DNA from: Candidatus Zixiibacteriota bacterium
GTDB lineage: Bacteria; Zixibacteria; MSB-5A5; SM1-73
Assembly (NCBI GenBank): GCA_049694315.1
Contig: JBAVQU010000021.1
Location: 20,372 to 84,371, forward strand
Reading direction: 5' to 3'
Length of the DNA: 64,000 bases
Shown here: one piece after another, positions 1-64,000 of the stretch
How the letters are laid out: the number at the start of each line of letters is the position of its first letter
Position numbering within the stretch: position 1 is the first letter of the stretch
Position numbers and translations under genes: made by a program
The notes under the pieces: generated by a model
Databases searched by the model: none
What the model saw: the letters and a program-made list of their open reading frames with translations, nothing else
What the model was told of the DNA's origin: nothing

Positions 1-1376
1 GACGATCTTCAGCCAATCCTGTGAGGGATTTTGATGCGGAGAGGTGACCACCTCCACCTCCTGTCCGCTGGAAAGAACGGTATTCAAGGGGATCATCTTT
101 CCGTCCACCTTAGCCCCAACGCAGTGATCACCTACCTGACTGTGAACCGCATAGGCAAAATCCAAAGGAGTGGATCCTTTAGGCAGTTGCTTCAGTTCCC
201 CTTTGGGAGTAAAGACGAAAATGTCGTCCCGATAGAGATCGATCTTGAGGTACTCCAAAAACTCCGACGGATTGGTCAGGTCCTTTTGCCACTCCAGCAT
301 CTCCCTTAACCAGGTCATCTGTTTGTCCGAATCGTCCGGCTCCTTTCGACCCTCTTTGTACAGCCAATGTGCGGCTATGCCGTATTCAGCCGTCCGGTGC
401 ATCTGATGAGTTCTGATCTGTATCTCCACCATCTTGCCCCGGGGACCGATCACCGTTGTATGAAGCGATTGGTACATGTTGGACTTGGGCAGGGCAATAT
501 AATCGCGGAAACGATCCGTCACCGGCATCCAGAGAGTATGAACTATGCCCAAAACATGATAGCAGTCTGCCTCCGTATCCAGGATGATGCGAATGGCAAA
601 GAGATCGTATATCTCCTCAAAAGGTTTTTCTCTTTTCTTCATCTTTCGATAGATGGAATCAAAATGCTTGGGTCTCCCGACTATCTCCGCCCTTATCCCT
701 GCCTTCTCCATCTCCCTACTCAAAGGCTTGGTGATCTCGGAGATATAGGCTTCCCGATCCTCTATTCTGGCGTTCACCTTCTTGACCAATTCATTATAAG
801 CCTCCGGATCCAAGTATTTCAGGGAGAGGTCCTCCAACTCCCATTTCACTCTGGCCATTCCAAAACGGTGTGCCAAGGGAGCGTAGACTTCACGCGTCTC
901 GGAGGCCACCCTCTTTTGCTTTTCTTTGTCCAGAGAGTCTAAGGTTCTCATGTTATGCAATCGGTCTGCCAGCTTGATGATTATCACCCGGATGTCTTTA
1001 GCCATAGAAAGAAGCATCTTCCGGAAGTACTCCACCTGCTCCTCTTCTAAGCTCTTGAATTTCAGCTCTCCGATTTTGGTGACTCCGTCCACCAAGAGGG
1101 CTATCTCCTCTCCGAACTCCTGCCCGACCTGCTCGATGGTTACGGAGGTGTCCTCTACTACGTCATGCAACAGGCCTGCCGCGATGGTAGCCGAGTCCAA
1201 GTGCTGCTCCGCTAAGATAAAAGCCACCTCCAGACAGTGTTCCAGATACGGCGTCTTCGATTCCCGGAACTGACCGCGGTGAGCCTTCGCCGAAAATTCG
1301 TATGCTTTTCTAACCAGTGAGATGTCGATGTTAGCGTTGAATGCTTCGACCGAGATTATGAATTCTGCCAGATTCA
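1..1376 (-). CDS. rel: Bifunctional (p)ppGpp synthetase/hydrolase of the RelA/SpoT family. Only the N-terminal part is present, covering the HD, synthetase and start of the TGS domain; the 3' end runs off the window start. Probable GTG start at 1376.
   Basis: Minus-strand translation of 1376..1 reads VNLAEFIISVEAFNANIDISLVRKAYEFSAKAHRGQFRESKTPYLEHCLEVA...LLHDVVEDT (HD domain), then ...DLFAIRIIL...QSLHTTVIGPRGK...EIQIRTHQMH (RelA_SpoT synthetase), then ...DDIFVFTPKGELKQLPKGSTPLDFAYAVHSQVG (TGS). An in-frame TAA lies just upstream of the GTG. Confidence 0.85.
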
Positions 1377-1525
1377 CTTACACCGCCTTCTGAATCGCCT
1401 TGGAAATCAGGCTCGGCCTTCAAATCGCTTCGGATTGGTTCCGCCAAGTAGTCGCTCTATCCATCGGACCTTCAGGCCAACCCACGCATCGGACACAACA
1501 GCCTTGAACTTGCTGGGTAACGGTC

Positions 1526-2605
1526 TCACGGCCTTTTGGTCTGGGCAATGTCTGGCTTATTTTTCAAGACCGCTTCCACCTTGGATACAATCTGCTCGGC
1601 CTTGATCTTGTCCATGCAGTTATAATGCGGACAGCTTACAGGTTTGCACTTAAAACAGACCGGCACCGGTGGAAGAATAATCTGATGTCCCTCGCCATAC
1701 GGTCCCCACCTGATGGGACTTGCGGCAAAGATGGGACAGAAGATGGCCACCGTGGGGGTGCCCAGCGACGAAGCCACGTGCATCGGTCCGGTGCTGTTCG
1801 AGATCACCACGTCCGCCTTCTTCAAAATGGCCGCCAACTGCCTAAGTGTCGTTCTGCCGGCCAAATCAAGAGATTCATGATGCATGCTCCGTTTTACGAG
1901 ATCAATCAGTTCCTTCTCCTGTTCCGAGCCGGTGAAGATTATCCGCGCCCTGAATTTCTCGATGAGCATGTCCGCTGCCTCGGCGAATCTCCTCGGTGGC
2001 AGGTTGAGAGAGGAATTGCCGCTTCCCGGATGAACAACCACCGCCACGTCTCCCGGTGCGATCTCGAATTCGTTGAAAATCTGATAGGCGAAGTTCTCCT
2101 CCTCCGGGGTAACATACATTTTGGGCAGGACCTTCCATTTTGGAATCTCCAGAGGTCCAAGCAGGTCTAAGTTGTACTCGGCCTCGTGACGCAGATTCAC
2201 CTTTCGGTGTACGTAAACCTTCCGATTAAGGAGGATCTGGTAGAGGCGGAAGCCGGTCCCGATTCTGTACCTTATCCCTGATAGAAAAAGCAGAAGGGCT
2301 GACAGTAAGGTCGGTCGTAATAAGATGCCAATGTCGAAGCCCTTCTTTCTTACCTCTTTGACCAGGTCGAAGAATCCGTTGATGCCTTTGTGACGATCTT
2401 CTGTGTCATCAATTATCACATCGTCAAGATACGGATTGTGTTTAAGCACGTCCGCGGCGTAGCGAGAAACCATCACGGCCACGTGCGCCTGGGGAAAACC
2501 GGATTTTATTACCTCCAAGACCGGTGTGGATAGAACCACGTCCCCGATGCGGTCGGTTCTAACCACCAGGAATCTTTCCTTGCCTGTTAGCTTGAGCTTT
2601 CTCAT
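1526..2605 (-). CDS. Glycosyltransferase family 9 protein, an ADP-heptose:LPS heptosyltransferase-like enzyme
   Basis: The 359-aa ORF has a GT9-type N-terminus (KERFLVVRTDRIGDVVLSTPVLE) and the GT9 C-terminal motif (ISNSTGPMHVASSLGTPTVAIF). It sits in an LPS-core gene cluster. Confidence 0.75.
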   Translation of the reverse strand: MRKLKLTGKERFLVVRTDRIGDVVLSTPVLEVIKSGFPQAHVAVMVSRYAADVLKHNPYLDDVIIDDTEDRHKGINGFFDLVKEVRKKGFDIGILLRPTLLSALLLFLSGIRYRIGTGFRLYQILLNRKVYVHRKVNLRHEAEYNLDLLGPLEIPKWKVLPKMYVTPEEENFAYQIFNEFEIAPGDVAVVVHPGSGNSSLNLPPRRFAEAADMLIEKFRARIIFTGSEQEKELIDLVKRSMHHESLDLAGRTTLRQLAAILKKADVVISNSTGPMHVASSLGTPTVAIFCPIFAASPIRWGPYGEGHQIILPPVPVCFKCKPVSCPHYNCMDKIKAEQIVSKVEAVLKNKPDIAQTKRP

Positions 2606-2650
2606 TTTTCTATCGAGAGATTCACATCGGTATCCATAGAATATACGCTG

Positions 2651-3463
2651 TTATCCCTTCTGCAACGTGGACTCTTGCAACGACCGGGAAACACGCTCTG
2701 GTGACCCTTCCTCACCTTTGGGCTGGTACAAATGCCAGAGCTTCACGTATTTGGAGAAAACGTGGAATGCCGAGGAAACAGCCAAAATAACTCCCGGAAG
2801 ACCATCCAAAAACCCTCTTTTGAAGAAATACATCTTAAAAAAGGTGACAGCCGGTCTTAAGAGAATATCCGGCAGGCCCGCCTTCTTCCCCTCTTTCAAA
2901 AGCTGCGTTGCGTCAATCGTCGTATACCGGTTCAGTTTCGATAGATAGTGATCAAAATCCGGGTCGGTCCGATGCAGAAGATCGTTTTTCATGTATCCGC
3001 ATTTTCCGCAAACCTCCACTTCCTCGTGCACCAACCGGGCGGTGAACTTCCCTTTGTCATTTCTGAAAAAACGCAGAACAAAATCCGGATACCATCCCCC
3101 ATGTTTGATCCATCGGCCCAGGAAAACCGACTTTCTGGGAATGAAGTAACCATCCAAAGGTTGTTCAGAATCTGCTATTCCTTGAATTTCTTCACGCAGC
3201 TTTTGGGATACGACCTCGTCTGCATCCAGGGACAGCAACCATTTTCCAGAGGCCAGCTTTCTGGCGTGCTCTTTGGCTGGACCGAAGCCTTCCCACTTTA
3301 GCTCGAAGATCTTGTCAGTAAACTCGGAGGAAATCTCTCTGGTATTGTCGGTGCTGTACGAATCCACCACAATGATCTCGTCTGCCCAACTGATGCTTTC
3401 CAGACAGCGCCTAATATTGGTCGATTCATTGCATGTGATGACCACACAAGAGATCTTGTTCAA
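2651..3463 (-). CDS. Glycosyltransferase family 2 protein of the LPS-core type. Probable TTG start at 3463, overlapping the upstream stop as TTGA.
   Basis: Carries the GT2 motif ISCVVITCNESTNIRRCLESI...VVDSYSTDNT...LSLDADE. The longest ORF overlaps the upstream ligase gene by 220 bp. An in-frame TTG preceded by GGAGGGGGAG removes the overlap. Confidence 0.7.
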   Translation of the reverse strand: MNKISCVVITCNESTNIRRCLESISWADEIIVVDSYSTDNTREISSEFTDKIFELKWEGFGPAKEHARKLASGKWLLSLDADEVVSQKLREEIQGIADSEQPLDGYFIPRKSVFLGRWIKHGGWYPDFVLRFFRNDKGKFTARLVHEEVEVCGKCGYMKNDLLHRTDPDFDHYLSKLNRYTTIDATQLLKEGKKAGLPDILLRPAVTFFKMYFFKRGFLDGLPGVILAVSSAFHVFSKYVKLWHLYQPKGEEGSPERVSRSLQESTLQKG

Positions 3464-4683
3464 GCTTCTCCCCCTCCGGCAGAAAGATTCACGACGGTGG
3501 TCACTCCCAGAACAAACATGATGAGCATATTCACTTCCGCATCGGTATAGTAACACTGGAATAGGCTGGCGAAAAGAAAGCCAACGATGGCACTGGCGCC
3601 ACCCATCTGCACCGCGTATCGGAAACCATTCTTTTTTTTCTTGGCCATCGCCTTGATGGTGGAATAGAGGAAAATAATCCACATACTCATATAGGCCAGC
3701 AGCCCCAGAAACCCGGAGTTGACCGTTACGTTCAGGAAATCATTATGCGGATGACAGGTGGTATCATAGTATCCCTCTACTTTGTAACGGTCAAACAGCC
3801 GGCTAAAATTGCCCAGCCCGATCCCCCAGATGGGTTTGTCCTTTATCATGTTTATTGAAGTCAACCATAATCTTATTCTGGTGGACTCCACTTTATCTTT
3901 GGATAAGCTGATTTCCTTAATCCTGTCCCAGCTGGTGGGTTCAATTAGGTAGATCGCCACAAAGAGCAATAACATACCCAAGGTCAGAAGAATGACGAAC
4001 TTCTTGCCCCTCAGAAAACCAAAAGTCAAAACCCCCATTGCCGCTCCAAACCAGGCGCTGCGGGCATAGCAGAAAACCAGTGACAGCCCTATCACTATGG
4101 GTGCAAGGAAATCCATGATTCCGTGAAAACCGTATCTTCTGTTGGCCAGAGCCATCGCGGACGTCATCAGAAAAGCAAGCATGTAATACCCGCCGAACGT
4201 GAGATGATGATCAAAGAATCCCAGACTGATGTATACCTGTCCTCGTGCCTCAAGCTGGCTATGGCGATACAGGTCCATTCCCGAATAATGCTGCCATATG
4301 GCGTAGAATCCCACCAGAACGGAGACGGAGATCAGAATGGTCAGAAGTTTCTTGACTTGGGCTTCCTCTTTGACATGATTGACGATCAGGAAGAAAATCA
4401 GCAGCAACCATTCCTCTTTTAAGGCCAAAAGACTCTGAATCTTGTAAGGGGAGAATATGACTGCGATCGCCTGAGTCCCCACATAGAGGAGAATCGGCAG
4501 GTTCAAAGGTGTGTAGATAAACTTTAGGCTTCTGGACAAAACAGATTTCGTCAACCAAGCCAGAAGCGCCAGATTGACCATGGTCTGCGCCCCGGCTATC
4601 GACCAAGGGGAAAAGGCCGCGAAACCACACAGGGAAAACCAGATTATCTTGTCCGCCGTCTTTATCGCATTTTCTCTGGTCAT
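3460..4683 (-). CDS. O-antigen ligase (WaaL/RfaL) family membrane protein
   Basis: This 407-aa polytopic membrane protein has about 10 hydrophobic segments and a large loop. It lies inside an LPS cluster between glycosyltransferases. Confidence 0.65.
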   Translation of the reverse strand: MTRENAIKTADKIIWFSLCGFAAFSPWSIAGAQTMVNLALLAWLTKSVLSRSLKFIYTPLNLPILLYVGTQAIAVIFSPYKIQSLLALKEEWLLLIFFLIVNHVKEEAQVKKLLTILISVSVLVGFYAIWQHYSGMDLYRHSQLEARGQVYISLGFFDHHLTFGGYYMLAFLMTSAMALANRRYGFHGIMDFLAPIVIGLSLVFCYARSAWFGAAMGVLTFGFLRGKKFVILLTLGMLLLFVAIYLIEPTSWDRIKEISLSKDKVESTRIRLWLTSINMIKDKPIWGIGLGNFSRLFDRYKVEGYYDTTCHPHNDFLNVTVNSGFLGLLAYMSMWIIFLYSTIKAMAKKKKNGFRYAVQMGGASAIVGFLFASLFQCYYTDAEVNMLIMFVLGVTTVVNLSAGGGEA

Positions 4684-5019
4684 GATTAATAGCCTAAAGA
4701 TTCTCAGGCCGAGTGTTCACCTTGTGCTCGTCTGCCAATTGTGATGACGACCCTACATAGAGCTACAAGAAGAAGGGAAATGTAGGGGCGACCTTTCCCC
4801 GCACTGATCCCCTCCTTGACGGGAGAAATGTGGTTCCCCGCAAAGCCAGCTTCCTGAGAGGACAAGTCCGTCCCTTGCCGAGGTTTTCCGAGAACGACGT
4901 ACTGTGTTCTCAAGACCTGTTAACTCAAGAAGCTGACGAGCCTTGGGCGAACCAGGTCAAGCGCGCCATCCGCACACGCCAGAGAACTTCTCGGATTTGC
5001 TTCTTAGAGTTCCAAGCTG

Positions 5020-6147
5020 CTAACCCAACAGGCTAAAATATACATCTTCCGTTTGCTGAGCAAAGAGATTTAACGTGAATTTTCCCGTCACGATTCGGCG
5101 ACTTGCTTCTCCGAATTCTCTCCTCCTCTTGTCATCTTGCAGCAATTGGACCAGGGCACAAGCCAATTCATCTGCATTCCCCGGTTCCACCAGAAGCCCG
5201 TTGACCTGATGTTCTACCACCTCGGGAATGGCATTGACCCTAGTTCCCACCACCGGTTTTCCCATGGACATGTATTCCAGAGCCACCCGGCAGATGGTCT
5301 CTGAGCCCACGGAGCACACCACGCCCACGTCGAAGAGAGAGATGATCTCTCGAACGTCCTCGACCTTCCCCAGAAACCGAAATTTCTCCTGCAACCCGAT
5401 TGCTCCTACCTCCTGTTTCAATTCCGCAGCGTTTATTTGTGCATCCTCGCCGCATACGATGAATATCACGTCGGGTATCTGCCGAACGACCTGTTCTGCC
5501 GCTTGAATTAGGAACCGGTGCCCTTTGACCGGAGAAAGCCTCCCTACGATTCCCACCACCAGACTCCCTTCCGGGAGGCTCAGGTTCCACCACCATGTGT
5601 GGTCACTGTCCCGCGGAGAGAAGAAATCATGATCTATTCCCACCGGAACGTTGATCAACTTATCCTGCGGCATATTCAGGTGTGTCAAGTAACTGGTCCT
5701 TAGAATGTCACAGGTGGTTATGATCCTATCCGTAAGCCCCCGATTTAGAAGTCGGCCAAAAAGATCGCCTTTCGGGGATCTCACGTCACCCCTGGTTCTC
5801 ACCAAAGGAACTCCCAGCCTGAATAAGCTTCTGGCCAGCGCGGCAATAGTGTGACCTTCCCCCCGGTGAGCATTTATCACGTCGATTCTTTCCTTCTGGA
5901 CCAAATTCACCATTCTTTTGACGTTGCGCGCGATCATCCACGGGTCTTTGTGGCTCAGATAAAGGTCATCGCAGACTGAAAGTCCCATTTCTTTGGCTTT
6001 CAAAAGGGGCGGGCTGTGGGGATCGCCAGCGACTATCACCTTGTGCCCTTTCTTCTTCAAGGCATAGGACAGGCTCACCGCATAGTAGGCGCAGGCATTA
6101 TACCACTCTACGTTGATCAACTGTAAGACGTTCAATCTTCTCCGCAA
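5020..6147 (-). CDS. Glycosyltransferase family 4 (group 1) protein
   Basis: The N-terminus reads VLQLINVEWYNACAYYAVSLSYALKKKGHKV and the C-terminal motif is GKPVVGTRVNAIPEVVEHQVNGLLVEP, both typical of GT4. Confidence 0.75.
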   Translation of the reverse strand: MRRRLNVLQLINVEWYNACAYYAVSLSYALKKKGHKVIVAGDPHSPPLLKAKEMGLSVCDDLYLSHKDPWMIARNVKRMVNLVQKERIDVINAHRGEGHTIAALARSLFRLGVPLVRTRGDVRSPKGDLFGRLLNRGLTDRIITTCDILRTSYLTHLNMPQDKLINVPVGIDHDFFSPRDSDHTWWWNLSLPEGSLVVGIVGRLSPVKGHRFLIQAAEQVVRQIPDVIFIVCGEDAQINAAELKQEVGAIGLQEKFRFLGKVEDVREIISLFDVGVVCSVGSETICRVALEYMSMGKPVVGTRVNAIPEVVEHQVNGLLVEPGNADELACALVQLLQDDKRRREFGEASRRIVTGKFTLNLFAQQTEDVYFSLLG

Positions 6148-7243
6148 TTCCTCTCTCTTCGATTTCCTGCAAGTCCTTCAGGAGCTTAAGGAAGACTCCT
6201 TGGACCTCCTCCACCGTGATTAAGTCTAAGCAGGAAAGTTCGTGGCATTTATCTTTGATTTTGTCGCAGTCGGGGCAGTCCATGTCGCTTTTTAGGACTT
6301 TGTGTCGACAGGGATCGGGATAGGTCCAGTTTGTCGGGTCTTCAGGTCCGAAGACAGTGATGGTTGGTTTACCCATGGCCACGGCGATATGCTTGGTGCC
6401 GTTGTCATTGCCGATATGGAGGTCGCACCTCTTCAGCATGGCGCCCAGTTGAAAAAGACTTCTGGTTTCCTGGCTTACTGCCGGTTTCTCTCTCATCAGA
6501 CTCTTGACCTCTTCCACCACTTCTTTCTCATCCGGTCCCCAAACCAAAATCACATTAGCCCGAAATTCGGAGATAAGCCAGTCAGCCAATTGGGCGAATC
6601 GGTTCAAAGGCCACCGCCGAAAACGCCTCCGGCTGGTGGGAGAGATTGAAATTGTGAACTTACTTTCCTCAAGACCGTTTTCTTTGAAGAACCTTTCTGC
6701 AGATGCCTCGGCTTCTTCCGGGATAAAGAAATCCAGTTTCAGATCCTGACTCTGCCAACCAAGCCTTCTTAGTACTTGCAGTTTATGGACGGCGGCGTAC
6801 TTAGGCACTCCATCGTCTTTCACCACCAGGTTATAGAACAGCCTTCTAAAGTGAAGATCGTGTCCTACCCGGCGCTTGGCACCGGAAAAAAGGGAAATGT
6901 AAGCGCTCCGGGGGTTGCCCATGAAATCTATCGCTAAATCAAACGACCTCTTCCTGATTTCCCACATCTTTCGGAAGGAGTAGAAAGGATTCTGGTACCT
7001 CTCCCGCTCCAGGACAATCAACTCGTCTAAGTAAGGATTCAGAGCCAGAAGATCCGAAGACTCCTTTTCGGTAAGGAAAACAATGTAGCTTTCGGGACAA
7101 CTTACCCTCAGGGCACGCACCGCCGGAGTGCACAATAGCACATCGCCGATGCGGCGGAGTTGAACCAAGAGTATTCTCTGAGGGCAGTTCATGGTTTGAT
7201 TTGCTGACAGAGGGGTCGGAGTTTGTCCCGGGCCGGGAGTCAC
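6098..7243 (-). CDS. Glycosyltransferase family 9 protein (heptosyltransferase-like), the second GT9 paralog in the cluster
   Basis: Reads RILLVQLRRIGDVLLCTPAVRAL...HIGNDNGTKHIAVAMGKPTITVFGP, which is GT9-like. Confidence 0.75.
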   Translation of the reverse strand: MTPGPGQTPTPLSANQTMNCPQRILLVQLRRIGDVLLCTPAVRALRVSCPESYIVFLTEKESSDLLALNPYLDELIVLERERYQNPFYSFRKMWEIRKRSFDLAIDFMGNPRSAYISLFSGAKRRVGHDLHFRRLFYNLVVKDDGVPKYAAVHKLQVLRRLGWQSQDLKLDFFIPEEAEASAERFFKENGLEESKFTISISPTSRRRFRRWPLNRFAQLADWLISEFRANVILVWGPDEKEVVEEVKSLMREKPAVSQETRSLFQLGAMLKRCDLHIGNDNGTKHIAVAMGKPTITVFGPEDPTNWTYPDPCRHKVLKSDMDCPDCDKIKDKCHELSCLDLITVEEVQGVFLKLLKDLQEIEERGIAEKIERLTVDQRRVV

Positions 7244-7600
7244 AATTCAGAAGCCTTCAGCCGAAATGTCCGAGGATGAGAAGCGGTGAAAGGCTACTCT
7301 CGTAAAAGGAACAAATCGGCGCAGCGGTATGTTAGCCAAAAACTGATCCGAGAGCTCTGTCTCTTTGGGTTGGTCGCAGAGACCGTCCGCAGGATCTTCC
7401 GCCCTCCTGGTGACTATCGATCTGCTACCTCGATTCGAAGTGGTAACGCGGTGGCCCTTCCTGTTCCGCCGACGCAGACATTGCTGCCAAAGTTTCTGCG
7501 TGTTGCTGGCAGTAAGGACGACCACTGGGGGCGTCCGTGCGTCCATTTGATAACCAGCGGTCCGCGCCACTTTTTTTCGCGGAAGTCTTACAGCCGGGCC

Positions 7601-8821
7601 TTACTTATTCAATTTCTTTTGCACCCGGTCAATGTTACCCCGCACGAATTGGATCTCCGGTTGGGCACTGTTCGTTTCGAAGATGAGAAGGGCGCGTTTG
7701 TAGTATTGCATGGCTTGAGAGAAATCCCCGTTCTGTTCCAATACCGAGCCGATGTTGGTCAGATCGCCGGCCTGGCCCATCATATCCCCGCTGGTGCTGT
7801 CAATAACCAAAGCCTGACGATTATACTCCAAAGCCTTCTCTATGTTCCCCCTTTCCTGGTAGATCAGACCGATGTTGCCTAAAACGCTCGCCTCGCTCTT
7901 TCTGTCACCGGCTTTCCGGAACAGCAGCAGTGATTGCTCAAAAAGAAGGACGGCACTGTCCAGCTTGCCGCCTGCCTTATAGGTTAACGCTAAATTATTC
8001 AACTGCGCCGCTTGAGTAAACAGGTCCGTCTCTGGTTCCTGGATCTCAAGTGATCTTTTGTGATAGACTTCAGCGCTATCCGTGTTTCCCTTCATCTGAT
8101 ATATAAACCCTATGTTAGCTAGCGCATTCTTTTCACCGGAGCTGTCGCCCATGCGTTTGAAAACTCCAAGCAGGTTAAAGTAATTCTCTATGGCTCCATT
8201 CAAGTCATCGGCCAACTTTGAAGCCAAACCCAGATTGGAGTAAATCACCGCCAGGGCCGAATCATCGCCCGTCTCCTTGCCGACCCGTTCCGCCTGATAA
8301 TAGTAATTGATGGCCGGGCCGTATTCTTTCAGAAATGCTTCCGAGTTGCCCATCAGAACGAAGAAATCGAGCCTTTCCTTGTCAGAGAGATTCAAGTCCA
8401 AGGCCTGTCGGAAAACCTCCAAAGCCCGGGAATGCTCCCCTTTCATTTTATATTCCAGACCCTGCCTGAAGAAAAGCTGAACCTGCGGTTTGTCCGTTTT
8501 GTTCAACTCACCAATGTAATCTTGAAGTTCGGATAGAAACCTGCTCACCCGATTTGATTGGACTGCGGATGGCTGCTCGGCTGGAATCGTTTGTTCACTT
8601 CGCCTCTGCTGCCCCTTCCGTGCCATTAGTCTGATGTCCACCAGGGCTAAGACCAGAACGATAAGAAACAGGATCAATCCTTCCCTGACTGCAAAACCTT
8701 TGGATTTTTTTTGCCTGAGGTCAAGGTAAATCTTTGCGATGGAAAAGACCAAAATCAAGATTAGCGATACTAAGATGACGGTGGACCACATACCTCTCTC
8801 CTTCCTGACTGGAAAACTCAT
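7601..8821 (-). CDS. TPR-repeat protein with N-terminal membrane anchors
   Basis: Has two N-terminal hydrophobic helices followed by multiple 34-aa TPR-like repeats (A..Y.NLG..Y...G....A...Y..AL). Confidence 0.6.
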   Translation of the reverse strand: MSFPVRKERGMWSTVILVSLILILVFSIAKIYLDLRQKKSKGFAVREGLILFLIVLVLALVDIRLMARKGQQRRSEQTIPAEQPSAVQSNRVSRFLSELQDYIGELNKTDKPQVQLFFRQGLEYKMKGEHSRALEVFRQALDLNLSDKERLDFFVLMGNSEAFLKEYGPAINYYYQAERVGKETGDDSALAVIYSNLGLASKLADDLNGAIENYFNLLGVFKRMGDSSGEKNALANIGFIYQMKGNTDSAEVYHKRSLEIQEPETDLFTQAAQLNNLALTYKAGGKLDSAVLLFEQSLLLFRKAGDRKSEASVLGNIGLIYQERGNIEKALEYNRQALVIDSTSGDMMGQAGDLTNIGSVLEQNGDFSQAMQYYKRALLIFETNSAQPEIQFVRGNIDRVQKKLNK

Positions 8822-8868
8822 TCTTATGGCACGCCGCGCGCCCGCCCGATAGCGACTTTGACTGGGGA

Positions 8869-10334
8869 CTAAAAGTCGAAATAATCGTGATAATCAAATG
8901 AAAAATCTTCCGGAAGATATTCGCCTAATCTGGCGTCAAGTGTATACTTTCCGCGATAATCTCCCTTCGAAATCCTCTCCACAGCTTCGATCAACCAGTC
9001 TGCGTCCTGGCGGGTATTGTAAAAACCGAAACTTACCCGAACGGCGCCGGGAAGATTAGCTTTGTATGATCTTTTGATCTCCTCCTTAAGCTGCCTGGTT
9101 TGTTCCTCTGTTATGCCCAAGAGGCTTTTGATGTAAGGGTGAGCGCAAAAACACCCATGCCGCACCCCAATGCCTGCCTCGTAGCTCAATACGCTGGACA
9201 CCAAGGCGTGATGGACTCCAGTCAAGTTGAAAGGGATCACCCCCAGGCGATCCCCCTCCAACAGATCACTTCCATAGATAGCCGTGCCTTTGATTGATTC
9301 GAGGCTCTCAATGGTATACCGGGTCAATTCCTTCTCATGTTGGGCGATGAGGTCCATCCCGATTCCCTTTAAGGTCTCTATCGACTGGGCCAGGGCCACT
9401 GCCCCAACCACGTTTGGAGAGCCGACCTCTTCTTTGTTGGGCAAACCGGTCCACTGGACTTCATCTCTGGTAACCAACTCTACCGTCCCTCCTCCCACAT
9501 GCTCCGGGTCCCCCTGCAGGAAAACCGACTTCGGTCCGATGAGGACTCCTGTGCCAAACGGCGCATACAGCTTGTGGGCCGAGAAAACCAGAAAATCGAT
9601 GTGCTCCGGATCGTCGTCGGGTCTGACATCGACCGAGCGGTGAGCAACCAATTGAGCTGCATCCACAACTATTTTTGCGCCGCACCGATGGGCCAACCCG
9701 GCTACACGATGAATTGGTGTCACGTAGCCGGTGACGTTGGACGCAGCGGTGATGGCCACCAGTTGAATCCTTCCGTTGCCGTTCCTCAGCTTGGCTTCGA
9801 TGTCCTCCAGACTCAGCCCCCCCTCTTGTCCACCTCGGCATAAATCACCTTAGCCCTTCTTCTCCAGGGGAGATCGTTGGAATGATGCTCCATGCCTGTG
9901 GATAGCACCACCGATCCCTCTTCGAGAGGAAAACGATAGGCCAGCTTGTTCAGGGCCTCAGAAGTATTCTTGGTAAAAATGACCGCATTCGACGAGAGGT
10001 CCGCCCCCACAAAGTTCCCTGCCACCTCATGTGCCGAATCATACACCCAGGACGACAGCATGGATTTGAAACCGGACCCCCGGTGGACGCTGGAGTACCA
10101 TTCCATGAATTGGCTGACCTTCTCCAGTACCGGCAAAAGCGACGGGGTGCTGGCGGCGTTGTCCAGATTCACGTACCTCCGTAGAGACCCATCCATAAGG
10201 GGCACTTGTCTATCCACGCCCACGATCAGATTCCGAAGGCGACTGAAACGAACGTCGAGATCCTCTGCCGTTGCCTTAACAACGCCCATACTCGTTTCTC
10301 TCCCGCCTCCCGGCACGTTGGGGTTTCGGGCCAT
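8869..10334 (-). pseudogene. Class V aminotransferase of the cysteine desulfurase/selenocysteine lyase family (SufS/CsdA-like). It is split by a -1 frameshift in a C7/G7 homopolymer at 9817-9823.
   Basis: The N-terminal ORF contains YVNLDNAASTP. The C-terminal ORF contains ITAASNVTGYV, the PLP-lysine motif FSAHKLYAPFGTGVL and the active-site Cys motif RHGCFCAHPY. Adding one G to the run fuses them as ...EVDKRGGLSLEDIEAKLRNGNGRIQLVAITAASNVTG. Confidence 0.65.
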
Positions 10335-10510
10335 AAGTCCTGTCGCTCAGCAAAATAAGTCAACCCCTCATTTTGTCAAGAGGAAATTGGACTGTCCCTG
10401 CTCGGTCGCCGCGGTTAGTGCGGCAGCCAAATATTCCCTAAACAAGTGTATTGGCCTTTCGTATACCAACAAGGGGATTTAAGCGGCGACCTAAAGGCGG
10501 AGGAAAAACT

Positions 10511-11236
10511 ATGTTTCAAAAGAAGAAGAAAGAACCCCATAAGGAAAAGAAGTCGGCGCTGGCCGTGGTGAAGGAATATGTTGAGTCTTTCGGCATAGCG
10601 CTAGTCATGGCGTTGATCATCAAGTGCTCAGTGGTGGAGGCGTACAAGATTCCTTCCGGCTCCATGGAAGACACTCTGCTGGTAGGTGACTTCCTCTTAG
10701 CTAACAAATTCATTTACGGGGCGAAGGTTCCTCTATTGCCCATTCATTTGCCTGCATTCAGGGAACCCAAAGCCGGTGACATAGTGATCTTTAAGTATCC
10801 GCAGAATCCCAAGGTGAACTACATAAAAAGGTGTGTGGCCACGGAAGGGCAAACGGTGGAGATCAAAAACAAGGTGCTGTACGTCGACGGCAAGAGATTC
10901 CCCGATCCTGCTCTGTCCAAATATGCTGATCCTACCGTCCGCCCGGCAGGTCGAGACCCTCGCGATAACTTCGGACCATACAGAGTCCCGAAGGGTCACC
11001 TGTTTATGATGGGAGACAATCGCGACAACAGTGCTGATTCGCGGTACTGGGGACCTCTCCCCCGGGAGCTGGTATTAGGCGAAGCCATGATCATCCACTG
11101 GTCCTGGGCGCCGGACGATAACGCTCCGGTGATCTCTGCCAATGACCTTCTTTCCGTGCCGAAAAACGTCGGATATAACGTCATTCACTTCCCCAGCCGG
11201 GTGAGGTGGAATAGGATTTTGAAGATCTTGAGATAG
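10511..11236 (+). CDS. lepB: Signal peptidase I
   Basis: Has the catalytic Ser motif (IPSGSMEDTL), the GDNRDNSADSRYWG motif and an N-terminal TM segment. Start ATG at 10511 is preceded by GGCGGAGGAAAAACT. Confidence 0.85.
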   Translation: MFQKKKKEPHKEKKSALAVVKEYVESFGIALVMALIIKCSVVEAYKIPSGSMEDTLLVGDFLLANKFIYGAKVPLLPIHLPAFREPKAGDIVIFKYPQNPKVNYIKRCVATEGQTVEIKNKVLYVDGKRFPDPALSKYADPTVRPAGRDPRDNFGPYRVPKGHLFMMGDNRDNSADSRYWGPLPRELVLGEAMIIHWSWAPDDNAPVISANDLLSVPKNVGYNVIHFPSRVRWNRILKILR

Positions 11237-11266
11237 ACGTCCTCAAAGCCCCGAGACACAGCATCA

Positions 11267-11313
11267 GGGATTTTGGAGCCCTGTCCGTTCCCCAGCTCCA
11301 AAATCCCTTTTTT
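11267..11313 (+). terminator. Rho-independent terminator downstream of lepB
   Basis: Reads GGGATTTTGGAGC, then a 16-nt loop, then GCTCCAAAATCCC, followed by TTTTTT. This is a perfect 13-bp stem with a T6 tail. Confidence 0.6.
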
Positions 11314-11412
11314 GTTGGCATCGCGTCACTCAGGTTGTCCCTCTCGGCCAACCTCTTCGTCGGGTACCGAGTGGGAGGCACAGGTACCAGCCAAGGATTG
11401 GCTTCATTTCTC

Positions 11413-11441
11413 TTGACTCTCCGATTTGTTTGCAATATTTT
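11413..11441 (+). promoter_or_regulatory. Putative sigma70-type promoter for the ccm operon
   Basis: Reads TTGACT, then a 17-nt spacer, then TATTTT, about 25 nt upstream of the ccmA start. Confidence 0.3.
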
Positions 11442-11464
11442 GGTCGTGAGAATGGCGACGGAAA

Positions 11465-12106
11465 ATGAGTGTCGGGACTGACAGATTGATGATTTCCTTG
11501 GAAGCAAGGGATTTAGGGAAGTGGTTTGGCCAGAGGAAAGTATTTGACGGAGTCAGTTTCTTGATGGAGGAAGGAGAATCGCTGGTAATTACCGGCAAGA
11601 ACGGCTCGGGCAAGACTACGTTGTTGAAGATTCTCTGCGGACTGACCCGACCCACAGAAGGCGAAGTCATTTTGTCCTCTGACGGAGAAACCATTCCCCA
11701 GGCGAAGAGCAGAAGCGCATTCGGTGTCGTAATGCCCGATCTGGAGCTGTACGGTGAACTTACCGCACGTGAGAATCTTAAGTACCTGTCCCGAATCCGG
11801 GGTTTGTTTCTCCGCGAAGACGAGTTGAGAGAAAAGATCGCCCGGATGGGATTGGCTGGCAGAGACAATGACTTAGTCTCTTCTTTCTCCTCGGGGATGA
11901 GACAACGACTCAAATATGCCTTTGCTTTACTACACCAGCCACAGATTCTCCTTCTGGACGAGCCGAGCGCCAACTTGGACCAAGAAGGAACCGCGTTAGT
12001 GGACGAAATCGTGCAAGAGCACAAAGAAAGAGGAATAGTGGTATTGGCGACCAATGAGAAGGCGGATTTCAAGTATGGAGATCAAATCGTACAACTGGGC
12101 ACATGA
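11465..12106 (+). CDS. ccmA: Heme exporter ATP-binding protein CcmA (ABC ATPase)
   Basis: Has a Walker A (GKNGSGKTT), an ABC signature (SSGMRQRL), a Walker B (LLLDEP) and the short CcmA-type length. It is followed by ccmB and ccmC. Confidence 0.8.
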   Translation: MSVGTDRLMISLEARDLGKWFGQRKVFDGVSFLMEEGESLVITGKNGSGKTTLLKILCGLTRPTEGEVILSSDGETIPQAKSRSAFGVVMPDLELYGELTARENLKYLSRIRGLFLREDELREKIARMGLAGRDNDLVSSFSSGMRQRLKYAFALLHQPQILLLDEPSANLDQEGTALVDEIVQEHKERGIVVLATNEKADFKYGDQIVQLGT

Positions 12107-12758
12107 TGCGACTTGGCTCTTGGCAAAGGATCTGAAATCGGAGTTCCGTACCCGTTACGCTCTGAATGCCGTCCTCATGTTCGCCCTGGCCACCTTAACC
12201 GTAATAAGCTTCTCCATGGGCGTCCTCTCCCCGGATACCCGAGCCATCTCTTCTCTTTTTTGGTTAGTGGTATTGTTTTCTTCGATGTCCGGTCTGGCTC
12301 AGGTATTTGTCAAAGAAGAGGAGAGCAGGACGGTCAACACGCTGAGGTTGATTGCCGCAGCGGATACCGTGCTCTTGGGGAAACTCCTGTTCAATTTGAC
12401 CCTTCTCCTGATCCTGGAAGTAATAATCGTTCCCTTGTTCGTGATCTGGTTGAATGTGCCGGTCGCAAACCTGCCGCTTTTCCTGCTTGTGCTTTTGCTG
12501 GGAAGCTTGGGACTGGTGTGTGCTACCACTATCATCGCCGCCATCATCTCCAAGGCTCATGTGAGGGGAGCTTTGTTTGCCGTCTTGTCCTTTCCGCTTC
12601 TTCTGCCATTACTGGTAGCGGCTATTGACGGAACCAGGTTGTCCCTGGATGGGGAGACTCTGTCCGCGGGTTGGGGCGATCTGAGACTGCTGGTATCATA
12701 CTTGGTGGTGATGTTTACCGCCTCAATTCTACTGTTCGACTTGGTATGGAATGAATGA
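12075..12758 (+). CDS. ccmB: Heme exporter membrane protein CcmB
   Basis: This 6-TM protein is CcmB-like (LRLIAAADTVLLGKLLFNL...). The internal ATG at 12075 avoids most of the overlap with ccmA. Confidence 0.7.
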   Translation: MEIKSYNWAHDATWLLAKDLKSEFRTRYALNAVLMFALATLTVISFSMGVLSPDTRAISSLFWLVVLFSSMSGLAQVFVKEEESRTVNTLRLIAAADTVLLGKLLFNLTLLLILEVIIVPLFVIWLNVPVANLPLFLLVLLLGSLGLVCATTIIAAIISKAHVRGALFAVLSFPLLLPLLVAAIDGTRLSLDGETLSAGWGDLRLLVSYLVVMFTASILLFDLVWNE

Positions 12759-12933
12759 TGAATGAAGCAAAGAAAAACCGTTGAATCAACCTGTGGTCGA
12801 CTGATCGCGCACCTGGGTGCAGATGGGCGACAGTTTTCAATCGGGAACCCAATCTCTCTTATCCGTGAGGAAGTCTTCTGTATCGAATCTGCGAACCGTG
12901 TGACGCTAAAGCTAAGCGGCAAGGGTTAGACTG

Positions 12934-13584
12934 ATGTTCTGGAGAATATCGCTATTGATCTGGATGTGTGGTGTGATCGTGGCGGCCTTCCTCATCCCCC
13001 AACCGCAGCCGCAGATGGGTGAGGTCTCGCGCATCTTCTTCTTTCACGTCCCCTTGGCCTGGGTGGCGGTTTTGGCTTTCTTAGTCTCCTTTGTTTTCTC
13101 CATACTTTATCTTCGAAGAAGGGATTTGGCATACGATGCCAAGGCATACATTTCCTCCCGTCTGGGTCTTTTGTTCGCAGTCCTGGCCACCGTATCCGGA
13201 TCGATATTCGCAAAATCAGCTTGGGGATCCTTCTGGAATTGGGATCCGCGTGAAACATCCATTTTCGTGTTGATTCTGATCTATGGAGCATACTTCGCAT
13301 TGCGATCAGCCGTGGAACCGGCGGAGAGGAAGGCGACGCTGTCCGGTGTCTACTCCATCTTAGCCTTTGTCACCGTACCGTTCTTGGTCTTCGTAATACC
13401 CAGAGTCTACCAATCTCTTCATCCCGCGGACTCAGTGATGAGCGCCAAGCTCCGAATTCAGATGCCGTTTTCAATCTTGACCACTTTTGTGGCCGCGCTT
13501 CTGGGATTCACTTTTCTTTTCATCTGGATGTTTGAACTGGAGTATAAGATAGACAGAACATCAAATGAACTCACGGAGGAATGA
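12934..13584 (+). CDS. ccmC: Heme exporter protein CcmC
   Basis: Has the WWD-domain signature SAWGSFWNWDPRETS and multiple TM segments. Confidence 0.8.
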   Translation: MFWRISLLIWMCGVIVAAFLIPQPQPQMGEVSRIFFFHVPLAWVAVLAFLVSFVFSILYLRRRDLAYDAKAYISSRLGLLFAVLATVSGSIFAKSAWGSFWNWDPRETSIFVLILIYGAYFALRSAVEPAERKATLSGVYSILAFVTVPFLVFVIPRVYQSLHPADSVMSAKLRIQMPFSILTTFVAALLGFTFLFIWMFELEYKIDRTSNELTEE

Positions 13585-13693
13585 ATTGTCCTCAAACTAT
13601 GTGCCCATGGTCGTGGTATTGGTGATTTGGATCGGTTTGTTTTTTTATCTGCTGCGGCTGGACCAGAAAGTGAAAAGAATCAGGAAGGGATGA
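13565..13693 (+). CDS. ccmD: CcmD-like small membrane protein of 42 aa; not in the ORF track because it is under 60 aa
   Basis: Translates as MNSRRNELSSNYVPMVVVLVIWIGLFFYLLRLDQKVKRIRKG, a single TM helix plus a basic tail. It overlaps the ccmC stop, which is the typical CcmD position. Confidence 0.4.
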   Translation: MNSRRNELSSNYVPMVVVLVIWIGLFFYLLRLDQKVKRIRKG

Positions 13694-13773
13694 CAACCTT
13701 TCGGTCCCTGGGATCGTAAAAAGCTTCTCTTCCAGGGAATGAACCCGGTTTTTCGCCGTCAGGCTGCTATCGC

Positions 13774-15789
13774 ATGAACGAACGGAACCGCGCAATTCTG
13801 AATGCAGTTGCTCCTCCAAGGATTATCCGGTTCTTCCTGGCCATATTCCTTATCTCCGTCTTAGTCCTGACTCTGCTCCGGGTTGGATTTCTTTTGAGAC
13901 ACTTCAAGCTTGCTGCCGGCATACCGTTTTCCACACTTCTTCATTCTTTCGTCATCGGGGCAAGATTCGATGTGGTGGTTCTAAGCTACGGCCTCATCCC
14001 GCTCTTCCTTCTGAGCTATGTACCCTTGATCGGCATGGATCGTCTCAAGGCGACGCGGGTGATAATTGTGACTGTTTTTCTGGCGACCATGGGTCTTGTT
14101 TTCCTCTTGAGCTTTGTGGACATCGAGTTCTTCAGCGAATTCGGCACCCGGCTGAGCGGCTTGGTATGGGAATATCTGGATCATGCGGATATGATTTGGT
14201 ATTCCGTATTGTCGGGCTACCCGGTGCTTCCCTATTTTCTGCTGTGGGGAGCCATGACTTTTGCTTTTGCCCTCGCGGTGACAAGAATTAGCCGAGCCAT
14301 ATTCCGCGAGAGGCGAAGAGAGGGGATTTGGGTTCGCTTTTCCTACTTTGCACTGTGCTCCGGACTTCTCGTCCTGGGGGCGCGCGGGCGTTGGCAGCTG
14401 GCCCCCATTGACTGGGGCACGGCCTATTTCAGTCCGTACGGCTTTGCCGACCAACTGGCATTGAACGGGGTCTATACTCTCGGCAAATCATATTGGGATG
14501 ATAGTCAACACGAGAGTGGCGAAATCCTAAGGAGGTACCATTACTTCCCTTCATCCCAGGCTCTGTCCACCGTTCAGAGGCTGCTGGCTAACCCCAAGGA
14601 GCAACTTTCCGATTCGGCCCATTCACTGGCCCGCTGGTACTACCCCGGCACGAGCAACAGCAAGATCAGAGACTACAACGTGGTGATAATTCAATTGGAA
14701 AGCTGGCTCGCCCGTTACGTGGGGGCGCTGGGAGGAAAACCAGATGCGACCCCCAATTTCGACAGCCTGTCTGGAAAAGGCGTTCTGTTGGAGCACTGTT
14801 ATGCCACAGGCACGCGCACCAATCGGGGGATAGTCTCAAACCTATGCGCATTCCCTTCGCAAACCGGACACTCCATCATGAAACGATACTGCGTCAACCG
14901 ACCATTCGACTCCATCGCCGAGATCTTGAGGAAAAGAGGCTACCCGAATATTGTGGTGTACGGCGGCGACCTGCAATTCGACAACATGGAAGGCTTTTTA
15001 AGAAACCAGGGATTCGATACCTTCATCGGACAAGAGGATTTTCCCCCTGGTTCCAAACTAGGCAAGTGGGGAGTGCCCGATCATTTGATGTTTGAGCGGG
15101 CCAATGAAGAATTTGCAAAATTCGGAGACAAACCGTTCTTGGGAGTCATCGTCACAGTGAGTAATCATGAGCCTTACCTTCTGCCCTCTCCCCGTTTTGA
15201 GATCTTTCCTAAAGACGTTCCTCAGTCAGAATTCCTGAACACTTTTTACTATTCTGATTGGGCACTGGGCGAGTTCTTTCGCGAAGCAGAAAAAGAGCCC
15301 TATTTCAAAAACACCATTTTCGTCCTGGTGGCGGATCATGGAAAATTCATGGAATCCCAAATCGAGCTTCCCGTAGATAGATTTCATATCGCCTGTCTGA
15401 TATACGCACCATACATTCTCGGTGATTCCCCCCGCAGGATTTCGACTGTGGCCAGCCAGACTGATCTTATTCCCACCATTCTGGGCATTTTGGGGAGACC
15501 GGCCTTTCACCAATCCTGGGGGCGGGACCTGCTGTCACTTTCCTCGGAAGACAAGGGTTTTGCCATGATGATCGACGGGAACCTGGTAGGGTGGATGGAA
15601 GGACCTTACTTTTTGGTTGAACGAACCGGCGTAAGCTCTTCACTCTACAACATTTCCGATGATCCTCTTCAAAAACACGACTTATTCTTGGAGTTGCCCG
15701 AAGTTTCCGAAGGTCTTCAAGCCAAGGAACGCTCATTTCTACAGCTGAGCACTGAAGCAGCATCAGGACAAAAAGCCCCTGCCCCTTGA
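13774..15789 (+). CDS. LTA-synthase family (sulfatase-like) membrane hydrolase/transferase
   Basis: The 671-aa protein has 5 N-terminal TM helices and an extracytoplasmic alkaline-phosphatase/sulfatase-fold domain (NVVIIQLESW...VSNHEPY...VLVADHG). Confidence 0.65.
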   Translation: MNERNRAILNAVAPPRIIRFFLAIFLISVLVLTLLRVGFLLRHFKLAAGIPFSTLLHSFVIGARFDVVVLSYGLIPLFLLSYVPLIGMDRLKATRVIIVTVFLATMGLVFLLSFVDIEFFSEFGTRLSGLVWEYLDHADMIWYSVLSGYPVLPYFLLWGAMTFAFALAVTRISRAIFRERRREGIWVRFSYFALCSGLLVLGARGRWQLAPIDWGTAYFSPYGFADQLALNGVYTLGKSYWDDSQHESGEILRRYHYFPSSQALSTVQRLLANPKEQLSDSAHSLARWYYPGTSNSKIRDYNVVIIQLESWLARYVGALGGKPDATPNFDSLSGKGVLLEHCYATGTRTNRGIVSNLCAFPSQTGHSIMKRYCVNRPFDSIAEILRKRGYPNIVVYGGDLQFDNMEGFLRNQGFDTFIGQEDFPPGSKLGKWGVPDHLMFERANEEFAKFGDKPFLGVIVTVSNHEPYLLPSPRFEIFPKDVPQSEFLNTFYYSDWALGEFFREAEKEPYFKNTIFVLVADHGKFMESQIELPVDRFHIACLIYAPYILGDSPRRISTVASQTDLIPTILGILGRPAFHQSWGRDLLSLSSEDKGFAMMIDGNLVGWMEGPYFLVERTGVSSSLYNISDDPLQKHDLFLELPEVSEGLQAKERSFLQLSTEAASGQKAPAP

Positions 15790-16230
15790 TTTAATTTCCG
15801 CTCGGAGTGCGGACCCCTGCCGTCTACCAAAACGGATGGGCCAAACCCCTAAACCCCACCCCACAGAGGTTTAATGCGCCGTATTCACTCTGGAGTGGAA
15901 ACCTGAATGAATTCCCAACGGACCCCGGTTGAATTGCCAGTTTGTGTGATCATATGGTGTGGGTCTGTTTTCCGATCAAGCCGCAAGTGAAAACGCGTAC
16001 CTTCCGCTATGCAGAAAAGTGTTGTGATACCGAGCCGGGTGACTTATCTTGAGCTCGTGGCACTGATCTGGCACTCTATCCATGACTTCAAGTTGTTGTA
16101 AATTTGAATGGATAAGTGAAATTCAGAGTTTCTGTCGCATTTCCCATTGCCGGCTTGTGTACGATCATTTATCTGTGAGTCGGTCGACGTTCTTCCTGAA
16201 GAGGAATTCGGGCAACAAGCAACCAAGAAG

Positions 16231-17403
16231 ATGAAGATCATAATTGCTACAGACAATTATTACCCCCACATTAACGGCGCTTCTCTCTTCGCGCAAAGAC
16301 TCGCCTTCCATCTCAAAAAACAAGGCCACTCAGTCTTAGTCATCGCCCCGTCGCTTACCACTCATTCCGAATTCTCTACTACCAACGGAATCCGCATATT
16401 CGGAATTCGCTCGGTCCCAATACTTATGTACCGGGGATTTCGTGTCTCCCTCCCTTTCTTCATGAAGAAACGGATGGAAGAGATCATACAGGAATTTGAT
16501 CCCGATATCATACATTTCCAAGGTCACTTCTATATTTCCAAAGCCGTTCTTTCGATTGCCCAGAAATTAAAGATACCTACATTAGGAACGAATCACTTCA
16601 TGCCCGAAAACGCCATTCATTATCTTCATCTTCCCAAGTTTGCAGAGAATCCGATTAAGAGATGGGCTTGGAAACAATTTCACTCAGCCTTCGAAAGAAT
16701 GGATATTGTCACTTGTCCAACAGAGACTGCGGTTCAAGTCGTTCGGAGTAACCACCTCAGAAAAAACGCCATGGTTGTGTCTAACGGTGTGGATTTATCA
16801 GAGTTCCATGCCGGTAATGACGGGACATATCTTAAGGAAAAATATAAGCTGCCGGATGAACCCATACTCTTATATGTGGGAAGGCTGGACAAGGAAAAGA
16901 ATATCGATATGATTCTCCGGGCCTTAGCTCTGGTGACAAAGAGAATCAATGTCCACTTTGTAGTGGCGGGTGACGGAGAAGAAAAAGCTGAGCTTAGGAA
17001 CTCGACGAAAGATCTTAATCTTGAAAAGCTCGTTACCTTCACCGGATACGTGTTAGATGAGGATTTACGGAACATATATCGGATTGCCGACTGCTTTGTT
17101 ATTGCCGGAGCCGCTGAATTGCAGAGTATCGTTACCATGGAGGCGATGGCTTCGGGATTGCCGGTGATTGCCCTGAATGCATTGGCTCTGCCTGAACTGG
17201 TTAAGCCCGGGGTAAATGGGTATCTGTTTGAATTCAACGACATAAATGGCTTGGCGCAGGATATCATGAGGATCTTTTCGGATGATTCCCTCCGAAAAAA
17301 GATGGCTGCCGAAAGCTTGGAGCTTATCAAAGACCACCGCATCGAAAATACTGTCCATAAGTTTGAGTCACTCTACCAGTCGCTGCTTAAAAAGAATAAA
17401 TAG
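16231..17403 (+). CDS. Glycosyltransferase family 4 protein
   Basis: Reads MKIIIATDNYYPHINGASLFAQRLAFHLKKQGHSV and carries the GT4 motif EAMASGLPVIALNALALPELVKPGVNGYLF. Confidence 0.75.
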   Translation: MKIIIATDNYYPHINGASLFAQRLAFHLKKQGHSVLVIAPSLTTHSEFSTTNGIRIFGIRSVPILMYRGFRVSLPFFMKKRMEEIIQEFDPDIIHFQGHFYISKAVLSIAQKLKIPTLGTNHFMPENAIHYLHLPKFAENPIKRWAWKQFHSAFERMDIVTCPTETAVQVVRSNHLRKNAMVVSNGVDLSEFHAGNDGTYLKEKYKLPDEPILLYVGRLDKEKNIDMILRALALVTKRINVHFVVAGDGEEKAELRNSTKDLNLEKLVTFTGYVLDEDLRNIYRIADCFVIAGAAELQSIVTMEAMASGLPVIALNALALPELVKPGVNGYLFEFNDINGLAQDIMRIFSDDSLRKKMAAESLELIKDHRIENTVHKFESLYQSLLKKNK

Positions 17404-17500
17404 AGAATGATAAGCTCAATGAGCATGAGGTAAAAGACTGGGCTGGTGATTTACCAAAGGACATGGTTGACCTACGAATTACTAGCATGATGTCAGATTC

Positions 17501-17690
17501 AAATCCCCCTTAATCCCCCTTTGCTAAAGGGGGATTTCTACTCAGGCTGATTGTCGGGCAGCTTGCCAAATGGGTCGCAACCGGAATTTACAAATCTTCG
17601 TGCGGGGCTGGGAGCCCCGCCTACGAGCTTGCTGGACTTGCTGGGCTGGCTGGGCTTGCGGATAGCTGTTTTTCATTTTTCCAGTCGTCC
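17501..17690 (+). repeat. GC-rich palindromic repeat element, copy A. The palindrome (AAATCCCCCTT...AAGGGGGATTT) is followed by GCTGATTGTCGGGCAGC and GGGTCGCAACC.
   Basis: It shares the palindrome, the GCTGATTGTCGGGCAGCT segment and the G(G/A)TCGCAACC(G/A)GA.TTACAAA segment with copy B at 18166-18352. It also contains a perfect hairpin GCGGGGC-TGGGA-GCCCCGC. Confidence 0.5.
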
Positions 17691-17709
17691 TGCTGCATGA
17701 ACTATAACA

Positions 17710-17925
17710 TTCAAACCAAAGGACATAGCGAACTCCCGATACTGATGTTACTGACATTTCTGGCGTTACTGGCGGTTGTTTTAATTTTTTTCCATTCCTA
17801 CTGAAGTATGAGCTTTGCTGTTCATACAAAAGGACATAGCGGATCTGCGATACCGGTGTTTCTGGCGCATCTGGTGCTTCTGGTGTTTGTTTTTATTTTT
17901 TTTCACTTTCATCGCAAGTGATTGA
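17710..17925 (+). repeat. Two tandem ~100-bp units at ~75% identity. Each begins AAAGGACATAGCG and encodes a ~20-aa hydrophobic peptide (17745..17804 and 17856..17921).
   Basis: Unit 1 encodes MLLTFLALLAVVLIFFHSY and unit 2 encodes (V)FLAHLVLLVFVFIFFHFHRK. The units align along their whole length. Confidence 0.5.
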
Positions 17926-17956
17926 AGTTTAATACATTAGATATTGTGTCGGGTGA

Positions 17957-18021
17957 ATTCAAAGTTCAAGGTTCAAGGCTCAAAGTTCAAGGTTCAAAAT
18001 TCCAATTCAAAATTCAAAGTT
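17957..18021 (+). repeat. Tandem heptamer array of (RRTTCAA) in about 9 units
   Basis: Reads aattcaa agttcaa ggttcaa ggctcaa agttcaa ggttcaa aattccaattcaa aattcaa. Confidence 0.8.
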
Positions 18022-18165
18022 ACGCATTCCATAAATTCGGTAAGGGTGCATGAACAATATATTCCATCTCCTACAAACAAGCGCGGTATCCGCTTCAACA
18101 TTGAAGCTGTGGCGAATTTGTTTTTTGTGGTAAGAGAGACAACGGGTTAGGTCGTGGGTTTAGAA

Positions 18166-18352
18166 CCCCCTGAATCCCCCTTATCAGGGGGACAACCCCC
18201 TAAATCCCCCTTTGCCAGAGGGGGATTTCAAGTCAAGCTGATTGTCGGGCAGCTGTCCCGCCCTTCGGGTCTGAGCCTTCCTTCGATACTGAGTCTCAGG
18301 ACGAAGTGCAGGGTCGAAGACCAAAAGCGGGATCGCAACCAGACTTACAAAC
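18166..18352 (+). repeat. GC-rich palindromic repeat element, copy B, with internal insertions relative to copy A
   Basis: Contains CCCCCTGAATCCCCCTTATCAGGGGG, then AAATCCCCCTTTGCCAGAGGGGGATTT, then GCTGATTGTCGGGCAGCT, and about 75 bp later GGGATCGCAACCAGACTTACAAAC. Confidence 0.5.
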
Positions 18353-18530
18353 TACAGGTTAGGTTGTTGTCGGACAGATAAAACGCCCGACACCCTTCGA
18401 CTATGCTCAGGGTAAACGAAGGTCGGGCGCTACGCATTTAAGGACCAAGCTCACGGGGGCAATGGAGTGTAGCAAAATCCCTGTCCGGGTGCATGCACTG
18501 GTCAGACGCTTCATATTCAGTGGGCAGGTC

Positions 18531-18578
18531 AGAAGCCCCGTACTCCTGACTTATCTTGGTGTCAGGCGCGCAGGGCAC
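18531..18578. repeat. Copy 1 of a 45-bp hairpin repeat (GAAGCCCCGTACTCCTGACTTATCTTGGTGTCAGGCGCGCAGGGCA)
   Basis: Near-identical copies lie at 19031..19080 and 19622..19655. It contains the inverted repeat CCTGAC-N10-GTCAGG. Confidence 0.7.
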
Positions 18579-18595
18579 TCGAACTCCGGACTTAT

Positions 18596-18949
18596 CTATT
18601 TGTTACCAGAGGCGTTTGGTCGGTTGCTTTTCTTTTCGATTAAGGCTTGAAGGTCATCTATATCCTTCTGTGCTTTGGAGTTCTCTTCACGAATATCCCA
18701 CAAAGATGGTCGTTTATCTGTTCTGAGGACACGTCGAAACACCTGTTCGGAGAGATAACCCACAATGAAGGTGCCCAGTAGAGTTAGGCCACCAATCTTC
18801 CACCCATTATTCCAGAAGACAAGAACTACCATCACAAGCCAAATCATTCCACATACACCAGCGATACTTACAGACCAATGTCCTCGACCTGCAATTCCAA
18901 ATGTCATTGCTATAATAGCGATGAATGCAAGTAACAAGTAGAGAATCAC
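18596..18949 (-). CDS. Hypothetical small membrane protein of 117 aa with 3 predicted TM helices and a charged C-terminal tail
   Basis: It is an ORF with strongly hydrophobic N-terminal segments, flanked on both sides by the 45-bp hairpin repeat. Confidence 0.4.
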   Translation of the reverse strand: MILYLLLAFIAIIAMTFGIAGRGHWSVSIAGVCGMIWLVMVVLVFWNNGWKIGGLTLLGTFIVGYLSEQVFRRVLRTDKRPSLWDIREENSKAQKDIDDLQALIEKKSNRPNASGNK

Positions 18950-19030
18950 AAGACTTGATCCCTCCTAACTTCTTTTTATATGGTTTCCATATAAACCCAC
19001 TCTAGGGTTTAGCTTCCATTGAGCTTTTAG

Positions 19031-19080
19031 GTCAGGAGCCCCATGCTCCTGACTTATCTTGGTGTCAGGTGCGCAGGGCA
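19031..19080. repeat. Copy 2 of the 45-bp hairpin repeat
   Basis: Reads GTCAGGAGCCCCATGCTCCTGACTTATCTTGGTGTCAGGTGCGCAGGGCA. Confidence 0.7.
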
Positions 19081-19093
19081 GCTCACCTACTGG

Positions 19094-19570
19094 CTATTCC
19101 GACTCCATGTCTTCGATTTGTCTTTTCATCTCTCGCTTTTTGATTTCCAGCAATTTATTGAATTCTGCATTTTTCTCATTTTCGATGGCTTCAATCTTCG
19201 CTCGTAAAGAATACTCGAGACCGATCGCGCCCGGCTGCCTTTTGACTTCCTGCAGCTTTTCTCGCAAATACCTTAACTTTTCTCCATATTTAATATCGTA
19301 TTCAGTGTCCAAAGTCCGGCGGACGCTGTCATCCCAGACTTTTAAGTCTTCTTCGTGTCTTTGTCTAAGGACTTCTTTCTTAGTTTTTGTGTCTCTCCTC
19401 TTGAGGAAGTGTCTGCGCCAATCAAGCACCGTATCGGTGATTAGGGGAACAACAATAGCTCCCACAATAATCACAGATATTATCCTCCAGAATTTTCGTT
19501 TAAGACTCACTTCGAACCCAAGTATTTTTCTCATGGCTGAATTCCAAAAACTTACTCTATCATTTGTCAA
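19094..19570 (-). CDS. Hypothetical membrane-anchored coiled-coil protein of 158 aa
   Basis: It has a single TM helix (IISVIIVGAIVVPLI) followed by a highly charged K/E/R-rich predicted coiled coil. It is flanked by copies 2 and 3 of the hairpin repeat. Confidence 0.4.
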   Translation of the reverse strand: MTNDRVSFWNSAMRKILGFEVSLKRKFWRIISVIIVGAIVVPLITDTVLDWRRHFLKRRDTKTKKEVLRQRHEEDLKVWDDSVRRTLDTEYDIKYGEKLRYLREKLQEVKRQPGAIGLEYSLRAKIEAIENEKNAEFNKLLEIKKREMKRQIEDMESE

Positions 19571-19621
19571 CGCTTTTATTTAGTTATCAACTTTTTTTGA
19601 CGACCAAAAGAGCGTGAAGCC

Positions 19622-19655
19622 CAGAAGCCCCGTACTCCCAACTTATCTTGGTGTC
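19622..19655. repeat. Copy 3 of the 45-bp hairpin repeat, truncated or degenerate
   Basis: Reads CAGAAGCCCCGTACTCCCAACTTATCTTGGTGTC. Confidence 0.6.
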
Positions 19656-19950
19656 TTAAGTATGTAACTCAATCAATGAATCTATAGTTAACAGTTTTCT
19701 ATGTCAAGTTGTTTTTGTCTGGTGCACTGCGGATTCATCCTGTCCGCCAGAGGCCAGCGTCCGCTCGCACGTAAGGGCGTGTCTGTCTCAAATAGAACGT
19801 TGCATTGTTTTAAGTTGCGGGCTTAACGTTCGCGTTCAGAGACCGGGCAATCGGGTTGAAACTGAACAAAACCCAACGTGAAGCACATTCCAATGACCGG
19901 TCCACTGAAACGCGTTGTTATCTACCCGGGAAAGAAGATCCATAAGCAGC

Positions 19951-20382
19951 CTAGAAGACAAATGGCACCATGCGTTTGGTCGCGGCTGCATAAGCCTTGT
20001 ACCCGGGATAGCGCGCGCGGAGAAGCTTCTCCTCGGCGAACATGCGGGCAACAGCGCCGATGAGAACAAGGATCACCAGCAGCGCCGCGAATGAGGGGTG
20101 AGCCAGAGCACCAGCGCAGGTGAAAAGGCAGACAGCCGTATAGATCGGGTGCCGGATGTAGCGATAAGGACCGTTGGTGATAAGTGCCCCTTCGGTTGGA
20201 GCTGCTGTAGCATGGAAGCTGCGGTGACCCAAAGTGATGCGCGCCCATACCATCAGTACAACCGCAGCAGTCTGCACCGTGATGACCAACGGGTTAAATG
20301 AAAAGAGCGACCTGGTGACAATAAGGCCAAGCAATCCAGCGACCATCAGTACAAAACCGAAAACGGATAGAAGTCCCAGCAT
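19951..20382 (-). CDS. Methyltransferase of the isoprenylcysteine carboxyl methyltransferase / phospholipid methyltransferase family; a small membrane protein
   Basis: Has the C-terminal motif GPYRYIRHPIY...AEEKLLRARYPGYKAY and 4 TM helices, in 143 aa. Confidence 0.65.
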   Translation of the reverse strand: MLGLLSVFGFVLMVAGLLGLIVTRSLFSFNPLVITVQTAAVVLMVWARITLGHRSFHATAAPTEGALITNGPYRYIRHPIYTAVCLFTCAGALAHPSFAALLVILVLIGAVARMFAEEKLLRARYPGYKAYAAATKRMVPFVF

Positions 20383-20430
20383 GTGTGTTCACCTAAGCGT
20401 TGATCTTGCAGGTGGCTAACGGACTGCGGT

Positions 20431-20739
20431 TCAGCGGCGGTGCGCCAGCGTCGTCCGCTGCAACGATTTGTTAGGCTTTCTCGCCTTTGTTCTCTGCTTT
20501 TTGGGCAGCAGTGGAATTAAACAACGCAAAGCCCGATTCACAGATTCCGAGTCTGGGAAATACGCTCGAATATCCGGTTCCAGGACAACTGCACCTTTTT
20601 TTGGCATCACGTCCTTAACAACAGTTGTACCATCCACCTTATGAATAGCGATGGTATACCCGGCTTGCATGGCTTTGTGGTGCTTGCCACGCACTCCACC
20701 CCTAAAATTATATTCCGTACGCATATCGTTGTCCTCCAC
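20431..20739 (-). CDS. brnA: BrnA-family antitoxin
   Basis: Has the C-terminal BrnA motif VLEPDIRAYFPDSESVNRALRCLI. It lies immediately downstream of a BrnT-like toxin gene. Confidence 0.55.
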   Translation of the reverse strand: MEDNDMRTEYNFRGGVRGKHHKAMQAGYTIAIHKVDGTTVVKDVMPKKGAVVLEPDIRAYFPDSESVNRALRCLIPLLPKKQRTKARKPNKSLQRTTLAHRR

Positions 20740-20749
20740 CTATACTATT

Positions 20750-21037
20750 TTAGTCACTGCCTTCTTCATAAAGTTTCCGCTCCGATGACGTTGCCTTACG
20801 ACTACTGATAATACGTATGTTGGAGCCTCGTTCGGTATAAACCACTACCAGTATGTGACCCTTATCAGAACTGCCAATGTCAATATACCGCTGCTCCTCC
20901 ACTGAATGGCCTGGATCAGGCATCGTAATTGAAAAGGGATCAACGAAAACCGTTGTGGCTTCATCAAAACTGACTTGGTGCTTTTTGAGATTCGCTTTGG
21001 CTTTTTCTTCATCCCACTCAAAGCTCAGTTTCATCAT
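20750..21037 (-). CDS. brnT: BrnT-family (DUF497) ribonuclease toxin
   Basis: Reads MKLSFEWDEEKAKANLKKHQVSFDEATTVFVDP...ILVVVYTERGSNIRIISSRKAT, which matches the BrnT signature. Confidence 0.65.
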   Translation of the reverse strand: MMKLSFEWDEEKAKANLKKHQVSFDEATTVFVDPFSITMPDPGHSVEEQRYIDIGSSDKGHILVVVYTERGSNIRIISSRKATSSERKLYEEGSD

Positions 21038-21288
21038 GGCTCCTTTGAACCCTAGCGTGTCGTTTAAGCATAACCGGCCGCGGTTCACCCGCCGCGCGGG
21101 TGCGGGATAGAGCTTCTGCTACGAGACCAACTACAAGCGCGTGTAGCCGCCGATTCGCGCGCGCCATAGCGCAGTCGGGTGCAAGCGCTGGTTAGGTGGC
21201 CCGCTTGGGCTTTACGTATGCCCGCCAGGTCCCCTTGACCTGGTGGGGAGCTCCTATCAGGTCGGGGACCTCAAGAGGTACTATTTTC

Positions 21289-22029
21289 TCATAATATCTT
21301 CCATCTCTTGATCTGTTCCATTGCTCTGTAGTCGGTCATATCGAGATGGAGAGGAGTGATGGAGACGTAGCCTTTCTGGATGGCGGCGTAATCGGTATCG
21401 TCCTCTTTTTCCCAGATAGAGGTCTGTTCTCCGATCCAATAATATTCCCCAACGCGCTGAGTAATTTTATCGATCACCACGTCGTTATGCACCCTTTTCC
21501 CCAAACGTGTGATTTTATACTTCTTCATGGCTGGCCTTTTGTCAGGAACATTCACGTTCAAGAGGCTATCCTTGGGCAGCCCGTTTTTCAGGACGAAGGA
21601 TGTTAGCTTTCTTACAAATTCGGCCGCAGACTTAAAATGCTTGGCACTGTAATTAACGTTGGAGACCGCGATAGAGGGAATGCCCAGGATCGTCCCCTCC
21701 ATGGCTGCGGCCACCGTTCCTGAGTAGGAAACGTCGTTTCCCAGATTGGGGCCGTGATTGATCCCGGAGACAAGTATGTCGGGCCTTTTTTTCAGGATGG
21801 CGCGAACTGCCAGCATCACTGCGTCCGTGGGTGTACCGCTCACGCTGTAAGATCTGTCGCCGATCTGGTTTGTGCGTATAGGATACTCCAAAGTCAGCGA
21901 ATGGCTGGTGGCGCTCTGTTCTCTATCCGGCGCCACTACCCATACCTGGCCGATTTTGGAGATTTCCTTCCTTAGGGTTACCAAACCTTCTGCATTTATG
22001 CCGTCGTCATTGGTGAGTAAGATTAACAA
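21289..22029 (-). CDS. surE: 5'/3'-nucleotidase SurE
   Basis: Reads MLILLTNDDGINAEGLVTLRKEISKIGQVWVVAPDREQSATSHSLT, the canonical SurE N-terminus. Confidence 0.85.
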   Translation of the reverse strand: MLILLTNDDGINAEGLVTLRKEISKIGQVWVVAPDREQSATSHSLTLEYPIRTNQIGDRSYSVSGTPTDAVMLAVRAILKKRPDILVSGINHGPNLGNDVSYSGTVAAAMEGTILGIPSIAVSNVNYSAKHFKSAAEFVRKLTSFVLKNGLPKDSLLNVNVPDKRPAMKKYKITRLGKRVHNDVVIDKITQRVGEYYWIGEQTSIWEKEDDTDYAAIQKGYVSITPLHLDMTDYRAMEQIKRWKIL

Positions 22030-22035
22030 TTTGTC

Positions 22036-22092
22036 TCCTTTAACCTCTCCCCTATTGCCCCGGTCTCCATTTCATGGAGAGGGGGAGATTAG
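22036..22092. repeat. Nested palindromic element of about 50 bp (CTCCCCT...CTCCATTTCATGGAG...AGGGGGAG); a second copy is at 43095-43150
   Basis: Reads aacctctcccctattgccccggtctccatttcatggagagggggagatt. It shares the GGAGAGGGGGAG core and the palindrome architecture with the copy at 43095. Confidence 0.55.
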
Positions 22093-22101
22093 GGGGTGAA
22101 A

Positions 22102-22773
22102 TCACCACCACAGGCTTCTCCACATCAGTCTGAGGAATCTACCCGTGTCAGTTAGGGGACGAATGAAGCTTCTCCCCCCTGCATAGATGGTGTCGATGGC
22201 AACTTGATTTATCCGGAATCCCTTTCGGCTGGCTTTGACCAAGATTTCCGATTCTAAATCGTACTTCTTGGACTCCAATTTGACGCTCCTTATGACCTCA
22301 ATCGGGATCAGCCTGTAGCCGGACTGGCTATCTCTGATGGATTGACCCGACAAAATCGATAGAACAGTCGAGGTCAACTTGTTGCTCAGCCACCGGGACA
22401 AAGGCATGGTCTTCAAATCCATCCTTCTGGTGCCGATCAGAATAGCCGGCAAAACGCCTCTTTTGCGCATAAAATCAGGGAGAGAGCGCGGATCGTGTTG
22501 TAGATCGGCATCCATGGTAATCACAGCATCATAGTTGTTTTCCACCGCATATCTGAATCCGGTTTTCAACGCTTCCCCCTTACCCTGGTTGCGGTCGTGC
22601 TTCAGGACCACCACACCGGCCTTTTGAGCGATCTGAGAGGTCTGATCACCTGACCCATCATCCACCACCACCATAACATCTCTGTCTATGAATTTCGAGG
22701 TCTTCTCTATTAGCTCCAGGATGGTCGAGGCGGCATTGTATGCGGGGATAAGTACCAGGAACCCTTTGGTCAT
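22102..22773 (-). CDS. Glycosyltransferase family 2 protein, a polyprenyl-phosphate sugar transferase of the DPM1/ArnC type
   Basis: Reads LVLIPAYNAASTILELIE...VVVDDGSGDQTSQIA...DAVITMDADLQHDP. Confidence 0.7.
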   Translation of the reverse strand: MTKGFLVLIPAYNAASTILELIEKTSKFIDRDVMVVVDDGSGDQTSQIAQKAGVVVLKHDRNQGKGEALKTGFRYAVENNYDAVITMDADLQHDPRSLPDFMRKRGVLPAILIGTRRMDLKTMPLSRWLSNKLTSTVLSILSGQSIRDSQSGYRLIPIEVIRSVKLESKKYDLESEILVKASRKGFRINQVAIDTIYAGGRSFIRPLTDTGRFLRLMWRSLWW

Positions 22774-22803
22774 GAACGATGGAATATGGATTCTTAACTA
22801 AAA

Positions 22804-22879
22804 ATCGGGGCGAGCCGATTTGAACGGCCGACCCCTTGCACCCCAAGCAAGTGCGCTAACCAGTCTGCGCTACGCCCCG
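22804..22879 (-). tRNA. tRNA-Pro (anticodon GGG)
   Basis: The minus-strand sequence is CGGGGCG TA GCGC AGACTGGTTA GCGC A CTTGC TTGGGGT GCAAG GGGTC GGCCG TTCAAAT CGGCT CGCCCCG A. It folds as a cloverleaf with a 7-bp acceptor stem, a D arm, anticodon loop UUGGGGU and a TPsiC arm; CCA is not encoded. Confidence 0.8.
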
Positions 22880-22916
22880 ATTTAGTTAGAACAGTATAAT
22901 CTGCCTCGATGATAAG

Positions 22917-23264
22917 TCAAGACAGAATCTCTAAAATCTCAGAAAGCTCCCTCTTGATTTCCTCCAGAAGACCCTGAAGCTTCATCTTCTCCACCACCAC
23001 CGGACCCAATTCGTCACGCCGCAGCTCCTTCAGTCTGGACTTGGCTCCCTCGATGGTATATCCTTCTTCGTACAGGAGGTGTTTGATCTGGCTGATCAGA
23101 TCGATGTCCTTCTGCTGATAAGACCGATTGCCTGCCCGGTTCTTTTTGGGTCGGAGCAGACCAAACTCTTTTTCCCAGAATCTCAATACGTAAGGTTTGA
23201 TCCCGGTTATCTTCTCTACTTCGCCTATCGAATAGTAGAGTTTCTCGCCGACGAAAGTCTCCAA
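22917..23264 (-). CDS. MerR-family transcriptional regulator
   Basis: Has an N-terminal MerR HTH (YSIGEVEKITGIKPYVLRFWEKEFGLLRPKKNRAGNRSYQQKDIDL) and a C-terminal coiled coil. Confidence 0.7.
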   Translation of the reverse strand: METFVGEKLYYSIGEVEKITGIKPYVLRFWEKEFGLLRPKKNRAGNRSYQQKDIDLISQIKHLLYEEGYTIEGAKSRLKELRRDELGPVVVEKMKLQGLLEEIKRELSEILEILS

Positions 23265-23383
23265 CTTCTCCCCTCGCTTCTTGGACCGTTCGACTACCCT
23301 TCAGGTCCCGGGTCCACCGAAGGACAGATGCACTTCCTCATCTATGTCGTCTCTAACACAAGATACGAATTCCCGACACCAAG

Positions 23384-24391
23384 TCAACTCCAAATTTCTG
23401 ATTTTGGGTCCCGGGTCATGAGTTCGGCCATTGCCTGATCTGGCCTTTTGTTTTCAAACAGCACCCGGTAAACCTGTTGGGTGATGGGCATTTCCACTTG
23501 ATGTCTTAAAGAAAGCTGATAGGCCGACTTGGTGGTCCTTATTCCCTCGGCCACCATGGTCATCTTTGCCTCAACTTCCTTCAGGGTTCTCCCCTTGCCG
23601 ATCTCCTCTCCCACAAACCTGTTCCGGGAAAACTGGCTGATGCAGGTAGTCACCAAATCCCCAAGCCCCGAAAGCCCGGCGAAGGTCTCACGCTTCGCCC
23701 CCAGCTTTTCACCCAGCCGGATGATCTCTGCCAACCCCCTGGAGAGCAATGCGCCTTTGCTATTATCCCCCAAGCCCATTCCGTCGCATATGCCGGACGC
23801 GATGGCAATGACGTTTTTGAGCGACCCTCCCAACTCCACTCCGATCACATCGCTATTGGTATAAACCCTGAAATATGCAGTCATAAAAGTCAGTTGGACT
23901 TCTTTGGCGACGCTCTCTCTGAATCCAGCCACCACTACCGTCGTGGGTATTTTTCTGGCCACCTCCTCAGCATGGCTGGGGCCGGAAAGGGTGATGATCC
24001 TTTCATGAAGCTCCGACGACAGCTCTTGCTTCAATACCTCCGACATTCTCAAAAGCGTGTCGTTTTCAATTCCCTTGGCCAGGTTGACTACAATCGGATT
24101 CCTCACTTCTATGGCACTGATCTTTTTTGCTACCTCCCTGACCGTGTGCGAAGGAAGCGCCAAAACCAAGATGTCAGCGTTTGCGACCGCAGGCTCGAGA
24201 TCACCCGCAATTTCCACTCGATCGGGGATGACGACTCCCGGAAGTTTCTGCTTATGTTCTCTTCGTGCGCGCAGATTCCCCATCTCTGCCGGATCAAACT
24301 CCCACAACGTCACCTTGTGTCCGTTGTGGTCGAGAAGCGTGGAAATGGCAATCCCCCACCCACCTGCACCCAATACTGCGATTTCTGCCAT
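23384..24391 (-). CDS. gpsA: NAD(P)H-dependent glycerol-3-phosphate dehydrogenase
   Basis: Has the Rossmann fold (MAEIAVLGAGGWGIAIS) and a GpsA-like body; it is adjacent to plsY. Confidence 0.85.
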   Translation of the reverse strand: MAEIAVLGAGGWGIAISTLLDHNGHKVTLWEFDPAEMGNLRARREHKQKLPGVVIPDRVEIAGDLEPAVANADILVLALPSHTVREVAKKISAIEVRNPIVVNLAKGIENDTLLRMSEVLKQELSSELHERIITLSGPSHAEEVARKIPTTVVVAGFRESVAKEVQLTFMTAYFRVYTNSDVIGVELGGSLKNVIAIASGICDGMGLGDNSKGALLSRGLAEIIRLGEKLGAKRETFAGLSGLGDLVTTCISQFSRNRFVGEEIGKGRTLKEVEAKMTMVAEGIRTTKSAYQLSLRHQVEMPITQQVYRVLFENKRPDQAMAELMTRDPKSEIWS

Positions 24392-24393
24392 TA

Positions 24394-25026
24394 CTAAAGA
24401 CCCTTTCGCCGGAACTTGTTCTCTGTGCCGGCCAGCAATCTCTTGATGTTACTTCTGTGATTGAAAAAAATGAATATGGTTAGAAACGCCATCATAGCGA
24501 TGAGCTGACCTGGCACCTGACTCCCAAGATAATATTTCTCAAACAGCAACGCAAACAATATAAACACGGTGGCAGAAAGCGAGCCTAAGGAGACGTACCG
24601 GGTGATGGCCACTATTAACACAAACAGAATCAGACTCATACCCATCTCCACCGGTATCAGGGACAGAAGAGCACCCAGCGCGGCGAGAATGCCTTTCCCC
24701 CCTCTGAATCCGAAGAAAATAGGAAACACATGGCCCACCACCACACATATGCCGGCGATGATTTTGAGATTAATTGGGTCCAGGTGCGCGGAACCAAGAG
24801 AGATTCTAGTCACCAAGAGCACCGCCGCCATCCCCTTGGCGACGTCAAGAATCAGTACCATTAGCGCGGGGAGAGGACCGATGACGCGATAAACGTTGGT
24901 GAACCCGGCATTCTTCGACCCGTACTCCCTGATGTCAATGCCCCTCCGGACTCGGCTGATGATAAGGCTGAAGGGAATAGAGCCTAGTGCGTAGCTCAGA
25001 ATCGCTATTAGGATGGCAGAAGCCAC
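24394..25026 (-). CDS. plsY: Glycerol-3-phosphate acyltransferase PlsY
   Basis: Reads [13 protein letters not shown]...[13 protein letters not shown], which is the PlsY family signature. Confidence 0.85.
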
Positions 25027-25210
25027 ATTCCTCCTTTCCCATTTTCACAAACGGGCCTGGGAGCAAAGTCCAGAGAAAATCCGTGTAGCCCTCCACTCTC
25101 CCGCCGATATTATGAACCAGTCCATGCCCTTCCACAAATTCCCCCGCAAATCGAAAGGAGATGAAAGCATCGTAACAGACAAACCCAAGATAATTCACAT
25201 GCAGAAGCAA
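25027..25210 (-). pseudogene. Partial duplicate of the 5' end of the downstream GT-C-like gene (25471..27033)
   Basis: It encodes [47 protein letters not shown], against [47 protein letters not shown] in the full gene. DNA identity is obvious (ATCGAAAGGAGATGAAAGCATCGT.ACAGAC). Confidence 0.55.
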
Positions 25211-25470
25211 AATAAGCCATTTTGTTAGTATGAGGCCTATGCTGATGGATTCTCTTTTTCATTTGGCACTTTTCAGGAATGAGTCATGAGGCTTTGGCCT
25301 TCGGAAGCAAAAGATGGACCTTTGAGTTGCCCCTCGATCATGGCACCAGCAAGACCGAAATCAACACTTGTTCAGAGGGGGCAATTATGTGCTTAATAGT
25401 TTACTCGACTATAGCTCCAATTTCCACGGCAACAACATCGTTCTGTGGTCGTTAGCTTATTACTCTTGTT

Positions 25471-27033
25471 TCATCCGGAGTCGAATTCCCGCAAGCTTAA
25501 AAAATAGAAATACCTGGTTTCATTTTCCGATATCCTAATAAGGAAAACCTCAACCTTGTACCCGGCACTTGACAGCGGCTCCTTGACCTCCCATTGCCAT
25601 GTGGGTTTGCTGCGCTCCTCATAGATTTTGGGCTGTCCTATGATGTAAGTAGGCCTTCGAGATGCAAGGAACTCATCTGTCACCAATTCAGTATGGCCTG
25701 GTTTCGATACTTCCCTATATGTGAAATCCTTTTGAGAGTCAGACGCCAGAGCCAAACCGAGTTCATCGATAGCATAAAGCTCCGAGTAATAAGGTATTGC
25801 CCCAGCAGCGGTGGTGGATAAGCTTTCACTCGGTTTGGCAATGCTTTTGAACATGAGTCCCGCCTTTGACCAGACGCGGACGTAATCTCTTAACAATCCT
25901 ATACTGTCCATTCCTGTCCGACTCCACATTTTGTTGCTTCCTTGGGATGGGTAAGCCAGGAAGAATGCGCACAATCCTATCAGCAGAATCTCTGAAGTGA
26001 ATAAAGCGGTTTTATGTCCTGTTTTTGAAAGAGGGTGTAGATAATGATGCATTCCTCTGAATCCCTCCTGAACCAGAAAGAAAAACAAAGGCAGAATGGG
26101 CACTAAGAACCTGAACATGTCCATGAAGTCCCCTCCAACATACACTACATAAAGAGAGAAGATCAATATCATGGAGGCAAAGTAGGAAATGACTGTTTTC
26201 AATCTATGGTTCAATCTAACAGCTTCGCCTAGAAACACCAGCGGGATCATCAAAACCGGTATCCAAAACCTCTTGAGGAAATCAAAAAGATAGGAAAGAC
26301 CTTGGCGATAAAGCATCTCTCCTCCCATCTTCACATAAAATGTATTAGGCAGAAGTCTTCCATAATAGGACCACCGCCAAAAGAAGTAGACAAGAAATGG
26401 GACCAGAAAGGAAATGGTCCAGATCAACACGTTTCTCGGTCTGATCTTCTTGCTGACGGCGGAAACATAGAGCAGGCAGACGAAGGTTGTTCCGGCGAAG
26501 AGCAGTCCATCCAAACGAGTCATGCAGATCAGACTGAAGGTTATTCCGGAGAAAGCGAGGCGTTTTGGTTCGGTCATCCCCGAAAGAAAAAAGAACGAGC
26601 CTAAGAGAATCAGAAAGGTATAAAGTGACGTCTCCAAGCCTCCAGTTGACCAGGCGGCGTAAGCTCCACAACAGGCTAGCAGAAGCGGAGCCAAATAGTT
26701 GAAAAGACTTTCTCTCGGGTAAAGCCATCTGTTCAGTCGTAACAACAGCAAAACTGTGCCTAGGCTAAACAGTGCCCCCAAAACCTGTGAAACCACAACT
26801 ACGTCCAATCCCATTTTCATGAATAGGCTTACAAGCAAAGTCCATAGGAAATTGGTATACCCCTCCACCCTTTCGCCAATATTGTAGACCAGACCATGTC
26901 CCTCCACAAAATTCTTGGCATATCGAAAGGAGATGAAAGCATCGTCACAGACGAACCTGAGATAATCGATGTGTAAGAGGAGTATAAGAAATATGACGAC
27001 GGTCAGGCCTATCGAAATACAAGCTTTCTTCAT
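25471..27033 (-). CDS. Polytopic membrane protein, a putative GT-C-fold glycosyltransferase (ArnT/PMT-like)
   Basis: The 520-aa protein has at least 10 TM helices. Its N-terminal cytoplasmic-face motif DDAFISFRYAKNF.EGHGLVYN..ERVEGYTNFLW resembles lipid-linked sugar transferases. Confidence 0.5.
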   Translation of the reverse strand: MKKACISIGLTVVIFLILLLHIDYLRFVCDDAFISFRYAKNFVEGHGLVYNIGERVEGYTNFLWTLLVSLFMKMGLDVVVVSQVLGALFSLGTVLLLLRLNRWLYPRESLFNYLAPLLLACCGAYAAWSTGGLETSLYTFLILLGSFFFLSGMTEPKRLAFSGITFSLICMTRLDGLLFAGTTFVCLLYVSAVSKKIRPRNVLIWTISFLVPFLVYFFWRWSYYGRLLPNTFYVKMGGEMLYRQGLSYLFDFLKRFWIPVLMIPLVFLGEAVRLNHRLKTVISYFASMILIFSLYVVYVGGDFMDMFRFLVPILPLFFFLVQEGFRGMHHYLHPLSKTGHKTALFTSEILLIGLCAFFLAYPSQGSNKMWSRTGMDSIGLLRDYVRVWSKAGLMFKSIAKPSESLSTTAAGAIPYYSELYAIDELGLALASDSQKDFTYREVSKPGHTELVTDEFLASRRPTYIIGQPKIYEERSKPTWQWEVKEPLSSAGYKVEVFLIRISENETRYFYFLSLREFDSG

Positions 27034-27057
27034 TTACCGACCTACATGAAGTAAGAT

Positions 27058-27115
27058 TTTAAATCTTGAATCTTGAACCTTTGAACTCTCAAACTCTTAA
27101 GCTTTCGAACCCATA
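27058..27115 (-). repeat. Tandem TTCAARR heptamer array in minus-strand orientation, 25-80 bp upstream of the GT-C-like gene start
   Basis: The minus strand reads ttcgaaag cttaagag tttgagag ttcaaagg ttcaaga ttcaaga ttt. This is the same unit as the array at 17957-18021. Confidence 0.7.
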
Positions 27116-27131
27116 TTTCCTCATCCTCCGA

Positions 27132-27413
27132 TTAATCTAACCTAGTATACAATATCCACACTTCTTTTTTCGCTCCCCGATCAAAATAAATTTCGAAGAC
27201 TTCCTCCTCTACGGTCAATACTCGATAGTAATTTCTATGTTTTCTCTGCCACCATCTTTTTCTTTTGGCACCCGAGCCAGAATAGCTGTAATCCGGCCAG
27301 AAGGCAATCACCTCCTTAATCTTATATTCTTTGCCTCTCCAGATGAAGGAGACGGGGTTTCTGGTCTGCTCGTCTCGTGTGACCTCTATTTGATCGGAAT
27401 AGAATTCAGGCAT
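27132..27413 (-). CDS. Hypothetical protein of 93 aa
   Basis: The ORF has no recognisable motifs (WRGKEYKIKEVIAFWPDYSYSGSGAKRKRWWQRKHRNYYRV). It lies between the GT-C gene and der. Confidence 0.35.
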   Translation of the reverse strand: MPEFYSDQIEVTRDEQTRNPVSFIWRGKEYKIKEVIAFWPDYSYSGSGAKRKRWWQRKHRNYYRVLTVEEEVFEIYFDRGAKKEVWILYTRLD

Positions 27414-27458
27414 GGCCGAGAAGATGTTGTTAGTGCCAAAACACGTGGCCTCTGTGAA

Positions 27459-28772
27459 TCAGTCCCTCTTCTTTATCTTAATCCTGATCGGATTTCCCAA
27501 GAATCCAAAATGCTCCCGGATTTTGTTCTCCAAGTACTTCAAATATGGCTTTTGCAGAAGCTCCGGATGGTTGCAGAAGAACACGAAGGTAGGAGGTTGG
27601 ATGCCGGTTTGCGTGACGTAATATATCTTGACATATCGTCCTTTGACCGAAGCCGGAGGCTTAGCTTTTATGTCCTTTTCCAGCTTCTGATTCAACTGGC
27701 TGGTCTCTATTCTCTTTTTCCTTTCATTGTAAACCTGCAAGACCAAGTTCATAACCGTCCGTACTCTTTGCTTGGTCTTGGCTGAGATATAAATAAGCGG
27801 CACGAATCTGAGCAGCGGCGCTTCTTGCCTCAAGGTCTTGGTATAAAGATCTGCCGTCTTACCGTCTTTCTCCAAGAGATCCCATTTGTTCACGGCTATC
27901 ACCATTCCTTTTCGCAGATCAAAAACTTCCCGGGCGATTTTGACATCCTGGCTTAAAAGTCCCACCTGAGCCTCGGTCAGAATCAGGGCCACGTCGCATC
28001 TCTCGATCGATCTTAAGGTCCTCAGGGTGGTGTAGTATTCCAAACTCTCTGTGATTTTGGCCTTGCGCCGCAGGCCGGCGGTATCGATCAGGGTAAAGGA
28101 CCGACTGTCGATTTCGATTTCCGTGTCGATTGCATCTCTGGTGGTTCCCGGCGTTCCGGTAACGATCAGCTTTTCTTGACCTAAGAGGGCGTTGACGAAG
28201 GAGGATTTCCCTACGTTCGGTCTTCCGATCACCGCCACTTTGATGCTCTCCTTCTCCTCGGGGAGAGTGGACTCCTCCGGCAGACTCGAAGTCATCAGAT
28301 CCAGAAGGTCGCCGGTGTTTCTGCCGCTAATAGCGGAAACCAAGACGGCTTCCCCCAGACCCAGCCTATTCAACGAATAGGCCTCAGCCTCGTCCTTGGT
28401 CGTATCCACTTTGTTGGCTACCAGAAGAACTTGCTTTTTGGTCTTCCTTAACCGATGGGCTATCTCCAAATCCACCGACTGCGCCCCCACCTTTGCATCC
28501 ACCAGGAAAAGCACCATATCCGCTTCGGCAATGGCTATCTCTGCCTGAGCTTTCACCAATCTTTCGATTTCGGTATTACTGGAAGGTATGTATCCACCGG
28601 TGTCAATCACATAAAACCCCTTTCCATTCCATGTGGTAAAGGCGTAGTTCCGGTCTCGGGTGATTCCCGGCTGGTCATCCACCACCGCAATGCGCTTCTT
28701 CAAGAGGCGGTTGAACAGCGTGGATTTTCCTACATTCGGCCTGCCGATTATGGCAACGATGGGAACGGACAT
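27459..28772 (-). CDS. der: Ribosome-biogenesis GTPase Der (EngA), with two GTPase domains and a KH-like domain
   Basis: Reads IVAIIGRPNVGKSTLFNRL...DTGG and, in the second G domain, KVAVIGRPNVGKSSFVNAL...DTAG. Confidence 0.9.
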   Translation of the reverse strand: MSVPIVAIIGRPNVGKSTLFNRLLKKRIAVVDDQPGITRDRNYAFTTWNGKGFYVIDTGGYIPSSNTEIERLVKAQAEIAIAEADMVLFLVDAKVGAQSVDLEIAHRLRKTKKQVLLVANKVDTTKDEAEAYSLNRLGLGEAVLVSAISGRNTGDLLDLMTSSLPEESTLPEEKESIKVAVIGRPNVGKSSFVNALLGQEKLIVTGTPGTTRDAIDTEIEIDSRSFTLIDTAGLRRKAKITESLEYYTTLRTLRSIERCDVALILTEAQVGLLSQDVKIAREVFDLRKGMVIAVNKWDLLEKDGKTADLYTKTLRQEAPLLRFVPLIYISAKTKQRVRTVMNLVLQVYNERKKRIETSQLNQKLEKDIKAKPPASVKGRYVKIYYVTQTGIQPPTFVFFCNHPELLQKPYLKYLENKIREHFGFLGNPIRIKIKKRD

Positions 28773-28921
28773 GACCTCAACTGATCTTTGAGAGGGTTAT
28801 CTTTACCTTCTGCCCTTTAATGCATGGCTGATCTATATTAAGACGTCAGTCGTTGAAAAGCAACAAAAAAACCGCCAAACCAGTTTCCTGATTCGGCGGT
28901 TCAAACTAAACGAAGTCATCA

Positions 28922-31900
28922 CTATGGGCAGTGGCAACATGGAGGTGGTCCACCTTTGAACAGATAGTTAACGAGGTAGACCACATCGCCAGCATCGACA
29001 ACTCCATTACAAGTGACATCACCCATCCATAAGGGATTCGGAGCAGGACCGCCCTTAAAGAGATAGTTTATCAGGTATACTATATCTCCAGCATCGACGA
29101 TCCCGTTCCCAGTGCAATCACCACTAAGAGCAACCAGCGCACCAATCAAGCCACAGTGGGCTGAGTTAAGAGGTTCACAAGGTGAACCGTGCTGAATATA
29201 ATAGTCACCAGATATAGTTGGCGCACTGTTGCATGATATTGGGTGACAGAACAGGGGATCTGCGGAGATGCTTAATGATTCTTCTGGACAACCGGGACTA
29301 ATGAAAACACACAACTCCCCAAAACCAGAAGCATCCACGTCAGAACAACAGTTACTTGGAATGCTACCATCACAATACCACTCATTTCCATCTACCGAAC
29401 TCGTCGCGCAGTTACCCCAAACTATCGATCTCGTCAAATATGGGTTGCTAGTGTCTAATTGAGAGATTCCGCCACCTCGATTGGCCTTGTTCCCACTAAT
29501 CGTGCAACTGACAATCGTCGGTGAAGAGTTGTTACTGCAGTATATCCCACCACCATCGCCACCATAAGCTTTATTACCGGTGATTACACATTGAATAATC
29601 GTTGGAGAAGCATTGTTATAGCATGCTATTCCACCTCCGTCTGTCGCTCCATTTCCAAGAATCTTGCAGTTTTTAATTGTAGGCGAGGTATCCACACATA
29701 GGATACCGCCACCACGCTGATTCTGGTCAGTCCTCCCATTTATGATAGTGACACCCTCCACAAGTGACCCGGAGCCTTCCTGTGAGTGAAAGAAAAAACC
29801 ACGGTGCGGGATATCAATGTCAACATTAAACGTGTTACGCGAGCAATCTAAAGTACATGCATCAGCCCCGTGCTGCGAACGCACGATAATAGGCTTCGCT
29901 TGGAAAGTAATATCTCTGTTACCATCGCCCCAGAAAGTCCCATCCATAAGCAGAACAGTGTCACAATTACTGGCGGAATCAATCGCGGCTTGAATCGTGG
30001 GGACGTCTCCTGTATGGTCTGGCTTAACGACCCATTTTCGACATACAACTATCGTATCGTAATCATAATAGAAAGGACCCTGTTCAGAAAGCGCTGCTCT
30101 AACAGTAAAGGGGAAAACTCCTGTTTTGGTTGGTGTTCCTGAGATTATGCCAGTGGTATTCTCTAAAGATAACCCATCAGGTAGCTGACCTTCCACGACC
30201 CCGAGTGATGCATTACTAGAACATACGAACACTACGGTGTCCTGATATTGGTAACCGATAACCCCATTTGTTAATGGATTATGGACAAAATGGCACTCGG
30301 TAACCTCGCCCAGAAGCCAATCCAGGCAGATATCTGCTCTGAGAGGAGGTGACGTAAGTGAAGTTTCAAGAACGAAATTTTGATCTCTCTGGTCGTTAAA
30401 AACAGTGAGAGTTTCCTTTGCTACCCCATCGTCCAAGATAATGTCAATAGGCATATGGTAGACTTCAGGAACATAAGGATCTATTGAAGGAGTTTGAGTC
30501 TGTTTAAGATTAAGGAAGATCTTACCGTCGTCTCTGACAAAGAACCAGGACTCGTACACCGGATGATAGTCACTATATATCCATTCATGGAAAAAAGTAT
30601 TAAGACGTGTGTCACCCGTTACGTTAACACACACGTCTCGGAATTGTTCAGTGCTTGCATGGTTCCATTTGTAAGTACTCAAGTATTCGTGCAGAATATT
30701 ATAAAAAACTTGATTGCCTACCCAGTGCCTTAACATGTGAAGCACCCAAGATCCCTTATTGTAAACTCTATGGAGAATTTCCTCGGTAACATTTCCAACA
30801 TATCCATTCTCCAGGTATACTGATCCATGTCCCAAGTAGCGATACCGGTCGATATACCGGAACATTGCATTCAAACCATATTTTTTTCAACCCATATACA
30901 CTCTGAATATCTTGCAAAACCCTCATTGATCCAGAAATGGTTCCATGTGGAACAGGTTACACAATTACCCCACCATGAGTGAGATAGTTCATGGCTCAGT
31001 GGAGTTTGACCATACTGAGTATCGCAAATTGCAGTAATAGTCGGATACTCCATTGCTCCGAGTCTTATTGGAACCTGCATCATCCCGTATTTCTCCATTA
31101 CATATGGTGGGTAGATGCCTGAGTAAGGGTAGGCACCGAAACAGGTTTCGAAAGTATCCAACATTTCCACGACCTTAGGAAAGGAATCCCTTGCGGTAGC
31201 AACATTCTCAGGATAAACATAGAACCATATAGGCATAGTACCGTTTCCACTCTGCAAAATATAAGAAGTATCTAGTCTGACATAATTGGTACAGCCAATA
31301 CCCACTTGGTAGGTCGCAATCGGATAATGCTCTCTCCAATAGCTTGTTTCTCTTCCTCCACTGACGAACTCCATATTGAGTGTTCCGTTTGAAGCACATC
31401 TAAAGTTGTCAGGATAGGTCACCGTCATATAGATAGAGTCTGCTTTGTCCTCCACGCGGTCCTTACATGGCCACCAACGTCGGGCATAAACAGGTTCTGA
31501 CATGTTATAACAGATATCAGTCCTTGCATGAGCACCAAAAATGAATCCAAGCTGAGTCAAAGCGTAACCCGGTTTTCCATGGTAATAGACCGTGACTCTG
31601 AATGTGTCGTTATAATTGTATGTTTGGGGTTGGAAACTGATATCTACAAATGAATCCACTTGGGTACCCGTTGGATTAGCTATCCCCACGACTTTTACTG
31701 AATCGACGTGCATGTAATGGAAGGGATCATAGTCATATCTGTACAAGTCTAGCCTAATAAATGACAGTCCGTTTATTAGGCTTCGTCCTTCTAAATAAAC
31801 CGATCCGTCAATTGCTGAGTTATCAAAGTCCAAATTAAGATTGATTCGATAGAAAAGAGCGTCCCAGTCATCTTGGGAGCTATGATGGTCGCTCAAAACG

Positions 31901-31983
31901 GTGTCTGACGCATTCGCGACATAAGCTGGGAAGATTGAGCCTGCAAATAGCATTAGGCTTGTAATTAAGACCACAGATTTCAT
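28922..31983 (-). pseudogene. Secreted multidomain protein of about 1000 aa with an M1 metallopeptidase domain, parallel beta-helix repeats and C-terminal dockerin-like repeats. It is interrupted by a -1 frameshift in a T7/A7 homopolymer at 30881-30887.
   Basis: Has a signal peptide (MKSVVLITSLMLFAGSIFPAYVANA), a GAMEY motif and HELSHSWWGN-x18-E (the M1 HEXXH-E). After the frame break come Y..KG (VYNKGSW), tandem G-rich beta-helix repeats (GNGATDGGGIACYNNASPTI...) and two dockerin-like repeats (CTGNGIVDAGDIVYLINYLFKGG / CNGVVDAGDVVYLVNYLFKGG). Adding one A fuses the two ORFs as ...WVEKKYGLNAMFRY. Confidence 0.6.
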
Positions 31984-32641
31984 GACAACCTCCCTGTGTG
32001 GTTTGAGACCTGTTCAAGAATTTGATTCTGTATGTGTATTCTAAGTTCATTCCCCGTCATCCGCAAAGCAACCCCTGTTATTGCAAGACCCTAAAAGAGC
32101 ACTTATCCGATTCCGAGTTAACTCATACACCCCCTTGTTCCATAACACGTTATATATGCCCATAAGCAACTCTTCTTTCTGTAGAATTTGACTCCTCGAG
32201 TGATCACTGCTAGGGACAACCCCAATGACTACCCTAAAAAAAACAAATACACATTTCTTAACCGTCGGATATACCTATTGCATCATCTAGAAAGCAATAC
32301 AAATGATGCTCTAATTAGGAAGCAAAGATCCGATCCTTAGATGCTAATCGCAAATCGTTCCATATTTTTGATTCTGCTCTAATATAATGCTCTTGAGCGA
32401 TTTGTCAAGAGGTTTGTCCCGATTTTTCTTAACTATTTTAGGAAAGTGTTGGAGAGACGGCAATAGGCTGAACCCGCTCAAACAAACTCTTTGCTTTGCA
32501 AGGAGTTAACAGGGGGGCACAAACGCTTATATAAACTAATGACGGGTGAGGTTAGCTTCTGGGAAGTCTTCTTCAGGTCTTTCTAAGTTCATCTTAAGAT
32601 AGCATTCGAACGGAGAATGGTATGATCCAGCCTATCTCTTT

Positions 32642-33949
32642 CTAATGTTCTGATTTCCGCATGTCAAATATTTTCCTTAAACTCCCTACCAGATCATACG
32701 ACCCCACTATCACTTGCCGATCCAATTCCCTTTCCAAATCGGCAGGCTCTAGATCATCTAAGAACAGTCCATCTTCATTCAGGCAGTTGGGCGGAAGAAG
32801 GATCACTTGGCCTAAGTTCTTCCTTTTGTTTAGAGCATTCACAATATCCACGCCGGTCAATAGTCCGGTCACGGTCACACTGTGTCCAAAGAAGTTATTT
32901 TTCACGACCACCGGTCGAATCTTAAAACCAGATATTGAATTTAATTTTTCTTCGACGATCTGTTTGATCAGCCTAAAGGCTGATACTCCTGTCACCATGG
33001 TGATGGTTAGGCTTTTCTTTAGCTTATCCGGCAAGAGTTTTTGTTTTGACTCAAACTGGTCGATGAATTGCTTTGCCATTCCCACCCCGTTTTCGATCTG
33101 ATGAAATTCATCATAATATTCCGTCTCGGGAAAGTCAACTCCTCCTTTCGCGAAGAACTCGTCTGCTGCGTAAACAAAACCGCAGTTCCACCTTTCCCTG
33201 AAGGATTTTTGCCACTTCTCGACGAGCCGAATTACTCTCCTTGAATACGTCTTGTCTATCGGTCGTATCTTGGGCAGCTTCTCCCTGAATTTCGTCAAGC
33301 CCACCGGCACCAGTGCCAATGATTTCACAAAAGGATAATAGGCCGATAGTTCCCTCACCGACCTTTCCAGTTGCGGACCATCGTTGATTCCCGGACACAA
33401 TACGATCTGAGTATGCATCTCTATCCGCCCTTCGGCCAATCTTCTTATCAGGGGCATGATTTCGGGAATTCTGTCATTGGACACCATCTTCTTACGCAAC
33501 TCTTCATCCGTAACGTGAACCGATATGTACAGCGGGCTAAGTCGCTGTCTTATAATACGATCGACGTCACCATCTGAAGTATTGGTTAACGTCACGAAAT
33601 TACCGTGCAGGAAGGATAGGCGGAAATCCTCGTCCTTAAAGTAAAGGGCTTTCCTCAAGCCCTTGGGAAGCTGGTGAACGAAACAAAAGATGCAGTTGTT
33701 GGCACACCTTCTGTATCTGGTCTCGCAGAACTCAAGCCCCAAATCCTCATCCGGCTGCTTTCTCACGGAGACCAGCACGATTCTGTCATTCTTGGTCATG
33801 AGTTTCAGTTTCAAGCGGTGATCTGATGAAAAGAACTTATAATCGATCACGTCGTTGACCGGATGGCCGTTGATCTCCAGAATCGCATCACCCACCGAGA
33901 TGTCATAACGGGAGGCAACGCTATCATTGGCTATTGATTTGATCTTCAT
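32642..33949 (-). CDS. PDZ-domain radical SAM protein (DUF512-type)
   Basis: Has an N-terminal PDZ-like region (ISVGDAILEINGHPVNDVIDY) and a radical SAM cluster motif CANNCIFC (CxxxCxxC). Confidence 0.65.
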   Translation of the reverse strand: MKIKSIANDSVASRYDISVGDAILEINGHPVNDVIDYKFFSSDHRLKLKLMTKNDRIVLVSVRKQPDEDLGLEFCETRYRRCANNCIFCFVHQLPKGLRKALYFKDEDFRLSFLHGNFVTLTNTSDGDVDRIIRQRLSPLYISVHVTDEELRKKMVSNDRIPEIMPLIRRLAEGRIEMHTQIVLCPGINDGPQLERSVRELSAYYPFVKSLALVPVGLTKFREKLPKIRPIDKTYSRRVIRLVEKWQKSFRERWNCGFVYAADEFFAKGGVDFPETEYYDEFHQIENGVGMAKQFIDQFESKQKLLPDKLKKSLTITMVTGVSAFRLIKQIVEEKLNSISGFKIRPVVVKNNFFGHSVTVTGLLTGVDIVNALNKRKNLGQVILLPPNCLNEDGLFLDDLEPADLERELDRQVIVGSYDLVGSLRKIFDMRKSEH

Positions 33950-33979
33950 CCGGAGTGAAAAGGTGTTTGGAGAAGAATA

Positions 33980-34537
33980 TTATCTTCCAGTCGTATCAAG
34001 TCGATATTGAGCTATAAACATCCGCAGATACTGAACGCCACAGTTCACCACCGAGAGAGTCGCCAGGATCAGCAGCCACTGTTGGAGAAAGTGAATCCGA
34101 AAGATATAGACGATCACCGTAATCGCCCAAATCCACGAATTCGACTTCCCCCAAATGTTCGACACCGGAAGAGTCCGCTTTTTTCTGACCAGGGCAGCAC
34201 CCGCGGCCAAAGTCAATATGTCCTTCAAGAAAAGCAGGAAAGCCGCCCAAAGAGGAAACCCGCGATAGACTAGGACAAAGATCACCGATATCCCCAGACC
34301 CAGCTTGTCTGCCAGCGGGTCCAGAAGCTTTCCCAGATCGGTGACCTGATTTAGCCTTCTGGCCAAGTAACCATCCAGAACGTCGGAGCCTACCGCCAGT
34401 ATTATCAAGATAATGGCGGCGATCAAACCTGACTGCGTGCCTTGCGCCAAAAAGAAAAAGATGAACGGCAGAAGCAAAATCCGGAAGATCGCCAAAAGAT
34501 TGGGAAGAAGGAAGAAATCTCTTTTAGTTATGATCAT
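33980..34537 (-). CDS. pgsA: CDP-diacylglycerol--glycerol-3-phosphate 3-phosphatidyltransferase, of the CDP-alcohol phosphatidyltransferase family
   Basis: Carries DVLDGYLARRLNQVTDLGKLLDPLADKL, the D-G-x2-A-R...G-x3-D-x3-D motif. The start is taken at MIITKRDFFLLPNLL. Confidence 0.75.
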   Translation of the reverse strand: MIITKRDFFLLPNLLAIFRILLLPFIFFFLAQGTQSGLIAAIILIILAVGSDVLDGYLARRLNQVTDLGKLLDPLADKLGLGISVIFVLVYRGFPLWAAFLLFLKDILTLAAGAALVRKKRTLPVSNIWGKSNSWIWAITVIVYIFRIHFLQQWLLILATLSVVNCGVQYLRMFIAQYRLDTTGR

Positions 34538-34618
34538 GTTGTCGTCGCTGACGATCCTATTTCCTGAGGTCCAAAGGAAGCTTGGTTGCGGTCGAGCTAA
34601 TATCAAAGCACTGTCGGT

Positions 34619-36343
34619 TCAATTAGCGCGTGAGTCATTGGGGCTGGCGGTTCGGATCATCTCTTTTGCCTGCCTCAGGGTTACCTGGCTCACTTTCTCT
34701 CCGGAGATCATCCGGGCTATCTCGTTGATCCTCTCTTCTCTTTCCAATCTCTTTATTCTGGTTACGGTTCGGCCCTTCAGGCTTTCCTTGAATACCTTGT
34801 AATGGTGGTCTGCCTGCGAGGCAATCTGTTGGAGATGGGTTATCACCATCACCTGCCGTGAGGAAGCTAGATCCTTCAGGCTTTTGCCGACGGCGGAAGC
34901 CACCTCGCCACCAATGCCCACGTCGATCTCGTCGAAAATAAGAGTCTGTATCCGATCCGATTTGGCCAGGATGGATTTCAACGCCAGCATCACCCGGGAG
35001 ATCTCCCCTCCGGAAGCAATTTTGGCTAAGGGCTTGAGTTCCTCCCCGGGGTTGGGAGAGACAAAAAACTCCACTTGATCCATCCCCTTCTCGGACACGG
35101 CGAATCTCTTGCCATCCAGTTCTACCAGCCCATTTTGATCTTCCTGCTGAGCGATTCTTATTTCGACCTTGGTCTGGTCCATCCCCAAACCGGCCAACGC
35201 CTTCTGAATTCTTCCGGAAAGCTCGGAGGCCTTGGCTTTCCTCCTTTGGGAAAGATGACTGCACGCCTTCTGAAGTATCTTGGAGCATTGGTTTATTTCG
35301 TTCGTTAAGCTTTTTAGGATTTCGTCCCTATTCTCCATTCGCAGCATTTCATTCTCAATCTGAGCTTTGTAACTTGAGATTTCTTCCAAGCTCTTCCCAT
35401 ACTTCCTTTTCAACGTATTAAGTAGATTCAGCCTCTCCCTTATCGTCTCCAGCCTTTCCGGATCGAATTCCAGCCGACTCCGGTAATCCTCCATGAATCT
35501 GGACATTTCCTGAAGCTTGATCACGCACGATTCCAAGGTCTCATCCGGTTCCTTCAAGCGCGAATCTATCCCCTCTCCCCTCTTCATCTCCCTGGAAAGC
35601 AAGGTCAGCTTCCGCAAAAGCGAGTCCTCGCTCTCATAGAGCTGGTGATAAAGGTTGCCGGACAGCTCAAAAAGACTCTCCACATTTTCCAGCACTTTTC
35701 TTTCCCCTACCAGCTTTTCTTCCTCGTCCGGGCTTAGTTGTGCTTTCTCGATTTCCTGTATCTGGAATTCGTAAAGCCTCCTTCTCTCTTCGTCCAGCTT
35801 GGTGCTGTGTTCCAGATCGTCCAGCTCCTTTTGCTTCTCTTTTAGAAGACGATAGGTTTCGCTCACCTCAGACAGGATTCCGTCCAGATCGCCATAATGA
35901 TCCAGATATTCAACGTGTCGCTCCACGTTCAGCAGCGACTGATGCTCGTGTTGTCCGTGCAGATCTGCCAATCTGTCTCCGATGGACTTGAGGCTGGCCT
36001 GCGTGATCAGCCGGTCGTTCACATAGCATCTGCTTTGTGCCTTGCTCGAGATTTCCCGGCGTATTATCAGCATATTCTCCTGAGGGACGATCCCCAGACC
36101 ACGCAGCAGGCTTTCCAGACTTCGATCGTCCGTCAGTTCGAAGACTGCCTCTATGCTGGCTGAGTCGAACCCGGTTCTGACCGCCTCACTGCTGGCCCTC
36201 TCCCCCAGGATCAAATTCACCGCACCAACGATAATGGACTTTCCTGCACCCGTGGCGCCGGTGATAACGTTGAGTCCGGGTCCGAACTCCACCTCCAGGT
36301 CCTCAACCAAGGCATAGTTTCTGATTCGAAGATTCTTCAGCAT
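34619..36343 (-). CDS. recN: DNA repair protein RecN
   Basis: Reads MLKNLRIRNYALVEDLEVEFGPGLNVITGATGAGKSI (Walker A), then a long coiled coil, then a C-terminal SMC-like motif. Confidence 0.9.
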   Translation of the reverse strand: MLKNLRIRNYALVEDLEVEFGPGLNVITGATGAGKSIIVGAVNLILGERASSEAVRTGFDSASIEAVFELTDDRSLESLLRGLGIVPQENMLIIRREISSKAQSRCYVNDRLITQASLKSIGDRLADLHGQHEHQSLLNVERHVEYLDHYGDLDGILSEVSETYRLLKEKQKELDDLEHSTKLDEERRRLYEFQIQEIEKAQLSPDEEEKLVGERKVLENVESLFELSGNLYHQLYESEDSLLRKLTLLSREMKRGEGIDSRLKEPDETLESCVIKLQEMSRFMEDYRSRLEFDPERLETIRERLNLLNTLKRKYGKSLEEISSYKAQIENEMLRMENRDEILKSLTNEINQCSKILQKACSHLSQRRKAKASELSGRIQKALAGLGMDQTKVEIRIAQQEDQNGLVELDGKRFAVSEKGMDQVEFFVSPNPGEELKPLAKIASGGEISRVMLALKSILAKSDRIQTLIFDEIDVGIGGEVASAVGKSLKDLASSRQVMVITHLQQIASQADHHYKVFKESLKGRTVTRIKRLEREERINEIARMISGEKVSQVTLRQAKEMIRTASPNDSRAN

Positions 36344-36436
36344 GGCACGAGTGCGGTACCTTACACTACGAAGGTCTGGACAATGTGCAGTAGCAGAAAC
36401 GGAAGTTCCTATGAGCTTTTGATCCCGGACCCAAAC

Positions 36437-37303
36437 TCATTCTCCGGTCTTCGGTCGGGCGCCCCAGTGCAATTTCCTTCTTAGGATTTCGTAGAATGAT
36501 CTATCTTTGAATTTGATTAAGTTTACGGAATGCTCGGCTTTTCGCACCAAAACTGAGCTGCCCGATTTTAGATTGAACGCCACCTGACCGTCAATGGTCA
36601 AAACCGCTTCCCGAGAATCAAGCTCCACTACTACCTTTAGGGTTTCGTTCTCGGAAAAGAGCATGGTGCGAGACGCTAAGGTGTGGGGGCAGATGGGCGA
36701 CACAATCATGGCGTTCATTTTCGGATTGATTATTGGTCCCCCCGCAGCCAGGCTGTAAGCGGTTGAGCCGGTGGGGGTGGAGATGATCAGACCATCGGCG
36801 GAATAAGAGCAGATGAAGTCATCTTCAGCGTAAAGGTGGAGGAGAAAAAGCCTGGCCACCTCTCCTTTGTCGATGACCACGTCATTTAGGGCGTACTGAT
36901 CGAATTTTTTAAGCCCTTCAATCTCTGTCTCCAAAACCATTCGCTTTTCAATGAAGTAATCTTCGGTCTTGAGCTTGTTTAAGGTATTCTGCAGATCGTT
37001 GGAGTTGATCTGGGTCAAGAAGCCCACTCCGCCTAAGTTTATGCCCAAAATCGGCGTCTGATGCTCTCCCACCGCCCTGGCTGAAGCCAGCATAGTCCCG
37101 TCTCCGCCCAGGGAGATCAATACGTCGCTTTCCTGCCACAGCTTATCTGACGGCATAGACGCCTCCCTCTGCCCCACCAGTGGCACCAGTTCCTCGCAAA
37201 CAAAGAACCGGACCCCGTTTTCGCCTGACCACCGAATAATTTCCTGCACCACTGCCTTGGTCAGCTCCTTTTTGACGTTAGCGATGATTCCTATGCTTTT
37301 CAT
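36437..37303 (-). CDS. nadK: NAD+ kinase
   Basis: Carries the GGDGTML motif, the NxGxxGFL region and the conserved DGxxxT-type motif. Confidence 0.85.
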   Translation of the reverse strand: MKSIGIIANVKKELTKAVVQEIIRWSGENGVRFFVCEELVPLVGQREASMPSDKLWQESDVLISLGGDGTMLASARAVGEHQTPILGINLGGVGFLTQINSNDLQNTLNKLKTEDYFIEKRMVLETEIEGLKKFDQYALNDVVIDKGEVARLFLLHLYAEDDFICSYSADGLIISTPTGSTAYSLAAGGPIINPKMNAMIVSPICPHTLASRTMLFSENETLKVVVELDSREAVLTIDGQVAFNLKSGSSVLVRKAEHSVNLIKFKDRSFYEILRRKLHWGARPKTGE

Positions 37304-37435
37304 TTCGGAATTCTCGGAAGACGAGATTTCGATTCTCTGACAGTTAGTCGGAAAACCATGACTGGAGTGCTCACCCTCGGGTGAGCCACAACGGCTGCCG
37401 TTGTGTCGTACCCGGTCGCGGGTGAATCCGAACCT

Positions 37436-39355
37436 TCATACTCCCGAACTCGCTTTTGGGGTTTGAGCTTTTTTCGCAACCCTTGTTGGCCTTACCAGCT
37501 TCCTGACCGTCTGGACGATGCCCTCCTTACTCAAGCCCAAAATATCCAGAAGCTGGTTCCTCGAACCGTGCTGGATGAACTCGTCCGGAATACCCATCCG
37601 CTTGATCGTCACCTGGTTGAGAGCCTGGGACTCGGCAAACTCCAACACTGCAGATCCAAATCCACCCAAAAGCGCATTGTCCTCTACGGTAACGACCTTA
37701 TCGAATTCCCGCAACAGCGAAGTCAACATCTCTTCGTCCAACGGCTTGATGAACCGCGCGTTCACCACCTCCGCGTCTATCCCCTCATTCTGCAACTCAT
37801 ATGATGCCTGCGTGGCCGAATAAACCAAAGATCCTACCGCCAGAATTGCGACATCCTTCCCCTTTTTCAGCCTCTCCCAGCTTCCTATGGGTATGGGAGA
37901 AAACTCGTCTGTTACCGAATCGGGAATCTTCGTCCGGGGATACCGGATGGCCACCGGACCGTTTCCCCAGTTGACCGCGGTCTGAAGCATGTTTTTCAAT
38001 TCATTCCCGTCCTTCGGTGCCATCACCACCCAATTGGGAATCTGTCTGAGATAGCTTAAGTCGAAGACTCCATTATGGGTGGGACCATCTGCGCCCACTA
38101 CTCCGGCCCGGTCTATGGCCAGAATCACGGGTAAATTCTGCAGGGCGATGTCGTGAATCACCTGATCAAAGGCCCTCTGAAGAAACGTGGAGTATACGGC
38201 GAATACTGGTTTAAGACCCTGGGCGGCAAGTCCCGAGGCAAAACTGACGCCGTGTTGCTCGGCGATTCCTACGTCATAGAATCTCTGGGGAAAGGCTTTG
38301 GCAAAATCCATAAGCCCCGTGCCCAGGGTCATGGCTGCAGTAATCGCCACGATTCTCTCATCACTTGAGGCCAATTTGACCAACGTGCTTCCGAATACGT
38401 CTGTGTAAGTCATCTCTCCCGGATCACCGTTGGAGTCTCCACTCACTTTGTCAAAAGCGCCGATGCCGTGAAAGCGGGGAGCATCTTCTTCCGCATATTT
38501 GTAACCTTTCCCTTTCCTGGTTACGACGTGAAGCAAAATTGGTCCGTTTAAGGTCTTGAGCTGTTCCAGGATTTTGATCAATCCCCTAATGTCATGACCA
38601 TCCACCGGACCAAAATACCGGAATCCCAGTTTCTCAAAGAGGCTGCCTGGCACCAAGAATCCTTTGATTCCTTCTTCCACCTTAGCCACCATGGCCCTTA
38701 TCTTATCCCGTCTTTTGAACTTCCCCACCAGATCCCAGACCTCCGACTTAAGCTTGTTGTATTTTTCGTCGGTCAGAACGTCCGTCAGATATCGGGATAA
38801 AGCTCCCACATTCTTGGAGATAGACATCCTGTTGTCATTTAAGATCACGATTAAGTTCTTGCCTGAAGCCCCGGCATTATTCAGCCCCTCAAATGCCAGG
38901 CCGCCAGTCAAGGCACCGTCGCCGACGATGGCGATCACCGAGAATTTCTCTCCCTGGTGGTCTCGAGCACAGGCAATTCCCAAAGCAGAAGAGATGGAAG
39001 TGGAGGCATGCCCCACGCTAAAGACGTCATGCTCGCTTTCGGACCTCGAGGGAAAACCACTCAAGCCTTCGTATTCTCTCAAGGTCTGAAATCTATCCTT
39101 TCGTCCGGTGAGGAGCTTGTGCGCATAACACTGATGCCCCACGTCCCAGACGATCTTATCCTGGGGGGAGTCAAAAACCCGGTGGAGGGCTAACACCAGC
39201 TCCACCGCTCCTAAGTTGGAGGCTAAATGTCCTCCGTTCCTGGAGACCACGGTGATGATCCTGTCTCTGATCTCCTCTGCTAACTCACCCAATTTGTCGA
39301 CGGGAACGTTCTTCAGATCTTGAGGAGAGTTTACTAAGTCCAGCCACTTGGTCAT
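37436..39355 (-). CDS. dxs: 1-deoxy-D-xylulose-5-phosphate synthase
   Basis: Reads GGHLASNLGAVELVLALHRVFDSPQDKIVWDVGHQCYAHKLLTGR and has a TPP-binding GDG motif; it is 639 aa. Confidence 0.9.
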   Translation of the reverse strand: MTKWLDLVNSPQDLKNVPVDKLGELAEEIRDRIITVVSRNGGHLASNLGAVELVLALHRVFDSPQDKIVWDVGHQCYAHKLLTGRKDRFQTLREYEGLSGFPSRSESEHDVFSVGHASTSISSALGIACARDHQGEKFSVIAIVGDGALTGGLAFEGLNNAGASGKNLIVILNDNRMSISKNVGALSRYLTDVLTDEKYNKLKSEVWDLVGKFKRRDKIRAMVAKVEEGIKGFLVPGSLFEKLGFRYFGPVDGHDIRGLIKILEQLKTLNGPILLHVVTRKGKGYKYAEEDAPRFHGIGAFDKVSGDSNGDPGEMTYTDVFGSTLVKLASSDERIVAITAAMTLGTGLMDFAKAFPQRFYDVGIAEQHGVSFASGLAAQGLKPVFAVYSTFLQRAFDQVIHDIALQNLPVILAIDRAGVVGADGPTHNGVFDLSYLRQIPNWVVMAPKDGNELKNMLQTAVNWGNGPVAIRYPRTKIPDSVTDEFSPIPIGSWERLKKGKDVAILAVGSLVYSATQASYELQNEGIDAEVVNARFIKPLDEEMLTSLLREFDKVVTVEDNALLGGFGSAVLEFAESQALNQVTIKRMGIPDEFIQHGSRNQLLDILGLSKEGIVQTVRKLVRPTRVAKKAQTPKASSGV

Positions 39356-39364
39356 TCTGACCCC

Positions 39365-40456
39365 CTAAAAGCTTCGTGAGATCATGAAATCCGCCCAAGC
39401 CAATAGCAGCTTCTTATGGTGCGAGTCCGGCAGGACGTCAAGCTCCGGACGAGCCTCTTGGATGATTCGCTCGGCCATCCGCTTGGTCTCCGATATTCCG
39501 CCCAACTGAATCAGAAGCTGAGTGATTTCGCCCACCTCTTCTTCAGTCGCTTCTGGTTTGCCCAATACACTCTGCAGCTTAGCCTTCTGTTTGGGGGAAG
39601 CATTCCTGAAGGCATAGTAGATGATGGTGGTGCGCTTCCCCTCCCGAATGTCGGATCCCACCGGTTTACCCAACCGCTTTTCGTCGCCCACAATGCCCAG
39701 AATGTCGTCCTGCAATTGGAAAGCGGTGCCGCATTTGCTGGTGAAGCTGGATATGCCGACGATTCTCTTGTCGTCAGCCTCGGTCGTAGCCAATCCGATC
39801 ATGGCGCCAGCCTTGGCGGAGTATTCATACAGAGCGCCGGTTTTCCGCCACAGCATATCTAATATCGTTTCCGGCTCGAAGGATTCGACGGCCTGTCTGG
39901 AGAATTGGATGTCCAGAGTCTCGCCGGAAACTAAGGTGTTAAGCACGTATGATTCAAGCATCCGAATCAAGGTCAGGGTAACTTCGGGTCTGACGTTTCC
40001 CTTCAGGGAGCAATCGCACAGAAGGCTCACTGCCCATCCCTGTTGAACGTCGCCGGCGAGAATGGCAATGTCCCGGCCATAGTCTTTCGCCTGATTCTCG
40101 GTGTAGTTCATCTGCTGCCGGGCAATCATGGATGATTGGGCATGAACCGTATACCCGCCCCTTCTCCTTTCGTCATTGTCGATCAGATCGTCGTGCACCA
40201 GAGTCCAGGTGTGGAACATCTCCACTGCCGCGGCGGCCGGGATCGCCTCCTCTTCTTTGCCTCCTACCGCTCCGCAGGATAAAAGCAGAAGCGCCGGGCG
40301 CAGACGCTTTCCCGCGCGGTTGACGTAACTGTAGACTGCTTCTCTTAAGTGGGCCGGCTGAAACCACCTTTCGAACTCTTTTGATCTCAGATATGATGCT
40401 ACCCGTTTCTCTCGTTTTTCCAACTCCGCCAAGAGATCGACTGCCTGGGTTGCCAT
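39365..40456 (-). CDS. ispA: Polyprenyl diphosphate synthase, an IspA-like farnesyl/geranylgeranyl-PP synthase
   Basis: Has the first DDxxD (LVHDDLIDNDERRRG) and the second DD motif (FQLQDDILGIVGDEKRLGKPVGSDIREGKRT). Confidence 0.8.
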   Translation of the reverse strand: MATQAVDLLAELEKREKRVASYLRSKEFERWFQPAHLREAVYSYVNRAGKRLRPALLLLSCGAVGGKEEEAIPAAAAVEMFHTWTLVHDDLIDNDERRRGGYTVHAQSSMIARQQMNYTENQAKDYGRDIAILAGDVQQGWAVSLLCDCSLKGNVRPEVTLTLIRMLESYVLNTLVSGETLDIQFSRQAVESFEPETILDMLWRKTGALYEYSAKAGAMIGLATTEADDKRIVGISSFTSKCGTAFQLQDDILGIVGDEKRLGKPVGSDIREGKRTTIIYYAFRNASPKQKAKLQSVLGKPEATEEEVGEITQLLIQLGGISETKRMAERIIQEARPELDVLPDSHHKKLLLAWADFMISRSF

Positions 40457-40664
40457 CGTATTCCCCGTGCTGTATCAAACATCCAAAGAATCTAACCTAC
40501 TCATTGCAGGCGACTGGAAGGAGCGGAACCCTCCACCGAGATTGCCTTGTCGTCCCGCCAGAGGCGGCACTCTTCGCCATGATACTCCCCAAACACTCTC
40601 CCGGTGAAGAAAGCATAGCCTCGCAAGCCAAAAGACTAGGTTCTTCTCCACCCTCTACTGGAAA

Positions 40665-40964
40665 TCAGCCTTCTTCTTTCAAATCCAGCGGCTCAGTCTT
40701 GAATTCACTTTTAGCGGTCCTAACAAGTTTTTCTACTTTTTCTTCTGCCTGCGTCAACTTCTTCGTGCAAAAAGAAGAAAGCTCGACCCCTTCTTCAAAC
40801 TTCTTCACCGCCTCTTCCAAAGACAGCTCACCCTCCTCCAGCTCCAGCACAATCGCTTCCAGCCGGTTCAGTGCTTCTTCGAAGCTCTTCTCTTTTTTCT
40901 CCTTCGCAGATTTCTTGACCGTCAACCTCGCCTCTCCACAGCAATTTGAGATCCGCAGGTTCAT
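40665..40964 (-). CDS. xseB: Exodeoxyribonuclease VII small subunit
   Basis: Reads SFEEALNRLEAIVLELEEGELSLEEAVKKFEEGVELSSFCTKKL and has a 4-bp overlap with the xseA stop. Confidence 0.75.
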   Translation of the reverse strand: MNLRISNCCGEARLTVKKSAKEKKEKSFEEALNRLEAIVLELEEGELSLEEAVKKFEEGVELSSFCTKKLTQAEEKVEKLVRTAKSEFKTEPLDLKEEG

Positions 40965-42163
40965 TCCGAATCGACCAGCTCGACCTTCGACTCGATTCTT
41001 CCTTGGAAGAACTTCACCTCTATTAGATCATCTGCCTTCACCATTTTAGCTTCTTTGATTATCGCTAATTCAGGCAGTTTCCGGGCAATGGAATATCCTC
41101 TTTTCAGGACTGACGAAGGTGATAGGGCCTTAAGCTTCTCTTTCAGTAAAGATACGGCATTTGATTTCATTTCAAAGTAGTTTCTTGCACCGTCCGAAAG
41201 CTGCCTGGTCAGCTCGTCCGCCTCTTGGGACCGTTGAGTGATGATGTCCAACGGTCGTCTGAAACCGTAGCTTTCTTTCATGGCTGATAGCCGCTGCTGG
41301 GAGAACTCCAGCCGCGACTTCAAGGATGAGGCCAACCTCTTGATTTCGGCCTTTATCTCCTCCAAAAGCTCATCTCTATTCTGCACCAGCATCTGTGCGG
41401 CCGCAGAAGGGGTGGGCGCTCTTAAGTCCGCAACGAAATCCGAGATGGTGAAATCGATCTCGTGCCCCACGGCCGAGATCACCGGGATTTTCGAATCATA
41501 GATTGCTCTGGCCACCACTTCTTCGTTGAAAGCCCAGAGGTCCTCAAGAGAACCTCCTCCCCGGCCTACGATCATGACCTCGATTTTCTTATACCGGTTG
41601 AACTCTTTGATCGCCTCCGCAATCTCTTCTGCTGCACCCTCCCCTTGAACCCGCACCGGATTCACTATTATTTTTACGCTGGGAAAACGAGTATGGATGA
41701 CTCGAATTATGTCTCGGATTGCGGCGCCGGTGGGAGAGGTGACCACTCCGATAACCTCCGGGAACCGCGGAATGGGCTTTTTATGCTCCTCATTGAATAG
41801 CCCTTCTTCGGAAAGCTTCTCCTTCAGTCTTTGAAAGGCTATCTCCAGTCTGCCCAGACCGGCCGGCACCACATCAATCACGTCCAATTGATATTGCCCG
41901 TTTCTTTCATAGACGGACACACTGCCCAGCACAATGATTCTCATCCCGTCTTCCGGCTCAAAGTGCAGTCTCTCACCGCGAAATCTCCACAGGGTGCACC
42001 GGATCTGGGCCTTCTCGTCTTTTAAGGTGAAATACCGATGACCGGAGGAATGAAGAAGATAGTTGGAGATTTCCCCTTCCACCCACACATTGGGGAAATT
42101 CTGCTCAAGCAGGTCCTTTATCTCTCTGGTGATCTCCGTTACTGTGTAGATCTTTTCTCGCAT
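40961..42163 (-). CDS. xseA: Exodeoxyribonuclease VII large subunit
   Basis: Has an OB-fold N-terminus (MREKIYTVTEITREIKDLLEQNFPNVWVEGEISN) and a central catalytic region; the start is taken at MREK. Confidence 0.85.
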   Translation of the reverse strand: MREKIYTVTEITREIKDLLEQNFPNVWVEGEISNYLLHSSGHRYFTLKDEKAQIRCTLWRFRGERLHFEPEDGMRIIVLGSVSVYERNGQYQLDVIDVVPAGLGRLEIAFQRLKEKLSEEGLFNEEHKKPIPRFPEVIGVVTSPTGAAIRDIIRVIHTRFPSVKIIVNPVRVQGEGAAEEIAEAIKEFNRYKKIEVMIVGRGGGSLEDLWAFNEEVVARAIYDSKIPVISAVGHEIDFTISDFVADLRAPTPSAAAQMLVQNRDELLEEIKAEIKRLASSLKSRLEFSQQRLSAMKESYGFRRPLDIITQRSQEADELTRQLSDGARNYFEMKSNAVSLLKEKLKALSPSSVLKRGYSIARKLPELAIIKEAKMVKADDLIEVKFFQGRIESKVELVDSE

Positions 42164-42327
42164 GCTTGTCAGAATGATTCCTGTTTGAGAAATCAGGATA
42201 AACCTCTTGATCCTGGTTTTTCCTAACTTAAGCCCCCTTTTTTCGTGTTCACGTAAGAATATATGCTCGCGGAAAACGGATGTCAAACAATATGTCTGCC
42301 TCGACTTTCCGGCGAATGTTCATCAAC

Positions 42328-43047
42328 TCAACGATCGCCCGTCGCCGTGGCTATTAGTCCATCCAACAACATGCAATCGCGGCAGGCTTCGCTCCCCGGA
42401 GGCGCTAAATCGAGATCGTGGATCATCCTTACCTTCTTCAGAAGAGGGGGAATCTTCTGCTCCGGACTGAGTTTGAGCTGAAGAATGTGCCCGGCAAAGC
42501 CCATGAAAAATCCATCCTCTCTTAAGACGGAATCAAGTTCATCCTGTTCCAGATCAGTCTGAGGCTCCATGTAAACCAAAGCGATGCCGGAGACCGGATC
42601 AAATCCCTGCCGCTTTCCGATGTAAGCATAGGCGTTGAGCTGGATGTCGTACATGGGAAGCAGGCTATCCTGTGTTTGTGTGAATTTCGAGGTCTTATAG
42701 TCTACTATGAAGTACGAGCCGTCATCTTTCTTGAAGATCTCATCGGGCATGCCATTCAAAACGATGTTAGTCTGCTCATCAACTACCTTGAACTTAGAAT
42801 GATGAGGAACTTTCACTGGTTCACCCAGATCTCCCAACTCTGTCAGCCATGATGGCGGTTTTTGGTAGCGGGCGAAGTGAGCACCAGTCACTTTCTTGGT
42901 GTAGGAGTCGATGGAGCTGAATATCCCCGGAAAAATCTGGAAGGGAAGCTTATTCGCGCAGTGCATTTTGATCCAAAAACACCTAGGGCAGAAATTGGGT
43001 AGTGCTAACGCCCCCAGCTCCTTGGCTGAGATTTTTATCGGTTCCAT
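42328..43047 (-). CDS. PD-(D/E)XK nuclease of the RecB/Cas4-like family with an N-terminal CxxC and a C-terminal CxxC (probable Fe-S cluster)
   Basis: Carries GMPDEI, FIVDYKTS (D..D/E-x-K) and QLNAYAY (the RecB-family Q/Y motif). It has a Cys pair CPRC near the N-terminus and CRDC near the C-terminus. Confidence 0.5.
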   Translation of the reverse strand: MEPIKISAKELGALALPNFCPRCFWIKMHCANKLPFQIFPGIFSSIDSYTKKVTGAHFARYQKPPSWLTELGDLGEPVKVPHHSKFKVVDEQTNIVLNGMPDEIFKKDDGSYFIVDYKTSKFTQTQDSLLPMYDIQLNAYAYIGKRQGFDPVSGIALVYMEPQTDLEQDELDSVLREDGFFMGFAGHILQLKLSPEQKIPPLLKKVRMIHDLDLAPPGSEACRDCMLLDGLIATATGDR

Positions 43048-43094
43048 TTTTGCTCCCTTCGGTTATCAGTCGGTATGAATGAACAAAAAGAAAG

Positions 43095-43150
43095 ACTTCA
43101 GTCGGATCCTATCTCACTCCCTCTATTCTCCTCTTCATGATATGGAGAGG
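43095..43150. repeat. Second copy of the nested palindromic element (see 22036-22092)
   Basis: Reads ctcactccctctattctcctcttcatgatatggagagggggagtaaggagag. Confidence 0.55.
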
Positions 43151-43169
43151 GGGAGTAAGGAGAGAAGTT

Positions 43170-43682
43170 TCAAGAATTGCATTCCTTTTTCGAAACGAAA
43201 AATCTTAAGTATCTTTCTCCCTTGGGGGTTATTTGATAATACGTGTGATTGCGATGTTTGATCCACTTGTTATCTACTATTCCTTTTCGATATTGGATCA
43301 TCACCGGCTCGACGCGCTTCAGCAGTTTCAGTTCTTTCAGTTTCTTATGGCGCTCAAAAACCTGCTCTGGCTCGATATTCAGAGCGCCAGCCACCACCCA
43401 GGCGTAATCCACGCCCACCGCTTGGTGATGCCGGAGGATGCGAAAGTCGAGTTCATCCAGTTCATAATAATCCTTCTCCGGCTCATCCTCCTTCTTCTCT
43501 AATATCTCTTCCCAGGAGAGGGAAAAGAGCCTCTCAGGTTCAATCTTCTTCAGGTTGTCACAAGAAGCCTGGTGAACTACGAGCACATGGTTATAACTGT
43601 AATATCCCTTAATAGTGTCATCGGGATGAGGGGAACAGCACCGGGCTATCTTATAGCCTTCTTTCAGTCCCAGATCGCTCAC
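43170..43682 (-). CDS. Small protein combining a RelA/SpoT-type zinc-finger (CC/ZFD) motif with a C-terminal winged-helix-like region
   Basis: The N-terminal ARCCSPHPDDTIKGYYSYNHVLVVHQASCDNL aligns with the Rel ZFD signature AKCCxPxPGDxIVGxxxxGRGIxxHRxDCxN. The C-terminal part (LDELDFRILRHH...ITPKGERYL) looks like an Lrp/MarR-type wHTH. Confidence 0.45.
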   Translation of the reverse strand: MSDLGLKEGYKIARCCSPHPDDTIKGYYSYNHVLVVHQASCDNLKKIEPERLFSLSWEEILEKKEDEPEKDYYELDELDFRILRHHQAVGVDYAWVVAGALNIEPEQVFERHKKLKELKLLKRVEPVMIQYRKGIVDNKWIKHRNHTYYQITPKGERYLRFFVSKKECNS

Positions 43683-43867
43683 TGATATATACTCTCTCCA
43701 AGTGATCCCACCATAGAATAGCCAAATTCTCGCCTATGTCAAGCTCATCTTGCGATACTACTTGGGAAACCGAACCAGCAGGGGATTTCTGGGGTGTCAA
43801 GCTTCAGCTTGACCTGGGTGCGCCTGCCGGGTGAGTTGGTCTTGCGTGGAGGAAAAAGAAGAATATC

Positions 43868-43887
43868 CGTTTGGTTCACCTTAAGGT
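43868..43887. promoter_or_regulatory. Perfect 20-bp palindrome GGTTCACCTTAAGGTGAACC, a candidate operator about 190 bp upstream of the ZFD-wHTH gene
   Basis: It is an exact reverse-complement palindrome centred on TTAA, lying in the intergenic region between folD and the 43170..43682 gene. Confidence 0.35.
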
Positions 43888-44030
43888 GAACACTCCAAAT
43901 GCCGTCAAGCTATTGTGACGCCCGGTGCTTCAAGGAGCGCCCCTGTTCGATTTTCCATGTCTTCCGAAGCCATAAAGGCTCGGCTGCGCGTGGCGGAGGT
44001 TTTACACCTCCGCAAATCCGTTTTATCCGT

Positions 44031-44927
44031 TCAATCCGCTGACCGGAGTTCGCAAGCCCTAACCGTGTTGGAAAGAAGCATGGCGATGGTCATCGGTCCC
44101 ACGCCACCCGGGACCGGAGTGATGGCCCCGGCAATCTGGCTGACTGAATCGAAATCCACGTCTCCCACCAGTCTATGCCCGGACTTGGTCGACGGATCTT
44201 CTATGCGGTTGGTCCCGACATCAATCACCACCACGCCGGGTTTGACCATATCTTTAGTGACAAACTTTGCTTTCCCCATCGCCGCGATCAGGATGTCTGC
44301 CTGTCGGGTGATATTGGCCAAATCCTTAGTAGCGGTGTGACAAATGGTGACCGTAGCATTGGCCCCTTGGGCTTTCTGAAACAACATCATGGCAAGCGGT
44401 TTCCCCACCAGGCTGCCTCTGCCCAATATCACCACGTGCTTTCCCGAAGGATCATGTCCTGACCTCACCAGGAGTTCCTGTATGCCCAGCGGAGTGCAAG
44501 GTAAGAAAGCCGGCTTGCCCGCCACCATCATTCCCACGTTGAACGGATGAAAACCGTCCACGTCTTTCTTTGGGTCGATGGCTAAGATGACCTTCTCCTC
44601 GCTTATCTGCTCTGGAGTGGGGAACTGGACCAAAATCCCGTGTATGGTCGGTTTTCGATTCAGCTCGTCGACCTTTTCCAGAAGCTCAGATTCGGGCAAT
44701 TCCTTGGGATATCTGTTGACCTCAGAGTAGATCCCCGCCTCTTCACAGGCTTTGATTTTCATATTCACGTAAACCTGCGAGGCCGGATTATCCCCTACTA
44801 AGACGGCTGCCAATCCGGGAACCCGCCCGTTCTCTTTGAGCCTTTTGATCTTCTCTTTCAGACCGTCTTTGATTTCTAAAGAAATCTTCTTACCGTCAAT
44901 CATCTCCGCCGGCATGGCAACTCCCAT
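44031..44927 (-). CDS. folD: Bifunctional methylenetetrahydrofolate dehydrogenase/cyclohydrolase
   Basis: Reads IDGKKIS...PGLAAVLVGDNPASQVYV..K.KACEE.GI and VVILGRGSLVGKPLAMML; the architecture is FolD-typical. Confidence 0.85.
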   Translation of the reverse strand: MGVAMPAEMIDGKKISLEIKDGLKEKIKRLKENGRVPGLAAVLVGDNPASQVYVNMKIKACEEAGIYSEVNRYPKELPESELLEKVDELNRKPTIHGILVQFPTPEQISEEKVILAIDPKKDVDGFHPFNVGMMVAGKPAFLPCTPLGIQELLVRSGHDPSGKHVVILGRGSLVGKPLAMMLFQKAQGANATVTICHTATKDLANITRQADILIAAMGKAKFVTKDMVKPGVVVIDVGTNRIEDPSTKSGHRLVGDVDFDSVSQIAGAITPVPGGVGPMTIAMLLSNTVRACELRSAD

Positions 44928-44950
44928 TCATACAGGCTTTTCTTTCGCTG

Positions 44951-45790
44951 TTAAAGCGCTCCTCTGTCGTCTTCCCTTTCTTCCTCTTCCGGCCGGGGCA
45001 CGTCTATTCTGATCCTCTCTGCTTTTGACGCTTTCCCGGTGTCCGGATCAAGTGTAATCAGCACCCCGGAGAATTTCACGTCCCTCTTGGCCAAAGTAAA
45101 GCGGCGGGGAATCTGCGTGAGAAAGCGACCGATGGCATCCTCTTTGGTTATCCCAATCACGGAATCGTGTGCACCGGTCATTCCGGCGTCGGTTATGTAG
45201 GCTGTCCCCTGTGGGAGCACAGTCTCATCTGCAGTCTGAACGTGAGTGTGACTTCCCAAGACGGCTGAAACCCTTCCATCCAGGTACCAACCCAAGGCCA
45301 CCTTCTCGGAGGTGGCTTCGGCGTGCACGTCCACTACGATGAAGTGTGTCTGCTCTCTCAGTTTTTCAGTTTCTATGTCCGCCACCCGAAAAGGGCACTC
45401 TATTTCCTTTATATAGACCCTCCCCTGTAGGTTCAAGACTCCGATCTTATGTCCGTTCTTAGACTCGAATATGGCCACTCCCCTTCCCGGTACTCCGGGC
45501 GGGTAATTGGCAGGTCTTAAAACGCGTTGGTCTTCGTTTAGGTAAGGGTAGATATCTTTTCGATCCCAGATGTGATTGCCGCTGGTAAGGCAATCGACGC
45601 CATAAGAGTGAATCTTCTTGGCTATCTCTTTGGTCAGGCCGAACCCGCCCGCCGCATTTTCGACATTGGCGATGGTGAAGTCTATCTGGTGAGTCTTCTT
45701 GATGTCGGGCAGAACCTGGGAGACTGCCCATCTCCCCGGCCTTCCCACGATGTCTGCAATAAACAGGATATTCAAATCACGCTTCCCCAA
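44951..45790 (-). CDS. ymdB: YmdB-family (TIGR00282) metallophosphoesterase
   Basis: Reads ILFIADIVGRPGR...ANVENAAGGFGLT...SGNHIWD...GSHTHVQTADE. It is adjacent to rny, as in Bacillus. Confidence 0.8.
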   Translation of the reverse strand: MGKRDLNILFIADIVGRPGRWAVSQVLPDIKKTHQIDFTIANVENAAGGFGLTKEIAKKIHSYGVDCLTSGNHIWDRKDIYPYLNEDQRVLRPANYPPGVPGRGVAIFESKNGHKIGVLNLQGRVYIKEIECPFRVADIETEKLREQTHFIVVDVHAEATSEKVALGWYLDGRVSAVLGSHTHVQTADETVLPQGTAYITDAGMTGAHDSVIGITKEDAIGRFLTQIPRRFTLAKRDVKFSGVLITLDPDTGKASKAERIRIDVPRPEEEEREDDRGAL

Positions 45791-46155
45791 GACTTGGTTT
45801 CAAAAGGGTCTACTGCCCTCGAGATGACGATGCCTGCAAAAAACCGAGAAATCAATCTTGTCGATCTTGACAGGTAAGCGTCATGCCGGCCCGGAGCATT
45901 CCCATGACAGGACACCTTCTCCGGCAGGCGAGAGTAGTAGCAGACGCCGACCACAAAGGATAGCGGGGTTATGGTCATGGCCACAGCTTCATTTCTTCTC
46001 ATCTAATGCCACTTTCCATCCGATCTAGCTGCGAGGCGTCGGTCCAGCGTCCCGGTATCCAATTCAGGTCGGGCAATGGTCCAACCAGAATAGATCGGCA
46101 TCGGCCAACACCAGATAACCCCCGACGACACTATCCTCGTGGCGATCGCCTTTTC

Positions 46156-47718
46156 TTACTTCGCATATTCAACTGCCCTGGTCTCGCGGATCACGGTGAC
46201 TTTGATTTGTCCGGGATACTCCAGCTCAGCCTCGATCTTCTTTGCCATCTCCGCCGCCAGCTCTAATGCGCCCTGGTCATCAATCCGCTCGTGCTCCACG
46301 ATGACCCTGATCTCCCTTCCGGCCTGTATGGCATACGACTTGGCCACGCCCTTGAAGGAATCAGCCAACTCTTCTAATTTCTCCAGTCTCTTGATGTATC
46401 CTTCCAAAGTCTCGCGCCGGGCACCCGGTCTGGCGCCGGAGATGGCGTCAGCCGCTTGCACCAGGACAGAATAAGCCGACTCGGAGATCACGTCTTCGTG
46501 GTGGGAAGCGATGGCATTTAAAACCATCGGATTCTCTCCGTACTTCTGGGCTACGTTATACCCTATCTGGGTGTGCGTCCCCTCCGTCTCCCGGTCTACT
46601 GCCTTACCGATGTCGTGCAGTAGGCCGGCCCGCTTGGCTAAGTTGGAGTCCAAGCCCAGCTCCGCCGCCATCAATCCGGACAAAAACGCCACCTCCTTGC
46701 TGTGCTGCAGGACGTTCTGACCATAGCTGGTGCGGAACTGAAGCTTGCCTAAGAGTTTCACCAGCTCGGGATGTACTCCGTGTATGCCCACGTCGAAAGA
46801 GGCCTGCTCCCCGGTCTCGCGTATGATGACTTCCATCTCTTTTTCCGCCTTGGTTACCACCTCCTCGATCCGCGCCGGGTGAATTCTGCCGTCGGTGGTC
46901 AGCTTTTCCAAGGCCATCCGGGCGATCTCTCGTCTTATGGGATCATAGCCCGAAAGTATCACCGCCTCCGGCGTATCGTCCACGATCACGTCGATGCCGG
47001 TGGCAGTCTCAAAAGAGCGAATGTTCCTCCCCTCTCTTCCGATGATCCGGCCTTTCATCTCGTCATTGGGAAGACTCACCACCGATACCGTAGACTCCAC
47101 GGTATGATCGGCGGCACACCTCTGAATGGCGGAGATGATGATATTCTTAGCCTCCTTTTCGGCGGTTTGCTCCGCCTGTTCCTTGATTTCCTTGATGAAC
47201 TGAGCGGCCTCCTGCCGAGCCTGGCTTTCCAAATTCTCCATCAAGAGCTTCTTGGCCTCCTCCGAGGTCATCTGGGCTATCTTTTCTAACTGTTTGTTCT
47301 GATCGGCGATCAACCGATCCAGCTCGTCGCTTTTGGTCCGGACCGCCTTCTCTCTGGCAAACAGTATCTTCTCCCGGTTCTGGACGTCTCTCTCTTTCTT
47401 ACCGAGTATGTCTACCTTGCGGTCTAAGTGGATCTCCCGCTCCGAGAGCCTTTTTTCCAGCCGTCCGAATTCGGCTTTCTTGATTTGAAGCTCTTTCTCG
47501 AAGTTGACTTTCGCCTTATACCACTCGTCCTTGGCCTCTAAGACGGCCTCCTTCTTCTTGATCTCCGATTCTTTCTCCGCCTCTTCTATGATCTTCTTCG
47601 CCAGTTCGTCGGCCTTGCCTAACTTCATCTGGCCTATTCTGCGGCTGATGAACCATCCCAAAAAGAAGGCCACAACCACCGCGCCTGAGGCAATGGCAAT
47701 AAGCATCCAGTTGCTCAT
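46156..47718 (-). CDS. rny: Ribonuclease Y
   Basis: Has an N-terminal TM, a long coiled coil, a KH domain ([15 protein letters not shown]) and an HD domain (HSKEVAFL...LLHDIGK). Confidence 0.9.
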
Positions 47719-47874
47719 ATCTGCTTCTCCTTCCCCTCGGATCTTCTATGATCCCATATGAAAAAACCCCACTTGCTCTTTTCGATTTTGCCTGACCGTA
47801 TGGCCACCGCCTCGGTGAAAACCCAGGTCGGGCAAAATCAGCTCGTCAAAGTGGGGAACAAAAACAAAGAACGC

Positions 47875-48180
47875 TTATTGGGTATCTTCTTCGCCCACCC
47901 TCTCTGCCAACAGCTCCAAAAGGGATTGGGATCTTTCCTCTACATCCAGAAGTCTCTTTTTCCTTTCGTCTCTCTCTTTGAACAACTCGTCGGTTATGCT
48001 CATGGCTGCCAAAACTGCCACCCTTACCGGCAGTTTGTTGGACATTCTCTCTGCCACCTCCTTCATCTTTTGATCTACGTACCTGGCAACCTCTTGGATG
48101 TAAGAGTCCTCAGCGTCACCCTTAATGGGATAATCCTCACCAAAAATATTCACTTTAACCGATTGCTTCTTCTGTTCCAT
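47875..48180 (-). CDS. zapA: Cell division protein ZapA
   Basis: Reads VKVNIFGEDYPIKGDAEDSYIQEVARYVDQKMKEV...VAVLAAMSITDEL, which is ZapA-like. Confidence 0.7.
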   Translation of the reverse strand: MEQKKQSVKVNIFGEDYPIKGDAEDSYIQEVARYVDQKMKEVAERMSNKLPVRVAVLAAMSITDELFKERDERKKRLLDVEERSQSLLELLAERVGEEDTQ

Positions 48181-48270
48181 TACGTCCGCAAGTCAAAAAG
48201 AAGATTTCCAATAGCTCTTTTGTTCTTATCCCCACCGGATATTGGTTTATTAAAACACCTCTCCACCCAG

Positions 48271-48299
48271 ATATTACGAAAACGACCCCCGGTTGTCAA
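48271..48299 (-). promoter_or_regulatory. Consensus sigma70-type promoter for zapA: TTGACA, a 17-nt spacer, then TAATAT
   Basis: The minus strand reads ttgacaaccgggggtcgttttcgtaatat, about 85 nt upstream of the zapA start. Confidence 0.55.
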
Positions 48300-48418
48300 G
48301 AAGATTTAAGTCAAACCTCCCAAAACCGACTCACCGCAGATTGGTGTCTCGTCGGTGTAGACTCACGCTGCAGAAATCTGCGATTCGCACTTGGAAAGAC
48401 CCTTCTTGGATGGCTCCT

Positions 48419-48703
48419 CTAACTTGGGTCTGCAAACGGGACCAGTCTCTCCATCAGCTTCTCCACCCTTCCTCTTATCTCCGCCTTCCTTTGGGTAATG
48501 TCCCGTTCCCTGTGAGCCAGCTCGTATCTTAGCTTCTCGGTCTCCAAGGTTAAGTTGGTCGTGGTGGTCTTAAAATCGTCAATCTCGTCTGATAGCTTCT
48601 TGTACGAAGAGGAGATCTCTTCATTTTCCTTCTTCAATCTGTCGATCAACTCCATCGCTTGAATGATCTTCTCCTCCAGTTTGGCAAAACTGTCCACTTG
48701 CAT
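48419..48703 (-). CDS. Small coiled-coil protein of 94 aa, possibly ZapB-like
   Basis: It is entirely heptad-repeat coiled coil (LEEKIIQAMELIDRLKKENEEIS...) and lies next to zapA. Confidence 0.4.
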   Translation of the reverse strand: MQVDSFAKLEEKIIQAMELIDRLKKENEEISSSYKKLSDEIDDFKTTTTNLTLETEKLRYELAHRERDITQRKAEIRGRVEKLMERLVPFADPS

Positions 48704-48790
48704 GATATCAAGCTCACTTCCTTACGGTTGGTGGATGGTCCTCAGGCAGCTTGGGCCTGGAACCAAACACATTCCTTCGTCCATGTCACT

Positions 48791-51172
48791 TCATTTCCTC
48801 AAAGTCGCCCCGAAACAGCTTTCTAATTCCGAAATCACCCTCTGGTGAATTCCCTCCACCTCCTCATCGGTTAAGGTTCTTTCCCTGGAACGGTAACGGA
48901 TCGACCAAGCCAGGCTCTTCTTGCCGACCGGAACCTGCTTGCCCCGGTACACGTCGAACAGAGCCACCTCCTCCACCATGCCTCCGCCGGTCTCCCTTAT
49001 TTTTCCCAGAATCTCCCTGGATAACAGCTCCTCATCCACCACCACCGCCACGTCCCGATCCACCGGAGGATACTGGGGAAGCGGGGAGAACTGCCTGGCT
49101 CCAGACAGCCGCGCCCATAGCTTCTCGAAATCAAGCTCGGCCCAGAAAACCGTGTCCCTTATTCCGAATAAGTCCAGAATCTCTCGGGACACTTCGCCCA
49201 AAAGCCCGATCTCTTTGCCCTCAGTTTGAACGCTGAAACCGCTCCCCTCCTTCAACAGAGCATTACTACTGGTTAGAGTCATTTCCAATGAAAGCGAGAA
49301 ATGGCTCAAAAGCCCCTCTACTGCCCCTTTCAGGTCATACAGATCCGCCTCGACTTCCGGTACGTCCCAATTCCGCGGCATCCTTGTTCCGGAGATGGCT
49401 ATTCCCAAGTGCAGCCTTTCCTCCGGCAGGTGCCCATTCCGCGGGATGAACACTTTCGCCAATTCGAACAACCTTAAGTTTTTCTCCAGCCGGTTTTTGT
49501 TCCGGCTCACCACTGCGAGAAGACCGCAGGCCAGAGTGGTGGAGAGAACGGATAAATCCTGACTTAGGGGATTTCTGAGGGTCACCCAAGGGACATCGGG
49601 ATTCAGCTTGATCAAGATCTCCGGATCCACCAGGTTGTTGGTGATCACCTCGAAAAATCCTTTCCCAGCCATGAGCTCCTTGATCCTCCGGGCGATTTCG
49701 TCTTCAGGGTGTATCTCGGTGACCAGTGCGCCGCCTGCTCTCAAGGTGGTTTTTATGTTGGCATAACCGTGAATTCGGGCGATCTCCTCTATCAGATCGA
49801 TTTCCCGCGTCACGTCCGGCCTGAAGGTCGGGACCGTAACCTCAAAACCGTCCTTTTGCTGGACCGAGAACTCCAGGCTGGTCAGAATGCTCTCTATCCT
49901 CCGGGGTTCCAGATTGGCATCCAGAATCTGGTTGACCCGGCTTGGTCTTAACGCAATTCGGACCGGATGAATCGGACAAGGATAGTTGTCCACCACACCC
50001 TTTAGCACTTTCCCTCCGGCCAAAGCCTCCAGAAGCTCTGCTGCCCGGTCGACGGCATTCCTTACCCCGTTAGGATCAGCCCCTCTTTCGAACCTCTGGG
50101 ACGACTCGGTGGAAATACCCAGAGACATTCGTCCTCTTCTGGTGACCCTCGGATCGAAATAGGCGCTCTCCAGAAGGACGTTTCTGGTATATGACGTCAC
50201 CTCGCTCTCCAATCCTCCCATTATTCCGGCGATGGCCACCGGCTTGGCCCCGTCGGTAATCAGCAGCACTTCGCTGCTCAAAGTACGCTCCACCTGGTCT
50301 AAAGTGACGAACTTCTCCTTATCACGTGCCCTCCTTACCACCACCTTTTTCTGCCTGAACAGCTCATAGTCAAAAGCATGCAGCGGATGGCCCAACTCCA
50401 GCATCACCAAGTTGGTTATGTCCACCACATTGTTTATGGGTCGCATCCCCGCCGACTGAACTCTTCGTTTCAACCAGAAAGGCGATTCGGCGATCTTGAC
50501 CTCCTCGATTACCCGGGCGGCATATCTGGGACAGGCTTGGGGGTCTCCAATCTCCACCTGCACCATATTCCGAGCCTCCTTTTCGATCTCGTGCAGGTTA
50601 GGCTCTCTTTTTTTCACCCGGGTTCCGCACAGAGCCGCCACCTCCCGGGCGATTCCCATCATAGACAACGCATCCGGTCGATTGGCGGTTATGTCTATGT
50701 CCAGGATGTGATCTTCCAAATCCAGGGCAGAGGCAAGCGGCGAACCTACTTTCAGGCCCGGATCAAGAATCATGATCCCCTGCTCCTCCTCCCCTATTCC
50801 CAGTTCTTTCTCCGAGCAGATCATGCCGTATGAATCCACGCCTTTCAGCGTGCTCTTGGCTATGCGGACTCCACCGGGAAGGGTGGCGCCGATCAAAGCC
50901 ACGGGGACTTTCGCTCTGAGGGTTACGTTGGGAGCGCCGCACACCATCTGGAGGACTTCGGAGCCGATTCGGACTGCGCACACGGAGAGTCCTTCCGCCC
51001 GAGGATGCGCGGAGACCTGCTCGATCTCCCCCACCACCACTTTGTCCAGATCCCCACCCAGGTGTGTGATGGTGTCCACTTCCAGTCCGGCGTCGGTTAG
51101 TCGGATCGAGAGCTGCTCGGTCGACAGGTCAAAATCGACCAGCTCCTTAAGCCATTTCAAGCTTGCTTTCAT
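48791..51172 (-). CDS. pheT: Phenylalanine--tRNA ligase beta subunit
   Basis: Reads MKASLKWLKELVDFDLSTEQLSIRLTDAGLEVD... and is 793 aa, with B3/4, B5 and anticodon-binding regions. Confidence 0.9.
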   Translation of the reverse strand: MKASLKWLKELVDFDLSTEQLSIRLTDAGLEVDTITHLGGDLDKVVVGEIEQVSAHPRAEGLSVCAVRIGSEVLQMVCGAPNVTLRAKVPVALIGATLPGGVRIAKSTLKGVDSYGMICSEKELGIGEEEQGIMILDPGLKVGSPLASALDLEDHILDIDITANRPDALSMMGIAREVAALCGTRVKKREPNLHEIEKEARNMVQVEIGDPQACPRYAARVIEEVKIAESPFWLKRRVQSAGMRPINNVVDITNLVMLELGHPLHAFDYELFRQKKVVVRRARDKEKFVTLDQVERTLSSEVLLITDGAKPVAIAGIMGGLESEVTSYTRNVLLESAYFDPRVTRRGRMSLGISTESSQRFERGADPNGVRNAVDRAAELLEALAGGKVLKGVVDNYPCPIHPVRIALRPSRVNQILDANLEPRRIESILTSLEFSVQQKDGFEVTVPTFRPDVTREIDLIEEIARIHGYANIKTTLRAGGALVTEIHPEDEIARRIKELMAGKGFFEVITNNLVDPEILIKLNPDVPWVTLRNPLSQDLSVLSTTLACGLLAVVSRNKNRLEKNLRLFELAKVFIPRNGHLPEERLHLGIAISGTRMPRNWDVPEVEADLYDLKGAVEGLLSHFSLSLEMTLTSSNALLKEGSGFSVQTEGKEIGLLGEVSREILDLFGIRDTVFWAELDFEKLWARLSGARQFSPLPQYPPVDRDVAVVVDEELLSREILGKIRETGGGMVEEVALFDVYRGKQVPVGKKSLAWSIRYRSRERTLTDEEVEGIHQRVISELESCFGATLRK

Positions 51173-52210
51173 CTAAAATTGCCTTAAGAATCTCAGGTCG
51201 TTCTCATAAAAAAGCCGGATGTCGTCAATCCGATATTTCAGTAGAGCGATTCGTTCCACTCCCATGCCGAAGGCATAGCCGGAATATTTCTCCGGATCAT
51301 AACCCACGGCTTCAAACACCGCCGGGTCTATCATGCCGGCACCGAGTATCTCCAGCCAACCCCGGTATTTGCACACACTGCACCCCTTGCCGCCGCAGAG
51401 AACGCAAGAAATGTCGACCTCAGCCGAAGGCTCGGTAAACGGGAAGAAGCTCGCCCTGAACCTTAAAGCTACTTTCCTACCGAACATCTCCCACACGAAA
51501 GCGGTAAGAACCCCCTTCAGATCGGCAAAGGTGACGTCGGTATCCACGTAGAAGCCTTCCACCTGATGGAAGGTACAGAAGCTCCGCGAATTGATGGCCT
51601 CGTTTCTATAGCATCGACCCGGAGCGATGATCCTCACCGGGGGCCTTTTTTTCTCAAATACCCTCACCTGCACCGGAGAGGTGTGTGTGCGGAGAAGAAT
51701 GTCATCCGTTACGTAGAAAGTGTCCTGCATGTCTCTGGCCGGATGGTCCTGCGGAAAATTGAGGGAAGAGAAGTTGTAGTAGTCCGTCTCCACGTCCGGC
51801 CCTTTGGCTATTTCAAATCCCATTCCATAAAAGATCTGAATTATCCTTTCATTTATCTGGGTGACGGGATGCAGTTTTCCTTCCCAATCCTTTCTGCCGG
51901 GAAGAGTATAATCGATGGATGGTTTTCCTCTGGTCTGAAAAGAATTCAGCTCCTCCAATTCCCCTTTTTTCTTCTCCAGGAGTGCTTCCACCTGGCTTTT
52001 CAACCGGTTGGACAACTGACCTAAGGCCGGACGCTCCGCATCCGGAAAGTCCTTGAGGCTTTTCAAAAGAGAGGTGATGATTCCTTTTCTCCCCACGTAC
52101 TTGAGTCTGATCCGCTCCAATCCTTCGGGTCCGTTCGCCTGCTCCATCTGCAGCAGAACGTCCCTCTCTGCCTGCTTGAGGGATTCCTGGAACTTGTCTG
52201 AGTTTGTCAT
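51173..52210 (-). CDS. pheS: Phenylalanine--tRNA ligase alpha subunit
   Basis: Carries class II aaRS motifs (FPQDHPARDMQDTFY, GRCYRNE and a motif-3 GAG..). The start is taken at MTNSDKF. Confidence 0.9.
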   Translation of the reverse strand: MTNSDKFQESLKQAERDVLLQMEQANGPEGLERIRLKYVGRKGIITSLLKSLKDFPDAERPALGQLSNRLKSQVEALLEKKKGELEELNSFQTRGKPSIDYTLPGRKDWEGKLHPVTQINERIIQIFYGMGFEIAKGPDVETDYYNFSSLNFPQDHPARDMQDTFYVTDDILLRTHTSPVQVRVFEKKRPPVRIIAPGRCYRNEAINSRSFCTFHQVEGFYVDTDVTFADLKGVLTAFVWEMFGRKVALRFRASFFPFTEPSAEVDISCVLCGGKGCSVCKYRGWLEILGAGMIDPAVFEAVGYDPEKYSGYAFGMGVERIALLKYRIDDIRLFYENDLRFLRQF

Positions 52211-52453
52211 GTCTTGAAGAAAGTGATCCGATTGAAGCCTTTGTGTCTGCCGCAAGCAAAATCACGTTCCGGGCGCGAAGCATTCGTTCAGACCGCACCG
52301 CAGCTTGGTCCGGAAGCGCTCGTGATTGGATCTCGAGGAGTTTGAAATCGAAATTGAGTCAGAACATACACCCGTCAAACCGCAGACGAGAATGTCCGCG
52401 CCGATACTTGGGTATAGAGAAAGCTGTATCAGACGTTCTATCTTATGGTTTTC

Positions 52454-52816
52454 TTAGCCTGCGCTGGATTTAGAAATAAGCTCTGCCAACTTGGCGAAGC
52501 CCTCTTTATCCCGAACAGCCATGTCTGCCAGTATCTTCCGATCCAGAATCACTCCTGCTTTCTTCAACCCGTTGATGAAGAAACTGTAGGAAAACCCATA
52601 TAGTCTGGCGGCTGCATTGATCCGGGCTATCCAGAGTCTGCGGAAATCTCTCTTTCTCCTTCTTCTATGGGCGAAGGCATAGGTCAGACCTTTTTGCACC
52701 GTCTCCTTGGCTGTGCGGTTAAGCTTGCTTCTACCCAAATAGTTTCCCCTGGCAGCCTTCAAGACCCTTTTTCTTCGTGCTCGCGAGGCGACTGCGTTTG
52801 TTGCTCTGGGCATCAA
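52454..52816 (-). CDS. rplT: 50S ribosomal protein L20
   Basis: Reads [68 protein letters not shown]. Confidence 0.9.
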
Positions 52817-52824
52817 AATCCTCC

Positions 52825-53019
52825 TTAGGTGGGTAACAACCTTCTCACCTTAGCCTGATCGGCTTTGTCCACGATCCCTGCCTTTCTCAGGCTTCGTTTC
52901 CTCTTGGAGCTTTTCTTGCCCAGGAGGTGTCCTCTGAAGGCCTTACTCCTCTTGAACTTTCCCGTGCCGGTTTTTCTGAATCGTTTGGCAGCGGCTCTGT
53001 TTGTCTTGATCTTTGGCAA
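52825..53019 (-). CDS. rpmI: 50S ribosomal protein L35
   Basis: Reads [44 protein letters not shown]. Confidence 0.9.
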
Positions 53020-53097
53020 TGACCTAACCCTCCGTCTGCTCTTGCTGCTTAGTCTTATACGTTAGCTGGTTGTGTTAATTTGTTGACGGTAAAACGG

Positions 53098-53658
53098 TTA
53101 AACCTGTCCTTCTACGGGTTTGGCTGGAGAGGAAGAGCCTTTTTCTTGCGCCTTTGGTATGAAGCTCATGGTCAAGCTCCTACCTTCCATCTGCGACTTG
53201 GCTACCGGTTCTCCCACTGCGGAAAGGTCGACTTTGAGCTTCTCTAATATCTTCTGTCCAAACTCCACGTGTGCCCTTTCCCGACCCCTGAACTCCACCA
53301 TGACCTTGACCTTGTTCCCCTGGGCCAGAAATTCACGAATGTGTCTCATCTTAAAAGTGTAGTCGTGCTCCTCCGTCTTGGGTCTGAAGCGCATCTCTTT
53401 GAGCTGAAACGAACGTTGCTTTTTCTTGGCATCTCTCTCCTTTTTGGCCAGCTCATACTTATATTTCCCGTAGTCCATTATTTTGCAGACGGGTGGCCTG
53501 GCTTGAGGAGACACCTCCACCAGATCCAATCCTTTCTCTGCGGCCAAGCGGATCGCGTCCCGAGTGGCCATGATCCCTATCTGCTCACCATTCTCCCCGA
53601 TGACCCTCACTTGGGGAAAGCGAATCCTCTGATTGACTCTGATTTCTTTGGGCCTTAT
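53098..53658 (-). CDS. infC: Translation initiation factor IF-3, with a probable non-canonical AUA start
   Basis: The ORF as given begins mid-domain (RVIGENGEQIGI). The in-frame upstream codons read (ATA)RPKEIRVNQRIRFPQVRVIGENGEQ, matching the conserved IF3 N-terminus. GGAGGTG lies 7 nt upstream of the ATA at 53658, and there is no in-frame ATG/GTG after the upstream TGA. Confidence 0.8.
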   Translation of the reverse strand: MRPKEIRVNQRIRFPQVRVIGENGEQIGIMATRDAIRLAAEKGLDLVEVSPQARPPVCKIMDYGKYKYELAKKERDAKKKQRSFQLKEMRFRPKTEEHDYTFKMRHIREFLAQGNKVKVMVEFRGRERAHVEFGQKILEKLKVDLSAVGEPVAKSQMEGRSLTMSFIPKAQEKGSSSPAKPVEGQV

Positions 53659-53761
53659 TTCGATTCACCTCCTTTTCCCAGCTTCTTCTCCACGATGTTT
53701 CTTTGGAACCGTTATCAGTAATCCGTCCTTTTTGTCCAGACCTCAGTCTGCTCTTTGCTCT

Positions 53762-55687
53762 TCACTCTTTGCCCTTATTCCTTACCTCTTCTTTCAGCTT
53801 CTGAATGATCTCATCTAGGCTCAGCCGTCCCAAATCCCCCGCCTTGTGCTTTCTCACCGAAACGTTCTTGTCTTCAACCTCCTTTTTACCCACTATGAAC
53901 ATATACGGTGTTTTTTCCCTTTCTGCCTCTCTTATCTTGTAGCCTATCTTCTCGTTTCTGTCATCCAACTCTACTCTGAAACCTTCGTGCTGCAATCTGC
54001 CGGTCACCTCGGCGGCGTAAGAGTTTTGCTCATCAGTAATCGGCATTACCCGAATTTGCAGAGGAGACAACCACAAGGGAAACGCACCTGCATAATGCTC
54101 GATCAGCACGCCGAAGAATCGTTCCAGAGATCCCAAAAGAGCCCGGTGAATCATGATGGGGCGATGAAAGTTTCCGTCTGCGCCCACGTACCAAAGATCG
54201 AACCTTTCCGGAATGTTGAAATCGAACTGAATGGTGGTGCACTGATGCGGTCTTCCCATAACGTCTTTTATTTTCAGATCGATCTTAGGCCCGTAGAAGG
54301 CGCCGCCGCCTTCGTCTATCTCGTAGCTCAGCTTCTGTTTCTCCAAAGCTTGCCTCAGAGCGCTCGTGGCCTTTTCCCAGTTCTGGGCTTCCCCGATGGC
54401 TTTTTCCGGTCGGGTGGCCAAGAAGATCTGGTATTTGTCAAATCCCAAGGTTTTGAGCATGGAGAGCGAGAAATCCAGAAGCTGGGTGACCTCATCCTCC
54501 AGCTGCTCCAGCTTGCAGAATATGTGGGCATCGTCCATGGTGAAGCCTCTGACCCGCACCAGTCCCTGCAACACTCCGGAACGCTCGTAGCGATAGCAGG
54601 CGCCCAACTCGGCGAACCTGATGGGAAGCTCCCGGTAACTCCTCAGCTTGGACTTGTAGATCAGGATATGAAATGGGCAGTTCATCGGCTTGATTTGATA
54701 CTCCTCGTCCTCCACCTGCATGGTGGAATACATGTTCTCCCGGTAGAACCCGGTGTGCCCGCTTATCTCCCAGAGATGGAGCCGCGCTACGTGCGGGGTG
54801 TACACCAACTGGTAGCCGTGCTTCTGATGCTCCTCCACCCAGAAATCCTCTATGGCTCTTCGAATCAATGCCCCTTTGGGATGCCACAATACTAGGCCCG
54901 GACCGATCTCCTCCGAGATCGAGAAAAGCTCCAGTTCCTTGCCCAGCACCCGATGGTCCCTTTTTTTCATCTCCTCCATTCTCTTCAGGTAATCGTCCAA
55001 CTCCGCCTTGGAGGGGAAAGAGATTCCGTAAATGCGCTGAAGCATCGGATTCTTCTCCGATCCCTTCCAGTAGGCTCCGGCCACGCTCAGCAGCTTGAAG
55101 CCCTTGATCACCCCGGTTGAAGGCACATGCGGACCCCGGCAAAGGTCCACGAAACCGTCATGCTGATACAGGCTCACCTTGTCCTCGGCCAGATCGGATA
55201 GCCTGGCCACCTTGTAACTCTCCCCCTTCTGTTTGAACAACTCCAGTGCCTCTGCTCTGGAGACTTCCCTCCTTACGAAGGGTCGATTCTGCTTTACGAT
55301 CTCCTCCATCCTTTGCTCTATCTTAGCCAGATCTTCAGGCTCGAATGGTTTAGGCGTATCAAAGTCGTAATAGAATCCGTCTTCGATTGAAGGCCCGATG
55401 TCCAGCTTTGCGCCAGGGAATAGGTCTTGCACCGCCTGGGCCATGATGTGTGAGGTGCTGTGCCAGAAGACTTGCTTCCCTTCATTCGACTCGAAAGTGA
55501 CGATCTTCAGATCGGAATCTCCCATCACCTTTTCGGATAGATCAACCATCCGCCCGTTGAGATGAGCCGCCAGGGCACTCTTTGCCAGATCGGGACGGAA
55601 ATCCCGCAGGATATCAAGAACAGTTGCTCCGGTTGGATGCCGCTTTTGCGATCCATCCGGCAGAACCACAGTTATCTGGTTTCCCAT
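53762..55687 (-). CDS. thrS: Threonine--tRNA ligase
   Basis: Has an N-terminal TGS (ITVVLPDGSQK), class II motifs and an anticodon-binding domain, in about 640 aa. Confidence 0.9.
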   Translation of the reverse strand: MGNQITVVLPDGSQKRHPTGATVLDILRDFRPDLAKSALAAHLNGRMVDLSEKVMGDSDLKIVTFESNEGKQVFWHSTSHIMAQAVQDLFPGAKLDIGPSIEDGFYYDFDTPKPFEPEDLAKIEQRMEEIVKQNRPFVRREVSRAEALELFKQKGESYKVARLSDLAEDKVSLYQHDGFVDLCRGPHVPSTGVIKGFKLLSVAGAYWKGSEKNPMLQRIYGISFPSKAELDDYLKRMEEMKKRDHRVLGKELELFSISEEIGPGLVLWHPKGALIRRAIEDFWVEEHQKHGYQLVYTPHVARLHLWEISGHTGFYRENMYSTMQVEDEEYQIKPMNCPFHILIYKSKLRSYRELPIRFAELGACYRYERSGVLQGLVRVRGFTMDDAHIFCKLEQLEDEVTQLLDFSLSMLKTLGFDKYQIFLATRPEKAIGEAQNWEKATSALRQALEKQKLSYEIDEGGGAFYGPKIDLKIKDVMGRPHQCTTIQFDFNIPERFDLWYVGADGNFHRPIMIHRALLGSLERFFGVLIEHYAGAFPLWLSPLQIRVMPITDEQNSYAAEVTGRLQHEGFRVELDDRNEKIGYKIREAEREKTPYMFIVGKKEVEDKNVSVRKHKAGDLGRLSLDEIIQKLKEEVRNKGKE

Positions 55688-55798
55688 CGCTGTCTCCCTG
55701 AAGACCAAGACAAAAAATCACCCCATCTCCCCGGGGCGCTTCTTCGTCTAATCGTGTCTATCAGCCGATCACTTTCAACCGTTCGCCGTCATTTATCA

Positions 55799-55875
55799 TG
55801 GTGGGCGATACTGGAATCGAACCAGTGACCCCTTGCATGTCAAGCAAGTACTCTAACCATCTGAGCTAATCGCCC
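55799..55875 (-). tRNA. tRNA-Val (anticodon GAC), with CCA encoded
   Basis: The minus strand reads GGGCGAT TA GCTC AGATGGTTA GAGT A CTTGC TTGACAT GCAAG GGGTC ACTGG TTCGATT CCAGT ATCGCCC A CCA, a canonical cloverleaf. Confidence 0.85.
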
Positions 55876-55896
55876 ATCAGCCTCATCTTCCCGACC

Positions 55897-55941
55897 CTCC
55901 CGCCAACCGCGGGATACTCTAACCATCTGAGCTAATCGCCC
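55897..55941 (-). pseudogene. Pseudo-tRNA fragment. Its 5' acceptor and D arm are identical to tRNA-Val, it has a GTT-anticodon-like stem-loop, and it has no T arm or 3' acceptor.
   Basis: The minus strand reads GGGCGATTAGCTCAGATGGTTAGAGTA TCCCG CGGTTGG CGGGA GGGTCGGGAAGATGAGG. Its first 27 nt are identical to the adjacent tRNA-Val. Confidence 0.45.
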
Positions 55942-56905
55942 GCGTCGACCAAATCTGACCTACCGCCGGAAGCATCGTTTCTTCTTTGTTCCACACCTCT
56001 AATCGCTAATCTCAACGCTTGGCTCAAATATATTTTGCCAGGATGGGGTTGTCAAGATTTTATTGAAGTGGCGCTGAAAAAGTCGAATCGAGAAGAGCAC
56101 CGCTGCAGTGCCAGGCTTCGGCCTGATCTGCTAAGTCAGCTTATAGAAAAACGCCATTCTGAGAGGCAAGCTGGAGAGTCGCCGAGCAGTAGTGCATTCA
56201 ATTCACCTGACTCTTCGCTTCCTTCAAAATGACACGGGTGGAATCTCTGTATTCTGACAGGATCGTCGATCTGCGCTCCTTGAGGTTATCTTATTCCGAA
56301 CAGATCCATGAGCCTTTCCGCTATCTTCTTGTAAACCTCCTCATTATTGTATTCACCTCTCTGTCTTTTCTTCCTGGCCTCTTTTACTCTATCTTCGCGG
56401 ATGGGATTAGAATCTAACGAAAGATCAGTCTCACCTGTCGTGTCGCCTGTGGAACCTTCATGCACCCTTCGACCTTGACCTCCCGGGGGCACTGCTCCAT
56501 TTGTCCTTCTGTTTGGAGTTTCTCGCCCAGACGCAGAAAGTGAGTTCTTTTCTCTTTCCCGAAATCCTTCTTTTCCACCAGTAGGCAACACTCTCTTCTC
56601 TCCTGTGCAAATGATTGCACAATTGCCTTAGACAAGCAAAACCTAAGCTAACATCATGCGTCACATTACGATCAAACCGTCTCTTGGTCCCGATGGAGGC
56701 ACATTCGACCGGGTCTCATGCGAGCGCACGGTTCGCCGTCAGAAGACGCTAGCCCAATGCCTCTACTATCTGTATCGACCTGGAGGTATTAAACTTTATA
56801 GCCGAAATTCAGGTCAGCGGGTCTTAACCCGACGAAATCCAGAAATGGCATGCTGTCATAGATGACAAAGCCGATTCTCATGCTCATACTCTTGAGCCTG
56901 TGCAC

Positions 56906-59080
56906 CTATCGAATGGAGAGTTCCTTCAACAGGCTGTCCGCGTGATACACCTTGTCCAACAGAAAAAGAACGTACCGGATATCGACGTTTAGTGAACGAG
57001 TGAGTTCAGGCTCGAAGAGATAATCCGAGCTTACGCTCTCGTAATTCCCGTCGAAAGCCAGACCGACCAATTCCCCTCTGCCATTCATCACCGGACTTCC
57101 CGAATTACCGTTGGTGATGTCGTTGGTCGAAAGAAAGTCAACCGGAACGTCTCCTATTTGGATATCCAGATACTTACCGAAATCCTTGGTCAGATACACG
57201 TTCTTAATCTCTTGAGGCGCATCAAAAGGCTCTTCGCCCGTGTTTTTTTCCAAGACCCCACTGAGCGTGGTTACATACTTGTAAGTCACTGCGTCCCGAG
57301 GAACATATCCCCTCACTTTCCCATAGTTGAAACGAATGGTCCCGTTGGCGTCTGGGTAGAGATCTTTTCCCCTCCATGCTGCGTAAGCCTCAATCAATTT
57401 CGGCTCCAACCTGGTGAGTGCACCGGAGAACTCTTTATCCTTATTCCTCAGATCTTCTCTCTCCGCTTCCAGTTGTTTGGCAAAAACGATGAAAGAGTCA
57501 CCGTCCTTTTCCAGCTCACGCCTGCTCATGCCAAACATCTTCAGTCTCTCTTCCTTCGATCCGAGTTTGGTTTTCTGATACAGATCGTCTGTGAACCCAG
57601 CCAGGATTTTGTCCGCACTTCGGCCCTCCGTTCCTTTCAGAACCGTCTCCACGGCCACAATCTTCTGATTGGAAGGGAGCTGAGTTGCTTTCTTCAAAAA
57701 GTAGATCAAAATCTGCTTGTCGACTGAGGGTACTAAGCTGATCTGGGCATCCTGCAGCCATCTTCGGGTATCCGCGGTATCACGGTCCTGATAACCCAGC
57801 TCTCGGTTTTCATCTTTCTTCTCCCTCTCTAAGCTCCATTTGTATAGCGTGGACGCGAAGCTCAAGAAATTACATTCTGAGCTCATCCAGCTCAAAACGA
57901 AGCTCTTGTCCTGAAATTTCAGGTATGCATTGAACAGACTGTCAAGCCCGGTCAGAACGTCTCCATACCTTTTCTCAAGCTTGGGATTTCCGCTTAGGAA
58001 CTCACTTAGCGCTCTCTCCTGTTGCATCTTGTTCTCCAGAATCCTGGCCCGCTTGAACCCCTCCAACACACCCTGATATTTCTTGAAATAGTTGTTCAGG
58101 CCTTTGATCCTGGAGGATAGTTTAATGGCGACGGACGAATCCGCTGCTGATGCTTCCTCCAAAATGGAGATCAGCTCACGGCGGGTTTGAATCTCCAACG
58201 GATAATCATGCTTCACGGTCTTATCCACGGAGAAAGAGCTTTCATAGCGTCTGGTTATCCTGGGAAAACCCATCACCATGACGAAATCCCCCTCTTTTAT
58301 TCCGGCAGAAGAAATCTTAAGATAGGTTCTCGATTTATAGGGCACGTTTTTTTTGGAGTACTGGGCGGATTTGCCGTTCGGAGCCACGTAAGCCCGAAGG
58401 AAAGAAAAATCGCCGGCGTGCCGGGGCCACATCCAGTTGTCTATTTCCCCGCCGTAATCTCCGATGCTTCGGGGCGGAGCGTACACCAGCCTGACGTCTC
58501 TGATCCTGAAATAGGTATAAAGATAGTATTTGTTCCCTCCGTAGGTGCTGACCAATTCACACTTCACGTCTCTTTTCCTCTCCGCCTCCCGGATGATCTT
58601 CTTCGAGATCTTCTCCATGGCTTGATTCCTTTCCAGGTCACTCATCCTCCCCTCCAACGCACCCAAAACTCTGGAGGTCACGTCCTCGAAGGCTTGGGTA
58701 ACGTCAACGTAGTACCCAATCGCCGGTAATTCCTCTTCTCTGGTTGGGGCAAAGAATCCCTCTTGCAGATAGTTGTGTTCTAAGGTGCTTTGTCTCTGCA
58801 CGGCACTGAACGCCACGTGGTGATTGGTTATGATAAGCCCTTGGGAGGACACAAAAGAGCCTGAGGAGCCGTTCACCTTTGCCACCGCATCCGCGATCCC
58901 TGCACCCTTGGGATTGTAAATCTCTGCTGGGTTCAGTTTCAATCCCCAGGCTTTGAGACTGTCGATTGGCAGTTGATCGATGGAATCCAAAAGCCACATC
59001 CCCTCATCGGCTGAGGTGGTCAGGGATAGGAAGAGCAAGAAAAATGCGATCAACCAAGCTTTAAACACATCCTTTGGCAT
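56906..59080 (-). CDS. Peptidase S46 family (dipeptidyl-peptidase 7/11-like) secreted serine peptidase
   Basis: Has a signal peptide (MPKDVFKAWLIAFFLLFLSLTTSA), then DEGMWLLDSI, which is characteristic of S46. It also has a catalytic His region (LIITNHHV) and is about 720 aa. Confidence 0.7.
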   Translation of the reverse strand: MPKDVFKAWLIAFFLLFLSLTTSADEGMWLLDSIDQLPIDSLKAWGLKLNPAEIYNPKGAGIADAVAKVNGSSGSFVSSQGLIITNHHVAFSAVQRQSTLEHNYLQEGFFAPTREEELPAIGYYVDVTQAFEDVTSRVLGALEGRMSDLERNQAMEKISKKIIREAERKRDVKCELVSTYGGNKYYLYTYFRIRDVRLVYAPPRSIGDYGGEIDNWMWPRHAGDFSFLRAYVAPNGKSAQYSKKNVPYKSRTYLKISSAGIKEGDFVMVMGFPRITRRYESSFSVDKTVKHDYPLEIQTRRELISILEEASAADSSVAIKLSSRIKGLNNYFKKYQGVLEGFKRARILENKMQQERALSEFLSGNPKLEKRYGDVLTGLDSLFNAYLKFQDKSFVLSWMSSECNFLSFASTLYKWSLEREKKDENRELGYQDRDTADTRRWLQDAQISLVPSVDKQILIYFLKKATQLPSNQKIVAVETVLKGTEGRSADKILAGFTDDLYQKTKLGSKEERLKMFGMSRRELEKDGDSFIVFAKQLEAEREDLRNKDKEFSGALTRLEPKLIEAYAAWRGKDLYPDANGTIRFNYGKVRGYVPRDAVTYKYVTTLSGVLEKNTGEEPFDAPQEIKNVYLTKDFGKYLDIQIGDVPVDFLSTNDITNGNSGSPVMNGRGELVGLAFDGNYESVSSDYLFEPELTRSLNVDIRYVLFLLDKVYHADSLLKELSIR

Positions 59081-59206
59081 ATCGTTTCTCCTTTTGGCAA
59101 CTAATCTTGAAGATACCGATTTTGGGTGGAAGAAACAAGGATGAATCTGTCGAGCGGAAGCTCTTTGAAAAGAAGCGAAACCTCCAGTCAATTCCGGGGA
59201 TTACTT

Positions 59207-60319
59207 TCATCCAAGCGAGGTCATTGCGACCTCACTGAGGAAGTGCCACCTGCAGTCTTTGAGCGGGCAATCATTTTGCTGAAGATGTCTTACCACTTGC
59301 CGATGCTTGGCGCCGAGCCACAGCCTCTCTGCTGACGACCTGAAGATATTGCCAAAAGAAAGAGCCTCCGGGTGCTGGGCCGCATGAGGACAAGAATAGA
59401 CTTCCCCTGACGGCTCTATCACCAACTGGACTGAAGAAAGCCGACACCCGCGTTCCTGCTCCCCACATTCCGTCTTCGAATACACCGGGAAAGGATGATA
59501 ACCTCTCTTCAGATCTTTTATTAGTTTCTCCGATCCCTTCATCTGTTCCGAAAGAACGTGATCTGAGGCGAATCGGTTGACCGAAAACTGGACGTAGTCC
59601 AAGCCCATATCCTTCACCAGGGCTACTATTTCCTCCAGGAAATTGAGGTTGGATTGACACAACCGCACTTTGGCCCCCACCACCAAATTCGACTTCCGCT
59701 TTGCTCTCTCCGAGACTATCCGGTCCAGATTATCCAAGACTCTTCGGAATTCCGTCGGGTTGGTAGGGTGATGAATTCTGCGATAGACCGCGTCATTGCT
59801 GGCATCCAAATTCACTCTCAAGAAGGAAAACCCGTCTACCAATAGCCGGATCATGGGTTCATTGAGACCGGCAGCATTGGTCGCAAGGCCCAGCCTGAAA
59901 CTGTCCCTCAGGCACATGCCTGCCAATCTCTCCAGGTCCGGATGGAGAGTAGGCTCCCCTCCCCCTGAAAAATCTATGTATCTGATCTGGAGAAAGTGCA
60001 GGCTTTCAAGAAGTCTGGCGAAGTTGGCCGGATTCATGAGACTACGGGTGTTTCTTGGCTTACCGCCGCAGTTGCATCCGGGGCAGTTGTGCTCACAGGA
60101 CAAAGAAAGACACACCCGGGCGTAAGCGGGAGACGGAACTGCGCCTTCCAATGTCGTCTCCATTATCGGCACGATCTCTTTTATCAACGCCTGTTCAAAA
60201 GGAGAGGTGCCCATCCTCTGAAGCGAAGCCGGGATGTTGACTGCTGGCAGAAACGAAGCTGTCTGCCTTAGTCTTGCTTTCTTCTCGTCCTCGATTTCCA
60301 GATAGTCTTCGATTTTCAA
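59207..60319 (-). CDS. Radical SAM protein with a C-terminal SPASM/twitch-like Cys-rich domain
   Basis: Has the cluster motif CEHNCPGCNC (CxxxCxxC) and the glycine-rich SAM motif FSGGGEPTL. Additional C-terminal Cys residues (CRLSS...YSCPH...DCPLKDCRWH) are present. Confidence 0.65.
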   Translation of the reverse strand: MKIEDYLEIEDEKKARLRQTASFLPAVNIPASLQRMGTSPFEQALIKEIVPIMETTLEGAVPSPAYARVCLSLSCEHNCPGCNCGGKPRNTRSLMNPANFARLLESLHFLQIRYIDFSGGGEPTLHPDLERLAGMCLRDSFRLGLATNAAGLNEPMIRLLVDGFSFLRVNLDASNDAVYRRIHHPTNPTEFRRVLDNLDRIVSERAKRKSNLVVGAKVRLCQSNLNFLEEIVALVKDMGLDYVQFSVNRFASDHVLSEQMKGSEKLIKDLKRGYHPFPVYSKTECGEQERGCRLSSVQLVIEPSGEVYSCPHAAQHPEALSFGNIFRSSAERLWLGAKHRQVVRHLQQNDCPLKDCRWHFLSEVAMTSLG

Positions 60320-60470
60320 GAAGTACCTCGGGTTCGTCCGTGGACCATCTTCGACAGGGGAAGGGGCTTTCAGGGGTACAGCTCAGACTTTGAATGAAGG
60401 TGGTGGGTCATGGAAGGAATTTGGCATGGATCCGCAGGTAGGCTTTCCTGTATACTGGACGGCGAATTCA

Positions 60471-60944
60471 TCAGACCGAGGCCTTCTGGCCCAGATGTTT
60501 GCGTCGCAGTCGCTTTCTGAACTCGTCCATCAAGTAGTGCTTTGTGGTATAAGGGCTGTTGGACATGACTGCTTGCTTAGCCAGTCTCCTCTTGGGATTT
60601 ACCACCAGCGGACCCAAAAGGTCGGCAGAAGCCAAAGATGGGTCTTGAGGAACCGTGACTATGGCATACGTGACCAGATCGCTGTAGCTGGCATAGTTCA
60701 GCTCTTCTATCTCCTTCTCGTGTATCTCCAGCTTGAAGTTCGGAAAGAACTGTACCGGATCGATGATCACGAAGGCTACATTCGGATCCTCCAGCGATTG
60801 GAGCCACTTAAATGGGGCGGACTCCTTTTGCTCCAAAATGGCATATCGGGTGAGCTGTGAGAAACCCAGGACCCCCTTGGGGAAGTCTATCACTTCACTT
60901 TCCTTGAGATCAATCTCTCCAAACCGGGTGGTTAAGTATTTCAT
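60471..60944 (-). CDS. fliW: Flagellar assembly factor FliW
   Basis: Reads MKYLTTRFGEIDLKESEVIDFPKGVLGFSQLTRYAIL, the DUF180/FliW signature. It is adjacent to csrA. Confidence 0.75.
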   Translation of the reverse strand: MKYLTTRFGEIDLKESEVIDFPKGVLGFSQLTRYAILEQKESAPFKWLQSLEDPNVAFVIIDPVQFFPNFKLEIHEKEIEELNYASYSDLVTYAIVTVPQDPSLASADLLGPLVVNPKRRLAKQAVMSNSPYTTKHYLMDEFRKRLRRKHLGQKASV

Positions 60945-61361
60945 GAACTCCCCCTGGCGGCGTCAAGCTTCAGGAATAGGCTCAACTTAAGAATCCAATC
61001 GAATTCCATTTCGGGCTTTTGCCCTCTGGTTTTGTAAAATAAGCCGGAAGAAATGCCATTTCAGGACAGCTGCTCTTCTTGAACGTCGCATTGTCAGATC
61101 GTTCCCCGTTCTGAAGGAACTCGGCACCGGCAAAAAAACTTAGGGCTGATCATCCTATGGTAATGTTTTCCTGGTTCAATTGTCGTCGGAGTAGACGAAG
61201 CTCGAATCGGAAGACCTCTCGTCCCGTTTGCTCTTCTTGGATGAGCCTGATCTCTTGAAGGAAAGGTCCCGAGTTTGATCCTGCCACCATCTTCTGTATT
61301 TCTCTACTTTGTGATTCAAGTTTTCGGGTCGATCTTTGTCTTTTGACTTAAAGAACATTTC

Positions 61362-61697
61362 CTACCCCCTTGCTCTCCCTTTGCTGCGTCTGGGCATGCT
61401 CTTGTTGGTTTCCGGCTTATTGACGTTAGGAAAGCCGGAGACGGAAGCTTCGTCAGGCGGCTCCTCCTGATTTTCCTTGACTATGCCAACGATCTTGGAA
61501 ACCTCCCCCATGGCGCTGGCCGCAGCCTTTTTGTTTTCCTCTTGGATTTTGAAATATATTTCCTCTCTATGAATGGTTACCTTTTGCGGCGCAATTATCC
61601 CTAACCGTACCTGGCGACCTCGCACCCCCAGGATGGTGATCTTGATTTCGTCTCCGATGGTGACGCTTTCCCCCAGCTTCCGTGTCAATATGAGCAT
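61362..61697 (-). CDS. csrA: Carbon storage regulator CsrA, with an unusually long C-terminal tail making it 111 aa
   Basis: Reads [48 protein letters not shown], the canonical CsrA fold. It is followed by a ~55-aa low-complexity extension. Confidence 0.8.
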
Positions 61698-61826
61698 AGC
61701 CCCCTCATTTTGGGCTACGGAGATCCTAGCCCTTCCTGCCGCATTTTGTCGTCAAGAAAAATCGTGATGTACTATATGCATCGGTATGAAATCCGATGGC
61801 CTTAACTTGGCCTAGCCGGTTTTTGA

Positions 61827-62243
61827 TCAGGATATCAGTTTATTGTTGGCCGACACCGACTTCAGTTTCTTGATGATGTATAAGACTCTCTGGCTCTCTG
61901 CCAAGACCATCTCCAGCGAGCGCTCGACTCTTTCCACCAATTCCCGGTTTCTTTCCAGCTCTATTTCTCCGTGGCGAGAAAGCCGGTAAAGCCTTCCCAC
62001 CTCCATCTTCACTAGGCGGATGATCCGGCTTATGTCTGAGGTGGTGCGGCCGGCCTGATCAATCAGATTCAGTATGTCGTCATAGACTCGGGTCGGAATG
62101 TTGCCCGCTTCCTTGGCCTGCGATGCCACCAGGGCCAGATTGGAGGCCATAGTCTGCGCCTGGGTAGCCAGTTGATCCAGTGACTTTAACACGTCTGAAG
62201 CTTTTTCAATCTCCTGTGATTTGATCATATCTTCCCTCGGCAC
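61827..62243 (-). CDS. Hypothetical coiled-coil protein of 138 aa in a flagellar gene context, possibly a flagellar chaperone or regulator
   Basis: The ORF lies between csrA and a receiver-domain gene; it has no diagnostic motif. Confidence 0.3.
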   Translation of the reverse strand: MPREDMIKSQEIEKASDVLKSLDQLATQAQTMASNLALVASQAKEAGNIPTRVYDDILNLIDQAGRTTSDISRIIRLVKMEVGRLYRLSRHGEIELERNRELVERVERSLEMVLAESQRVLYIIKKLKSVSANNKLIS

Positions 62244-62300
62244 ATAGCCATTTTAAGGCCCAGCGTCCTTGAAGCCACCCAACCCGGGATTGAGCCTAAT

Positions 62301-62726
62301 TTAAAACCTGATCAACTCCTTTATCTTCGCCTTAAGCTCGTCTAAGTTGGACGACTTCACCAGGTAAGCGTCTGCCAGCCAGGACTGAAAGTCGCTCTTG
62401 TAAGTAGAATAGGCCGAATTAAGGATGATGGGAGTGTCCTGGTTCTTCCTTCTCAAGTCTCCCAGCACGTCCAAACCGTTTCGGTCCTGGAGCTTGATGT
62501 CTAAGACCACCAAATCCGGGGGTTGGGTCTCAGCCATAGCCAGAGCTTCTTCCCCCCCGGTGGCGGTTCTCACCTGATATCCTTCTTCGGACAACTCCTT
62601 CTGGTAGAGCCTCCGGATGTGGTCTTCATCGTCCACCACCAATATGTTTGCTTGGCGGGTTGATCCGGATCCGCTGGCAGCGGTCGTGATGGGGAGTGTC
62701 GCAGATCGGTGGTTGGCTGGTTTCAT
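62301..62726 (-). CDS. Stand-alone response regulator receiver domain (CheY-like)
   Basis: Reads ILVVDDEDHIRRLYQKEL...DLVVLDIKLQDRNGLDVL...PIILNSA, with the receiver Asp pocket residues. Confidence 0.75.
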   Translation of the reverse strand: MKPANHRSATLPITTAASGSGSTRQANILVVDDEDHIRRLYQKELSEEGYQVRTATGGEEALAMAETQPPDLVVLDIKLQDRNGLDVLGDLRRKNQDTPIILNSAYSTYKSDFQSWLADAYLVKSSNLDELKAKIKELIRF

Positions 62727-62779
62727 CTGATCGCCTCCTTCCTGTCGGGAAATCCTCTTCTTGCGTCTCGGCCTTCGAC

Positions 62780-63979
62780 TCAGGACCGGACTGGTTCCCC
62801 GGGTTTAGTATCTTCAGCCACGGGAAGCTCAACGTAGAAAGTCGCCCCCTTACCTTCCACGCTGTCCACGCCGATTTTTCCCCCGTGGTTCTTGATGATC
62901 TCCGAGCTTACGGTCAATCCTAACCCACAAGCGTCCGGTTTAGTGGTGAAGAAAGCTTCAAAGATGCTGTCCCGGTGCTCCGGCGAAATGCCGAATCCGG
63001 TATCCTTGATCTCAATCTTCGCTAGTTTCTCTTTCTGTCTGGTGCTTACCGAGAGTATCCCTCCCCGGGGCATGGCCCAGATGGCGTTCCGGAAGATGTT
63101 CAAAAGAGCCTGCCGGATCAGGTCTGGATTGGCCATGACCGACGATAGGTCAGGTGAAGGATTCTTGATTACCGAAATCCTGGTGGAATCTATCTCCGAT
63201 TCCATCATGTCCAGGGTTTGTTCCACCAGCTCATTTAGATTGATCCTTTCTAAGTTGGACTGGTCCGTCTTCGAGAAGTTGAGCACGTTGTTCAGTACGT
63301 TTTCCATTCTTTCGGTTTCTTTGGCTATGATCTTTATGTATTCATAGTCCGGATTGCCGGCATCCATCTTCTTTAAGATGGAATGGGCGAACCCTCCGAT
63401 GACGGTCATGGGATTTCGCAACTCGTGCGCCACCTGGGAGGTAATCTGCCCCAACACCAGGAGCTTTTCTATCTTCACCAGCCTCTGGGTGTTCTCCGCT
63501 ATCTTCTTGTTGGCCTCGGCCAGCTTCCTCACCTTCTCCTCCAAGTTCTGGTAAAGCTGGGAGCTTTCCAAGGCTGCAGACGCATGATGGGCGCAGATGG
63601 AAAGCAGCTTGACGTCCTCGTCCTCGATGTGCCTCCGGGTGATCAAGTTGTCGGCCACCAGCACCCCCAGGACTTTGTCCTTGGATATCAGCGGGGTCAC
63701 CGCGAATTGGTCCGTCTGCAGCAGATCAAACAACTTCTGGTCCTCTCCCTCTCCCCTGGTAAGATTGAAGGCTCTTTTGCTCGACATGGACCTAACCAGC
63801 GGATTATCTCGATCAGAGAGCGAAACTTTGAGTTTGGTCACAATCCGGTTTACTAAAATGTCCCGCTCACTCAATGCGTCTTTATAGGATTGAAGCACCT
63901 CCTCTAAGGATTGCTCCCGGATGGAGAGAGAATCCCAGATTCTCTTGGCCTCCTCCGGGTTGGAAGGTCCGATGGCCAT
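62780..63979 (-). CDS. Sensor histidine kinase with GAF-like, HisKA and HATPase_c domains; the N-terminus may extend beyond the window end
   Basis: Has the H box (VAHELRNPMTVIGGFAHSI), the N box (LLNIFRNAIWAM) and the G boxes (DTGFGISPEH, GLGLTVS). An open reading frame continues upstream to position 64000 without a stop. Confidence 0.75.
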   Translation of the reverse strand: MAIGPSNPEEAKRIWDSLSIREQSLEEVLQSYKDALSERDILVNRIVTKLKVSLSDRDNPLVRSMSSKRAFNLTRGEGEDQKLFDLLQTDQFAVTPLISKDKVLGVLVADNLITRRHIEDEDVKLLSICAHHASAALESSQLYQNLEEKVRKLAEANKKIAENTQRLVKIEKLLVLGQITSQVAHELRNPMTVIGGFAHSILKKMDAGNPDYEYIKIIAKETERMENVLNNVLNFSKTDQSNLERINLNELVEQTLDMMESEIDSTRISVIKNPSPDLSSVMANPDLIRQALLNIFRNAIWAMPRGGILSVSTRQKEKLAKIEIKDTGFGISPEHRDSIFEAFFTTKPDACGLGLTVSSEIIKNHGGKIGVDSVEGKGATFYVELPVAEDTKPGEPVRS

Positions 63980-64000
63980 CTTCCCCTCAAGCGCACTGCC

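Follow-up and report, generated by a model that had tools for sequence, protein, structure and literature searches.

A probable one-base homopolymer contraction divides the gene for a predicted dockerin-bearing M1 aminopeptidase of Zixibacteria

Two open reading frames (ORFs) on the minus strand of a 64,000-nucleotide stretch of a Candidatus Zixiibacteriota genome (the window) adjoin at a run of seven T residues (T7, positions 30881-30887; A7 on the coding strand). They raise the question of whether this locus holds two genes or one and, if one, what its interruption means. The upstream frame (30871-31983) encodes 370 amino acids and is listed at NCBI as MGB8657242.1, 'M1 family aminopeptidase'. 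The downstream frame (28922-30874) encodes 650 amino acids and is listed as MGB8657241.1, which is counted from an ATG as 647 amino acids and named 'right-handed parallel beta-helix repeat-containing protein'. Insertion of a single A on the coding strand joins them into one ORF of 1020 codons plus a stop codon (28922-31983). The junction of this repaired ORF reads ...WVEKKYGLNAMFRY and lies within the sequence ...ECIWVEKKYGLNAMFRY..., and its product ends in GGPPPCCHCP. A sequence-only reading of the DNA had proposed one gene interrupted by a frameshift of one base in a homopolymer, which is borne out by an M1 profile match spanning the junction and by the existence of intact relatives. Its description of the product as 'giant' is overstated for 1020 residues.

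The upstream fragment carries a signal peptide, M1 domain I, the GAMEY motif and the HExxH-x18-E zinc site. The downstream fragment holds the remainder of the catalytic domain with Tyr408, followed by a beta-sandwich, an Ig domain, a beta-helix and a dockerin, and it has no signal peptide. In the repaired protein, the zinc motif HELSH-x18-E (residues 331-354; 30922-30993) supplies H331, E332, H335 and E354, and the exopeptidase motif GAMEY, a variant of GAMEN (residues 309-313; 31045-31059), supplies E312. All of these residues are invariant among the 118 aligned family members. The Glu of the GxMEN motif binds the N terminus of the substrate (PMC10343166). The final Asn position of this motif is occupied by Tyr in the window protein and by His in the wider family. 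The catalytic Tyr408 (30761-30763) belongs to a YNKG motif encoded downstream of the frameshift, and 116 of the 118 family members have Tyr at this position. GAMEY, HELSH-x18-E and YNKG are thus all present as previously described.

Matches to M1 peptidases continue through the break. The Peptidase_M1 profile aligns in a single stretch over residues 296-468, across the junction at residues 367/368, with a score of 87 bits (gathering cut-off 27.7). Alignment to the M1 peptidase 6a8z in the PDB is likewise unbroken there (E 1e-26), and Foldseek matches to IRAP, ERAP1 and ERAP2 extend over about 570 columns that encompass domains I-III (E ~1e-34). AF2 models the catalytic domain with pLDDT above 90 and puts the junction between its helices at 351-369 and 371-380. 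The zinc motif, the exopeptidase Glu, the Tyr, the profile score and the fold are all those of family M1, and the repaired protein is predicted on these grounds to be an M1-family zinc aminopeptidase.

Three relatives with 65-67% identity to the window protein are intact. They read EKKYGL through the junction, encoded by GAAAAGAAATAT, with the homopolymer absent, and the repair to about 1020 amino acids proposed earlier (...EKKYGL...) gives the same sequence. The proteins P0001 (1031 amino acids) and P0003 (1028 amino acids) cover 100% of the window protein, and in each of the DNA sequences L001, L002 and L009 a single ORF runs through the junction, which reads GAAAAGAAATAT. L009 was the one further intact relative found in a scan of JGI metagenomes, which returned none nearer than 66%. 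A scan of GTDB species genomes yielded only three distant Acidobacteriota M1 genes with 24-27% identity. Because the intact relatives read EKKYGL without a homopolymer, the window locus represents one gene minus one base and not a conserved frameshift. They carry AAAAGAAA at this site, which makes it probable that the A run arose through a synonymous AAG>AAA change. Further decay is absent: family-conserved positions are retained in both halves of the gene, with 126 of 172 kept in the window protein versus 125 and 128 in intact relatives.

The repaired protein begins with a Sec-type signal peptide (MKSVVLITSLMLFAGSIFPAYVANA, followed by SD; residues 1-25, 31909-31983) whose predicted cleavage site lies between ANA and SD. 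Read by eye, the signal conforms to the A-x-A rule and has no lipobox Cys, and relatives have equivalent N termini. The N-terminal beta domain of M1 peptidases (domain I, residues 40-256; 31216-31866) is indicated by Pfam, AF2 and Foldseek together. Peptidase_M1_N scores slightly under its gathering cut-off (23.6 versus 25.8 bits, residues 45-225), AF2 pLDDT is mostly above 90 and Foldseek matches the domain to IRAP/ERAP. Next are the thermolysin-like catalytic domain (domain II, residues 258-470; 30575-31212), which contains the frameshift, and a beta-sandwich resembling M1 domain III that is seen by AF2 and Foldseek (residues 476-553; 30326-30559). No helical domain IV follows the beta-sandwich, and ERAP1_C was unmatched in the Pfam search. 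In its place is an Ig-like He_PIG domain (residues 558-632; 30089-30313), for which the Pfam match covers residues 593-635 with 36.2 bits (gathering cut-off 24) and AF2 pLDDT is 80-90.

Residues 650-950 (29135-30037) form a right-handed parallel beta-helix module, capped at its C terminus by a Cys-rich segment. Beta_helix (PF13229) matches residues 736-860 with 42.3 bits (gathering cut-off 25.9), and the NCBIfam model para_beta_helix scores 19.4 against 19.45. This module has more than 1700 stand-alone homologues. Its first AF2 model has pLDDT mostly above 90 over residues ~650-880 and lower values in the cap. Two AF2 models were used jointly, since one built on a mixed alignment (A1) rendered the beta-helix and dockerin well and the M1 part poorly, and one built on a family-only alignment (A2) gave a good M1 part without a good beta-helix or dockerin. 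Foldseek matches the beta-helix to the lyase Pel9A (1ru4, E 4.9e-4) and also to PL6 lyases, with 9-18% identity to these enzymes. Neither Pfam nor NCBIfam searches found Por_Secre_tail or TIGR04183, the mark of T9SS cargo, at E <= 0.1. The overall layout is best explained as an M1 peptidase in which an Ig-like He_PIG domain, a pectate-lyase-like beta-helix and a type-I dockerin replace the usual domain IV.

The sequence-only reading had assigned the protein an M1, beta-helix and dockerin architecture behind a signal peptide, and this holds, with Pfam scores over the cut-offs and the signal peptide recognized by eye. Its assignment of the C-terminal repeats as dockerin-like is sustained by a match to Dockerin_1 (PF00404) of 31.6 bits against a cut-off of 22.9, which covers residues 955-1008 and profile positions 2-56 of 57. 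The type-I dockerin (28955-29122), which is also evident from its repeat pattern and AF2, consists of two 22-residue repeats (residues 956-977 and 989-1010) that each contain a DxTxNGxxDxxD Ca loop and then a helix. These repeats are identical at 16 of 22 positions. AF2 helices at 965-976, 985-988 and 998-1010 have pLDDT above 90. Both Ca loops have D, N, D and D at positions 1, 5, 9 and 12. Position 3 is Thr in both window repeats and Asn in 95-97 of 118 family members. Family dockerins have a conserved Cys pair, with one member in loop 2 (C992 in the window protein) and the other at the C terminus. C1019, in the C-terminal tail GGPPPCCHCP (28925-28954), aligns with a Cys found in 116 of 118 members. 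This conserved pair would mark a new dockerin subtype. A search with the dockerin alone returned only fragments of 50-130 amino acids, and such searches seem to prefer matches of query length. The cohesin-mediated anchoring suggested earlier stays conjectural, with no match to cohesin (PF00963) among the approximately 50 window genes scanned.

Putative signals flank the two ORFs together. A strong intrinsic terminator-like hairpin with a 15-bp stem and a T-run (28869-28902, minus strand) lies 20 nucleotides 3' of the stop codon. A promoter-like site, TTGACA-16-TATATT (32381-32408, minus strand), lies about 400 nucleotides upstream of the ATG and is a candidate by consensus match (11 of 12 positions). 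A scan inside the gene found only weak hairpins (5-6 bp), and its coding strand gave no promoter-like match. The peptidase locus is best explained as one transcription unit. It lies among housekeeping genes (der, a DUF512 radical-SAM gene, a pgsA-like gene and recN). They differ from the genes beside the relative in L001, and a conserved operon was rejected on these grounds.

On balance, and with modest confidence, we favour the view that this locus is a gene for an exported modular M1 peptidase, transcribed as one unit, in which an A8 run has lost one base. This change, carried by the dominant genotype of the sample, would most likely be real: either a recent mutation that inactivates the gene or a reversible switch between on and off states. 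In its uninterrupted form, the protein would be exported via its Sec signal. Its zinc site (H331, H335 and E354), with the general base E332, E312 and Tyr408, would trim extracytoplasmic peptides from the N terminus. The beta-helix would probably bind glycan or surface matrix. The Ca-binding dockerin might provide a tether, with a cohesin-type protein from elsewhere in the genome as the presumed partner; a proposed assembly of dockerin peptidases in Cloacimonadota is a precedent (PMC8542988). As sequenced, the locus would produce an exported 370-residue stub that is missing half of the catalytic domain, and any product of the C-terminal part would stay unexported. Several points weigh against this account. 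In a diderm cell, a Sec signal alone cannot carry a protein past the outer membrane, the window genes scanned yielded no cohesin, Thr occupies position 3 of the Ca loops, and a second lesion of the same type is present elsewhere in the window.

This second lesion divides a class-V aminotransferase gene related to cysteine desulfurases (8869-10334) at a run of seven C residues (9817-9823). Relative to a contig with 94.6% identity, G8 has become G7, and the gene is otherwise undecayed. Two lesions of the same type are by themselves also the expected output of a homopolymer-prone sequencing platform. It is possible, though we doubt it, that the peptidase gene is intact in the organism and that T7 and the C7 run are read-level under-calls of homopolymers that any assembler given the same reads would repeat. 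Both disrupted genes in the window show an 8-to-7 contraction without other decay, and one of them encodes a housekeeping-type enzyme, points that speak for this alternative. A simple assembler slip at T7 was rejected because an independent Logan assembly of run SRR28002918 (contig L003) is identical across the run, reproducing T7 with 100% identity over 6375 bp. A shared sample is the probable source of the Logan contigs and the metagenome-assembled genome (MAG), and the two assemblies may rest on one set of reads, so that a platform error could still be common to both. However, the coding regions of the window contain three intact 8-mers, which indicates that there is no systematic shortening of 8-mers. 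Seven coding-region 7-mers are also in frame, and runs of six break no gene. Moreover, accurate short reads are the most typical source of a k-mer assembly whose 6-kb contigs match the MAG exactly, and with such reads consensus errors at 7-8-mers are rare. The two contractions may be real mutations or read-level errors.

We consider it very unlikely that the frameshift is rescued, either by a -1 ribosomal slip on A_AAA_AAU or by transcriptional slippage on A7, to give some full-length enzyme in a possibly regulatory manner. The zero frame at A7 does form a canonical X_XXY_YYZ slippery heptamer, the shift needed is -1, and A-runs are known slippage sites. However, none of the three intact relatives contains the run (AAAAGAAA stands there instead), and the 101-nucleotide stretch from the A-run onward folds no better than shuffled sequences (z = 0.07). 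A7 is also short for transcriptional slippage, known cases of which require longer runs, and a lesion of the same type occurs in an unrelated gene. Programmed frameshifting was rejected as the main reading since downstream structure is absent and the site is not conserved. Programmed recoding does not account for the A7 lesion.

The two NCBI entries and the existence of stand-alone beta-helix and dockerin proteins such as P0122 might imply that each ORF works as a gene of its own, one for a short M1 aminopeptidase and the other for a beta-helix/dockerin protein. This is scarcely credible, because the upstream fragment stops between two catalytic-domain helices only 13 residues past the third zinc ligand, the downstream ORF begins within the catalytic domain and retains Tyr408, the beta-sandwich and the Ig domain behind no signal peptide, and all relatives are single continuous ORFs. 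The earlier rule that reads confirming T7 would establish two genes is consequently mistaken. With zinc ligands and Tyr408 on different fragments, a break in mid-domain and a downstream product that cannot be exported by its own signal, a confirmed T7 would mean a disrupted gene.

A single disrupted gene has practical consequences. MGB8657242.1 and MGB8657241.1 belong in one entry that is marked as a frameshifted M1 peptidase, and the same treatment is warranted for the split aminotransferase. Two 8-to-7 contractions within 64 kb bear on how the pseudogene content of this MAG is read, and the locus is a useful test case for assembly quality. The sequence-only reading had held that dockerins are not standard on M1 peptidases, which fails for this lineage. 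The combination of M1, Ig and dockerin domains is found in more than 100 protein clusters, and Zixibacteria is the sole phylum named wherever the source gives an organism, as it does for eight matches. Nearly all of the best 120 homologues have M1 and He_PIG domains, and most also have Dockerin_1. Insertion of a beta-helix is rare, being found in about four loci (the window protein and three relatives). We conclude that the window protein is an ordinary modular exported peptidase and a rare variant of a family that is annotated in databases and unstudied.

The presence of dockerins on an entire family of M1 aminopeptidases in Zixibacteria is of modest interest. Among the papers listed by full-text searches for this phylum together with dockerin, cohesin, cellulosome or scaffoldin, none mentions Zixibacteria. 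Should a cohesin partner exist, cohesin-dockerin assembly would be extended beyond polysaccharide degradation to the scavenging of protein, in an uncultured phylum of sediments. A more elaborate proposal, which we regard as improbable, is that Zixibacteria operate a non-cellulosomal dockerin display with phylum-wide M1 cargo, a surface 'proteolysome'. Its dockerins would be of a distinct subtype stapled by a disulfide between Ca loop 2 and the C-terminal Cys, a glycan-binding or lyase-like beta-helix would direct the enzymes of the rare variant to polysaccharide matrices, and homopolymer tracts, the A7/A8 run being one, would act as on/off switches for single enzymes within the population.

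The closest relatives, P0001 and L009 from JGI/ENA metagenomes and P0003 from Logan, share 65-67% identity over 100% of the length and the same domain order. They are intact proteins of 1028-1031 amino acids with EKKYGL at a junction devoid of the homopolymer. They differ in gene neighbourhood and in having the canonical Asn/Asp at dockerin loop position 3, where the window copy has Thr. More distant are zixibacterial M1, He_PIG and Dockerin_1 proteins of about 740 amino acids, for example, P0036 ('M1 family aminopeptidase') and P0031 ('dockerin type I domain-containing protein'). These are 35-41% identical to the window protein in the shared M1 domains I-III, Ig domain and dockerin, and they have the same catalytic residues, the same dockerin subtype with a conserved end Cys and, where named, the same phylum. 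Unlike them, the window protein and its three relatives have an extra beta-helix of about 300 amino acids between the Ig domain and the dockerin and dispense with an N-terminal extension of about 60 amino acids. These four proteins also have GAMEY and HELSHSWWGN in place of GAMEH and HELxHQWWGD in the wider family, and their C terminus is CCxCP(E), where the family has a single Cys.

M1 peptidases of known structure (M1dr of Deinococcus radiodurans, 6a8z/6iff, 474 amino acids; IRAP; ERAP1/2; PSA; LTA4H) have the zinc motif, Glu and Tyr in common with the window protein, with 16-19% identity in structural alignments. No solved M1 peptidase includes the Ig, beta-helix or dockerin modules, and the window protein is without the helical domain IV, which M1dr is likewise not known to have. 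The beta-helix module resembles stand-alone proteins from Zixibacteria, Cloacimonetes, Eisenbacteria and Planctomycetota, with up to 52-53% identity over 95% of its length. In P0122 (433 amino acids, Beta_helix and Dockerin_1), a dockerin ends the module as in the window protein, and the peptidase is absent. Many other stand-alone homologues have Por_Secre_tail (PF18962) or FlgD_ig (PF13860) at the position of the dockerin, which is a different C-terminal sorting or anchor module.

Clostridial type-I dockerins, such as that of C. thermocellum (8x39), have the same duplicated 22-residue Ca loop and helix, and the window dockerin exceeds the PF00404 threshold. Its predicted three-helix fold superimposes on 8x39 with a TM score of 0.44 and an rmsd of 3.1 A over 71 columns. 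It differs from the clostridial examples in its non-cellulosomal host, its peptidase cargo, the conserved Cys pair and the Thr at loop position 3. Dockerin-bearing peptidases have been described in another candidate phylum outside of Clostridia. Candidatus Stygibacter (Cloacimonadota) has a proposed cellulosome-like system in which peptidases of families S8/S53 and C25 carry a signal peptide and a C-terminal dockerin (PMC8542988). Its peptidases are not M1 enzymes, and a 3755-residue cohesin scaffoldin has been identified for them (PMC8542988).

The interval from 28922 to 31983 on the minus strand is one gene. It is read as two minus-strand ORFs that lie in different frames and overlap by 4 nt, an upstream ORF of 370 codons with an ATG start (30871-31983) and a downstream ORF of 650 codons (28922-30874). 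NCBI places this locus on a 126,571-bp contig from a Candidatus Zixiibacteriota MAG and annotates it as two proteins, an 'M1 family aminopeptidase' of 370 aa (MGB8657242.1) and a 'right-handed parallel beta-helix repeat-containing protein' of 647 aa (MGB8657241.1). The junction of the ORFs is a T7 run (30881-30887), read on the coding strand as A7 in the context ...GGGTTGAAAAAAATATGGTTTGAATGC... Adding one A yields a single 1020-codon ORF that contains ...ECIWVEKKYGLNAMFRY... and ends in ...GGPPPCCHCP. The coordinates, one-base repair and motifs of a sequence-only reading all prove correct in the ORFs and the repaired translation.

Several lines of evidence join the two halves. The Peptidase_M1 match runs unbroken over the junction at aa 367/368 (aa 296-468, 87 bits versus a Pfam cut-off of 27.7), and 6a8z, a 474-aa M1 peptidase and the closest solved structure by sequence, aligns without a break over aa 119-448. 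Three intact relatives, P0001 (1031 aa, locus L001), P0003 (1028 aa, locus L002) and an ORF in the JGI metagenome locus L009, are 65-67% identical to the repaired protein over its full length. All three carry W-I-E-K-K-Y-G-L at the junction, the same residues that the sequence-only reading had restored. These relatives and the Peptidase_M1 match thus bear out its proposal of a single frameshift-split gene. At the DNA level, the relatives have GAAAAGAAATATGG where the window has GAAAAAAATATGG; the window is one base shorter, and the homopolymer is not conserved. Sequence scans place a strong terminator-like hairpin with a 15-bp stem and a T-run (28902-28869) 20 nt past the stop codon and one promoter-like site about 400 nt upstream of the ATG. 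Within the gene, the terminator scan gives weak 5-6-bp matches only and the coding-strand promoter scan gives no promoter-like site.

Once repaired, the protein has the fold and all the catalytic residues of an M1 zinc peptidase but no domain IV, and it continues with Ig, beta-helix and dockerin modules. With Pfam gathering thresholds as cut-offs, matches are found to He_PIG (aa 593-635, 36.2 bits, cut-off 24), Beta_helix (aa 736-860, 42.3 bits, cut-off 25.9) and Dockerin_1 (aa 955-1008, 31.6 bits, cut-off 22.9), and Peptidase_M1_N (aa 45-225, 23.6 bits) falls slightly under its cut-off of 25.8. Peptidase_M1, Beta_helix and Dockerin_1, the three modules predicted before any database search, are all above threshold, and the C-terminal repeats match a dockerin model. 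Two complementary AlphaFold runs were used, one from a family-only alignment of 118 members (A2) and one from an alignment that includes beta-helix homologues (A1). In A2, pLDDT is mostly >90 for M1 domain I (aa 40-256) and the catalytic domain (aa 258-470), about 80-90 for a beta-sandwich (aa 476-553) and the Ig domain (aa 558-632), and >90 for the dockerin (aa 955-1015). Foldseek matches to IRAP, ERAP1, ERAP2 and PSA (E ~1e-34, ~570 columns) correspond to M1 domains I-III; helical domain IV is absent from the repaired protein, which has no ERAP1_C match. In A1, the beta-helix reaches pLDDT mostly >90 over approximately aa 650-880, with lower values through its Cys-rich cap, and matches the Pel9A pectate lyase (1ru4, E 4.9e-4), PL6 alginate lyases, RbmB lyase and phage tailspikes. 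H331, E332, H335, E354 and E312 are invariant in all 118 aligned members of A2 and Y408 is kept in 116; in place of GAMEN, the repaired protein has GAMEY and the wider family GAMEH (motif roles as given in PMC10343166). Read by eye, the N-terminal sequence MKSVVLITSLMLFAGSIFPAYVANA/SD looks like a Sec signal peptide without a lipobox Cys.

In the AlphaFold A2 model, the break separates helix 351-369 of the catalytic domain from helix 371-380. The N fragment keeps the three zinc ligands but loses Tyr408, the remaining helical subdomain and every accessory module to the C fragment, and the latter carries no signal peptide. Because the catalytic domain is divided in this way, confirmation of T7 would show that the gene is broken, not that there are two separate genes, as the sequence-only reading had expected.

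This one-base homopolymer contraction disrupting the M1 gene is non-programmed. We lean towards a real mutation of recent origin that is fixed or dominant in the sampled population and may be reversible. The repaired protein keeps 126 of 172 positions that are conserved in at least 90% of the family, versus 125 and 128 in intact relatives, and retention is similar in its two halves, with no further decay. In an independent Logan assembly of SRR28002918, a 6375-bp contig (L003) matches window positions 30007-36381 at 100% identity, T7 included. An assembler or polishing slip is therefore ruled out; a bias in the reads would carry over into any assembly made from them. A homopolymer error in the reads themselves is a plausible though less likely explanation. 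In-frame runs inside window genes include seven other 7-mers and three 8-mers, the latter being T8 runs at 3632-3639, 8705-8712 and 58347-58354, so not every 8-mer in the assembly has been shortened, a point relevant to whether the two frameshifts in the window are artefacts. Rescue at the level of expression is improbable: A_AAA_AAU does occur in the zero frame at the run, where a -1 shift is required, but the 101-nt stretch from the A-run onward folds no better than shuffled sequence (z = 0.07) and the A-run is missing from every relative. That the two ORFs are separate functional genes is scarcely credible.

Among the 57 homopolymers of at least 6 bases in the window, two would join two long ORFs if one base longer, the T7 run and a C7 run at 9817-9823 (G7 on the coding strand). 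This C7 run divides a minus-strand class-V aminotransferase or cysteine desulfurase-like gene (8869-10334, as 9813-10334 plus 8869-9759) into fragments of 173 and 296 aa, which are separate proteins in NCBI (MGB8657221.1 and MGB8657220.1). One added G gives a 488-aa product with a single Aminotran_5 match over profile positions 1-370 of 371 (272 bits). In a JGI contig (L008, 94.6% identical) the run is G8 and the 488-aa gene is intact; its product is 96% identical, gap-free, to this reconstruction. The G7 allele is reproduced in the Logan assembly (contig L004).

Among the 120 best homologues of the repaired protein, nearly all have Peptidase_M1 and He_PIG, and most have Dockerin_1. These homologues are about 740 aa long. 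The eight with a source-named organism are all from Zixibacteria, under names such as 'aminopeptidase N', 'M1 family aminopeptidase' and 'dockerin type I domain-containing protein'. Family identity to the repaired protein is 35-41%. The sequence-only reading considered dockerins non-standard in M1 peptidases, but in Zixibacteria the architecture is not very unusual. A beta-helix between the Ig domain and the dockerin is rare, being found only in the window, P0001/L009 and P0003. As a stand-alone protein of 350-550 aa, the beta-helix module is common (>1700 matches), with source-named organisms in Cloacimonetes, Eisenbacteria, Planctomycetota and Zixibacteria and C-terminal ends of the dockerin, Por_Secre_tail or FlgD_ig type. 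The closest of these, P0122, has 433 aa, 52% identity and Beta_helix plus Dockerin_1. The searches favour matches near query length, and a 315-aa beta-helix query missed the 1020-1031-aa relatives; domain-level queries therefore under-report multidomain homologues. The simplest history is that an M1-Ig peptidase became fused to a cassette of beta-helix and dockerin. With its beta-helix, the window gene is a rare variant in an M1-Ig-dockerin family that extends across Zixibacteria and has database annotations but is unstudied.

The intact peptidase would be exported through Sec and would trim N-terminal residues from extracytoplasmic peptides. Its active site, missing domain IV, is probably more open, like that of the two-domain Deinococcus enzyme. 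The beta-helix would bind glycan or matrix, and the dockerin would provide a calcium-dependent tether to a cohesin-type partner encoded elsewhere. A diderm envelope, across whose outer membrane a Sec signal alone does not carry a protein, is implied by LPS genes in the window; Pfam and NCBIfam find no T9SS C-terminal domain in the repaired protein. The window also encodes a second peptide-trimming enzyme, a full-length S46 dipeptidyl-peptidase (56906-59191, minus strand; Peptidase_S46, 767 bits), in keeping with a protein-scavenging lifestyle. Other minus-strand features are a pair at 20431-21088, in which a BrnT-type toxin (PF04365, 101 bits) is followed by a 102-aa ORF without a Pfam match that is probably its antitoxin, and a 520-aa multi-pass membrane protein (25471-27033; no Pfam match at E <= 1e-5) that adjoins a DUF6504 gene (27132-27413).

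The dockerin consists of two 22-residue repeats, DCTGNGIVDAGDIVYLINYLFK and DVTCNGVVDAGDVVYLVNYLFK (28955-29119), with canonical calcium-loop positions 1, 5, 9 and 12. Position 3 is Thr in both repeats, whereas the intact relatives have Asn or Asp there and 95-97 of 118 members of the family have Asn; the Thr may weaken calcium binding. In 116 of 118 members, a Cys at the C-terminus or a few residues from it aligns with C1019, and a loop-2 Cys is equally frequent, in 116 of 118 (position 4 in 87, position 6 in 29). This conserved pair in Zixibacterial M1-family dockerins (28925-29020, minus strand, aa 989-1020; alignment A2) suggests, from its pattern of conservation, a disulfide-stapled subtype. 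In the three beta-helix variants the C-terminus is CCxCP(E). Many short ORFs (P0249-P0368, 50-130 aa) contain little besides the same dockerin type, their source-named organisms all being Zixibacteria. Some lie on long contigs (P0316, 607 kb; P0251, 130 kb). These short ORFs may represent either dockerins that stand alone or the detached ends of other genes split by frameshifts.

No cohesin (PF00963) is found in the approximately 50 window genes scanned, which are housekeeping, LPS, cytochrome c maturation and translation genes plus the S46 peptidase. A full-text literature search for Zixibacteria with dockerin, cohesin, cellulosome or scaffoldin returned no paper mentioning Zixibacteria. In structure, the dockerin part of the A1 model resembles a C. 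thermocellum dockerin (8x39_B; Foldseek TM 0.44, rmsd 3.1 A, 71 columns). A precedent for dockerin-bearing peptidases comes from Cloacimonadota, where S8/S53 and C25 peptidases with dockerins and a 3755-aa cohesin scaffoldin are proposed to form a cellulosome-like complex (PMC8542988).

Follow-up and report, generated by a model that had tools for sequence, protein, structure and literature searches.

A Rel-type zinc-finger domain joined to a DUF2250 winged helix in Zixibacteria, encoded beside a Cas4/RecB-type nuclease gene

In the literature examined, the Rel-type zinc-finger domain (ZFD, also termed CC or RIS) is described solely within long RSH enzymes, as one of their internal regulatory domains. 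Its only documented role is binding of the 23S rRNA A-site finger (PMC5829649), and this contact makes it the part of RelA most important for ribosome binding (PMC5829649; PMC7797070). A small zinc-finger-like sensor outside the long RSH context has been described in CapRel, a fused toxin–antitoxin (PMC9712102). This pseudo-ZFD, however, lacks cysteines, is analogous to zinc fingers in topology only and autoinhibits a toxSYNTH domain that is absent from the protein described here, and no sequence relationship between the two was found. In the present case, the ZFD is free-standing, strongly conserved and joined to a winged helix in a 170-aa protein. The combination occurs in no fewer than 80 species-level genomes, nearly all from a single phylum (Zixibacteria), alongside an apparently intact Rel.

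Within the window (the whole 64,000-nucleotide stretch analysed), the gene for the 170-aa protein lies on the minus strand at 43170..43682 and has a GTG start. It is flanked upstream by folD (44031..44927, minus strand) and downstream by a gene for a 239-aa nuclease (42328..43047, minus strand), which is followed by xseA, giving the order folD–ZFD gene–nuclease–xseA. Both ORFs, and the placement of the pair between xseA and folD, had been reported in the first-pass annotation, and strand and coordinates were confirmed. That annotation had also recognized a Rel-type ZFD in the 170-aa protein, citing a peptide that corresponds to residues 13–44, and a winged helix-turn-helix (wHTH) after it; profile searches bear out both assignments.

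The ZFD occupies residues ~9–60, with putative zinc ligands C15, C16, H37 and C41. NCBIfam model TIGR00691 (spoT_relA) aligns at positions 555–607 of 687 to residues 10–64 (E 4.3e-8); the score is 31.9 bits against a cut-off of 499. A profile of the ZFD-DUF2250 family matches the ZFD of Bacillus subtilis Rel (6htq, E 4e-7) and that of Escherichia coli RelA (5kps, 5iqr and 5l3p; ~1e-5). The Cys-Cys-His-Cys ligands are invariant across the family and line up with the CC...H...C of ten long RSH sequences. Flanking residues of the domain are also kept (A-x-CC-x-P, G-Y/F, V-H and R-L...W). On sequence, the N-terminal domain is homologous to the RelA/Rel ZFD, the likeness extending over ~50 residues (E 4e-8 to 1e-5) with identical Cys-Cys...His...Cys spacing and retention of the terminal Trp.

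An acidic linker (residues ~61–74) leads into the winged helix (residues ~75–170), which is assigned to Pfam DUF2250 (PF10007; residues 76–161, model positions 7–92 of 93, E 3.6e-13, 49.9 bits against a cut-off of 24.4). This half has the winged-helix fold and the wing signature K-H-x-N-H-T-Y-Y, here within the invariant motif K139-W-I-K-H-R-N-H-T-Y-Y149. The fold is MarR/PadR-like, but the cut-offs of those families are not reached (PadR 16.7 bits vs 27; NCBIfam PadR model 18.2 vs 112) and the likeness is limited to fold only. An AF2 model (pTM 0.57) gives no reliable arrangement of the ZFD relative to DUF2250. It had been suggested that neither this architecture nor that of the adjacent nuclease is a described family. 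This holds in that we found no paper on the ZFD-DUF2250 architecture, but Pfam and NCBI already label the domains of both proteins, and PF28438 (RelA_RIS) together with PF10007 is the precomputed Pfam annotation of all family members listed.

The 170-aa protein differs in its layout from long RSH enzymes. In these the ZFD is followed by ACT, whereas here an N-terminal ZFD is followed by the winged helix, and searches with Pfam and NCBIfam found no HD, SYNTH, TGS, helical or ACT/RRM domain in the protein. It cannot make or degrade (p)ppGpp. The window also contains the N-terminal 459 codons of a canonical long Rel (HD, SYNTH and TGS domains; 1..1377, minus strand), cut by the window edge. A ZFD is otherwise known only within long RSH enzymes, and the window holds just this N-terminal part of Rel; both facts would suit an origin of the 170-aa protein as a fragment split from Rel, with the lost C-terminal regulatory domains now supplied in trans. 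The Rel orthologues of Zixibacteria, 83–89 % identical to the window fragment over the 459 residues, are full-length proteins of 722 aa with their own ZFD (FAQCCQPVPGE...HRSDC) and ACT domain, which refutes a split Rel for the close relatives. In addition, the 170-aa protein has a wHTH where Rel has ACT. We regard a split as scarcely credible. Going by these orthologues, Rel itself appears complete in this genome, ZFD included; the 170-aa protein is therefore an extra ZFD copy and not a detached piece of Rel.

DUF2250 proteins found elsewhere share the winged helix and the K-H-x-N-H-T-Y-Y wing with the 170-aa protein but lack the ZFD. They occur as stand-alone proteins of ~108 aa in thermophilic Firmicutes, Desulfurella and Thermotogae, and in tandem form in Sulfolobus, Archaeoglobus and Halobacteria. 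We found no experimental characterization of any stand-alone or tandem DUF2250 protein in the literature, nor any functional study of a stand-alone ZFD protein. A further form, of ~215 aa, is a fusion of RF1 domain 1 to DUF2250, encoded in Bipolaricaulota and a spore-forming Firmicute. Its N-terminal module matches residues 4–102 of RF1 in the PDB (E 7e-7), and one such gene sits between holA and rpsT. These fusions follow the same plan as the 170-aa protein, namely an N-terminal A-site-factor module, an acidic linker and a C-terminal DUF2250, and differ in having the three-helix RF1 domain 1 instead of a zinc finger and a wing that reads KHMNHTYY. RF1 domain 1 is located near the L11 stalk.

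The 239-aa protein is, judged by its conserved residues, an intact stand-alone Cas4/RecB-type PD-(D/E)XK enzyme. It matches PDDEXK_1 (PF12705; E 6.6e-8, 33.2 bits against a cut-off of 22) and contains the catalytic motifs D, D-x-K and Q-x-x-x-Y and two putative metal-binding pairs, C20/C23 and C222/C225. The residues D102, D116, K118, Q136 and Y140 and all four cysteines are invariant among 24 homologues drawn from several phyla. The Cas4/RecB-like nuclease with N- and C-terminal CxxC pairs proposed in the first reading of the locus is thus upheld. The cysteines lie where the first and last helices begin, in a 2+2 pattern (CxxC...CxxC), with which an FeS cluster and zinc are alike compatible. 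In Cas4/AddB-type nucleases, four cysteines hold a 4Fe-4S (or 2Fe-2S) cluster that links the N- and C-terminal helices, and in Cas4 and AddB the arrangement is 1+3. The protein differs further from the Cas4/AddB/AdnB/Dna2/Exo5 clade in having no fused helicase and a below-cut-off Cas4 score (TIGR00372, 22.7 bits against 65). A PDB sequence search with the nuclease gave no match, and the family was placed by fold comparison alone.

In the window the nuclease gene is followed by xseA, the gene for the exonuclease VII large subunit (40961..42286, minus strand), and then by xseB, ispA and dxs, and this xseA–xseB–ispA–dxs block accompanies it in all nine related loci that have the nuclease. Homologues at 58–60 % identity in Dadabacteria and other taxa stand in unrelated contexts with no ZFD protein; elsewhere, homologues adjoin leuS, metabolic genes or a cREC_REC gene. 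The nuclease belongs to a broadly distributed stand-alone family that is linked to exonuclease VII in this clade. It may act as a Cas4/RecB-family DNA-end nuclease within an xseAB–recN repair neighbourhood, in which case the metal centre would staple the N- and C-terminal helices together.

The first-pass annotation had proposed that the two genes form a small stress or defence module, in which the ZFD-wHTH protein senses a ribosome- or nucleotide-related signal and controls or partners the nuclease. The genes are only 122 bp apart on the same strand, and no terminator, promoter or structured RNA was called in the spacer between them (fold z-score −0.15). Direct adjacency recurs in a complete genome (CP070839), and PADLOC gave matches to the nuclease, although these are weak generic Cas4 or DruK-like matches only (Cas4 models no higher than 26.7 bits). 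A census of neighbourhoods in 80 species-level genomes encoding a ZFD-DUF2250 protein, nearly all of them Zixibacteria, largely refutes the proposal. Of the 80 loci, just 9, all of close relatives (at least 62 % identity), have the nuclease no more than 10 kb from the ZFD gene. Split by divergence, the nuclease is nearby in 8 of the 13 loci with 59 % identity or more, and in none of the 40 loci below 59 % for which 4 kb or more of sequence is available downstream.

The linkage is thus confined to one shallow clade, and even there it is usually broken by thioredoxin and other genes. The commonest close-clade order is ZFD–thioredoxin–(aminotransferase)–nuclease–xseA, and thioredoxin adjoins the ZFD gene in eight of the nine nuclease-bearing loci. 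The ZFD gene abuts the nuclease gene in the window because the intervening thioredoxin gene, with the aminotransferase gene of some relatives, is absent. The nuclease family also has a wide distribution in which the ZFD protein takes no part. Neither a defence island nor a link to CRISPR was upheld: PADLOC defence models gave no match for the ZFD protein, a repeat-array search of the 64-kb window found no CRISPR array, no cas genes lie near the nuclease, and the pair is surrounded by housekeeping genes with no mobile-element genes among them. Both proteins are conserved in the manner of housekeeping genes, unlike fast-evolving defence genes. The nuclease gene is most probably an accidental neighbour of the ZFD gene, and the proposed module is not supported; a functional pairing of the two is very improbable. 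For annotation, the Cas4-like nuclease beside the ZFD gene should not be read as its partner or as a defence gene.

The ZFD-DUF2250 gene itself is phylum-wide, with its own promoter, shifting neighbours and no fixed operon partner. Identity across the phylum is 50–77 %, with the wing motif invariant throughout. The upstream neighbour in the window, folD, adjoins the ZFD gene in 4 of 80 related loci. In 26 Zixibacteria loci the ZFD gene is paired divergently with a gene for a DUF819 membrane protein, and its immediate neighbour is a thioredoxin gene in 13 loci and a nitroreductase gene in nine, often across a gap of only 8–25 bp. Adjoining thioredoxin and nitroreductase genes are typical of thiol- or redox-sensing wHTH regulators. 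These adjacencies may reflect just two or three ancestral arrangements, and to that extent they are weak evidence.

The best explanation of the locus, which we put at a little less than an even chance, is that two independent genes stand side by side, the 170-aa protein being a stand-alone regulator conserved throughout Zixibacteria and the 239-aa protein a separate housekeeping DNA-end nuclease. Our best guess for the former is a zinc-containing winged-helix regulator. Its DUF2250 winged helix would bind nucleic acid, DNA being the likeliest target and a dimeric transcription factor the likeliest form, and the Cys2-His-Cys zinc knuckle taken from Rel would serve as a sensor or partner-binding module, one possible form being a zinc-thiolate switch that answers oxidants or thiol stress. 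The MarR/PadR-like fold, the divergent pairing with DUF819 genes and the thioredoxin and nitroreductase neighbours all favour such a role, the last only weakly, and the settings of stand-alone DUF2250 genes are consistent with it. They end sulfite-reductase-like (NIR_SIR)/DsrE/TatD clusters in Caldicellulosiruptor and Ammonifex, and in Athalassotoga the gene adjoins sulfur genes; local regulators are often placed in this way. Two points count against a transcription factor. The Rel ZFD is documented only as a binder of the A-site finger, and the helix standing where a wHTH has its recognition helix is poorly conserved across DUF2250, whereas the wing KHxNHTYY is invariant; proteins that read specific DNA sequences rarely show this pattern. 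Should the protein prove to be a transcription factor, a ribosome-binding zinc knuckle would have been reused as a sensor domain.

A rival reading is that the protein is a ribosome-docking factor rather than a transcription factor. The ZFD would bind the A-site finger (H38) in the intersubunit space and DUF2250 would contact RNA or a ribosomal protein, so that the factor modulates or competes with Rel, or reports ribosome status. The ZFD drives ribosome binding of RelA through the A-site finger (PMC5829649; PMC7797070), and the ligands and flanking residues of the domain are all kept here. DUF2250 is joined elsewhere to another ribosome-docking module, RF1 domain 1, and the level of identity across the phylum and the invariant wing are also in keeping with this role. 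In the window, the ZFD gene falls within a translation/RNA block (thrS–infC–pheST–rny–ymdB–folD), and in four loci a gene for an RluD-type pseudouridine synthase lies 9–18 bp upstream. Against this, a survey of 76 loci showed no conserved association with ribosomal or translation genes. DUF2250 is also found alone beside sulfur-metabolism genes, fused to HPPK, and as tandem copies in archaeal proteins that carry a predicted-regulator annotation; none of these contexts indicates the ribosome. An isolated ZFD lacking RRM/ACT and TGS may also bind ribosomes weakly. We consider a ribosome-docking factor possible but unlikely. The broader proposal that DUF2250 is a ribosome-acting winged helix, repeatedly fused to docking modules of A-site factors (the Rel ZFD in Zixibacteria, RF1 domain 1 in Bipolaricaulota and a Firmicute), is somewhat more doubtful again. 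If ribosome binding proved true, the protein would represent a novel type of small factor at the docking site of Rel, acting in trans, that could tune the stringent response or sense the state of the ribosome, and DUF2250, to which no function is assigned, would gain one.

The regulator reading can also be set against the DNA upstream of the gene. A sigma-70-like promoter of the ZFD gene, TTGACA-16 nt-TATTCT, lies at 43715..43742 on the minus strand and is kept in two close relatives (L009 and L023). The ZFD gene is probably transcribed independently of folD, because its own promoter is conserved in these relatives. A comparison of relatives revealed no conserved operator ahead of the ZFD gene, which counts against the regulator reading. 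The only elements common to the 26 divergent spacers between DUF819 and ZFD genes are promoters: that of the ZFD gene has a TATATT box, and that of DUF819 reads TTGTCA...TATAAT.

Two symmetrical elements lie in the spacer of about 350 bp (43683–44030) between folD and the ZFD gene. A palindrome previously given as 20 bp at 43868 is in fact a perfect 18-bp palindrome, GTTCACCTTAAGGTGAAC, at 43874..43891. As an operator it was rejected: it is confined to this genome, its fold energy is ordinary, and in the alignment its place is taken in L009 by a terminator-like hairpin directly following folD (a GC stem followed by TTTTT, as read from the sequence). It more likely marks the end of the folD transcript. 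The second element is a perfect 8-2-8 inverted repeat, GTCAAGCT-TC-AGCTTGAC, at 43796..43813, which is not conserved in close relatives. The 8-mer AGCTTGAC occurs four times in the spacer (at 43738, 43796, 43806 and 43904), one copy overlapping the −35 box. As a general operator, GTCAAGCT-N2-AGCTTGAC was rejected: related loci totalling 1.48 Mb contain just 10 sites that loosely resemble it. The repeat in the window is a candidate operator on its sequence, and an unexplained lead; among the 10 similar sites, one precedes rel in locus L096 and another precedes the ZFD gene in locus L068.

The 170-aa protein encoded at 43170–43682 (minus strand, GTG start) combines two domains of known kinds, a Rel-type zinc-finger domain (ZFD) and a DUF2250 winged helix. 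Residues 10–64 match the ZFD segment of the RelA/SpoT model TIGR00691 (positions 555–607 of 687; E 4.3e-8), and a profile from 35 family members matches the ZFDs of Bacillus subtilis Rel (6htq; E 4e-7) and Escherichia coli RelA (5kps, 5iqr and 5l3p; about 1e-5). The zinc ligands C15, C16, H37 and C41 (CC...H...C) and the closing Trp align exactly with ten long RelA/SpoT homologue (RSH) enzymes. DUF2250 forms the C-terminal half (E 3.6e-13, above the cut-off), and the precomputed Pfam architecture is RelA_RIS (PF28438) plus DUF2250 (PF10007). The first-pass annotation, which read the protein as a free-standing Rel-type zinc finger joined to a winged helix–turn–helix, was therefore correct. Its further statement that neither this protein nor its nuclease neighbour has a described architecture holds in part: Pfam and NCBI already label the ZFD–DUF2250 architecture, although a literature search found no paper on it. 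The wing contains an invariant K-W-I-K-H-R-N-H-T-Y-Y motif, and H-T-Y-Y is kept in 19 of 19 diverse aligned DUF2250 domains.

A canonical long Rel (HD, SYNTH and TGS domains) runs off the start of the window, leaving its N-terminal 459 codons (1–1377, minus strand). Orthologues 83–89% identical to this fragment are full length (722–733 aa, including those of the related loci L093 and L108), each with a ZFD and an ACT domain of its own. It follows that the 170-aa protein provides an extra ZFD and is not a piece broken off Rel. Elsewhere in the window, a 174-aa ORF (19059–19583, plus strand) without a Pfam match resembles the helical region of a long RSH enzyme weakly in tblastn (E 3e-4), probably as coiled-coil noise.

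The ZFD gene lies in a single long co-directional housekeeping block (thrS, infC, pheS, pheT, rny, ymdB, folD, two genes, xseA, xseB, ispA, dxs, nadK and a recN-like gene), with folD (44031–44927) upstream. The names given to identical or near-identical proteins assign the window to a Zixibacteria MAG. Downstream of the ZFD gene, after a gap of 122 bp, are the ORF of a 239-aa putative nuclease (42328–43047, minus strand), xseA (40961–42286), xseB, ispA and dxs. The order folD-[two genes]-xseA-xseB-ispA-dxs-nadK-recN (37436–47718, minus strand) resembles the B. subtilis arrangement, folD-xseA-xseB-ispA-dxs...recN, so that a widely conserved folD–xseA junction is interrupted here by the ZFD and nuclease genes.

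These two genes had been read as a small stress or defence module. A scan with one genome per species identified 319 genomes encoding a relative; the best 80 all cover both domains and come nearly all from Zixibacteria, GN15 or FCB-group MAGs. When the window proteins were compared with these best 80 loci by tblastn, the nuclease was found within 10 kb of the ZFD gene in nine. Of the 53 loci whose downstream sequence reaches at least 4 kb, split at 59% ZFD-protein identity to the query, it was present in eight of the 13 at or above this value and absent from all 40 below it. In all nine nuclease-bearing loci, xseA-xseB-ispA-dxs follows the nuclease. Close relatives most often have the arrangement ZFD gene–thioredoxin–(aminotransferase)–nuclease–xseA; the thioredoxin gene is missing only from the genome of the window and from the relatives L012 and L017, and this absence accounts for the closeness of the nuclease. 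In L012, a short unannotated ORF separates the two genes. In L008 and L011, folD adjoins the ZFD gene, yet neither nuclease nor xseA lies downstream.

The label 'Cas4/RecB-like' is right for the 239-aa protein, since it passes the PDDEXK_1 threshold, scores below threshold for the Cas4, AddA, AddB and RecB models, and has residues (D102, D116-Y-K118, Q136...Y140, C20, C23, C222 and C225) that are invariant in 24 homologues from several phyla. That it is an Fe-S protein is plausible; the four cysteines are arranged 2+2, in contrast to the 1+3 pattern of Cas4 and AddB. The family is much wider than its linkage to the ZFD gene, with 1801 clusters. Homologues at 58–60% identity occur after leuS in Dadabacteria, among metabolic genes in another locus, and in locus L086 (4691–5711; 59% identity), where the gene overlaps a preceding cREC_REC receiver-domain gene by 14 bp. 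This last region also contains an integrase and an IS21-type transposase, and here the nuclease family may belong to a mobile or conflict system. A ZFD protein lies near none of these homologues. In a 414-aa Zixibacteria protein (P0232), named 'RNA-binding domain-containing protein' at source, a nuclease homologue is fused to a C-terminal PF04326 domain.

The adjacency in the window is thus a shallow, lineage-specific synteny accident. Neither a module nor a defence role in this housekeeping setting stands, and a spurious partner of the ZFD protein is cleared away.

Clustering of all neighbours without prior assumptions in 76 loci revealed no constant partner of the ZFD gene, the most frequent neighbour being present in 31. 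This is a divergent DUF819 membrane-protein gene, immediately adjacent in 26. A secreted Met-zincin is encoded downstream in 27 loci. A nitroreductase gene occurs in 19 (immediate neighbour in nine, often 8–25 bp away), and in 13 the ZFD gene is directly followed by thioredoxin. Genes for a LOG-like protein, PfkA, GlnA, an RluD-type pseudouridine synthase, TldD/PmbA and Pcm also recur. A TTGACA-16-TATTCT promoter directly 5' of the ZFD gene is kept in the closest relatives, and in the window clade a leader of about 30 nt carries a GGAG-type ribosome-binding site. In deeper Zixibacteria clades there is instead a TATATT box, often TGnTATATT, ending 5–6 nt before the start codon (L024, L031, L034, L036, L053 and about 20 more loci), and the 30 nt before the start contain no Shine–Dalgarno sequence; this sequence pattern suggests a leaderless mRNA. 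Overall, the ZFD gene behaves like a self-contained unit that is single-copy and occurs phylum-wide.

The 8-mer AGCTTGAC occurs nine times in the window (about two expected), with four copies within 174 bp of the folD–ZFD spacer (43738–43911). Copies form a perfect 8-2-8 inverted repeat, GTCAAGCTTCAGCTTGAC (43796–43813), and one spacer copy overlaps the -35 box of the ZFD gene. In L096, an inverted repeat of nearly the same sequence is found 115 bp upstream of rel (2885–2902), and in L068 a looser version precedes the ZFD gene. Conservation of the repeat does not extend to the closest relatives, and it is therefore a lead only. The palindrome near 43868 that had been proposed as a binding site is rejected as an operator.

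A winged-helix regulator is our favoured, still tentative, reading of the ZFD–DUF2250 protein: the winged helix would bind DNA, and the Cys2-His-Cys zinc knuckle would act as a module for sensing or interaction. In favour of this are the fold, the finding that stand-alone DUF2250 genes stand at operon ends, the divergent arrangement with DUF819, and thioredoxin and nitroreductase genes that recur as direct neighbours. Against it, no conserved operator was found upstream of the ZFD gene among relatives, and the helix in the recognition position is variable across DUF2250 proteins whereas the wing is invariant. Alternatively, and less probably, the protein could be a ribosome factor. The ZFD has a single known activity, in which it binds the 23S A-site finger and anchors RelA to the ribosome (PMC5829649, PMC7797070). 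When databases were searched with the whole protein and a DUF2250 profile, a parallel fusion to a module of another A-site factor also emerged: DUF2250 proteins of about 215 aa begin with RF1 domain 1, confirmed by a match to PDB RF1 residues 4–102 (E 7e-7). These occur in Bipolaricaulota and a spore-forming Firmicute (P0265, P0274, P0277, P0287 and P0332; L091, 5001–5663), and one of the fusion genes, in a spore-former, lies between holA and rpsT. A main product of this analysis is the hypothesis that fusions to DUF2250 are a sign of ribosome-linked factors.

The same searches found stand-alone DUF2250 proteins (about 108 aa) in thermophilic Firmicutes, Desulfurella and one Thermotogae species, and tandem forms in Sulfolobus, Archaeoglobus and Halobacteria; a literature search found no functional study of DUF2250. 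The stand-alone Firmicute genes close a conserved cluster encoding a sulfite-reductase-like protein (NIR_SIR), DsrE and TatD, in a metagenome contig with the Caldicellulosiruptor saccharolyticus Csac_1648 protein and in the Ammonifex degensii genome (L088, 2752–5327; L089, 2721–5330). In Athalassotoga (L090), DUF2250 follows sulfur-transport and ferredoxin genes. A 271-aa protein from a Peptococcaceae MAG (P0296) joins HPPK (folK) to DUF2250, and the ZFD gene of the window adjoins folD, also a folate gene; this link may be coincidence.

What the first reader, a model, noticed from the sequence alone, without database searches (positions are those of the whole stretch)
55799..55941. tRNA-Val with an adjacent 5'-half pseudo-tRNA copy
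Immediately 5' of the intact tRNA-Val(GAC) on the minus strand lies a 27-nt exact copy of its acceptor and D arm. The copy continues into a different anticodon-like stem-loop (TCCCG-CGGTTGG-CGGGA) and then degenerates, with no T arm. Partial tRNA duplications are scars of site-specific integration, excision or tRNA gene rearrangement. The ~1 kb beyond it, at 56035-56905, is unusually non-coding.
Basis: seen in the sequence. Interest (0 to 1): 0.5.

Follow-up and report, generated by a model that had tools for sequence, protein, structure and literature searches.

The report
Hairpin-substituted half-tRNA repeat beside tRNA-Val
The half-copy of tRNA-Val is real and is not an integration scar: its anticodon arm is swapped for a tight palindromic hairpin, such truncated copies flank this tRNA in every Zixibacteria relative examined, and in other bacteria they travel with a tiny GIY-YIG nuclease gene.

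Summary
A 27-nt exact copy of the 5' part of tRNA-Val(GAC) lies 66 nt upstream of the gene. It is followed by a 17-nt GC-rich hairpin where the anticodon arm should be, then a copy of the variable loop (GGGTC), and no T arm.

The integrase-scar reading is not supported. The unit sits between a strong promoter and the tRNA, inside the tRNA-Val–thrS transcription unit.

All 11 relatives sampled through ThrRS alone (65–84% identity) carry at least one such unit. It is either a 5' partial upstream (class A) or a 3' partial downstream (class B). The hairpin stem is kept by compensatory changes. Copy number differs between near-identical genomes.

A metagenome pattern scan found the same units beside Val, Ile and Met-type tRNA genes in other lineages. 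In 33 of 73 of those loci an 80–90 aa SLX1/YhbQ-like GIY-YIG nuclease gene sits directly 3' of the intact tRNA. No such gene lies near the Zixibacteria units.

My best reading (inferred) is an ORF-less member of a recombination-driven, nuclease-associated tRNA-flanking repeat family. A functional closed-loop tRNA mimic is a serious rival. I found no description in Rfam or in the searchable literature.

The "non-coding" kilobase holds a conserved FlgM-like gene and a DJ-1/PfpI remnant.

The parts
56027..56055 (-). Sigma-70-type promoter-like site TTGACA-17-TATATT that would drive the leader, the half-tRNA unit and tRNA-Val
   Evidence: 11 of 12 consensus matches. The same TCTTGACAA...TATATT motif sits upstream of the units in L001, L055, L102, L148, L150, L151, L153 and others.
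55915..55941 (-). Copy of tRNA-Val positions 1-26/27 (acceptor 5' strand, D arm, base 26), 100% identical to the real gene
   Evidence: sequence.
55898..55914 (-). Palindromic hairpin (PAL) TCCCGCGGTTGGCGGGA replacing the 17-nt anticodon arm: 6-bp stem, 5-nt loop
   Evidence: Fold -11 kcal/mol, z -3.0. Homologous hairpins in all relatives, 97% of cells paired, with compensatory changes.
55893..55897 (-). GGGTC, a copy of the variable loop (positions 44-48) of tRNA-Val; homology to the tRNA ends here
55876..55892 (-). 17-nt spacer between the unit and the mature 5' end of tRNA-Val, with no similarity to the tRNA
   Evidence: In the predicted fold it pairs weakly with the copied D-arm region.
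55799..55875 (-). Intact tRNA-Val(GAC) with its own anticodon arm CTTGC-TTGACAT-GCAAG
   Evidence: ARAGORN; Rfam RF00005 68.9 bits.
55709..55738 (-). Terminator-like hairpin plus T tract between tRNA-Val and thrS
   Evidence: A similar CCCCAAAAG...GGGG + T-run hairpin lies just before thrS in most relatives.
53762..55687 (-). thrS (threonyl-tRNA synthetase), the gene downstream of the tRNA-Val unit; used as the anchor to sample relatives
   Evidence: Pfam TGS, tRNA_SAD, tRNA-synt_2b and HGTP_anticodon. 100% match to a Candidatus Zixiibacteriota MAG protein.

Best explanation
The feature is one 'PAL unit'. It is a truncated copy of the neighbouring tRNA-Val gene that keeps positions 1-26 and 44-48. 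Its 17-nt anticodon arm has been replaced by a GC-rich palindrome that zips the anticodon loop shut. It lacks the T arm and the 3' acceptor strand, so it is not a tRNA and cannot be charged. Because it lies between the promoter and the tRNA, it should be transcribed as part of the tRNA-Val leader (inferred from position) and removed when RNase P cuts at the real 5' end. It belongs to a recurrent family of such units. They flank Val, Ile and Met-type tRNA genes either upstream as 5' partials (class A, as here) or downstream as 3' partials (class B), often in tandem arrays. Most likely mechanism (inferred, not shown): the units are the tRNA-like module of a small selfish cassette that spreads, amplifies and contracts by homologous recombination with tRNA genes. 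Where the cassette is complete, it carries an 80-90 aa SLX1/YhbQ-like GIY-YIG nuclease gene wedged directly after the intact tRNA and fused to a class B unit. That nuclease probably makes the recombinogenic breaks, possibly at the extruded palindrome. The unit in this window is an ORF-less, non-autonomous member. It is either kept going in trans or is a slowly decaying survivor; its hairpin already carries a G-G mismatch at the seventh pair.
For: - **Anatomy:** exact 27-nt repeat, hairpin, GGGTC, no T arm; not called a tRNA.
- **Family membership:** the closest genome relative, L001, has two tandem units with hairpin TCCCGCCGATGGCGGGA. All 11 ThrRS-anchored relatives, sampled independently of the pattern, carry at least one unit: 6 class A only, 4 class B only, 1 both.
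- **Fast turnover:** L160 (class A x2) and L161 (class B x2) have flanks 93-98% identical. L158 and L159 (3 vs 2 copies) have flanks 99-100% identical. L054 and L055 (3 vs 1) are 99.5% identical.
- **Wider family:** a metagenome scan for the core motif gave 98 loci, and 73 loci outside Zixibacteria carry units. Partial copies have the closed 7-bp stem in 80 of 91 cases, against 6 of 19 intact tRNAs with the same outer stem.
- **Nuclease link:** 33 of those 73 loci have a GIY-YIG ORF within 1.2 kb. In 24 of the 28 that also hold an intact tRNA, the ORF directly follows it. Pfam GIY-YIG E-values are 1e-10 to 6e-19. The closest solved structures are UPF0213 and SLX1, a structure-specific nuclease.
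- **ORF fused to the unit:** 7 of 14 ORFs end on the TAG inside GGT-TAG-AGC of the class B unit, so ORF and unit form one cassette.
- **Precedent:** the GIY-YIG endonuclease SegB sits in phage T4/T6 tRNA clusters and drives tandem segmental amplification by homologous recombination (PMC13096335; PMC2330249).
Against: - No GIY-YIG ORF was found in the 64-kb window or in any Zixibacteria locus held, about 150 kb in total. A nuclease acting in trans is assumed, not seen.
- The model does not explain why the replacement sits exactly at anticodon-arm boundaries, or why the outer stem TCCCG/CGGGA is the same in distant phyla.
- Every Zixibacteria relative retains at least one unit even though units are easily lost by recombination. 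That, and the compensatory changes in the stem, look more like selection than drift.
- No nuclease activity or target has been shown for these proteins.
- The non-Zixibacteria sample was selected by a sequence pattern that required the outer stem and both flanks. The GIY-YIG profile was built from the same loci.
- Copy numbers come from short-read metagenome assemblies and may be collapsed.
Confidence: 0.42

Rival explanations
1. The unit is a functional RNA element: a closed-loop tRNA mimic made as part of the tRNA-Val precursor. It could be a decoy or antitoxin-like pseudo-substrate for a tRNA-directed nuclease (the GIY-YIG protein where present, or one encoded elsewhere or by invaders). Alternatively it could be a processing or stability element for the tRNA-Val–thrS transcript. 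The conserved part would be the core shared by class A and class B units: D-stem 3' strand, hairpin and variable loop.
For: - Presence of at least one unit in all 11 independently sampled relatives, despite rapid gain and loss.
- The stem is kept by compensatory double changes: CG<->AU in 6 sequences and UA<->CG in 4. Both one-sided changes are G-U, and 0 of 500 shuffles reach the observed values.
- The replacement respects tRNA arm boundaries and roughly the arm length (17-21 nt), and it closes pairs 32-38 and 33-37.
- Units are always on the tRNA strand, between the promoter and the terminator.
- Tandem repeat arrays upstream of a nuclease gene recall type III toxin-antitoxin loci (my own knowledge).
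- Prokaryotic SLX1-like GIY-YIG proteins occur fused or in an operon with the COG4123 methyltransferase and with TrmH. The authors took this as a hint of a role in RNA metabolism (PMC1564403). COG4123 is the tRNA1-Val m6A37 methyltransferase TrmN6 (my own knowledge).
Against: - There is no expression data.
- Class A units lack the T arm and class B units lack the 5' strand, so neither can form an L-shaped tRNA mimic.
- In the larger set, mismatches are not biased towards G-U over A-C: roughly 4 against 6, from my own tally.
- GIY-YIG enzymes are typically DNA nucleases.
- The window's own hairpin has lost its seventh pair.
- No Rfam family matches.
Confidence: 0.3
2. The unit is an ordinary tandem partial duplication of the tRNA gene that is decaying neutrally. 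Its tRNA-like parts are kept similar only by gene conversion from the real tRNA. The hairpin comes from quasi-palindrome 'perfection' of the old anticodon arm.
For: - Tandem duplicates and copy-number changes are expected at repeats.
- The 5' half is 100% identical to the adjacent gene, as concerted evolution predicts.
- Template-switch mutagenesis is known to perfect imperfect palindromes (my own knowledge).
Against: - The hairpin stem TCCCG/CGGGA is unrelated to the real anticodon stem CTTGC/GCAAG. The same stem recurs beside different tRNAs in different phyla, so it cannot be derived locally each time.
- Flanking leader and spacer sequence is unalignable between relatives, while 15 of 17 hairpin bases match between the window and L001.
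- The association with GIY-YIG ORFs would be unexplained.
Confidence: 0.1
3. The unit is an attachment-site scar left by integration or excision of a phage or genomic island at the tRNA gene.
For: Partial tRNA direct repeats are the classic signature of integrase-mediated insertion (my own knowledge).
Against: - The repeat is the 5' end of the tRNA, whereas integrase sites duplicate the 3' part.
- The repeats are 66 nt apart with nothing between them.
- There is no integrase. Synteny (peptidase S46, FlgM-like ORF, tRNA-Val, thrS, infC) is conserved in relatives.
- The anticodon arm is replaced rather than duplicated.
- Units are present in all relatives.
- The motif has no hits in viral contigs.
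Confidence: 0.03

Closest known systems
SegB and other free-standing GIY-YIG homing endonucleases in phage T4/T6 tRNA gene clusters (PMC2330249, PMC13096335)
   Same: A GIY-YIG nuclease gene is embedded among tRNA genes. Breaks followed by homologous recombination between short tRNA-related homologies give tandem segmental amplification that expands and collapses quickly.
   Different: SegB is phage-borne and larger, with DNA-binding modules. The proteins here are minimal 80-90 aa SLX1/UPF0213-like domains on bacterial chromosomes, with no hits in phage, plasmid or viral collections. No palindrome-substituted truncated tRNA copies are described for SegB. The window and its relatives have the repeats but no nuclease gene nearby.
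Partial tRNA direct repeats at integrase attachment sites (attL/attR of phages, ICEs, genomic islands)
   Same: A fragment of a tRNA gene is repeated next to or near the intact gene.
   Different: Those repeats are the 3' part, are exact copies including the anticodon region where it is covered, bracket a kilobase-scale element with an integrase, and are absent from relatives that lack the element. Here the repeat is a 5' (or 3') part directly adjacent, with a swapped anticodon arm, no element, and presence in all relatives.
Type III toxin-antitoxin loci (ToxIN-like): tandem RNA repeats co-transcribed with a nuclease gene
   Same: Tandem repeats of tens of nucleotides lie in the same transcription unit as a small nuclease gene. 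The repeats contain a stable structure.
   Different: ToxI repeats are not tRNA-derived, and ToxN is an RNase of a different fold. Here an essential tRNA gene sits between the repeats and the ORF. Repeats also occur downstream of the ORF. No toxicity or RNA cleavage is known.
Prokaryotic standalone SLX1-like GIY-YIG proteins (UPF0213: BH0048 1zg2, EF2693 1ywl; E. coli YhbQ, B. subtilis YazA)
   Same: The ORFs that accompany the units in other phyla match this family best (profile E 6e-12 to 1zg2). The family has reported gene fusions or operons with tRNA methyltransferases (PMC1564403).
   Different: Those housekeeping-type members are not reported, as far as I could find, to sit 3' of tRNA genes or to be fused to tRNA fragments. 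Their substrate is unknown.
REP/RAYT-type palindromic repeat systems
   Same: Short GC-rich palindromes are scattered as repeats and linked to a nuclease-type gene thought to mobilise them.
   Different: REPs are extragenic and not embedded at a defined position of a tRNA-like scaffold. RAYTs are HUH transposases, not GIY-YIG.

Membership tests
Functional tRNA | Complete cloverleaf with T arm and 3' acceptor strand, detectable by tRNA finders | tested here: not met
   ARAGORN and Rfam (E<=10) call only 55799-55875. The sequence after GGGTC has no T arm or ATCGCCC strand.
Functional tRNA | 7-nt anticodon loop with U33 and an unpaired 32-38 | tested here: not met
   The loop region is CGGTTGG with G at position 33 and a C32-G38 pair. 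In relatives pairs 32-38 and 33-37 are both Watson-Crick.
Integrase attachment-site scar | The repeat is the 3' segment of the tRNA gene | tested here: not met
   The repeat is positions 1-27, the 5' end.
Integrase attachment-site scar | A mobile element with an integrase lies between or next to the repeats | tested here: not met
   Only a 17-nt spacer separates the unit from the tRNA. The neighbours are the FlgM-like ORF, peptidase S46 and thrS.
Integrase attachment-site scar | Relatives without the element have an unduplicated tRNA | tested here: not met
   All 11 ThrRS-anchored relatives have at least one unit.
Free-standing GIY-YIG homing-endonuclease cassette | A GIY-YIG ORF adjacent to the repeats | tested here: not met
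   None in the window or in any Zixibacteria locus. The feature is met in 33 of 73 loci outside Zixibacteria, so the family link is by homology of the unit, not by this locus itself.
Free-standing GIY-YIG homing-endonuclease cassette | Presence/absence or copy-number polymorphism between close relatives | tested here: met
   L160 vs L161, L158 vs L159 and L054 vs L055. Caveat: short-read assemblies may collapse repeats.
Free-standing GIY-YIG homing-endonuclease cassette | Site-specific cleavage of the allele that lacks the gene | not testable with these tools
   Needs purified protein and substrates.
PAL-unit family (defined in this report) | Identity to the adjacent tRNA on one side of the anticodon arm, plus retention of the D-stem 3' strand and the variable loop | tested here: met
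   27/27 identical, and TAGAGTA...GGGTC retained.
PAL-unit family (defined in this report) | Anticodon arm replaced by a TCCCG...CGGGA palindrome with an extended stem and a 3-5 nt loop | tested here: met
   TCCCGC-GGTTG-GCGGGA. It aligns with the hairpins of all relatives, with 97.1% of cells paired.
PAL-unit family (defined in this report) | Truncation on the side facing the intact tRNA; same strand; inside the tRNA transcription unit | tested here: met
   Homology ends at GGGTC. The unit lies between the promoter at 56055-56027 and the tRNA.
Type III toxin-antitoxin | A toxin nuclease gene immediately downstream of the repeat array, and repeat RNA processed and bound by the toxin | tested here: not met
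   There is no nuclease gene here; thrS follows the tRNA. Processing and binding are not testable with these tools.
Any curated RNA family (Rfam 15) | A covariance-model match at or near the gathering score | tested here: not met
   Only the real tRNA matches in the window. In eight related loci only tRNAs and one 16S rRNA match.

The most novel reading that the evidence does not exclude
Hairpin-substituted partial tRNA copies are a previously undescribed functional module. They would be closed-loop tRNA mimics, acting as RNA decoys or antitoxins, or as DNA hairpin targets. They would work with a minimal SLX1-like GIY-YIG nuclease directed at Val, Ile and Met-type tRNAs or their genes, forming a new class of tRNA-linked selfish or defence system. 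In Zixibacteria the mimic alone would be retained at the tRNA-Val–thrS locus across the sampled members of the phylum because it is needed, for example as protection or as a processing signal.
Probability: 0.25. Interest if true: 0.85.

Novelty: new variant of a known kind. Interest (0 to 1): 0.62.

Why it matters
**Biology.** If the family is what it appears to be, tRNA genes in several bacterial phyla carry a recurrent, structured and rapidly changing appendage that nobody annotates. It would also give the large, function-unknown family of minimal SLX1/YhbQ-like GIY-YIG proteins a concrete genomic partner and a testable substrate: the palindrome or the tRNA itself.

**Annotation.** Full-length versions of these units are called by ARAGORN as tRNA-Stop(tta), tRNA-Ile(tat), tRNA-Ile(aat), tRNA-Cys(gca) or tRNA-Ser(aga). 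They could therefore be mistaken for suppressor or rare tRNAs.

**Assembly.** The arrays coincide with metagenome contig ends, so they probably break assemblies.

**This window.** The practical conclusion is that no mobile element has been inserted or lost here.

Tried and rejected
- **Upstream copy as a misfolded complete tRNA.** ARAGORN and Rfam at E<=10 find nothing there.
- **A second, decayed unit further upstream in the window leader** (GATTAGCGATTAG at 55999-56011). The local alignment score is no better than shuffles, 389 of 2000.
- **The hairpin as a ThrRS operator or T-box-like mimic of tRNA-Thr.** The loop sequence is not conserved (GGTTG, GAT, TGTC, AGAC and others). The unit is more than 150 nt from the thrS start, and no Rfam leader matches.
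- **Spacers of class A or B units as duplicated local leader or trailer sequence.** Similarity is not significant in L160 and L161.
- **Phage or plasmid origin.** The motif is absent from viral contigs. tblastn with one GIY-YIG ORF gives no match at E<=1e-8 in the plasmid and phage collections.
- **Known RNA family.** None matches.
- **Literature.** Nine full-text searches on GIY-YIG with tRNA genes, partial or pseudo-tRNA, spacers, palindromes and tRNA mimics gave no description of this arrangement. This is absence in the searchable library only.
- **RNA-specific signal from G-U versus A-C mismatches.** Numbers are too small and not biased.

Full report
**1. What is in the window**

All features below lie on the minus strand.

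- ARAGORN finds tRNA-Val(GAC) at 55799-55875, and Rfam's tRNA model scores it 68.9 bits.
- The first 27 nt of this gene, GGGCGATTAGCTCAGATGGTTAGAGTA, recur exactly at 55915-55941, 66 nt upstream. No shuffle of the window gives such a match.
- The upstream copy continues with TCCCGCGGTTGGCGGGA (55898-55914). This folds as a 6-bp stem with a 5-nt loop (-11 kcal/mol, z = -3.0).
- Next comes GGGTC (55893-55897), identical to the variable loop of the real tRNA.
- A 17-nt spacer with no tRNA similarity follows.
- The copy therefore has tRNA positions 1-26 and 44-48, a foreign 17-nt arm exactly where the anticodon arm should be, and no T arm or 3' acceptor strand. No tool calls it a tRNA, even at E<=10.
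- A near-consensus promoter (TTGACA-17-TATATT, 56055-56027) lies about 85 nt upstream. A terminator-like hairpin (55738-55719) lies between the tRNA and thrS.
- The unit is thus inside the tRNA-Val transcription unit.

**2. The "non-coding" kilobase**

- The stretch 56035-56905 holds a 101-aa ORF at 56286-56591 (minus strand). It is conserved in the same position in relative L001 (40% identity end to end, E 6e-18).
- That ORF has a weak, sub-threshold FlgM match.
- The stretch also holds the first 21 codons of a DJ-1/PfpI gene (56825-56887). This gene is intact in L001, L148 and L153.
- The region is therefore partly coding and partly a deletion remnant.

**3. Relatives sampled without reference to the feature**

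The window's ThrRS is 100% identical to a protein of a Candidatus Zixiibacteriota MAG. I fetched the thrS upstream region of eleven relatives spanning 65-84% ThrRS identity, including one complete genome. Every one has the same promoter motif, tRNA-Val(GAC) and thrS, and at least one unit of the same design. The arrangement differs between them:

| Arrangement | Loci |
|---|---|
| Class A only (5' partials upstream) | L001 x2, L148 x2, L153 x1, L154 x1 plus a degenerate one, L160 x2, L162 at least 1 |
| Class B only (3' partials downstream: D loop, hairpin, variable loop, T arm, 3' acceptor, CCA) | L151 x1, L156 x1, L158 x3 / L159 x2, L161 x2 |
| Both | L150 |

- The hairpin always begins TCCCG and ends CGGGA. 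Its inner pairs and length vary: TCCCGAT..ATCGGGA, TCCCGCC..GGCGGGA, TCCCGCT..AGCGGGA and TCCCCCGCC..GGCGGGGGA.
- On an alignment of 15 distinct Zixibacteria units, 97.1% of cells are paired.
- Two pairs show double (compensatory) changes, in 6 and 4 sequences. The two single-sided changes are G-U. No shuffle out of 500 reaches the observed values.
- Loops of 3-5 nt are free to vary.

**4. Turnover**

- L160 and L161 have flanks 93-98% identical. Yet L160 has two class A units with the long hairpin and no class B, while L161 has two class B units with a different hairpin and no class A.
- L158 and L159 (99-100% identical flanks) differ by one unit.
- L054 and L055 (99.5% identical) have three units against one.
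- Units are therefore gained or lost on very short time scales, while the design persists across the phylum.
- Caveat: these are short-read assemblies and repeats may be collapsed. Several contigs end inside or next to the arrays.

**5. The wider family**

A metagenome scan for TTAGAGYA-NCCCG-N7-CGGGN-GGGTC returned 98 loci.

- Some hits are ordinary tRNAs whose anticodon stem happens to be CCCG/CGGG.
- Three further Zixibacteria-type tRNA-Val–thrS loci were also recovered this way (L054, L055, L102).
- In 73 loci outside Zixibacteria the motif is a partial or disabled tRNA copy next to an intact tRNA-Val (TAC/GAC/CAC), tRNA-Ile (GAT) or tRNA-"Met" (CAT, probably Ile2), and occasionally Ala or Asn.
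- Among 110 non-redundant arms, partial copies have both 32-38 and 33-37 paired in 80 of 91 cases. Only 6 of 19 ARAGORN-intact tRNAs do.
- The overall grammar is A(n) – intact tRNA – [GIY-YIG ORF] – B(n).

**6. The nuclease gene**

- In 33 of those 73 loci an ORF of about 80-90 aa lies within 1.2 kb of the unit. In 24 of the 28 that also hold an intact tRNA, the ORF directly follows it.
- The ORFs match Pfam GIY-YIG at E 1e-10 to 6e-19.
- A profile of twelve of them is closest to the UPF0213 proteins BH0048 and EF2693, and next to SLX1, the structure-specific endonuclease.
- In several lineages the ORF starts within about 10 nt of the tRNA's CCA.
- In 7 of 14 cases the ORF ends on the TAG inside GGT-TAG-AGC of the class B unit. 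ORF and class B unit therefore form one cassette.
- In L119 the arrangement sits inside an rRNA operon: three class A units lie between the 16S gene and tRNA-Ile, and the ORF–class B unit follows the tRNA and is itself repeated.
- No such ORF exists in the window or in any Zixibacteria locus I hold.
- The motif is absent from viral contigs. One representative ORF has no tblastn match in plasmid or phage collections.

**7. Interpretation**

The integrase-scar idea fails on every defining point:

- the wrong end of the tRNA is duplicated;
- no element lies between the repeats;
- the anticodon arm is replaced rather than copied;
- the units are present in all relatives.

Plain neutral decay fails because the hairpin stem is unrelated to the local anticodon stem (CTTGC/GCAAG), yet the same stem recurs beside different tRNAs in different phyla.

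Two readings remain.

- **(a) DNA-level selfish reading.**
  - The units would be the tRNA-like module of a cassette that uses homology to tRNA genes to recombine in, amplify and drop out.
  - A minimal SLX1-like nuclease would supply breaks, perhaps at the extruded palindrome.
  - SegB in T4/T6 tRNA clusters is a precedent for GIY-YIG-driven tandem amplification by homologous recombination.
  - Both class A and class B can be written as recombination of one circular or tandem "hairpin-tRNA plus spacer" module with the tRNA, on either side of the anticodon arm. This is my own inference.
- **(b) RNA-level functional reading.**
  - The units would be closed-loop tRNA mimics made with the tRNA precursor. 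They would act as a decoy or antitoxin, or as a processing element.
  - Supporting this are universal retention despite easy loss, the compensatory changes, the exact respect of arm boundaries, and the reported fusions of prokaryotic SLX1-like proteins with tRNA methyltransferases (PMC1564403).
  - One of those methyltransferases, COG4123, is the tRNA-Val m6A37 enzyme TrmN6 (my own knowledge).

I put (a) at about 0.42 and (b) at about 0.30. Neither is shown.

One extra prediction-level observation: the 5' strand of the copy can pair with the 3' acceptor strand of the real tRNA in the minimum-energy fold of the 143-nt stretch. The unit could therefore interfere with folding of the precursor. 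This is a thermodynamic prediction only.

**8. Novelty**

Rfam has no family for the unit. Nine full-text searches found no description of hairpin-substituted partial tRNA copies or of small GIY-YIG genes fused to tRNA fragments. I rate it a new variant of known kinds, namely partial tRNA duplications and free-standing GIY-YIG cassettes at tRNA genes. There is a real chance that it is something more.

**9. Limits**

- The non-Zixibacteria sample is biased by my pattern, which fixed the outer stem and both flanks.
- The GIY-YIG profile was built from the same loci.
- Taxonomy of the metagenome loci was not determined.
- Copy numbers rest on short-read assemblies.
- There is no expression or biochemical evidence.

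Noticed in passing
window 56286-56591 (-): A 101-aa ORF in the supposedly non-coding stretch. Its C-terminus (REDRVKEARKKRQRGEYNNEEVYKKIAERLMDLFGI) gives a weak FlgM anti-sigma-28 match (E 0.003, below cut-off). It is conserved in the same position in relatives (L001 2968-3264, L148, L151, L153). In L001 it lies about 1.5-2.6 kb downstream of csrA-like and fliW-like ORFs, with a DJ-1/PfpI gene in between.
   Followed up: partly
window 56825-56887 (-): Only the first 21 codons (MSMRIGFVIYDSMPFLDFVGL) of a DJ-1/PfpI gene remain. The gene is intact in L001 (2078-2647), L148 and L153, so the window has a deletion here.
   Followed up: partly
window 22805-22879 (-): tRNA-Pro(GGG) is called by ARAGORN but was missing from the whole-window Rfam gathering scan. 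A local scan gives 58 bits, so the miss was a filter effect. This tRNA has no partial copies or hairpin units beside it.
   Followed up: yes
window 55709-55738 (-) and the equivalent position in L151, L153, L154, L156, L158, L160-L162: A conserved terminator-like hairpin (CCCCAAAAG...GGGG followed by a T run) lies just upstream of thrS in most Zixibacteria relatives but not visibly in L001, L054 or L102. It may end the tRNA transcript or act as an attenuator for thrS.
   Followed up: no
L119 (oriented copy) 1780-2564: Three class A units lie between the 16S rRNA gene and tRNA-Ile(GAT). The GIY-YIG ORF plus class B unit follows the tRNA and is tandemly repeated, so the cassette lives inside an rRNA operon.
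   Followed up: partly
L068 2610-2685, L104 1276-1348, L097 594-671, L082 482-557, L060 169-249 (oriented copies): Full-length hairpin-substituted tRNA copies are called by ARAGORN as tRNA-Stop(tta), tRNA-Ile(tat), tRNA-Ile(aat), tRNA-Cys(gca) and tRNA-Ser(aga). This is a likely source of false suppressor or rare tRNA annotations.
   Followed up: partly
L136 4350-4420, L061 about 1245-1330, L125 7300-7370, L106 1110-1200 (oriented copies): Some units carry a second TCCCGA...TCGGGA-type hairpin inserted in the D loop or T loop of the tRNA-like scaffold. The hairpin itself may therefore be able to insert or duplicate.
   Followed up: no
Triloops of hairpins in partial copies: The 3-nt loop falls exactly at anticodon positions 34-36. 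It is often a Val/Ile-type triplet: TAT 15, TAC 7, GAT 6, AAT 5, CAT 3. These are frequently one transition away from the neighbouring tRNA's anticodon, for example GAC to GAT in the L001/L054/L102 units. The meaning is unknown.
   Followed up: no
L149, L150, L154/L155, L162 (contig ends): Several metagenome contigs of relatives end within a few hundred bases upstream of thrS, at or inside the unit arrays. The repeats probably break short-read assemblies.
   Followed up: no
L148 4802-5002 and L149 2578-2778: A 66-aa DUF2283 gene is inserted between thrS and infC in the 84%-identity relative but not in the window or the other relatives.
   Followed up: no
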